This document shows positions 1 through 29,353 of a stretch of 29,353 nucleotides of DNA, in pieces; the stretch's first letter is position 1, and every line of letters starts with the position of its first letter. The stretch spans positions 1 to 29,353 of the forward strand of contig CAYTOW010000001.1 of the NCBI GenBank assembly GCA_964439655.1. Reading direction: 5' to 3'. The DNA comes from an uncultured Mycoplasmataceae bacterium (GTDB lineage: Bacteria > Bacillota_I > Bacilli_A > Mycoplasmatales > Metamycoplasmataceae). The notes under the pieces were generated by a model. It was given only the letters and a program-made list of their open reading frames with translations, searched no databases and was not told the origin of the DNA. The position numbers and the translations under genes are program-made.

Positions 1-1
1 T

Positions 2-475
2 ATTAGGTTTAAAGAATTATTAGGTCAATTCGAAGCCTGAAATTCATCTAAAGAAGATGATTTTGAGAATATTTCGGAAAGTGAAAAAGATAAACTAATA
101 ACTATATTAACTAATCTAGATAAAATAAATTATAGTGTATTAGATAATATGGAATTATATAACGATCATAACGATTATGATGATATACACAATAAAATTA
201 GGGCACTTTTGAGAAATATTAACTCCTTTGTTGTTGGTGGTGATATCGATGATGGTTTTTATGTTGCTTATGATGATTGCATTAATAATCTTGCCGATTG
301 ACTAAATCCATATGGGCTAGGTGCATTACATACGCAACAAAGAAATATTGATACCCAAACTTTATCATTGGCGAGTGAAATTTCTGATTTATTTACTAAG
401 GAATTTAATGGGTTAATTGATAGTCTTCTAAATCCTGAATATTCACTACCAGCAAATCCTAGTACTTCTATATAA
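2..475 (+). CDS. C-terminal part (5'-truncated by window) of a probable paralog of the downstream SGNH-family membrane protein
   Basis: Open in frame 2 under code 4 (IRFKELLGQFEAWNSSKEDDFENISESEKDKLI...PANPSTSI*), TAA at 473-475. DFENISESEKDKLI / ELYNDHNDYDDIHNKIRALL resemble DYEKLSNEEKQNLI / ELLSDDKYNEYKERINAAV in the tail of 912..3599. Confidence 0.6.
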
Positions 476-511
476 GGTGAAACTAGATAAATTCACTAAA
501 GATTAATTAAT

Positions 512-540
512 AAAAAGGCAATCATTTGATTGCTTTTTTT
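512..540 (+). terminator. Rho-independent terminator (possibly bidirectional)
   Basis: AAAAAG-GCAATCA-TT-TGATTGC-TTTTTTT hairpin with T-tract, 36 nt after the upstream stop. Confidence 0.8.
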
Positions 541-668
541 CTTACTAATTTCTAGGTTAAAAGTAATAAAGTATTATTCAAAACAAATTAGATCTTCTTA
601 ATGCATAGAATCTATTATTTAAATAAATAAAATTTATATCTTTAATAGATAAATATTTAAAAGATAAG

Positions 669-703
669 TTGCAAAAGATATAAAATAAGTCTTATTATAT
701 AAT
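669..703 (+). promoter_or_regulatory. Putative sigma70 promoter for leader + SGNH gene
   Basis: TTGCAA (669-674) followed by overlapping TATTAT (693-698) / TATAAT (698-703) -10 candidates. Confidence 0.45.
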
Positions 704-708
704 TACTT

Positions 709-890
709 TATGGTGAGTAGAGGTTTCTATTTAATTTAAATAGAAAAGAATATAAATAAGACCGTCATCATACTGAATTTAAAAGATCTCTTTGGGTAAA
801 AAGAATCTCGCCTATATCTAAGTCAGATTAGATAAACATTAAAGAGTGATTATTTTCAAAACATAGACATATAGCTTTATGCTATAAGAA
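709..890 (+). ncRNA. Candidate structured 5' leader / sRNA of unknown family
   Basis: GGTGAG (712-717) can pair with CTCGCC (807-812), enclosing a hairpin TTTCTATTTAA-T-TTAAATAGAAA (724-746). Further hairpins TATCTAA/TTAGATA (815-834) and ATAGC/GCTAT (~870-884) precede the RBS at 901. Confidence 0.35.
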
Positions 891-911
891 ATATTTTACA
901 AAGGAGTAAAA

Positions 912-3599
912 ATGCAATCAAAATACATATGAATAATAGGGGGACTTTCTACCGCACTTGTTGGAGCCAGTTCAGCAGCTGTAGCTGTTCCTCTAGTAAT
1001 TAAAAACATAGCAACAAATCGTGCACATGATGCACTATCAAACTTTATCGATTTAGATGGTGGTAAACCAGCGGAAATAGATCTTAGCAAAAGATTAAAC
1101 GTTGTTGCCCTAGGTGATTCAATAACTTCAGGGTATAACGGATTTGTAGCAAAAGAAATGTTCTCTTATGCTGATGTTCTTTTTAGAGATCTTAGAGAAA
1201 GTCGTAAAGGGGCACCAACAGAAGAACAAAGACTTGTTACATATCACAACTTCTCTGAAACAGGAGCTAAAATTGGTGATGTAATGAAAACGATAGCTCG
1301 TCCTGATGTTATGTTTAGACTTCATAACTCAGACATTATAACTATTTCAATATCATCAAACGATTTAATGGCAGTAACGAGATTATTTAACATCTACTTT
1401 GATACCGCTAAAGCTCTACTATTTCCAACTGCTAATGCTGGGGAAGCTAAAGCACCAGAGTTTGGAGATGACCCACAAGAGATTAATAAAAACATTAGTG
1501 ATATCTTAAGAAGTATAGGAAGAATACTAACTGCTCCAGATGCTAAAGATGCCTTCCTTATCGATGCACCTAAAATAGGAATTGATGTTATTAAGAATGT
1601 TATTAAACGTGGACTAATGACACTAATGCGTGATCTTCGTCATTTAGCACCTAAGGCACATATTAAATTTATATTCCCTGAATTTCCTTTTGATGGAATG
1701 CCAGATTGATTAATGAATAAAAAATTGGAAGCTATTGGTAATCAAACTTTACCAGAGTTTTATAATCAAACATTTAAATCATTAGTTAAGGAAGCTGTTT
1801 CTTCTGGTTACACAGAATTTATTGACTTCCATGATCTATTTGTTAATGGACTTAAACATCTAAATCACTCTCATGATGACTTTAGAAAAAGATTATATAA
1901 TCGTGAAAAAGAATTCTTTGATCACAGCGACTATCAAAAAATTATTAACAGAGAATTAATGCATAACCTTGCAGATATTCACCCTACAAATATTGGGCAT
2001 CTAATAGCGGGTAACGAATTATTCCGTGAAGTTGCAGATGAGCTTAAAGTTGCAAATCCAAATGATATTTATCAAGGTTTTGATGGAGACTATTGACCAG
2101 GTAAAGTTAATGTACATAGCGACTTCTTTAAAGGCGAGTTCTTAAATGTAGATGAGCTTGCTGATGATGATTCATCTAAAAATATTCATGGTTATGAAGA
2201 AGGTGGTAAAACTACTTTAAGAAATAAATTTGCTCAAGACTCTACAATCCATAAATTCTCAAATGGTATAGTAGATGTTCTATATAAAGGTCATAAAGAT
2301 GGAAATCTAATACCACCTCTATTTGATCTTTTAATGGGATTCCTAGATAAAGGAACTTCAGAAGAACAGATATACAAAATATATACTGAAGCTGATCCTA
2401 GTGATCATACTAAAGTCATTCCAGCCTTAAAAGCTAATACAGGCTCAGCTCTTTTACAAATTATTAACTATGCAACTGAAAAAGAACCAGATACTATCTT
2501 AATGAGCTTTATAATAGATCAATTAAAATTTAGTACTAATGCGGATGCTAATAATGGAGTACTTTCTAAAATATTGAAAAGTGCATTGGGTGGAGATGCT
2601 GGAGGAGTAAATATTCCAGCTACTGATGACTTAGTTAAATATGTTATTACACATCATAATATTAAACCTGTTGATGGTGTATACTCAATTTATAGTGGAT
2701 TAGATGTTAAAGCTGATGTTCAAGCTTATCTTACTGAGGTTCTACCTGTTCTAATGAATGAAATAATGATGAATGACGGTGAAAATTCTCCTAAACTTTT
2801 ACCACTAAAAGATTTATTTGCTCTTTTAAATAATGGATTAGGAGACGACCCTATAACATTTGGGCAAGTATATCAAGGTTGAATATCTAGTCAAAGTAAT
2901 TTAATGGGCATTCTAACTTCTCTACCTAAAGGATTAGTAGATGCACTAACAATAACACCAGATTCAAAATGAGAAGATATTGCAGCAACATTAGACTTAA
3001 TAATTAAAAATGCTAAAGCAATTCATTGTTCAGATGCATATATAAATTGAGTGAAAGATATAAAAACAGAATGAGCTACTAAGTTCCATGAAGTTATGCA
3101 CTCCTTTACAGATGAAGGTATAGAATCAATTGAACAAAGAATAGCAATAGCAGTGAAAACAAGAGATTCTAGCGATTCATTTTTTAAAGATTTTCAGGAT
3201 GCTTATGAAACAATTAAGACTATTCCTAATACCCCAGAAGATTATGAGAAATTATCTAATGAAGAAAAACAAAATCTGATAAAACCTGTACAAACTTATC
3301 TTGATCAACTTGATGAAAAAGCAAAAGAATTATTATCAGATGATAAATACAATGAGTATAAAGAAAGAATTAATGCCGCAGTAACTAAAGCAAGCAGTGA
3401 TTTTATGGTGCTAACAGACCTTAGCTCACTTGCAACAGATTTGAATCAAGAACTTTATGATAAACATCAGAATATAGTAAATGAGATTATAAATGAATTT
3501 ACTGCAGCTAGAGATAAAAAAAGTACTGAATTAGCTGATTACTTCGATATTATCAAAGGAAGACTTTCAGCTGCGCAAAATGAAGATTCTAGAAGATAA
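912..3599 (+). CDS. SGNH/GDSL-family lipolytic hydrolase with N-terminal membrane anchor, 895 aa
   Basis: RBS AAGGAG at 901. Four track ORFs join in frame 3 through TGA codons. N-terminal hydrophobic segment IWIIGGLSTALVGASSAAVAVPLVI; block I VVALGDSITSGY (1113-1121), block III ISISSNDL, block V DIHP (1974-1985); long helical C-terminal region. Confidence 0.85.
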
Positions 3600-3644
3600 A
3601 GTTTAATTTTAAATATATATTTAATAAAATAATATTTAATAGAG

Positions 3645-3668
3645 GCACTAGCACTTGCTAGTGTTTTT
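3645..3668 (+). terminator. Rho-independent terminator
   Basis: GCACTAGCA-CT-TGCTAGTGT followed by TTTTATTTTT, downstream of the stop at 3599. Confidence 0.85.
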
Positions 3669-3870
3669 ATTTTTAATTAATGTCTAACGATGTGATTAAT
3701 AATAAACCTAAAACTTTTATTTAAAGAATATAAATCAGCTTTCTAAAATATCTTTTAAGGCTAACATCTATACTCAATCAAGATTAAAAACATATCCCCA
3801 CTAAAGAACTTTATTCATGCACAATAAATAACTTAAAGTAATTAACTTTCTTTTCTTATAAAATATATGT

Positions 3871-4467
3871 ATGTCACAAATAATATTAATTACAGGTGGT
3901 TCTGCTTCAGGGAAAACTACAGTTGCTGAAATATTATCTGAAGAATCTAAAGGTAATTCATTAGTTATTTCAATGGATTCTTTTTATAAATCTACTGAAA
4001 GTCCCCTAAGTAATTACGATAAACCATCAGCCTTTGATTGAGAAGCTTTTCATAATTTTATTAATGAGATTAAAAAGAATAAAAAAGCAATGCTACCAAT
4101 TTATGATTTTGCTAAACATAAAGTAGTTGCTCATAAAAAAGTAATAGGGAAAGAAAACCTTATTATCGAAGGACTCTTTAGCTTCTATGATTCTGAGATT
4201 GAGTCTTTAGCTGACTTTAAAATTTTTGTTGATACACCTGCTGATATAAGACTTGGGCGTCGTATTCAAAGAGACACTATTGAAAGAGGAAGAAAAATTG
4301 ACGAAATCATTAAGAGGTGAAATAACGATGTTCAACCAGCATATGAAAAATATATATCACCAATGAAAAGAAAAGCAGACATAATAATCCCCTGATGTTC
4401 TATTAATAGAAGATCAACTAGAACTTTAACACTAGCACTTAAAAATTTAAAACAAATTAATCTATAA
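3871..4467 (+). CDS. udk: Uridine kinase, 198 aa
   Basis: MSQIILITGGSASGKTT P-loop, ISMDSFY, DKPSAFDW, IIEGLF, FVDTPADIRLGRRIQRDTIERGR, KADIIIP; read through TGA at 4318-4320; TAA 4465-4467. Confidence 0.93.
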
Positions 4468-4493
4468 TGTAAAAGTAGAAAAGAGGACTTAAT

Positions 4494-5279
4494 ATGAAAG
4501 TTCTATTTATAGGAGATGTTTTTGGTGAACCCGGTATTAAGGGTTTAGAAAAGCATCTTAAAAAAATTAAAATAAAAAACAAAATCGACTTTACAGTTGT
4601 TCAAGGCGAAAATATTAGTGGAAGAAAAGGTTTAATCAAAAAGGATTTTGATCGTTTAGTCAAAGCTGGCGTTGATGCCTTTACAATGGGTAATCATATA
4701 TGAGCTAAAGATGACATTCTTAACTTTATCGACTCACCTAAAATAATTCGTCCATATAACATCGATAGTAGATATCCTGGAAGTGGAAGTAGAGTTTTTA
4801 CAGTTAAAGGACAAAGTATACGTCTAACGTCTTTCCTTGGTATTTCTTTTAACACTTTATACTCAGGTTGAAAACAAGAGACTGCCGATTCTTTCTTTGA
4901 TGCTTTTGATGAAATATATGAAAAGGATGAGGCAAAATATCATCTAATAGATTTTCATGCTGAAACAACTGCAGAAAAAAAGGTCTTTGGTCTTTATGTT
5001 GATGGCAAAGCATCAGCTTTTGTTGGAACTCATACTCATGTCCAAACTGCTGATGAACATATACTGCCAAAAGGCACAGCATATATAACTGATGTTGGAA
5101 TGACTGGACCAGTTGATTGTGCTATTGGTGCTACATATGAGAGTGTTTATAAAAAAATGAGATTTAATTCTAAAAACAGATTTGAAGTCTCAAACAATAG
5201 AGTGGAATTAAATTCAGTTATTATTTCATTTAATAAAAATGGAAACACTATAAAGAGATTAAATAAATCACTTGCCTAG
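4494..5279 (+). CDS. ymdB: YmdB/TIGR00282-family metallophosphoesterase, 261 aa
   Basis: FIGDVFG, GEN, TMGNHIW, DFHAETTAEK, VGTHTHVQTAD, TDVGMTG motifs; TAG 5277-5279. Confidence 0.92.
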
Positions 5280-5300
5280 TTTTTCTTTATAATTTAAAGT

Positions 5301-5450
5301 ATGGCAAAGAGAAAAGTAAAAATAAAAAAAGAGAAAAAACCACTTGCTCCAGGACAAATTAAGATAATGGTATATATCGGTATTATTATTTTGATTTTAG
5401 TTGTAATTGGTTTAACTATTTCAGGTCTTAATTGAGCTGCAAAACAATAA
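5301..5450 (+). CDS. Small single-pass membrane protein, 49 aa (absent from ORF track)
   Basis: MAKRKVKIKKEKKPLAPGQIKIMVYIGIIILILVVIGLTISGLNWAAKQ*: basic N-terminus plus one TM helix; TATAAT at 5288-5293, 7 nt before the ATG. Confidence 0.7.
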
Positions 5451-5465
5451 TATATAAACTTAACT

Positions 5466-5627
5466 TTGAGGGAGTAGTCCTAACCTTTATAGAGAGTCAA
5501 GGATAGTGGAAGCTTGATAAGGTAAAGCTACAAGTTGCAAAGCTAGTTCCATATGGCGCTTAACAGCGATACAGTTAGAGAAGTCCTTCGAGGGTGGTAC
5601 GTTGACCCCTCGAGAGGGACTTTTTTT
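5466..5627 (+). promoter_or_regulatory. T-box riboswitch (Val) with terminator upstream of valS
   Basis: GGGAGTAG, AGAGAG bulge, stem TCAAG/CTTGA with GTGGAAG loop, Val codon candidates GTA (5522-5524) and GAA-GTC (5583-5585), T-box-like AGGGTGGTACG (5591-5601), GC hairpin plus T7 (5621-5627), directly before an aminoacyl-tRNA synthetase gene. Confidence 0.8.
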
Positions 5628-5643
5628 ATATAAAGGAGAAAAA

Positions 5644-8076
5644 ATGGAAAAGAAATTTAATCACAAAATAGTTGAAAAAGATAAGAATAAAAAATGAATA
5701 GAGAAAAAATATTTTTCTTCTCATGGCAAAGGGAAGCCTTTTACTATATTGCTTCCTCCACCTAATGTAACTGGAAAACTACATGCTGGACATGCTTGGG
5801 ATGGATATCTTCAAGATAGCATAATAAGATATAAAAAACTAAAAGGTTATGATGTTATGTATATTCCTGGAATGGATCATGCAGGTATTGCAACACAAGC
5901 TAAAGTAGAATCACTCCTTAAAGAAAAAGGTTTATCTAAGCACGAGATGTCTCGTGAAGAATTTATAAAACATGTTTGGTCTTGAAAAGATGAGTATGCC
6001 TCAATCATTAGAAAACAATGAGGAATTATGGGCCTTGCATTAGATTATGATTCTGAAAGATTTACTTTAGACAAAATTTCAAACGATGAAGTTAATAGAG
6101 TTTTTATTAACTTATATAATCAAGGATTAATCTATAGAGCTGAAAGAGCAATTAATTGAGATCCAAAACTACAAACAACTCTTTCAAACATAGAAGTTAT
6201 AAATAAAGAAACAAAATCTAAAATGTATTATTTTGCTTATCCTCTTCGTAATGGAGGAAAAATTTCTATTGCAACTACACGTCCTGAAACTATGTTTTCA
6301 GATGTTGCTATTGCTATTAATCCCGGAGATAAAAAAAACAAAGATTTAATTGGTAAAGTTGCTATCTCTCCACTAACAAATAAAGAGCTCCCAATTATAG
6401 CCTCAGAATTAATTGAGATAGGAAAAGGAACTGGAGCCATGAAAGTTTCTGCTCATGCTGAGATGGACATCGATATTATTAAAGAAAATAATTTAGAGAT
6501 TATCGAGTGCATCGATAAAAAAGGAAAGATGAATTCTTTAGCAGGAAAACTTGAAGGCATGGATAGATTCAAGGCACGCAGGGAAGTAATTAAGCAATTA
6601 AAAGATGCTTTAATAAAAGAAGAAGATATTCTTAATTCAATTGGCTATTCAGAAAGATCAAATGAAGTTATTGAAACTTTAGTTTCTCTGCAATGATTTA
6701 TAAAAATGGATGGCTTTGCTAAAAAGATAAAAAAGGATTTATCTAGTGATGGCATTAAATTCTTCCCACAACGTTTTGAAGAAACGTTAAAAACATGAAT
6801 GACTAATACTAAGGATTGAGCAATATCAAGACAACTATGATGAGGGCATCAAATTCCAATTTGATATAAAAATGATGAAATTAAAGCACAAGTAGATTCT
6901 CCTGGTAAAGATTGAGTTAGAGATAGTGATGTTCTCGATACATGATTTTCTTCGGGTATAGCTCCTTTCTCATTTTTAAAAGGAAATAAATATAGTAAAG
7001 GAAGATATCCTTCAGATGTTTTAGTAACGGGATACGACATTATATTTTTCTGAGTTGCACGTATGTACTTATTTGGACTTAATGAGAAAAATAAAAAACC
7101 ATTTAACGATGCATTGATACACGGATTAATTAGAGATGAACAAGGACGCAAAATGTCTAAATCACTAGGCAATGGGATTGATCCTATCGAAGTTATCGAT
7201 AAATATGGCTCAGATGCCTTTAGATGATTTTTACTTACAAACTCTTCACCTGGTCAAGATATTAGATATTCAACAGAAAAAATAGAGGCTGCTTGAAAGC
7301 TTGAAAATAAACTTTGGAATATTGCTAGATACATTCAAGATATGCCTGAGGGAGAGCAAACATCGATTGATAGTTGGGCAAAACATCAAGTAAATAAGTT
7401 ATCAAAATCCTTAGACAAATCAATGGATAAATATGAATTCTCAATAGTTGGTCAAGAACTGCAAAGTTTTATCATGGATACTTTTTCTTCTTCATATATC
7501 GAAGGCTCAAAAATAAGACCATCAAGAAAAAATGCAATAGAGATTTTTGCTAACTTTTTAATTCTTCTACATCCCTTTATGCCTTTTTTAACAGATCATC
7601 TATATAAAGCATTAACTTCAAAAGAATTACTTGAATCTAAAATGACTTTAAACAATTCTCTAGAAGTAAAAGAAATTGATAATTCATTTAAAGTAGTAAA
7701 AGCAATTAGAGCCTTTAAAGAAGAAAAAGGAATATCACCAAAAGAGAATATTAATTATTTTATTGGCATTAACATCGATAAAGACCTTATAGAGTTTATG
7801 ACAAAATCTAAATTCAAAAAAAATAACGATCTACCAATCTCAATCGATAAGGAAATTTTATATATCGAATTATCTGATAAACTAAAAGCTTCAGAAATGG
7901 AAGAAGTAAAAAAAGAAATAACTTATCTTGAATCCGAATTATTAAGATCTAATAAATTAATAAGCAATAAATCTTTTGTTGCAAAAGCACCTAAGTCATT
8001 AGTTGAAAAAGAAAAAGAAAAAATAAAATCATTCGAAAAGCAACTAGTAGAACTAAAGAAAAAACTAAAAAATTAG
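5644..8076 (+). CDS. valS: Valine--tRNA ligase, 810 aa
   Basis: RBS AAGGAG; [14 protein letters not shown] (HIGH-like), [49 protein letters not shown]-terminal coiled arm (NKSFVAKAP); continuous in frame 1 under code 4. Confidence 0.97.
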
Positions 8077-8145
8077 ATAAGAATAAATAAAATATTTATT
8101 TACAATTTAATATCAATATTTTTTATTTAATTTATAATTAATATT

Positions 8146-9528
8146 ATGAAAAAAGTTTCGAGTAAAATATCGCCAGTATTTAGGCATCCGCTTAAATATA
8201 TTAAAAAGCAATTAAAATCAAAACCAATTCTTAAGAAAGCTTTATATACGCTTTTACTTCTTTTAATATTTAGAATTGCAGCAACTATCACTATGCCTGG
8301 AGTTCAATCTATTGGTGATTCATTTAAAAATCAAAATTCATTTATCAATGTTATGGACATGATGGGTGGAGGAGCCCTTAGAAGATTCTCAATTGTTGCC
8401 TTAGGAATTTCACCTTACATTACAGCCTCAATTATTATGCAAATGCTTCAAACAGAGGCATTTCCACCAATATATCGATTAGCAACTTCTGGACCAGTTG
8501 GGAAAAGAAAACTTAATATTGCCACAAGAATACTAACAATTGCTTTTGCTTTTATTCAAGCTATTACAATCGTTCAATCACTTAATGGTGGAGGTTTAAC
8601 GTTAATTTCTTCACTTAATCATGGTTGATTTAAATATTTTGTACTGCCAACTATACTTTTAGCTGGATCACTTTTTACTTTATTCTTAGGTGAGCAAATT
8701 ACAGCTAATGGTGTAGGTAATGGCACTTCATTAATTATTTTCTCAGGTATAGCAGTAACTATTCCAACTAAATTTGAAAATGCTTGACTAGAATTTATAA
8801 GCGGAGGAAATAGCACATTTAGTGGAATAATGTGAATGTCTTTATACCTTCTAGTTTTCTTTGGACTTATATGATTAATAGGATATTTATATATCGCTGA
8901 ACGACAGATACCTATTCAACAAACAGGTTCTGGTCTAAATACTAATAAATCACAAATGTCTCGTCTGCCTATTAAACTTAATCCGGCAGGAGTTATGCCA
9001 GTAATTTTTGCATTAATTCTTGCATCGATACCAACTATGGTTTCTCAATTCCTACAAGCACGTAGTCAAGAAAGAGCATGAATTAATGAGCATCTATCGT
9101 TAACTTCTTGAATTGGCTTATTAATATTTATCGTATTAGTATTTATATTTACTTCTCTTATGACGATCGTTACGTTTAATCCTACACGAGTTGCAGAGAA
9201 CTTCAAAAAGAACTCAACATTTATTCCTGGTATACGTCCTGGTATGCAAACTGAAAATTATTTAACATCGGTTGTTCTAAGACTTTCAGTATTTTCTTCA
9301 ATTTATTTATCTGCAATTTCATCGATACAATATATTGCAAGGTCTTGAATAAAATTAAATAGAGGAATTATGTTTAGTGGAACCTCTCTTATAATTTTGG
9401 TTACAGTTGCAATTGAGACTATAAACCAAATGAAGGCAAGATATAAAACAGTTGATTTATCTAGAAAAAAAGAAAACGCAAATAAATCATTATCTTCAGA
9501 TGAATCTACAGAAGGGTTATTATGATAA
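8146..9528 (+). CDS. secY: Preprotein translocase subunit SecY, 460 aa
   Basis: FSIVALGISPYITASIIMQML, GEQITANGVGNGTSLIIFSGI, LPIKLNPAGVMPVIFA, IPGIRPG, GTSLIILV; ends ...EGLLW* (TGA then TAA 9526-9528). Confidence 0.96.
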
Positions 9529-10076
9529 AAAACTTTATATTTTTAGGAGCACCTGGAGTAGGCAAAGGAACAATTGCTTCGTTAGTTTCTGGAGAAAAAG
9601 GATTAGTTCATATCTCAACTGGAGAAATTTTTAGAAAAGAGATAAGAGAACAAACTGATCTTGGAAAGCAAGTTACATCGATACTTGACTCTGGTAAATA
9701 TGTACCTGATAACATTACTAATGCTATCGTTAAGAAAGCAATAGAAACTAAGGAAGCTAAAACTAAAGGATTTATTTTAGACGGATATCCTCGAACTATC
9801 GTTCAAGCAGATTTTCTAAATTCTTTAGGCATTAATGCAACCGCTGTCTTATTAGATGCTTCTGATGAAACTATTCTTTCAAGACTTAGTGGAAGAAATA
9901 GTGGAAGGGCTGATGACAGTCCTGAGGTTATAAAAACTAGATTAAAAGTTTATAACGAAAATACTGCTCCACTTATCAATTACTATAAAGAAAAAAAATT
10001 ACTTGTAACAATTAATGTTGAAGGCACAATTGAAAGTAACTTTAAAAAAGTAAAGGAAAAATTATTTAATGATTAA
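9522..10076 (+). CDS. adk: Adenylate kinase, short (LID-less) type, 184 aa
   Basis: GAPGVGKGT P-loop, HISTGEIFR, GFILDGYPR, RADD, RLKVY; overlaps the secY stop. Confidence 0.95.
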   Translation: MIKNFIFLGAPGVGKGTIASLVSGEKGLVHISTGEIFRKEIREQTDLGKQVTSILDSGKYVPDNITNAIVKKAIETKEAKTKGFILDGYPRTIVQADFLNSLGINATAVLLDASDETILSRLSGRNSGRADDSPEVIKTRLKVYNENTAPLINYYKEKKLLVTINVEGTIESNFKKVKEKLFND

Positions 10077-10818
10077 TATAAAAACTAAAGCTGAACAAGA
10101 TCTAATGCGAGAATCTGGAAAAAAACTTGCTGAAGTTAAGCAGATACTATGAGATATTATTAAACCAGGAATTACTACTAAAGAAATTAACGATATTGCT
10201 TATAAAGAAATTACTGCGCGTAATTGCACACCTTCATTTCTTGGTTATGGTGGTTTTCCAGCAACTGCCTGCATTTCAGTTAACGATGAGTTAATACACG
10301 GAATCCCAAATGACTATGTTCTAAAAGAAGGGGATGTAGTATCGATAGATTTAGGACTAATATGAAAAGGATGACACTCAGATTCAGCCTTTACTAAAGG
10401 TGTAGGGAAAATATCTGAAGATGATAAAAAATTAATTGATGTAGCTAAAAAGGCATTTGAGGCAGGTATTAAAGCAATAAAACCAGGTGCAAGACTTGGT
10501 GATGTTGAGGCAGCAATAGGTGATTATATAACTTCACAGGGAATGTACACTCCTAGAAACTTTGCTGGTCATGGCATTGGCAAGGAACTTCACGAAGAAC
10601 CAACAGTTAATAACTTTGGCATTAAGGGCACTGGACCTGAATTAGTAGATGGAATGGTTATTGCAATTGAGCCAATGATATTACAAAATTCATCAGAAAC
10701 GATAACATTAGACGATAATTGAACTATAATTTCAATAGATGGTTCAAAGACTTCTCATTATGAGCATACAGTCTTAATTAAAAATGGGAAACCAGAATTA
10801 TTGACAGGAGGTATTTAA
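10069..10818 (+). CDS. map: Type I methionine aminopeptidase, 249 aa
   Basis: [17 protein letters not shown] start, [36 protein letters not shown]; TAA 10816-10818. Confidence 0.96.
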
Positions 10819-11030
10819 TGGCTAAAGACGCAATCAAGATGACTGGGATAGTAACTAAAGCTCATTCTACAACAGAGTATGCAGTAGAACTTGAGAATGG
10901 TGTAACTATTAGAGGCATAGTATCTGGGAAAATAAGAGTTTATCACATTAGAATTCTTCCAGGAGATAAAGTTGATGTTGAGATTTCACCTTATGATCTT
11001 ACTAAAGGTAGAATCACATATAGACATTAG
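10818..11030 (+). CDS. infA: Translation initiation factor IF-1, 70 aa
   Basis: [34 protein letters not shown]; TAATG coupling to map. Confidence 0.96.
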
Positions 11031-11037
11031 TTGATTT

Positions 11038-11064
11038 AAAAAAGCGCATATGCGCTTTTATTTT
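11038..11064. terminator. Bidirectional terminator between convergent infA and rpsT
   Basis: Palindrome AAAAGCGC-ATAT-GCGCTTTT flanked by A/T tracts. Confidence 0.8.
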
Positions 11065-11324
11065 GTTTTTGTTCTTGATAAGTAGGCATCAAGTCTTGAT
11101 GATTTTCTAGCACCATTATTTTTATGGTAAACACCTTTAGAAACAGCTTTGTTAATTTCAGAGTGTGCAAGTGAAATTTTTTTAGTTAATTCTTTATCTT
11201 TATTATCAATTGCTATTTTTGCATTTTTAATAGCAAGTCTAACTCTAGATTTAATAGCTTTATTTCTTGATGTAGCCTTTGCAATTCTTTTAATATTTTT
11301 TTCTTTTGATTTTATATTTGCCAT
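11058..11324 (-). CDS. rpsT: 30S ribosomal protein S20, 88 aa
   Basis: MANIKSKEKNI...RNKAIKSRVR...KAVSKGVYHKNNGARKSSRL; AAGGAG RBS on the minus strand. Confidence 0.96.
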   Translation of the reverse strand: MANIKSKEKNIKRIAKATSRNKAIKSRVRLAIKNAKIAIDNKDKELTKKISLAHSEINKAVSKGVYHKNNGARKSSRLDAYLSRTKTK

Positions 11325-11502
11325 TTTGACTCCTTTTAACTATGAAAGAATTATACAAAATAATTTAACAACATCAAATTAAAATACATTTCTATTTTTC
11401 TCTCACATTATTAGTATTAATGAAAAATATTGATATAGTTAGTAAAATTTTTCTCATTAATTTATTTGATAAGTATATTTATATTAAAGTTATAATTTGA
11501 AT

Positions 11503-12183
11503 ATGACTAGCTACATTATTGGAACTTCATTTGGATCATTAGCACTTTTGATAGCGCTTATTATCATTATTCGTATTTTTTTCAAAAGAAGAACTAAACA
11601 AAAGTTAATACTTGAAATTGGAGCTAGAGCAGAAGTAAAGGTTAATTCCGATATTAAAATATGAACTAAGCAAACTAAAAATATATTTATAGACTCATCG
11701 ATATACAAATACGATCACGATATGCTTTTCAAAGTAGACTCAATAATAATAACTTCAAAAGCAATGATAGTTGTTGAAGTAAAATCTTTAAATGGTTCTA
11801 TATCTGGAGATTGTAATGCCCATACATGGAAGAAAACTTTAAATAACAATACTTTTAGAATAATAAATGCTCAGAGCCAAAATCAAGAGCACATCGATCA
11901 CATCATTAAAATGTTAAATATCAAGGTTCCGATAATTTCTCTTATCGTTTTTTCTAATAGAACTTATGAATTAAATATTGATAATATACCTAGTCATGCA
12001 TTAATTATTCGCCATGTGGAGTTATTTGAGACATTAGACAAGATCGATAGTTCCCTTCCTTTTTCTATTCATGAAAAAGAGATGAAGTACATTAAGAATC
12101 AATTGCTAAGCAAACAAACTAAATCATGAGATGATATTAAGAAATATGAATCTTTAGCACAAATTGAAAAAGGAAGTAAATAA
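11503..12183 (+). CDS. NERD (nuclease-related domain) protein with N-terminal TM anchor, 226 aa
   Basis: MTSYIIGTSFGSLALLIALIIIIRIFFKRR anchor; GARAE..V, VDSIII, VVEVKSLNGSISG, NAQSQNQEH motifs; TAA 12181-12183. Confidence 0.8.
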
Positions 12184-13010
12184 TGAAAATAATTTTAGCT
12201 GGTTCTCCCGAAATTGCTGTAGAAACTTTTGAAAAAATAATTAAAAACTTTGATGTAGTGGCTATCATTACACAACCTGATAGACCAAAGGGTAGGGGTA
12301 ATGTTATTCAAGAAACACCAGTTGCTTCTCTAGGCAAAAAACACGGGATTAAGACCTTTAAACCTCAAAAGGTTATTGAGATAGAAAAGGAATTAAAAGA
12401 ATTAGACTTTGATTTACTTTTAACTTTTGCCTTTGGTCAATGAATTCCTGATTCAATCCTCTCTCTTGGAACTAGAACACCCTTAAACATCCATGGTTCA
12501 TTACTTCCTAACTATCGAGGAGCTGCTCCAATACAAAGAGCTATCTTAGATGGACAAGAGGAAATAGGAATTACACTTATAAGTATGGTTAAAGAAATGG
12601 ATGCAGGCGACATCTGAGCTAAAGCTTCAAAGAAAATTGCTAACGATGTCACATCTAAGAAGGCATTTGAAATTATTTCTAAACTTACTGAAGAGAATAT
12701 TATTAATTGATTAAATGAATTAGATTTAATGACTCCTAAATCTCAGGGAGATAATTTTACATTAGCCCCAAAAATAATTAAGGCTGAAGGAGAGCTTTTT
12801 GAAACATTAACTAAAGAAGAAGCATACCGAATAATTCTCGCTTATAATTCTAATCCAGGTGCTTTTAAAATCATTAATAATAAAAGATTAAAAGTATTTA
12901 ATGCTTTAGACGAGAAAGTAAAAAATTCAATTGAATTAAAATTTAAAAATGGTAGTTTATTTGCAATCGATTTCCAATGAGAAGGAAAGAAAAGAAAGAA
13001 GATTTCATAA
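12183..13010 (+). CDS. fmt: Methionyl-tRNA formyltransferase, 275 aa
   Basis: [38 protein letters not shown]; TAA 13008-13010. Confidence 0.95.
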
Positions 13011-13211
13011 TATTTTATCTCTCTAGTCTATATTTTTAGAAAATTTAACGACTAAATTCAAGAATTTAACCCTCAATTTACCTATAAAATTTAATAAATA
13101 GAATTTTTAATTGCGTATTCATTAATATATAATATTTCTATATTAGTTTAATTAGTTTTTTCAATATTTTAGTTATTCTATTATAAATTTCAAAATCTAA
13201 AGGAGGATATT

Positions 13212-14315
13212 ATGAGCCTAGAAACTGAAAAGAAAGAAATTTCAAAAACCAAAAGTAGCATTTCTACAAGAGTAGATGTTTTAAATAAACGAAATGAGAT
13301 TTATGAGTTTATTTCTAAGGCAAGACAAAGGTTAAGAAAATTCCTAGTTAAAAAAATAGATCATAGTAATTGAGACCTTAAATCTACTGTTGTTGAAGAG
13401 TTATATAAGATCTTTAGGAAAGAGTCAAAAAAGGTTTTAAAGAACTTAAATTTTTGTCAAGAAAAAATTACTATTAAAAGAGATGATTTTATAAAAGTCT
13501 CTAAGGATTTTATTAAAAACTTTAAAGCTAATAAAGAAGGTGACTTACAAATAAAATTAAATAACATTAAAATTGAACAAGAAAAAGAAGTAAATAAACT
13601 ACTTGATAAATTTGATGAATTAACTAATGAAAAAAACGAATTATTAAAGAAAAAAGATTTACATGGAAAGGCTGTTAAATCTAAATCTCATGACACTCAA
13701 AAGCAATTACAATCTGAAGAGAGTTTAAGTATAGACTATGCGACTCAACAAATTAAAGTTTTAATTAATGAGCATGATAAATTTGTTGAAGAGGATATTA
13801 TTCCAAAAGTTGAGCAATTAACTAAAGATGCTGAAAAAATTAGAAAAGAGATTAAAGATATTGAATCTAAAGCTTTAGAAGATACATATAAAATTTCTGA
13901 AGAAAATAAAAATACCTTAATTAGAGAATTTACTAAAATTGCAAATATGGAAAAAGAAGTTATTATAAAATGTTTAACCTTTAATGACTTTTTAGAAGAT
14001 ACTCGTTACTTTATCGAAGATCAAAATAAAAAATATGTTCTTTTATTAAAATCTAAGAAAATTATCAAAAACAATGCTGCAAATGATATGCGGAAAGATA
14101 TTAATGCATTATATTCTTCAATTGCAGATTCAGAAAAGGAATTTGATAAGGTTAACCTTTCATTTGCGAAAACAAGTAACCGTATTGATAATAAAAACCT
14201 TAGTAGTAAATTGCTTGATAATGTTCGAACTAATGCGATTACAGCCTCTGATAATTCTGCAAAATTATTAGAAGGTTCTTTAGGTGCCTTAGAAGCTAAG
14301 AATGGAGAGGAGTAG
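13212..14315 (+). CDS. Hypothetical cytoplasmic coiled-coil protein, 367 aa
   Basis: RBS AGGAGG at 13201; open frame 3 under code 4; K/E-rich heptad-like sequence; no TM or signal segment seen. Confidence 0.85.
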
Positions 14316-14317
14316 AT

Positions 14318-15673
14318 ATGGCAGATAATATTAAAACTAACACAACAACACCAAAACCAAGTGCAACTAATGCTTCTACTTTAAAACAAGGACAAACAAT
14401 CACAACAACATCAAAACCAAGTGCAACAACACAAAAACCAGCTGCAACAAGTGCAACAACATCAAGACCAACTACTTCAGCGTTAAGAAGTAATACAACT
14501 AACACAGCAACATCAAGACCAAACACATCGACATTAAGAAGTAATGCAGCAAATACAAGAACTCTTAAACCTAATCCATCTACATTGAGAAGCAATGCAG
14601 CAAACGCAAGAACATCGCAAGGCAATAAACCTAATACAGTTAATTCTGGAGCAGGAGCACCTAAACAAAATCCAATTGGAGCAAGAGCATTGCAAGGTAA
14701 TAAACCTAATACAGTTAGAAAAAATACTAAAATTATTTTAATTGATGATGTTGCTAGATCAAAACTAATTCAGTCTAATAATGCATTTATTGATTTAGTT
14801 ACTATTAACTCAAAGAACCAAAACTTTAATCTTTATACTAACGATATTGAAAGTGCTTCAGCAAAAGAACTGGAAGATTTATTAAGAACTAAACTAGATA
14901 ATTTCTTTAAAAAATATGTTGAGGCTGCTAGACAATCTAAAAATGCTATTGAGAAAAAATACACAGAACTAACTAAGGAACTTGAAAGCAATTACATTCA
15001 ATTCAAGAAGACAAAGGTTATGGAGTTTGAAAAGGAATCGGAAGCGAATAATCGAAGATTAGCTGAAATAAAACGTATAATTTCTCAATATAAAATTGAA
15101 ATTGAAGAACTAAATTCTAATTTATTAAAGAAAATAGAAAATAATGATTTAGGATTAGAGACAGATTCTAATGCATCTAAAAGCAGACGGAAAAGTAGAG
15201 GTCATTCTAGAGGTGTAAATCTTAATAGTAATACTGAAATGAAATTGAGAATATCCGAAATTGAAAAAGAAATTAATAAATTAAAAGTTGAAGAAATTAG
15301 GATTGTTGAGAAAATCAATACACATCAACTTAGATATATTACTATGGTTGATGATCTGTTCACTAAAAAACAAAACAAGATTACTAAACTTGATATAGAT
15401 AAAATTGAGACTTATATTTGAATAAGAGACAACTTAATTATTATTAACAGAATAATTAGAGATATTAAAGTTAATATTGCGCTTCATAAAATTGATACTA
15501 AACGTACTGAATTTTATGAATCACTCGAATCAGTCGTAAATGCTGTTGATAAAATTAAAGAAGAGTTTGATTTATTTGATTCAATTGAAAATATTAAAAG
15601 CTTGATTGAAGCATCCGAATCAATTAATACGAATGCAAGAATCATTAATTTAAAACCTGGAGATGCTTTATAA
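14318..15673 (+). CDS. Hypothetical protein with T/S/N-rich repeat N-terminus and coiled-coil C-terminus, 451 aa
   Basis: RBS GAGGAG; track ORF extends through TGA 15419-15421 to TAA 15671-15673. Confidence 0.85.
14459..14716 (+). repeat. Intragenic degenerate repeats: 3 x 51 nt (17 aa) and 2 x QGNKPNTV
   Basis: TSRPTTSALRSNTTNTA / TSRPNTSTLRSNAANTR / TLKPNPSTLRSNAANAR starting at 14459, 14510 and 14561; CAAGGYAATAAACCTAATACAGTT at 14618 and 14693. Confidence 0.85.
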
Positions 15674-15693
15674 TGTTTTAATAAGGAATCATA

Positions 15694-16023
15694 ATGAATA
15701 TTAATGAAGCATATAAAATCTTAGGAGTTAGTGTTAAAACTCCAAAAGCAGAAATTAAAAAAAAATATTTAAAACTAGCTAAAAAATATCACCCAGATAC
15801 AGCTAAACCGGAATTTTTATTAAAAAGCGATATAAATATTTTTATGGTTAATGAAGCATATTCATGCATTACTAATTCATCAAATAAATATAATACAAAT
15901 ATTCGTGATATTAATAAATATTCAAACAATACTGCTATTTATAATATTTTTGAATTAATAAGTAATAGTTCAGATTTAGAGTTCGATATTTTTGATGAAG
16001 ATAAAAAAAAGAGAAAAAAATAA
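15694..16023 (+). CDS. Small J-domain (class C/type III) co-chaperone, 109 aa
   Basis: AYKILGV...EIKKKYLKLAKKYHPD...INEAY J-domain pattern with intact HPD; no G/F, zinc-finger or C-terminal DnaJ domains. Confidence 0.88.
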   Translation: MNINEAYKILGVSVKTPKAEIKKKYLKLAKKYHPDTAKPEFLLKSDINIFMVNEAYSCITNSSNKYNTNIRDINKYSNNTAIYNIFELISNSSDLEFDIFDEDKKKRKK

Positions 16024-16131
16024 TAAAATAATATTATTAAAAGTAAAAAAGTAAAATAGGTATCTTTATAAAATAAATTATGTACTTATTTTAGATGAAT
16101 GAAAATTCATTTGCAAAACCTAGGAGAAAAG

Positions 16132-18408
16132 ATGAGGATAAGAAGTTCGAAAAAAAACGAAGAAAATGCAATAGATATACGAGTAAAAGATTCTACACTT
16201 AAATGGTGAAAACAAACTATTGAAGTATCAGATCTTTTTATAGCGAATAATCTATATAGATGACACATTGAAGAGATTGTATCTCAGGATATTTCTGATT
16301 ATCCTGGTGTTGATAATAGACTTGTTGTTTCTTATTTTGATACTGATGCAGATAAGTTTAAAACTGCAACAGTTACATTTCAATGAGAAAATTCTAAAAT
16401 GGATTCTATTACAGCTTTTACTTCCGCACATAACTTTGAAATAAATAAAGAAATATTTAAATCTCTAAATTTTGCAAACATTAAAAATACTGATGTAACT
16501 TCTAATCATCCAAACGTTCATGTTAAGTCTGTTTCAATAAAAGATTGAAAATTATTTAATAGAACTGTTCTGATTTCTATAATAAGTGTAATTGGTAAAT
16601 CTCTTAAAGATCCAAATGGTTTTGAAACTGAAACTTTTAAAACTATCACTATTGGTTTAGATCAACATGAATTAATAGCTGCTACACTTGAATTAAAAAA
16701 GGAAGAGTCCTTTTTATATTTAAATGATGACCTAGAATTTTATGTTAAACAATTTACTCCTGTCTTAAACGAATATAAGAAGTTTTTTAGGGAAAGTGAA
16801 ATTCAGAAGCTTTTCAAAATAATTAATTCTGTTGAAGTTATTAACCCAAAAATTATGAGTGAAGAAATTGATATCTTCAATAAGAAAGCTACTGCAGGCT
16901 TTAAAGCAAGTATTCTTATTGGTAATGTTGTTAAAAATAATTTTGTTTTTGAATCATACTATGATGCAACCAATTTTAAAAACATCATTATTAAATACAT
17001 TAATGAATTTCCACTTATAGATAAAATTAAAGGTTTTCCAAGAAACGATATTAAGATTAATGATATTTTTAGTCAATGGGATGAAATTAACTTAAACTTA
17101 TGATCAAGTAGAAAAGAAATTAAAGAAATATTTATTAATAATGTAAAAGTTAGAGTTAAGAATATTGATATAAATGCAAATACGATTAATCTTGATGTTG
17201 TCTTTAAAAATGGTGAAGTGATTTTCCAAAATCTTACTTTTACTTTTGAAAAAAGTATCGATGATTATTTAGACGATTCTATAAATCAACATTTAGTTAA
17301 ATTAGTTAATGAAGAAGATTTATTAAAATATCCTAGATATGATTTAGAAATTAGTGATTTTCAAACTGTAGATGATTCTAAATTTAAAATTTTAAATGTT
17401 AAAGTAGAAGGTTATGAAAACAATAAAAATGATTATGTAAATTATAAATTCAATTTTCTATATGATGGCTCTACCGAATTTACTAAAGTATGTAGGATTC
17501 AATTTGCTGAATCTAAGATTTCATATTATTTTAATAAATTAAGTAAAAACTTTATTGATGTTACATTTTTAGAAAAAGTTAATGTTCAATATTATGAACA
17601 CCTAATTAAAAATGCAACCTTTAATGCAAAATGAATATCAATAGATAGTTCTGATTTAGATAAGATTATTTTAACAAAAACTTTTAACGATGAATTTGAA
17701 GTTAAATCTGTTCAGTTTAAAAGAGTTCAATTATCTACTGCAAAAGAAGTTCCTTTTAAAATAACTGCATATTGTGAACATCTAGATAGAGAAATGTTAT
17801 TTAATTTTTCAATTGAAATTAACAATAAAGAAGAATTGAGAAGGTTTAATGAACTAAGTAGTGATGATATTACTTTCGTTAATCCAGCAATAATACATTC
17901 ATATCCTATTCCAATTTTAGATGTCATCGACTTTAAGGTAGATCTTCCATTCAGTATTACTGATGTCTTTGTAAAATATAATGAAAAAATATCTCTTGTA
18001 AAATGTGAATTTGAAATTTCGTATAATGGACTTAAAAAATACCTTAAAAAAGAAATATATTTTGCTAACAATCATCTTAAGAAAGAAGGAAACGAGTTTA
18101 AAAAAGATTTATCAGAATTTAAACGACTTGCCGATAAAGATATTGATATTAAGTATGATCCTGATGCACATGATTATCATGTTCAACAAAAGGTTAATAT
18201 TATCATCCCTAATCATGACTCCTACTTTGTAAATCTTGAAGATTGAAAATTATTACATAAGAAAAATAAAGTTAAATTATACATTGCAGTAATTTTTGGT
18301 GATAAAAAGAGAGAATTCACTAAAATTATTAAGTATAATAATAAATTATCTAGAGATGATATTTTAGAGTGAAAGGAGGCAAATTATGAACCACGTAAAG
18401 GACTATAA
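16132..18408 (+). CDS. Hypothetical beta-strand-rich cytoplasmic protein, 758 aa (alternative start 16099)
   Basis: AGGAG 5 nt before ATG 16132; track ORFs 16855, 17218 and 17794 join in frame 1 through TGA; TAA 18406-18408 overlaps the next gene by 23 nt. Confidence 0.8.
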
Positions 18409-19792
18409 ACAAGATATACATTTTGAAAATAGACTACCCAATAGAGTAAATTCTACTTTAAGTATTAAGAATAGAATTAAGCAAGCTGCTGTTTCATTTG
18501 GAATCTTTATTACTGTTTTGCTTTTTGGCGCATTAATTGGAATCAAATATAACTCCAAACTTCAAGACACTGGTATATCAACTCTTGAAGTTACAATTAT
18601 ATCTTGAAGTTTATTACTCTATGGATTACTAAATACTTTCCTATATTTTAGAACTCCAATAAAGTTTGAAATAACTTGATTACGATTCACGATCCATGTA
18701 TTATCATCAATAATTTTTTCCGCAACAATAATATTGCTTAAACTTAATATTTTTGGTGATATCTTTAATTCAAAATCTAATCCCGAAACTGCTGCTACTG
18801 CTATTAAACTTTATGCTATTATTAACTCATCATTTTCAGCTGTTATATTAATTTACTTGTTAGTAATTGCTATTTTACAAAGAAGACAATATGCTTTACA
18901 ACTTAAAACAACTATTTTAGGAGGGGTATCATTAGCTATTCTGATTGCTGCTCCATTTATGATTCAAAAGTTTTCTAGTAGCTTTAAAATTATCAATGAA
19001 TATATATTTATGACCTCAATATTAATATCGATAGGAGCATTCATATTAGTAATGTCATTATTTGGGATAGTTAAATCATTTGAATCAGCAAAACTAAAAA
19101 ATGTAAATAAATTCCTTGGTACCTCTGTCACAATTACTGGTATTGCTTCAATCCTTGGAGTTGCTATATATAGTATTGCTAATGTAGGAATTGAATTAAA
19201 ACTTCTAACTGCAACCTCATTAATTTTGTCTCTATCCTCATTTGCAATAGTTAATCTATATTTAGTAATTTTTAAGAAATTTAAAAATTCAAATATAAGT
19301 AAATTTAAAAGTTCTGCTATAAAACAAAACTCATTAGAGAATAAATTAATTATTAAAGGATACATAATATTTAATCTTATATTCGCAATAGTATTAATAT
19401 TCTTAGTTAGTAAAACTGAAATTCATAAAACCTATGAGTATTCAGTAATGATTGCCACCTTTCCAATAATACTTATCGGAGTAACACTTCTAATTCTTCA
19501 ATTAAATAATATAATTGTATTTGTTAGATGAGAAATAATTTCGATAGTAGCCAATTTCTTATTAGCATTTCTATTTATATTAATGCAAGGTCTAATGTTT
19601 ACTATTCCCGATAAAGAAATAACACAAAATTGATTAGGTAGAGGAATTTGATTCTTAATTCTTAGTGTATATTTAGTTACAGAATTAGTTACATTATCAA
19701 TTGAAACGGCATCGTTATTTATAGGAAATAGTTCAAAAGGAAGTTTTAAAGATAAGATTAAAAATACAGTAAAAAATAAAGGAAAAAGATAG
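18386..19792 (+). CDS. F1-like ATPase cluster protein 1 (MSC_0624/MMOB1610-like) polytopic membrane protein, 468 aa
   Basis: RBS AAGGAGG; about 12 hydrophobic segments counted by eye; first position of the seven-gene cluster; TAG 19790-19792. Confidence 0.7.
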
Positions 19793-19801
19793 GAGAAAAT
19801 T

Positions 19802-21364
19802 ATGAAATTAAAAAAAGAGAAGAAAGCAAAAAAAGCAAAAAATAACTTTAGTGAAGAAAATACATTATTAGATGAAAATTCTTTCCAAGAAGAAGAGAAA
19901 ATGGAAACAGAAAATAAGGATAATAAAAAACCTAAAAAATCTAAAAAACCTAAGAAGTCTAAAAAACCTAAAAAAAAGAAGAATAAAAAGAATTTAAAAT
20001 CTACTAAAGATTCAATAATTGAAGCAGAAGAAAATTTAGAAGATAATGAAAATGAAGAAAACAACTCTAAAAAAGGTAAAAAGTCTAAAAAAGGTAAGAA
20101 GTCTAAAAAAGGTAAAAACCTTAAAAAAATAATATTAAAAGATAAAAATCCACAAAGAAAAGATGATCAAGGCAATTTACTTGTAAACTCTCAATTAGAT
20201 TTTGACATCGATGATTTATCAGTTTTTGCTGAAGAAGCTAGAAAGTTACAAACTAAAAAACGTGATGTTTTTATAAGAAATCACAATAATATTTTCAATA
20301 CTTTTATTTCTAGAAGAGAATATGTTGATTATAAATATATTTCACTTCAAATTTATTTAATTCAAAATAGTGGAAGTAAATATGAGTTTATAGGAATCGA
20401 AAAAACTGTAATAAGTATTATTGAATTTATTGAAAGAAATCTACGGAATGGTGTATCGATTGCCTTTGGTAGAGAATTTATAATTCAACTTAAAAATAAT
20501 CAGCAGTTAGAAACTCAAGGCATTATTGAATTAGATCAAAATTCTCAAATTAATAGAGAGAATACTTACACTATTAAAGATGTTAAGATTAATCTTTCTG
20601 GAATTAGAGAGTATGCACTGTATGAGTTTGTTATTTCTAATTTTGAACAAGTGGTTATTGATTTATTAAGTTATGGATATAAAGTTTTATTAGGTAACTT
20701 CATGCTTACATATATTGAAGATAGTTACTTTGTATTTGCTTCTGAAAAAATATACAGAATTCAAGAAGAACAAAGACACGATATTACAATGACATTTGAT
20801 ATTGCTATTGAGAATGCTAAAGAAGTTGAGGATTTTGCAAATGATTCTATAATTAATCAAGAGTTAAAAGAAATGGAAGATTCTTCAAATAACGAACAAT
20901 ATAAAACTCAAATTATTAATAAGGATGATCTTGAAGATAATAAGTTCAAGAGAAATAGTATATTCACTGTACCCGATGTTGATGAAATTAGACCAACTAA
21001 TAATGAACCAAAATCCGAGTTAAATGAAAAACAACCAGTTAAAGATAATAATAAATTAAGCAAAAAAGAACTTAAGGCTAAAAAAGCAGAGGAAAAAGCT
21101 AAAAAAGCAGCAGAAAAAGAAATGGCTAAGAAAGCTAAAAAAGATAAAAAATCAAAAGAAATCAATAATAAGAATTCAGTTAATAAAAAAGAGGAAGCAA
21201 AAGCTAAAAAAGCAGAAGCAAAAGCTAAAAAAGCAGAGGCTATTGCTGCAGCTAAAGCAAAAGAGGAAGAAGCAATTGCAGAAGCTCTTGCTAAAAAAGC
21301 TGAGGCAAAGGCTAAAAAAGCGGAAGCAAAAGCTAATAAAAAAGCAAAATTAAAGGGGAAATAA
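19802..21364 (+). CDS. F1-like ATPase cluster protein 2 (DUF2714/MSC_0623/MMOB1620-like core) with long Lys-rich N- and Lys/Ala-rich C-terminal tails, 520 aa
   Basis: Gene position 2; globular core at ~20280-20780 (REYVDYKYISLQIYL...IAFGREFII...FEQVVIDLLSYGYKVLLGNFML) recalls DUF2714; flanks are low complexity. Confidence 0.55.
   Translation: MKLKKEKKAKKAKNNFSEENTLLDENSFQEEEKMETENKDNKKPKKSKKPKKSKKPKKKKNKKNLKSTKDSIIEAEENLEDNENEENNSKKGKKSKKGKKSKKGKNLKKIILKDKNPQRKDDQGNLLVNSQLDFDIDDLSVFAEEARKLQTKKRDVFIRNHNNIFNTFISRREYVDYKYISLQIYLIQNSGSKYEFIGIEKTVISIIEFIERNLRNGVSIAFGREFIIQLKNNQQLETQGIIELDQNSQINRENTYTIKDVKINLSGIREYALYEFVISNFEQVVIDLLSYGYKVLLGNFMLTYIEDSYFVFASEKIYRIQEEQRHDITMTFDIAIENAKEVEDFANDSIINQELKEMEDSSNNEQYKTQIINKDDLEDNKFKRNSIFTVPDVDEIRPTNNEPKSELNEKQPVKDNNKLSKKELKAKKAEEKAKKAAEKEMAKKAKKDKKSKEINNKNSVNKKEEAKAKKAEAKAKKAEAIAAAKAKEEEAIAEALAKKAEAKAKKAEAKANKKAKLKGK
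19925..20119 (+). repeat. Two 3 x 18-nt intragenic tandem repeats (KKPKKS and SKKGKK)
   Basis: AAAAAACCTAARAARTCT units at 19925-19978; TCTAAAAAAGGTAARAAS units at 20066-20119. Confidence 0.85.
21197..21340 (+). repeat. AKAKKAE heptapeptide (21-nt) repeats
   Basis: GCAAAAGCTAAAAAAGCAGAR at 21197 and 21218; similar units again around 21284-21335. Confidence 0.8.
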
Positions 21365-21410
21365 ACTCTAAAAAATCAAAATATAAACTTTAATTAAATT
21401 AAAAATAATT

Positions 21411-21470
21411 TTGCCAATAGAAAATTAACTATATAATTATATATATTATTAAAATTATAAGAGAGGAGGA
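21411..21470 (+). promoter_or_regulatory. Possible internal promoter and strong RBS before the gamma-like gene
   Basis: 108-nt AT-rich gap with TTGCCA (21411), TATAAT (21432-21437) and GAGGAGG; the 15-nt spacer is suboptimal. Confidence 0.3.
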
Positions 21471-21472
21471 AA

Positions 21473-22516
21473 ATGGCTAGTAAATTAGAAGATAGAAAAA
21501 AAATAATGAATGATTTACACAAGGTTGTTAATTTAAAGATTTTTAAATCAATCCAAAAAATTAATCAATATGAAAGTGATGTAAAAACAATTATTCAAAA
21601 TATCGAAAATATTAAAAGCATTAAAAACTTTTTAGCGAAAAAATCTTCTTTTTTCGATGTTTATTATAAGCAAGTTAAGAATCCTAAAAAATTAATGATT
21701 TTTATGCAATCAGTTGATGATTCTAATATCGATGTATATTCCGATAAAAAAGTTGAAGAGTATATTGCTAAAAATACAGATGAGAATGTTAAATCTTGAA
21801 TAATAGGTCCAAGACTATTTGATCATCTACTTAATTCTAAGATTATTACTGATGAACAAAAAGCGACTATTTCCTTCTTTGGAGACTACAATATCGATGA
21901 AAAAACTAAAGTAATTAATTTTTCAAAAATATTAAATGAGGTTGCAGATTACTCATTACTTGCTTTTGATAATAAAGATTTTACTCAAATAGATATTTAT
22001 TATAGTGATATTAAGGAATCAGGAAATATTAAAAGTACACGAGTACTTCCAATGATAGATGATTCTAAAAAGAGAAATAAAAAAGGATCAAGAATTAATC
22101 GTAAAGACAAAGAAGATTCTGATGATGATATAAAAACTAAAAAGTCTGATATCTATATTATCTATTCAGCATTATTAAAATCTATTCGAAGAAAATTCTC
22201 GAATTTAAAATTCTATTCAGAGATAGAAGAGATAAATAGTGCTATTTTAAAATTTGCAATTTCCTCTAATATAAAATATACAATTATTGGTTTTTTATTA
22301 AATGTAGAAATTAGAAAACTATTTTCATTACAAGAAGAAGTCAAAAAACTAGATGAGAACATTGAGGAAATCAATGCCCTTATAAAAGCCTTCCGTCAAG
22401 AAAAAATTACTCGTGAAATGTTGATGATTGCTGCTGCCAAATTTGCTAAAGATAAAAGAATGGAAGAATTGATCAAATTGGAGCTTGAAGCGAAAGGTGT
22501 TAATTATGCAAAATAA
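21473..22516 (+). CDS. F1-like ATPase gamma-like subunit (MSC_0622/MMOB1630-like), 347 aa
   Basis: Helical N-terminus MASKLEDRKKIMNDLHKVVNL; C-terminal RQEKITREML (22394) matches the gamma RQxxITxE motif; joined across TGA 21797-21799. Confidence 0.8.
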
Positions 22517-23108
22517 AAAAGTTATATTTAACGCAAATACTAGTTCAATAGATTCCAAAGTAGAAACTAAATTTAATATTTCAGCAATAAAGAACATAAC
22601 TATTGCTTCTTTTATTGATAAAAAAATGGTACTAAAATTTGAAAATTTTGAAAAACGGGCAAAGGCTAATAACTTTATTTTTCAAAGAGAAGCAACATGA
22701 ATAAGAATTATGTTTAAGAATAACATTTTTAGAGATTTTGTTGCAACACAAGTAATTGGAATAGGATCAAAAGAAGGTGTAGTTTTTGAAGTTGCAGGAA
22801 TATTTAAAGAGATTTCTATCAAGTTTGCAGTTAATGAAATTTTAAAGTTCGCTCTAGAAAATAACTATAAAGCTGCAACTGCAGATTTATTCTTTAAATA
22901 TCAAAGTAATATTGGAACTATAACTAAAAATGATTTTAAATTCCTAACAACAAAAAAAGTTGATCTAACTATGGATCCAATAGTTTATACCAATAAACGC
23001 CAAGAAGTTTTTCAGGAAATGCTAATGCTATCAGCTATAAAAAATGTTATAAAAACTTCTAGAAAGATGCTTTCTATAAAAATTAACGAGGAATTAAAAT
23101 ATGCATAA
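22506..23108 (+). CDS. F1-like ATPase cluster protein 4 (epsilon-like, MSC_0621/MMOB1640-like), 200 aa
   Basis: Overlaps the gamma stop and the next start; beta-rich N-half and helical C-half; assigned mainly by position. Confidence 0.55.
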
Positions 23109-26100
23109 AAATAAAAATAGATTGAAGAAAATAGTTATAGGCTCATTAGTAGGTACAACTACTGCTATTTTTGCTTCTGCAACTATTGTTCAATCTATTA
23201 ATCAACACGATAAAAATTCACTTAATTTAAATCTCACTAAGGATATAGATGAATTATTTTCTCCTGCTCCCCCAACTCCTCAGGTCTCTCTTGAGTTTCC
23301 TAAGACTATAAAATATCTATTAAAAACTTTTAGTGATGCCTTTATACCTGAAGATCCACAAACTATTACTGATCTTTCCGATCTAGCTGTATTCATGATA
23401 AAAGATCTTCATATCGATATTAGTGGAACAGATCTTAGTGAATATGGTAAAGCTATTTATGGTCTTCACGAATGATATGTTAAAGAGAACTTTGGTCTAG
23501 GTGGATCTGGTGCACCTGCTAATTTCCCGGCCGAACTAAAAACCAAACTATTAAGTGATGAATTTGTAACTTCTCAATTTAAAGAAATAAATGGAATTCC
23601 AGAAGTTGACCTTGATTCCCTTAAAAGAAGAGCATTAACTCTTACATTCCCAACTTCATTCGGTACTTTAATAAGTGAAAACTTAGCTTCTCATCCAAAT
23701 ACACCACAAATAAATCCTTCTCGCTTTGAACACAAAGTAGCTGTTGTTAATGCGCCAAATGTTCCTAGTGATAATGGTTCAGTTGAATTCACTTATCAAT
23801 TTGGTAATAATGGGGATACATATTCAATATTTCTAAATAATGAAAATGATGATCTTAAGAATAAAGATAAAAGCATAGATGATTTAATTTCTAGTGGTGC
23901 AATTATTATTAGAAATAACGATAAATTTGATCCAGATAATCCTCAAACAGTTAAGGATTTTAATGAGCATTTAACAATAACAAGAGATTTAGAAGGTAAG
24001 ATTAATTTCTATGTTGACCTACCATCAATTACTGATGTAGCAAAGTTTGGTGTTAATACATTTGCAAGTACTTGAAAAGATTCTATTACTGTTGGATTTT
24101 TAGATTCTACTATCAATCCTTCTCATATCGATGCTAATGAAAATTCAATTATTTCCTCAAATGAAGTAAAGGGAATACACTTAGTCTCTCATACAGCAAG
24201 TAGTTATTGAAAAACTGATAAGAATGGACATATAGGACAAACATTAACAACAACTCATACTTTAAAATTCTATGCAAGACCTGGAGAAAAATTTAAGTTT
24301 GAAGTATCTTATAATGGTTCAGAAAATATTTCTTCTGATGGAACAACAGATGGTTCAGGGCCGCCACCTGAAATCAATTTTAAAGTTAATGATGATGGTA
24401 CTGTAGATGTAGACAAAACATCGATAAGAATTCCATCTTCAATAATAAAACAATGAAAGGATCAAAATATTGACATTAAGGATTTTGAAATTAATACTCG
24501 TACAAAAACTGATAACAATGGAAATATATGAGCAGAAATCGTAATTGTAACTGATGACCATATCGGTATTGGTGCATTATTAAGTACAACAACACCAGGA
24601 AATATTAAGAGAGATGTTTTCAGATTAAATGATTATGGTTTAGATTCGCATCCTGTAGTATTTGAAAAACCAGTACAATTTGATGGGGATATAAATAAAC
24701 ATCCTGTTACATTTGAAAAAGTTGTTAATGCTGAAAGTGAGATTCCTAAACTTTTAGGAGATATGTATCTTGTTGCTACTGGTCATGCGCCTCAAAATCC
24801 CTTAAGCCATATGGATCAATATCAAGTAGATCCTTTTGACTCAAACCCTTATGTAGTTCCTACATTTACAAGTGGAAAATTAAATACTATATTAACTGAG
24901 ACTCTTCATCTTACAGCAGACGATAGACCAACAAATACTAAATTAATTGATACTAATTTTGGTTACTTGATAGAAAAATTAAATGAGTATGGTAATAAAT
25001 TAAACGATGTTATAAAAGAAGTTACTGGTGAGTATTTATTTAAAGAGGTGCCAAAAGATCATTTTATTACTGCTGAAGATAAAGAACCTGCAACTTTTTT
25101 AAAGAGACTATACATAGATAATAAGATAGCAAACAATAAAATTATTCATGAACTTCAAGTTGGTTTCGATGTTTATGAAAATGGGCCTGAAAATCTATCT
25201 AATAAAAATGAATCAATAGAAGGAATAGACATTATTCAAAAAGGAGATAGAGATTCCTTAGCTGAATTTGCATTTCCAAGACTAGTTGAAATAGTTAAGG
25301 CTAAACTATATGATCTAGAAAAACAATTTAATAATAAAATTTTAGATTATAAATTTACTACAATAATTTCTTCTCTATATACTTCAAATGCTAAGGTATA
25401 TAAAGCTCTAAATTCAAAAATTATTCAAACTCGTGAAATGTTAATTGGTTCAGAAAAACGTCAAATGCAAATATACATACCTAATAATGGTACTAATGGT
25501 CTTGAAGATGTTACTACTTTCAAAGAGCAAATTAAATCACTTATTATTGGTCTTAAAGGAAGCATTCATTTATCACATAGTGGATTTTCAGATTCAGAGG
25601 TTGCTGACTTTAATACGAATATAGACATAATAATAGCTAATCCTCCTGAGAGAGTTAATTATAAAGATATAGTTGTTCGTATGTATGATTTATTATTCAA
25701 ACTTATTGACACATTTTCAAGTCATGAAGAAAATGGTTTAGCTAGCATATTAAATATACAACGACATATTGATAAAGATAAAATTACTGAGTTTGTTATC
25801 AATGAAATTAACAATGGGATCTCAAAAATTAATTCTTCTAAAGAGAGAGTTATTTCTGCAGGGGGATTTGAAGTTGTAACTAACGATGGTTATATTCAAG
25901 TTGCTAATAATAATCTTCATCAAATATTTAGATCCTTTATTCTTAAAGATGGATTAACAAAAGAAGAAAAATCTAAGATACAAGAATTTATCGATAAAGA
26001 TTATGCAATCCATAGAAATGTTATTGCTGAATTATCTATTAAGAGTAGAAATTACGACATTCAAGATTTTATTCAAAGATTGACAGGAAAAGATATAATT

Positions 26101-26415
26101 GGAGTGGCAAACGAAATTCTAGAACTTGATCCATTAAATATGCTTTCTTCAGAATTGCCGGATGCATCTAAGTTTAGAGATGTTATTAAGACAATTAGTG
26201 AGAACTCAAAAGTAGTCTTTGGTGTCATTGCTGGCCTTGTTATGTTAATTGGATTATTGCTAACCCTTGCTGGATTTGCTAAGTTTAAAGGAAAAACAAG
26301 AGGAAAAGGAATTATAACTGCTGCAGGTATTTCAGTAATTGCAGTTGGGATTGCATTAGTTATAATAATAATTATATTCCCACCAACTGGAGCATTGTCA
26401 TTATTGGCATTATAA
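23101..26415 (+). CDS. F1-like ATPase cluster protein 5 (MSC_0620/MMOB1650-like) large membrane protein, 1104 aa
   Basis: Single frame-1 ORF under code 4; N-terminal basic + hydrophobic anchor (KKIVIGSLVGTTTAIFASATIV); two C-terminal TM helices separated by KFKGKTRGK; directly upstream of alpha. Confidence 0.75.
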
Positions 26416-26438
26416 TAAAAGGAGAATAAGGAGAAAAT

Positions 26439-29353
<2,915 letters not shown>

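Follow-up and report, generated by a model that had tools for sequence, protein, structure and literature searches.

A block of four genes, g1, g2, J and g4, lies directly in front of a seven-gene F1-like ATPase cluster in the window, by which we mean the whole stretch of DNA analysed (29,353 nt). With moderate confidence we read this block as a conserved accessory module, g1-g2-(J)-g4, which acts in the cytoplasm and belongs to a sister lineage of the Type 2 F1-like ATPase. The block stays at the front of the cluster in several uncultured mollicutes, and its four genes are therefore probably extra motor parts or assembly factors. g1, g2 and g4 are three new families, with a J-domain protein besides.

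The four genes and their products

The four open reading frames have the same orientation and occupy positions 13212-18408 of the + strand (code 4). The gaps between them are 2 (g1/g2), 20 (g2/J) and 108 nt (J/g4), and the end of g4 shares 23 nt with the start of protein 1 of the cluster (18386); the coordinates agree with the co-oriented layout, gaps and overlap given in the sequence-only reading. Upstream of g1 is an AT-rich intergenic region of 201 nt (13011..13211, + strand), the likely, though unmapped, promoter region of the block, in which consensus promoter matches were no commoner than in shuffles. The Shine-Dalgarno sequence of g1 is AAGGAGGA (13200-13207), while the AAGGAGG of protein 1 is found 6 nt upstream of its start, within the 3' end of g4. 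The spacer between J and g4 (16024..16131, + strand, 108 nt) is AT-rich and carries a GGAG ahead of the g4 start; as relatives have only 12-54 nt at this position, it may hold an internal promoter.

A terminator scan from 13212 to the window end gave no convincing terminator on the + strand, in line with what had been noticed before, and only three weak intragenic matches; the total of 7 matches, to be compared with 3.8+/-1.9 in shuffles, is uninformative. Since canonical terminators are often absent in mycoplasmas, their absence is weak evidence for a single transcript. A single transcript from 13212 to the beta gene would fit the spacing and the scarcity of strong terminators, which do not prove it. 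The metatranscriptomes of the source samples, which are tiny, showed zero coverage of the locus.

There are no TM-like or signal-like segments in g1, g2, J, g4 or any of the homologues examined, on the same scale that gives 12 TM-like segments for protein 1 and three for protein 5 of the cluster. From these missing segments we infer a cytoplasmic location for all four products.

The g1 gene (13212..14315, + strand) encodes a signal-less, all-helical protein of 367 amino acids which has no Pfam match and is the founder of a new family. In its AlphaFold model helices of 109 and 96 residues pair as a long hairpin, with a pLDDT of 85-94 in this part. The g2 gene (14318..15673, + strand) encodes a protein of 451 amino acids composed of two parts: an N-terminal low-complexity part of about 135 residues, rich in T, S, N, P and A and lineage-specific, and a conserved, heptad-rich C-terminal part of about 310 residues, in which the motif IEKIExYIWIRDxLxxxNRIIRD is strongly kept. 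A crude heptad score, for which the known coiled coil of the gamma subunit served as positive control, covered 19% of the g1 sequence and 32% of that of g2, where shuffles gave 2-4%. Database matches of both proteins are generic coiled-coil ones only, and neither has a recognisable enzymatic or filament-forming domain. Both had been called coiled-coil proteins; the label is supported for g1 by heptads and hairpin model, and for g2 by the crude heptad score.

J (15694..16023, + strand) encodes a stand-alone J-domain protein of 109 amino acids, with an intact HPD tripeptide and a tail that is acidic and then basic. It scores 47.9 bits against PF00226, where the Pfam cut-off is 27.8, which together with the HPD confirms the J-domain proposed earlier. 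The tripeptide is invariant across three J orthologues. Those of loci L026 and L027 have 170-171 amino acids, and by this comparison the window copy, lacking a C-terminal part of about 70 residues, is a truncated version. A J gene lies immediately ahead of g4 in L026, L027 and the window; L024 and L025 have none. The genome of the window carries DnaK on contig C19 and a canonical DnaJ on contig C35.

The g4 gene (16132..18408, + strand) encodes a signal-less protein of 758 amino acids. An alternative start, the ATG at 16099, would give 769 amino acids; the start at 16132 is backed by the genes predicted on two contigs independent of each other and by the length of the homologue. Because an in-frame TAA is present at 16069, the reading frame cannot be extended to gain a signal peptide. 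Described before as beta-rich, the protein is modelled by AlphaFold (pLDDT 79.9) as eight tandem beta3-alpha modules. Comparison of the model with Lipoprotein_17 cluster representatives in Foldseek gave a probability of 1.0 and E values down to 2.6e-21, the named matches being MAA2-like and mvspO surface or variable lipoproteins of mycoplasmas (E 1e-21 to 1e-8), and a structure Atlas search also gives a Lipoprotein_17-like likeness for the modules. At sequence level neither g4 nor its homologues match PF04200 at E up to 10, and a hydrophobic N-terminal segment is absent in six of six members of the g4 family.

The structural match of the modules to Lipoprotein_17-type surface-lipoprotein domains could suggest that g4 is a cargo or extracellular component, exported in a non-classical way by the neighbouring proteins 1 and 5 and the F1-like ATPase, together acting as a translocase, with J plus DnaK, g1 and g2 as export chaperones or adaptors. 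The overlap of g4 with the gene of a 12-TM permease-like protein would fit, and it is a classical task of J-proteins and Hsp70 to hold export substrates in an unfolded state. A translocation function has been raised for such clusters (Beven et al. 2012, PMC3369863), and the related Type 3 ATPase is required, by an unknown mechanism, for the function of the surface MIB-MIP system (PMC12994834). We nevertheless consider this explanation unlikely. Fold likeness does not settle cellular location, g4 was not seen to carry an export signal of any type, and two lineages have lost J; neither Type 2 nor Type 3 ATPases are known to translocate proteins, and the F1 part of the Type 2 ATPase in M. mobile is a cytoplasmic rotary-type motor whose central pore is filled by the gamma shaft (PMC11864180). 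Slightly less likely again is the wider version, in which the whole locus would be a protein-export or surface-assembly machine as well as a motor, where g4, whose domains are elsewhere known from mycoplasma surfaces only, is threaded out or mounted on the surface by the ATPase and its 12-TM partner, chaperoned by J plus DnaK, g1 and g2.

The downstream cluster as a sister lineage of Type 2

The cluster (all genes on the + strand) begins with protein 1 (18386..19792), of 468 amino acids with 12 TM-like segments, a remote homologue of MMOB1610. It is followed by protein 2 (19802..21364, 520 amino acids), a distant subunit of the GliD/MMOB1620 type, the gamma-like subunit (21473..22516, 347 amino acids), protein 4 (22506..23108, 200 amino acids), which has the position of the epsilon-like subunit, and protein 5 (23101..26415, 1104 amino acids), of the MMOB1650 type with three TM-like segments, of which one is N-terminal and two are C-terminal. 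The alpha-like subunit (26439..28028, 529 amino acids) and the beta-like subunit (28028..29353) complete the cluster. The latter is cut by the window end and has 522 amino acids on a longer contig; its nucleotide-binding domain begins at residue 157, leaving no long N-terminal extension.

In a maximum likelihood tree of concatenated alpha and beta sequences, the subunits of the window group with the Type 2 pair of M. mobile and M. pulmonis and not with Type 1 or Type 3. Type 2 in the wide sense, that is classic plus sister clade, is supported at 100/99. The window falls in the short-beta sister clade (98/98), whose block-bearing subclade has 100/100 support, and outside both the classic Type 2 clade (100/100) and the Type 3 clade. 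Beta measures 520-556 amino acids in the short-beta clade, versus 679-784 in classic Type 2. Against classic Type 2, hhalign gave probabilities of 88.9% for protein 1 and 97% for gamma; for protein 2 the direct comparison gave 41.7% and the one by way of subclade B (genomes G015 and G023) 95-96%, and for protein 5 it was 93% via subclade B. On these comparisons the cluster represents a lineage, sister to the Type 2 (G1, gliding-motor) F1-like ATPase, that had not been described before. The genome carries a Type 3 cluster of its own on contig C3, and has zero matches to PF01732, of which the positive control G001 has three.

Distribution of the block and its genomic surroundings

An exhaustive phmmer search of 1.84 billion representatives found homologues of g4 in only five other metagenomic lineages, at 23-55% identity. 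Of the five other lineages with visible downstream DNA, four have the block directly preceding the same kind of cluster: the g4 homologues at 55, 32, 31 and 23% identity all overlap the gene for protein 1 of a seven-gene F1-like cluster. Upstream, homologues of g1 and g2 occur in the same order (phmmer E 1e-32 to 2e-15), and the order g1-g2-(J)-g4 is kept wherever flanks are visible. Homologues of g1, g2 and g4 were found solely adjoining one another. HMM searches through 178 further species of the taxonomic family gave no member of the three protein families, and those through 398 genomes of the order gave none of the g4 family. The window's carrier is uncultured and comes from a hydrothermal-vent metagenome; the other carriers are likewise uncultured. 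Since the known carriers are all metagenomic, the adjacency is in part shared descent.

The synteny in relatives, which had been proposed as a check, links block and cluster, and homologues turned up in no searched genome without the block; the functional link thus withstands the refuting condition named in the sequence-only reading. The 3.6-kb contig L026 carries g2-J-g4, then 91 nt, and then a gene similar to cytidylate kinase in place of protein 1, which indicates that fusion to the cluster is not obligatory and that the module is separable. Subclade B has no g1, g2 or J beside its cluster; at the position of g4 it carries a signal-less protein of 634 or 667 amino acids with weak likeness to g4 (hhalign probability 22.8%; one of the two reaches E 7e-5 with the module HMM). 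The claim that all four genes belong with the cluster is accordingly supported in part, by synteny and exclusivity, and weakened by the non-universal J and by L026, where protein 1 does not follow.

The arrangement in L026 and the clusters of subclade B could also be explained by an independent operon, for example a coiled-coil system for cell shape, division or chromosome organisation that has a co-chaperone of its own, which adjoins the cluster by descent and is uncoupled from it. Such an operon could have a promoter in the 108-nt spacer before g4, and generic coiled coils are all that g1 and g2 match. It appears improbable. The overlap of g4 with protein 1 is still there at 23% identity, with the outer flanks rearranged: the window has fmt, L024 and L025 have a giant gene, and L027 has different genes again. 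The searches gave the families in carriers of this type of cluster and nowhere else, and one would look for a general cytoskeletal system in a wider range of mollicutes.

The giant gene encodes a C-terminally anchored surface protein and is found directly upstream in three loci (L024, L025 and L011), which suggests that the whole locus may encode a machine composed of surface protein plus motor. The genome of the window has a homologue on contig C7, with marginal similarity to the C-terminus of Gli521. No orthologues of Gli123, Gli349 and Gli521 were found by tblastn with the M. mobile queries in this 87%-complete genome, the search giving weak repeat-level matches to one ORF of 439 amino acids.

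These upstream genes, the J-domain gene with intact HPD inside the block, and the lack of recognisable enzymatic or filament-forming domains in g1 and g2 would also fit transient assembly factors, with the block mainly supplying chaperones that serve the giant surface protein or membrane protein 5 specifically, and no lasting structural parts of the motor. We regard this as very unlikely: a protein of 758 amino acids with eight repeats and two of 350-450 amino acids are large for chaperones, the one clear chaperone part, J, is the least conserved member of the block, and in the genome of the window the giant gene is on another contig.

If the block is, as we favour, an accessory module of the motor, the elongated helical g1 and g2 and also g4, a chain of about 750 amino acids with eight small beta3-alpha modules, would form a superstructure in the cytoplasm around membrane-associated F1-like motors, or hold it in place. 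In M. mobile this role is partly filled by the N-terminal extension of beta, PGK and GliD bridges; the extension is absent in the clade of the window. J would recruit the single DnaK of the cell for assembling the structure, and is probably helpful yet dispensable, because two lineages have lost it. The scaffold or assembly-module function put forward in the sequence-only reading is one that we also infer.

Comparison with known systems

To our knowledge the Type 2 F1-like ATPase is the sole relative of rotary ATPases that has been proposed to drive cell locomotion. It has been reported in four Mycoplasma species only (PMC11864180). A sister lineage may bear on the way in which force is transferred to the surface and on the evolution of Type 2 from F1Fo, and its comparison may separate ancestral parts of the gliding motor from lineage-specific add-ons. 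The locus shows a possible alternative cytoplasmic architecture around an F1-like motor, with g1, g2 and g4 as concrete candidate proteins for the study of Type 2-like motors. If export were the true function, g4 would be the first candidate substrate of the long-discussed F1-like X0 'translocase' function.

The Type 2 or G1-ATPase 'twin motor' cluster is MMOB1610-1670 of M. mobile (Beven 2012, PMC3369863; Toyonaga 2025, PMC11864180). Its seven genes follow one another as in the window: the 12-TM protein, the GliD-type protein 2, gamma, protein 4, the large membrane protein 5, alpha and beta. In M. mobile the N-terminal region of beta brings in PGK and gives stability to the dimer of motors (Toyonaga et al. 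2025, PMC11864180), whereas the beta of the window has no such PGK-binding, dimer-bracing extension of 200-300 amino acids. Conversely, g1, g2, J and g4 are extra in the window, searches of M. mobile and of other classic Type 2 carriers having given none of them, and the genome has a different giant surface protein where M. mobile has Gli123, Gli349 and Gli521.

The Type 3 F1-like X0 ATPase (Berlureau 2026, PMC12994834) is an earlier case of accessory genes that lie immediately upstream of protein 1. Its upstream MIB-MIP genes are apparently co-operonic, and their function depends on the ATPase (Berlureau 2026, PMC12994834). They encode the surface-exposed MIB and MIP, and a DUF31 protease is present, while those of the window are signal-less and have no DUF31.

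The repeat lipoproteins with Lipoprotein_17 (PF04200), MAA2-like and Mvsp, share the predicted fold of tandem beta3-alpha modules with g4, which in distinction to them has no PF04200 sequence match, signal peptide or lipobox. It has a fixed number of eight modules and is conserved at 23 to 55% identity, whereas the Lipoprotein_17 surface proteins are variable.

TopJ (MPN119) is a J-domain protein of the terminal organelle of Mycoplasma pneumoniae, additional to DnaJ. It is large and multi-domain and part of an unrelated machinery, that of the Pneumoniae group, whereas the J of the window has 109 amino acids (170 in relatives, with a short DnaJ-C-terminal-like piece). Both are non-canonical J-domain proteins beyond DnaJ which are, or may be, tied to a machine for motility or attachment, and the likeness drawn here is that of the J-domain. 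The comparison with this organelle is an analogy only, as the cluster of the window is related to the Type 2 motor of M. mobile and not to the M. pneumoniae system.

Gene content and signals of the upstream block

The source genome is a mollicute MAG of 678 kb in 86 contigs, 87% complete and using code 4 (TGA=W); the window contig is also present in DNA runs labelled hydrothermal vent metagenome. The left half of the window is taken up by housekeeping genes: a GDSL lipase-like gene, udk, ymdB, valS, secY, adk, map, a NERD gene and fmt. To their right are found eleven genes, all in the same orientation, starting on the + strand with g1 (13212-14315, 367 aa), g2 (14318-15673, 451 aa), J (15694-16023, 109 aa) and g4 (16132-18408, 758 aa) and continuing with the seven-gene F1-like cluster (protein 1, protein 2, gamma, protein 4, protein 5, alpha and beta). 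The co-oriented layout proposed by the sequence-only reading was confirmed, with ORF gaps of 2, 20 and 108 nt, as was the 23-nt overlap of g4 with protein 1, which starts at 18386. A strong Shine-Dalgarno sequence precedes g1 (AAGGAGGA at 13200-13207), and the AAGGAGG of protein 1 sits within the 3' end of g4. The start of g4 at 16132 is backed by independent gene calls and by homologue length, and a hidden signal peptide is excluded by an in-frame TAA at 16069.

The same reading had found no terminator downstream of 13212, and a + strand scan likewise gave nothing convincing, which is weak evidence in a mycoplasma. Across the right two-thirds of the window only one hairpin looks like a strong intrinsic terminator (11040-11059, 8 pairs with a T-run after them); it lies between infA and rpsT, which is convergent. 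RNA support for the block was sought in three metatranscriptomes of the source samples, which yielded low-complexity matches only. Protein 2 (19802-21364) has 520 aa in the window versus 517 aa on an otherwise identical JGI contig (L009:13671-15224), a 9-nt polymorphism between samples or assemblies.

The downstream ATPase cluster

Three alpha/beta pairs are present in the genome: a genuine F1Fo operon on contig C14, a second seven-gene F1-like cluster on contig C3 (2280-12419, - strand, with ribF and truB before it), and the window cluster. The comparison set comprised 178 species of the GTDB family to which the genome belongs, including G002, probably M. mobile 163K; this reference genome contains ORFs that fit gli123, gli349 and gli521 in size. 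The maximum likelihood tree of concatenated alpha and beta subunits (IQ-TREE, LG+C20, UFBoot/SH-aLRT) resolved three clades, Type 3, Type 1 and Type 2 sensu lato (100/99). The last is composed of the classic Type 2 branch (100/100), with beta subunits of 679-784 aa, and a sister clade (98/98) whose beta subunits are short, at 520-556 aa. The sister clade divides into subclade A (100/100), holding the window and three metagenomic loci, and subclade B (100/99), holding the two GTDB genomes G015 and G023. In profile comparisons, protein 1, protein 2 (GliD type), gamma and protein 5 of the sister clade were matched to classic Type 2 proteins. By sequence comparison the window cluster is a Type 2 relative devoid of one defining Type 2 feature, the beta N-terminal extension.

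A Type 3/MIB-MIP identity of the window cluster was rejected on the tree and on the lack of a DUF31 match. The DUF31 (MIP) gene was not found in the 87%-complete source genome, nor in G002, G015 or G023, while genome G001, searched as a control, gave three matches. As the C3 cluster falls in the Type 3 clade, it may be a case of Type 3 in which no MIP is detectable.

Linkage of the block to the cluster

The block, whose products carry no signal segment, is conserved, restricted to certain lineages and physically linked to a Type 2-like cluster. Word-indexed searches were nearly blind to it: with g1 they returned the protein itself and a 98%-identical variant only, and with g4 one additional protein, P0006 (55% identity). 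Distant relatives surfaced only via exhaustive phmmer, which among 1.84 billion representatives brought up exactly five full-length homologues of g4, with identities of 55, 32, 31, 25 and 23%. All are encoded on metagenomic loci. In L008 the 55% homologue overlaps by 20 nt with a protein 1 homologue (58% identity). L024 and L025 (32 and 31%) carry a giant 2200-aa gene, g1, g2 and g4, followed by the seven cluster genes, and the J gene is absent from both. L027 (23%) carries g1 in two pieces, g2, J (171 aa) and g4, and then the cluster. The upstream genes in these relatives are true homologues by phmmer (E about 1e-32 for g1, 1e-30 to 2e-15 for g2).

The fifth locus, L026 (25%, 3.6 kb), is the sole case of the block not adjoining the cluster: a g2 fragment, J (170 aa) and g4 are followed after 91 nt by a cytidylate-kinase-like P-loop gene (L026:3099-3617, IAIDGPSGSGKST) in the place of protein 1. 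This arrangement is what could be expected if the block were an independent neighbouring operon, which we consider unlikely in view of the four other loci. Family HMMs of g1, g2 and g4 detected no other carrier among the 178 species of the family, nor did the g4 HMM among 398 genomes of the order; a class-level search sampled mainly unrelated Bacilli and added little. The coupling to the F1-like cluster claimed from sequence alone thus stands in that neither unlinked homologues nor homologues in cluster-less genomes were found, L026 alone being a partial exception.

In subclade B the gene directly upstream of protein 1 encodes a signal-less protein of 634 or 667 aa (L011:6400-8304 in G023 and L012:11994-13997 in G015). 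The two proteins match each other at E 1e-98, and the ESM Atlas model of their family resembles bead-on-string surface-lipoprotein folds. Comparison with g4 was negative by BLAST, gave a probability of 22.8% in hhalign, and for one of the two gave E 7e-5 with the g4 module HMM, so that a relationship to g4 is only hinted at by these sequence scores.

In L024, L025 and L011 the gene directly upstream codes for a giant protein anchored by a C-terminal TM segment. The source genome has a giant, repeat-rich ORF (4248 aa or more), likewise with a C-terminal TM anchor, on contig C7 (8990-21736, - strand), cut by the contig end and not next to the block; it shares 26-30% identity over 1500-2000 aa with the 2200-aa proteins and weaker homology with the L011 giant. 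A genome search with the giant protein as query overlooked even the known relative in G023, and its negative result is therefore uninformative. Similarity of the C7 giant to the C-terminal repeats of Gli521 is marginal, and the giants are not claimed as Gli521/Gli349 homologues, the resemblance being marginal and limited to repeat motifs. Searches of the 87%-complete genome brought up no convincing homologue of Gli123, Gli349 or Gli521. The internal repeats of M. mobile Gli349 have weak repeated similarity (23-34% identity, E 1e-5 to 4e-9) to a 439-aa ORF bearing an N-terminal TM segment (C8:2307-3624). Elsewhere in the genome, a 1068-aa ORF (C55:105-3308, - strand) starts with a Cas9-like RuvC-I motif (DIGLDIGISSVGWA) and may encode a type II CRISPR nuclease.

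Block proteins and their possible role

A Kyte-Doolittle scan detected no TM-like or signal-like segment in g1, g2, J, g4 or their homologues, and counted 12 such segments for protein 1 and 3 for protein 5. Pfam searches with g1, g2 and g4 gave only noise at E up to 10. The AlphaFold model of g1 is all-helical and pairs a 109- and a 96-residue helix in a hairpin (pLDDT 85-94), for which fold searches returned only generic long coiled coils (Rad50, SMC, MCP; all E>0.005). In g2 the N-terminal ~135 aa are T/S/N/P/A-rich, lineage-specific and missing in orthologues, and the C-terminal part is conserved and heptad-rich with a strongly conserved motif. The g1 and g2 alignments, run as profiles against the PDB, gave non-significant coiled-coil matches only (keratin, vimentin, HA2-type), and ESM Atlas feature searches gave nothing usable. 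Paralogy of g1 and g2 was rejected (hhalign probability 1.2%).

The beta-rich character ascribed to g4 is borne out by AlphaFold, which predicts eight tandem modules, each a three-stranded sheet plus helix; the model, built from six sequences, has a mean pLDDT of 79.9 and a pTM of 0.35, in keeping with a beads-on-a-string arrangement. With a 69-position module HMM, eight copies were located in each member of the family. Foldseek against AFDB clusters relates g4 to mycoplasma Lipoprotein_17-type surface lipoproteins (MAA2-like, mvspO; probability 1.0, E 1e-21 to 1e-8), in agreement with the ESM Atlas, and against the PDB only to generic proteins with beta domains strung like beads, for example protocadherins (TM about 0.1). 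While g4 shares this predicted fold with the lipoproteins, no PF04200 sequence match and no lipoprotein signal were detected in it. According to the model, g4 combines a repeat fold of the surface type with the lack of an export signal. The fold would suit an exported component of a translocase-like machine, an improbable role for a signal-less protein.

The J-domain is above the Pfam cut-off and keeps its HPD. Besides canonical DnaJ it is the only J-domain in the genome, in which DnaK is present; orthologues have an additional 70-aa C-terminal piece, lost from the window copy. The J protein would recruit DnaK, as a helper that can be dispensed with. A block of purely transient assembly factors would also include such a protein, but this we hold to be very unlikely, g1, g2 and the eight-repeat g4 being large for chaperones.

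Published papers describe Type 2/G1 and Type 3 ATPases as seven-gene clusters, place MIB-MIP genes upstream of Type 3, mention "several upstream genes" for the M. mycoides operon, and report Type 2 from four species only (PMC3369863, PMC7052211, PMC11864180, PMC12994834). That part of the Type 2/Type 3 literature checked for the terms J-domain and DnaJ made no mention of them, and literature searches found no description of the short-beta sister clade or its block. Where the Type 3 clusters of these papers have MIB-MIP upstream, the window cluster has g1, g2, J and g4. We favour the reading that the block supplies cytoplasmic structural or assembly parts of the motor, as the candidate cytoskeletal/assembly module proposed from sequence would, possibly in place of the M. 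mobile architecture of beta N-terminal domain and PGK. In M. mobile the beta N-terminal extension serves both to bind PGK and to brace the twin motor (PMC11864180), whereas the window cluster has no such PGK-binding extension.

What the first reader, a model, noticed from the sequence alone, without database searches (positions are those of the whole stretch)
19802..21364. Cluster protein 2 carries long polybasic tails (KKPKKS, SKKGKK, AKAKKAE repeats)
Seen: a globular core of ~170 aa between a ~110-aa Lys/acidic block N-terminus with two triplicated 18-nt units and a ~100-aa Lys/Ala/Glu C-terminus like histone-H1/TolA-type helices. Established: the position-2 protein of such clusters is normally compact, and the M. 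mobile counterpart is a motor scaffold component. Inference: the tails could tether the motor to anionic membrane, nucleoid DNA or a polar condensate, or replace the missing beta extension as an inter-motor linker. The tandem units are also candidates for length variation.
Basis: partly seen in the sequence, partly recalled or inferred. Interest (0 to 1): 0.65.

Follow-up and report, generated by a model that had tools for sequence, protein, structure and literature searches.

The report
Divergent GliD-like motor subunit with polybasic tails
This gene encodes a very distant relative of GliD, the bridging subunit of the Mycoplasma mobile gliding-motor ATPase; it has a lysine-rich tail at each end, the C-terminal tail being usual in its own small clade and the N-terminal block a recent repeat-driven addition of untested function.

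Summary
ORF 19802-21364 (+, table 4) encodes 520 aa:
- an N tail (1-118) of alternating basic and acidic blocks with two 18-nt x2.9 tandem arrays;
- a core (119-345);
- an acidic linker;
- a K/A/E C tail (418-520).

The core has no Pfam or NCBIfam match and no direct HMMER hit to MMOB1620/GliD. It is still a remote GliD homologue, on these grounds:
- five syntenic relatives exist;
- two of them bridge to GliD (E 4.7e-11 and 7.2e-8);
- a profile built without any GliD finds only the GliD genes in M. mobile and an M. pulmonis-type genome;
- the AF2 model's six best PDB matches are all GliD chains of 9IO5.

DUF2714 is a wrong lead: neither GliD nor this protein matches it.

The cluster belongs to a six-member sister clade of classic Type 2 ATPases, and all six have a beta without the N-terminal domain. 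All six carry low-complexity C tails of 80-306 aa on the GliD homologue, five of them net basic. Classic GliDs are 267-323 aa. The C tail is therefore a clade trait. Only the roughly 100-aa N-terminal block is unique to this protein.

Function is inferred, not shown; an electrostatic membrane tether or spacer is the reading I favour. Repeat-number variation could not be tested.

The parts
19791..19795 (+). Shine-Dalgarno AGGAG, 6 nt before the ATG; it overlaps the TAG stop (19790-19792) of the upstream 468-aa gene
   Evidence: read directly from the sequence; ORF list
19802..21364 (+). Whole ORF of 520 aa (P0001): GliD/MMOB1620-like position-2 subunit of an F1-like ATPase cluster
19802..20155 (+). 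N-terminal tail (residues 1-118): a block polyampholyte (+7/-8/+17/-8/+14), K 36%, GC 21%. About 100 aa of it is an insertion relative to all five relatives.
19924..19975 (+). 18-nt tandem array x2.9 encoding KKPKKS x3; the copies differ only by AAA/AAG changes and the last codon
   Evidence: TRF score 90; sequence
20066..20118 (+). 18-nt tandem array x2.9 encoding SKKGKK x3, 94% matches
   Evidence: TRF score 99; sequence
20156..20836 (+). Core (residues 119-345): a helical lead-in plus an alpha/beta globular domain homologous to the GliD globular domain. Q183 (Q78 of the core segment) is the only invariant column and G217 (G112 of the core segment) the only nearly invariant column in the alignment of 12 sequences.
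20837..21052 (+). Acidic, Asn-rich linker (residues 346-417, net -7), probably disordered
   Evidence: not alignable among the relatives
21053..21361 (+). C-terminal tail (residues 418-520): K/A/E heptad-like AKAKKAE units with well-mixed charge, no Pro, GC 31.7%. A helix-forming polybasic tail with 21-nt repeat units at 21077-21119, 21184-21237 and 21290-21341.
   Evidence: weak TolA-like match, E 0.0027, below the cut-off
21473..22516 (+). Context: gamma-like subunit gene immediately downstream
   Evidence: PF00231 E 1.6e-6; homologues in all related clusters
26439..28028 (+). Context: alpha-like subunit of the MMOB1660 family, expected to be the binding partner of the core. Its C-terminal domain is the part most diverged from M. 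mobile (21-24% identity, against 52% in the nucleotide-binding domain).
   Evidence: NF045863 at 631 bits, cut-off 600; tree; identity by region
28028..29353 (+). Context: beta-like subunit without the N-terminal domain of M. mobile Gli-beta (P-loop at residue 177); cut off by the contig end

Best explanation
P0001 is the GliD-type (MMOB1620-type) accessory subunit of an F1-like ATPase that belongs to a previously undescribed sister clade of the mycoplasma Type 2 (gliding-motor) ATPases.

Core. By homology with PDB 9IO5, I infer that its central alpha/beta domain docks on the C-terminal domain of the alpha-like subunit.

Tails. The two tails are non-globular additions of different kinds.
- The C-terminal part (acidic linker plus a K/A/E segment that favours helix) is this protein's version of a clade-wide low-complexity C-terminal extension that is mostly basic.
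- The N-terminal block of about 100 aa, made of alternating poly-Lys and acidic segments, is a lineage-specific insertion. It grew by replication slippage of 18-nt units.

Most likely role (inferred, about 35-40%). The tails act as electrostatic tethers or spacers. They would hold the cytoplasmic F1-like head near the anionic inner face of the membrane, or near neighbouring complexes, in a motor whose beta subunit lacks the N-terminal bridging domain.

Shown: the homology, the architecture, the clade distribution and the repeat structure. Inferred: binding to alpha, disorder or helicity of the tails, and any tethering.
For: Homology with GliD:
- An exhaustive HMMER search found only three relatives (E 1e-21, 9e-18, 3e-9), all in syntenic clusters. 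Two more were found in genomes G023 and G015.
- The GliD profile hits those two at 4.7e-11 and 7.2e-8, and L042 at 6.7e-4.
- A profile of the six clade members alone finds only the GliD genes in G001 (1.4e-6) and in M. mobile G002 (7.1e-5), out of 398 genomes of the order.
- hhalign gives a co-linear match, E 5e-4.
- The AF2 model has pLDDT 65 and pTM 0.66. Its six best PDB matches are GliD chains of 9IO5, E 1.6e-7 to 2.9e-4; the next best is 0.017.
- The alpha tree places the clade (support 95/91) as sister to classic Type 2 (100/100).

Tails:
- C tails after the core measure 182, 106, 135, 306, 80 and 255 aa, with net charge +13, +13, +21, -8, +7 and +27. Classic GliDs total 267-323 aa.
- The N lead is 145 aa here against 40-71 aa in the relatives.
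- The 18-nt triplications are nearly perfect.
- The C tail is 28% Ala in a genome with 6% Ala and 30% GC, so AT bias alone does not explain it.

Membrane-tether reading:
- The other lysine-rich tails in this genome sit on three ABC-transporter ATPases, FtsY and the Type-3-like beta. These are cytoplasmic parts of membrane machines.
- The remaining ones sit on ribosomal proteins S6, L21, L23 and L3, on trigger factor and on GrpE.
- All six clade betas lack the N-terminal domain.
Against: - There is no direct pairwise or profile hit between P0001 and classic GliD.
- The hhalign probability is only 32%.
- The AF2 alignment was half GliD sequences, so the match in fold is not independent of the proposed homology.
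- The C tails of the relatives do not align with one another, and one of them (P0004) is net acidic with a DUF2188 domain at its end.
- Lysine-rich tails are common in this AT-rich proteome, including on proteins that do not touch the membrane. They could be tolerated drift.
- No experiment or read-level data bear on membrane, DNA or protein binding.
Confidence: 0.6

Rival explanations
1. The tails are selectively near-neutral low-complexity expansions. AT-biased mutation plus replication slippage would have produced them in a reduced genome, and they would have no specific role in the motor.
For: - The genome is 30% GC with 10.4% Lys, and at least ten other proteins carry lysine-rich tails, including ribosomal proteins, GrpE and trigger factor.
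- The N block is absent from all five relatives.
- It contains near-identical 18-nt triplications, which points to recent slippage.
- The C tails are not conserved in sequence across the clade.
Against: - All six clade members keep a C-terminal extension of 80 aa or more, and five of the six are net basic.
- The window's C tail is Ala-rich (GCT/GCA codons, GC 31.7%) against the mutational bias, has no Pro and has evenly mixed charge.
- The N tail is much more charge-segregated than chance: 0 of 5000 shuffles reach its value.
Confidence: 0.3
2. The tails replace the missing N-terminal domain of beta as protein-protein linkers. They would join neighbouring F1-like units into dimers or chains, for example through contacts between basic and acidic blocks in trans.
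For: - In M. mobile, GliD and the beta N-terminal region are what connect the F1 units, and about 100 unmodelled GliD residues lie at the inter-motor interface.
- All six short-beta clusters have a tailed GliD homologue, whereas long-beta clusters have a compact GliD.
- The N tail is a blocky polyampholyte, a type prone to self-association.
Against: - The anticorrelation rests on one split between two clades, so it is a single evolutionary event.
- Tail length does not track anything else within the clade.
- The blocky N tail is present in only one of the six members.
- There are no structural data.
Confidence: 0.15
3. The tails bind nucleic acid in the manner of the C-terminal tails of histone H1, HupB or AlgP. 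They would couple the ATPase to the nucleoid or to RNA.
For: - K/A-rich heptads here and KPAP-type repeats in P0004 resemble known DNA-binding tails (my own knowledge; sequences).
- Similar K/A/T/P tails sit on ribosomal proteins in the same genome.
Against:
- Its M. mobile homologue sits in a membrane-proximal chain.
- No DNA-binding domain was detected.
- DUF2188 has no established function.
Confidence: 0.1
4. The core is not a GliD homologue at all but an unrelated protein that took over position 2 of the cluster.
For: - There is no direct HMMER hit and no Pfam or NCBIfam family.
- Identity to GliD in the alignment is 14-16%.
- The hhalign probability is 32%.
Against: - The chain of intermediate hits, the genome-wide profile hits that fall only on GliD genes, the co-linear alignment, the identical gene neighbourhood and the Foldseek top six.
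Confidence: 0.08

Closest known systems
GliD (MMOB1620; G1-ATPase subunit D, PDB 9IO5) of Mycoplasma mobile and its orthologues
   Same: - Same position in the cluster, between the gene corresponding to MMOB1610 (a 12-TM protein in M. mobile) and the gamma-like gene.
- A co-linear globular domain with the conserved LQ motif and Gly.
- The predicted fold matches the GliD chains best.
- The alpha and beta partners belong to the MMOB1660 and MMOB1670 lineage.
   Different: - 520 aa against 267-323 aa.
- No direct sequence hit.
- The helical lead-in is shorter (an alignment gap of about 24 columns in the region before the globular domain, where GliD has its long N-terminal helix).
- It adds an N-terminal charge-block region of about 100 aa and a C-terminal extension of about 180 aa.
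- The partner beta lacks the N-terminal domain that, in M. mobile, binds PGK and bridges the two F1 units.
Position-2 proteins of the short-beta sister clade (P0002, P0003, P0004, P0005 from G023, P0006 from G015)
   Same: - True orthologues: 25-31% identity over the full-length alignment for the three nearest, 13-29% over the core for all five.
- Identical synteny from the ~750-aa gene through to beta.
- All have a low-complexity C-terminal extension, mostly basic.
   Different: - None has the N-terminal block of about 100 aa or the 18-nt arrays.
- Their C tails differ in composition: K/N/S-rich, R/K/S-rich, or E/P/K-rich with a DUF2188 domain, not K/A/E heptads.
TolA domain II and single-alpha-helix K/A/E segments
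   Same: The C tail resembles them in composition and heptad-like periodicity. There is a weak match to TIGR02794: residues 405-516 against profile positions 92-202, E 0.0027.
   Different: The score of 17 bits is far below the 59.45 cut-off. There is no TolA N-terminal anchor or C-terminal domain. This is a resemblance in composition, not membership.

Membership tests
GliD / MMOB1620 family (G1-ATPase subunit D) | Encoded at position 2 of an F1-like ATPase cluster whose alpha and beta belong to the Type 2 lineage | tested here: met
   Gene order. The alpha scores 631 bits against the NF045863 cut-off of 600. The alpha tree puts the clade as sister to classic Type 2.
GliD / MMOB1620 family (G1-ATPase subunit D) | Direct sequence similarity to MMOB1620 orthologues | tested here: not met
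   phmmer, and an HMM of eight GliD orthologues, give no hit to P0001 (best domain E 0.35 or worse).
GliD / MMOB1620 family (G1-ATPase subunit D) | Remote homology through intermediates or profiles | tested here: met
   The GliD HMM hits P0005 at 4.7e-11, P0006 at 7.2e-8 and L042 at 6.7e-4. The clade-only profile hits only the GliD genes in G001 and G002. hhalign gives E 5e-4 at 32% probability.
GliD / MMOB1620 family (G1-ATPase subunit D) | Fold of the GliD globular domain | tested here: met
   The six best Foldseek PDB matches are 9IO5 chains R to W, with target-normalised TM 0.52-0.70. Caveat: the model's pLDDT is 65 and half of its alignment was GliD sequences.
GliD / MMOB1620 family (G1-ATPase subunit D) | Long N-terminal helix H2 that pairs in the GliD dimer | tested here: inconclusive
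   The model has helices at core residues 31-46 and 49-65, with pLDDT about 43-76. The alignment has a gap of about 24 columns in the region before the globular domain.
GliD / MMOB1620 family (G1-ATPase subunit D) | Binds the C-terminal helices H20-H25 of the alpha-like subunit and bridges two F1 units | not testable with these tools
   No multimer prediction or experiment was available. The alpha C-terminal domain is only 21-24% identical to M. mobile.
Classic Type 2 (gliding-motor) ATPase cluster | Beta subunit with an N-terminal domain of 200-290 aa | tested here: not met
   The P-loop lies at residue 177 here, against 358-452 in the classic clusters. The match to NF045858 starts at profile position 224.
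DUF2714 (PF10896) | Match to the Pfam model | tested here: not met
   No match for P0001, its core, M. mobile GliD or any relative. No DUF2714 was found anywhere in G000. In M. mobile it lies at about 371 kb, not at the GliD locus.
TolA (TIGR02794) | Score over the curated cut-off | tested here: not met
   17 bits against 59.45, on the C tail only.

The most novel reading that the evidence does not exclude
In a sister lineage of the mycoplasma gliding-motor ATPase that lacks the N-terminal bridging domain of beta, the GliD-like subunit has taken over the organising role through long charged tails. A helical polybasic C tail would pin the F1-like head to the anionic membrane. In this vent-associated organism, a block-polyampholyte N tail would link neighbouring motors, or concentrate them into an array by multivalent electrostatic contacts. 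Its length would be tunable through 18-nt slippage.
Probability: 0.15. Interest if true: 0.65.

Novelty: new variant of a known kind. Interest (0 to 1): 0.45.

Why it matters
The papers read here report Type 2 F1-like ATPases in only four species and treat GliD as a compact bridging subunit. This locus shows a second, rare lineage: six clusters, and about seven position-2 sequences among 15 billion proteins. In it beta is short and the GliD homologue carries long charged tails.

That gives a natural comparison for asking which parts of the twin-motor architecture are essential, how such motors are held at the membrane, and whether the lineage drives motility at all.

The tails alone are a modest finding, because lysine-rich tails are frequent in this proteome.

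Tried and rejected
- Word-indexed protein search with the core: no hits.
- Core protein against 41 related genomes: only itself, plus one chance hit at E 0.033.
- Direct phmmer and GliD-HMM searches against P0001: negative.
- Pfam and NCBIfam on the core and on all relatives: no family; DUF2714 rejected.
- AF2 with only four sequences: unusable, pLDDT 36.5.
With the four-sequence alignment, the metagenome scan confirmed no relatives.
- PDB sequence searches with each tail: nothing.
- Exact look-up of P0001 in the 15-billion-protein collection: absent, so no length variants could be compared.
- The position-2 protein of the genome's second F1-like cluster (P0096): no relation to GliD or P0001, hhalign probability 0.7%.
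- Literature on DUF2188: no established function.
- The minus-strand ORF 19432-20298 that overlaps the N tail was dismissed as the complement of a lysine-rich (AAA-rich) coding stretch.
Full report
**The observation**

Under table 4 the window holds a co-oriented run of genes:

| Coordinates | Product |
|---|---|
| 16099-18408 | 769 aa |
| 18386-19792 | 468 aa |
| 19802-21364 | 520 aa (P0001) |
| 21473-22516 | gamma-like, PF00231 E 1.6e-6 |
| 22413-23108 | about 200-230 aa |
| 23101-26415 | 1104 aa |
| 26439-28028 | alpha-like |
| 28028-29353 | beta-like, cut by the contig end |

The window is the whole contig C1 of a draft genome of 678 kb in 86 contigs, 87% complete and 30% GC. P0001 starts 6 nt after an AGGAG that overlaps the stop codon of the upstream gene.

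- Residues 1-118 are alternating basic and acidic blocks (+7, -8, +17, -8, +14) and carry two 18-nt x2.9 arrays, encoding KKPKKS and SKKGKK.
- Residues 119-345 form a normal-composition core.
- Residues 346-417 form an acidic, Asn-rich linker.
- Residues 418-520 form a K/A/E tail built of 21-nt units.

The tails are coding sequence, not open frame by accident. None of 20,000 shuffles of the N-tail DNA stays open, and the other two frames carry 7 and 21 stops.

The two tails differ physically:
- The N tail is a strongly segregated block polyampholyte. Its kappa is about 0.42 against 0.17 +/- 0.04 for shuffles, and it contains Pro, Gly and Ser.
- The C tail has evenly mixed charge (kappa 0.13), no Pro and 28% Ala, so it favours helix.

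Within the genome the protein ranks 2nd of 563 ORFs for lysine density. The gene holds 3 of the 23 tandem-repeat loci.

**What the core is**

Pfam and NCBIfam give nothing for the core. The only library hit anywhere in the protein is a sub-threshold TolA-like match on the C tail.

The alpha-like subunit passes the curated cut-off of the MMOB1660 family (631 bits against 600). The beta-like subunit matches the MMOB1670 model only from profile position 224 onward.

I fetched the eight classic Type 2 clusters found among 298 genomes of the order. G002 is M. mobile: its position-2 protein is identical to PDB 9IO5 chain R, 'G1-ATPase subunit D', which is GliD/MMOB1620. The classic position-2 proteins are 269-319 aa and 41-51% identical to M. 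mobile GliD. Neither phmmer nor their HMM detects P0001. Of the window's cluster, only alpha, beta and, weakly, gamma hit the classic clusters.

An exhaustive HMMER search of 1.84 billion representative proteins found just three relatives of the core: 332, 363 and 528 aa, with E 1e-21, 9e-18 and 3e-9. Each lies in a cluster with the same gene order as the window, on two roughly 1.1-Mb contigs flagged circular by their names and one 30-kb metagenome contig. A profile search of the family's genomes added two more, G023 (323 aa) and G015 (505 aa), again at position 2 of syntenic clusters.

These two bridge the gap to GliD:
- The GliD HMM hits them at 4.7e-11 and 7.2e-8.
- The G023 protein hits both GliDs (down to 1.8e-9) and the window-type proteins (8e-5 and 1e-3).
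- A profile built only from the six clade members, searched against 398 whole genomes of the order, hit nothing except the window's own gene and the GliD genes of G001 (1.4e-6) and M. mobile (7.1e-5).
- hhalign between the two groups is co-linear but weak: E 5e-4, probability 32%.
- The 12-sequence alignment is co-linear across the whole domain.

With that alignment AF2 gave a usable model (pLDDT 65, pTM 0.66, core blocks 76-95). Its six best PDB matches are the six GliD chains of 9IO5 (E 1.6e-7 to 2.9e-4, target-normalised TM up to 0.70), and the next match is at 0.017. Half of the alignment was GliD sequences, so the model is supporting evidence rather than independent evidence.

I conclude, at about 85-90%, that the core is a remote GliD homologue. 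DUF2714 is a wrong lead. It matches neither protein, and in M. mobile it sits at a different locus.

**The clade**

In a maximum-likelihood tree of alpha subunits, the six window-type clusters form a clade (95/91) that is sister to the classic Type 2 clade (100/100). The pair (91/96) is separate from the Type 1 alphas. All six betas have the P-loop at residue 157-177, as in an ordinary F1 beta, against 358-452 in the classic Type 2 betas. The whole clade therefore lacks the N-terminal domain which, in M. mobile, recruits PGK and bridges the two F1 units.

The C-terminal domain of alpha is where GliD docks in M. mobile. It is the region most diverged between the window and M. mobile (21-24% identity against 52% in the nucleotide-binding domain). 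Within the classic clade its last part is 74% conserved between M. mobile and the M. pulmonis-type genome. This fits co-divergence of the two partners.

**The tails in comparison**

84 full-length classic GliDs measure 267-323 aa (median 310). In the sister clade, the segment after the core is 182 aa in the window protein and 106, 135, 306, 80 and 255 aa in the others. Net charges are +13, +13, +21, -8, +7 and +27. The exception (P0004) has an acidic, Pro-rich stretch followed by a KPAP-type basic stretch and a DUF2188 domain.

These tails do not align with one another. A C-terminal low-complexity extension, mostly basic, is therefore a clade trait, while its sequence is free to vary.

The N lead is 40-71 aa in the five relatives and 145 aa here. 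The alignment places about 100 aa of the window protein as a single insertion just after the shared short basic N-terminus. Its two 18-nt arrays differ only by AAA/AAG changes and their last codons. This points to recent slippage.

**Background in the genome**

Lysine-rich tails are not rare in this proteome. They occur on:
- three ABC-transporter ATPases, one with an even denser KKEKIKKPK array;
- FtsY;
- the beta of a second, Type-3-like F1 cluster on contig C3;
- the position-2 protein of that second cluster;
- ribosomal proteins S6, L21, L23 and L3;
- trigger factor;
- GrpE.

This cuts both ways. It shows a proteome-wide tendency, which supports the neutral-expansion rival. It also shows that such tails sit mostly on proteins that face a polyanion, either the membrane or the ribosome.

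The Ala richness of the C tail runs against the AT bias: GC is 31.7% there, against 21% in the N tail.

**Mechanism**

Shown:
- GliD homology and the domain layout.
- The distribution of the tails across the clade.
- The repeat structure.

Established from the literature:
- GliD binds the alpha C-terminal helices.
- GliD dimers bridge F1 units.
- About 100 GliD residues are unmodelled and lie at the inter-motor interface (Toyonaga et al.).
- Type 2 clusters pair the F1-like head with membrane proteins.

Inferred:
- The core docks on alpha.
- The tails act as electrostatic tethers or spacers. I favour the anionic membrane as the target (about 35-40%), then neutral drift (30%), an inter-motor linker (15%) and nucleic acid (10%).

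**What could not be done**

The stretch is held in hydrothermal-vent metagenome runs: X1 holds 96% of its sampled words, and X2-X4 hold 49%, 39% and 14%. The exact protein is not in the 15-billion-protein collection.

**Verdict**

The assignment to MMOB1620 is right, though only remotely so. DUF2714 is wrong. The C tail is usual for the true orthologues and the N block is unique. Function remains open. The wider result is a short-beta sister clade of Type 2 ATPases that the papers read here do not mention, with tailed GliD homologues. I rate it a new variant of a known kind and of moderate interest.

Noticed in passing
G000:C3 (L052) 2280-12419, minus strand: A second F1-like ATPase cluster lies in the same genome and is Type-3-like: the beta scores 544 bits on MSC_0618 (cut-off 570) and the alpha 436 bits on MSC_0619. 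Its beta ends in a polybasic tail. Its position-2 protein (P0096, 422 aa) has a charged N-terminal region of about 250 aa with a poly-K run. It shows no DUF2714 match and no relation to GliD.
   Followed up: partly
G000 contigs C9:12258-13622, C9:6407-7639, C22:6475-7371, C46:1339-2490, C4:16764-17702, C11:12337-12957, C20:7650-8393, C11:10809-11702: Long lysine-rich low-complexity tails sit on three ABC-transporter ATPases, FtsY and ribosomal proteins S6, L23, L21 and L3. One ABC ATPase has 58 Lys in 100 aa, from KKEKIKKPK tandem repeats.
   Followed up: partly
L035, L036, L037, L039, L040 (genus g7 classic Type 2 clusters): These clusters run beta, alpha, 197 aa, gamma, GliD, ~440 aa, with no MMOB1650-like gene of about 1100 aa between the epsilon-like gene and alpha. 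M. mobile, the M. pulmonis-type genomes and the window's clade all have one there.
   Followed up: no
L041 1-4204, L042 1-4185, L047 550-7116: A giant ORF (over 2100-2250 aa, no Pfam hit on record for the L041 and L042 products; the L047 ORF was not scanned) lies upstream of the cluster: directly upstream of homologues of the window's 13212-14315 and 14318-15673 genes in L041 and L042, and directly upstream of the cluster's first gene in L047. It could be a surface or cytoskeletal partner. The window has no such gene in that position.
   Followed up: no
L043 7552-9138 (P0004 residues 433-466): One orthologue ends in a DUF2188 domain (E 1.3e-4, 22.5 bits, at the cut-off) after an acidic E/P/K region and a KPAP-type basic region. 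This is a different solution for the C-terminal extension.
   Followed up: partly
L041 19014-19691, L042 19128-19799, L043 17653-18381: A conserved gene of 223-242 aa follows beta in the three metagenome clusters. The window's contig ends inside beta, so its presence here is unknown.
   Followed up: no
window 26439-28028: The C-terminal domain of alpha (residues 351-529) is only 21-24% identical to M. mobile Gli-alpha, against 52% in the nucleotide-binding domain. The last 60 residues are 74% conserved between M. mobile and the M. pulmonis-type genome.
   Followed up: partly
whole window: The runs that hold this stretch are labelled hydrothermal vent metagenome (X1 holds 96% of its sampled words, and three more runs of the same study hold part). 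The genome sits in the same GTDB family as M. mobile but alone in its genus among the genomes searched.
   Followed up: no
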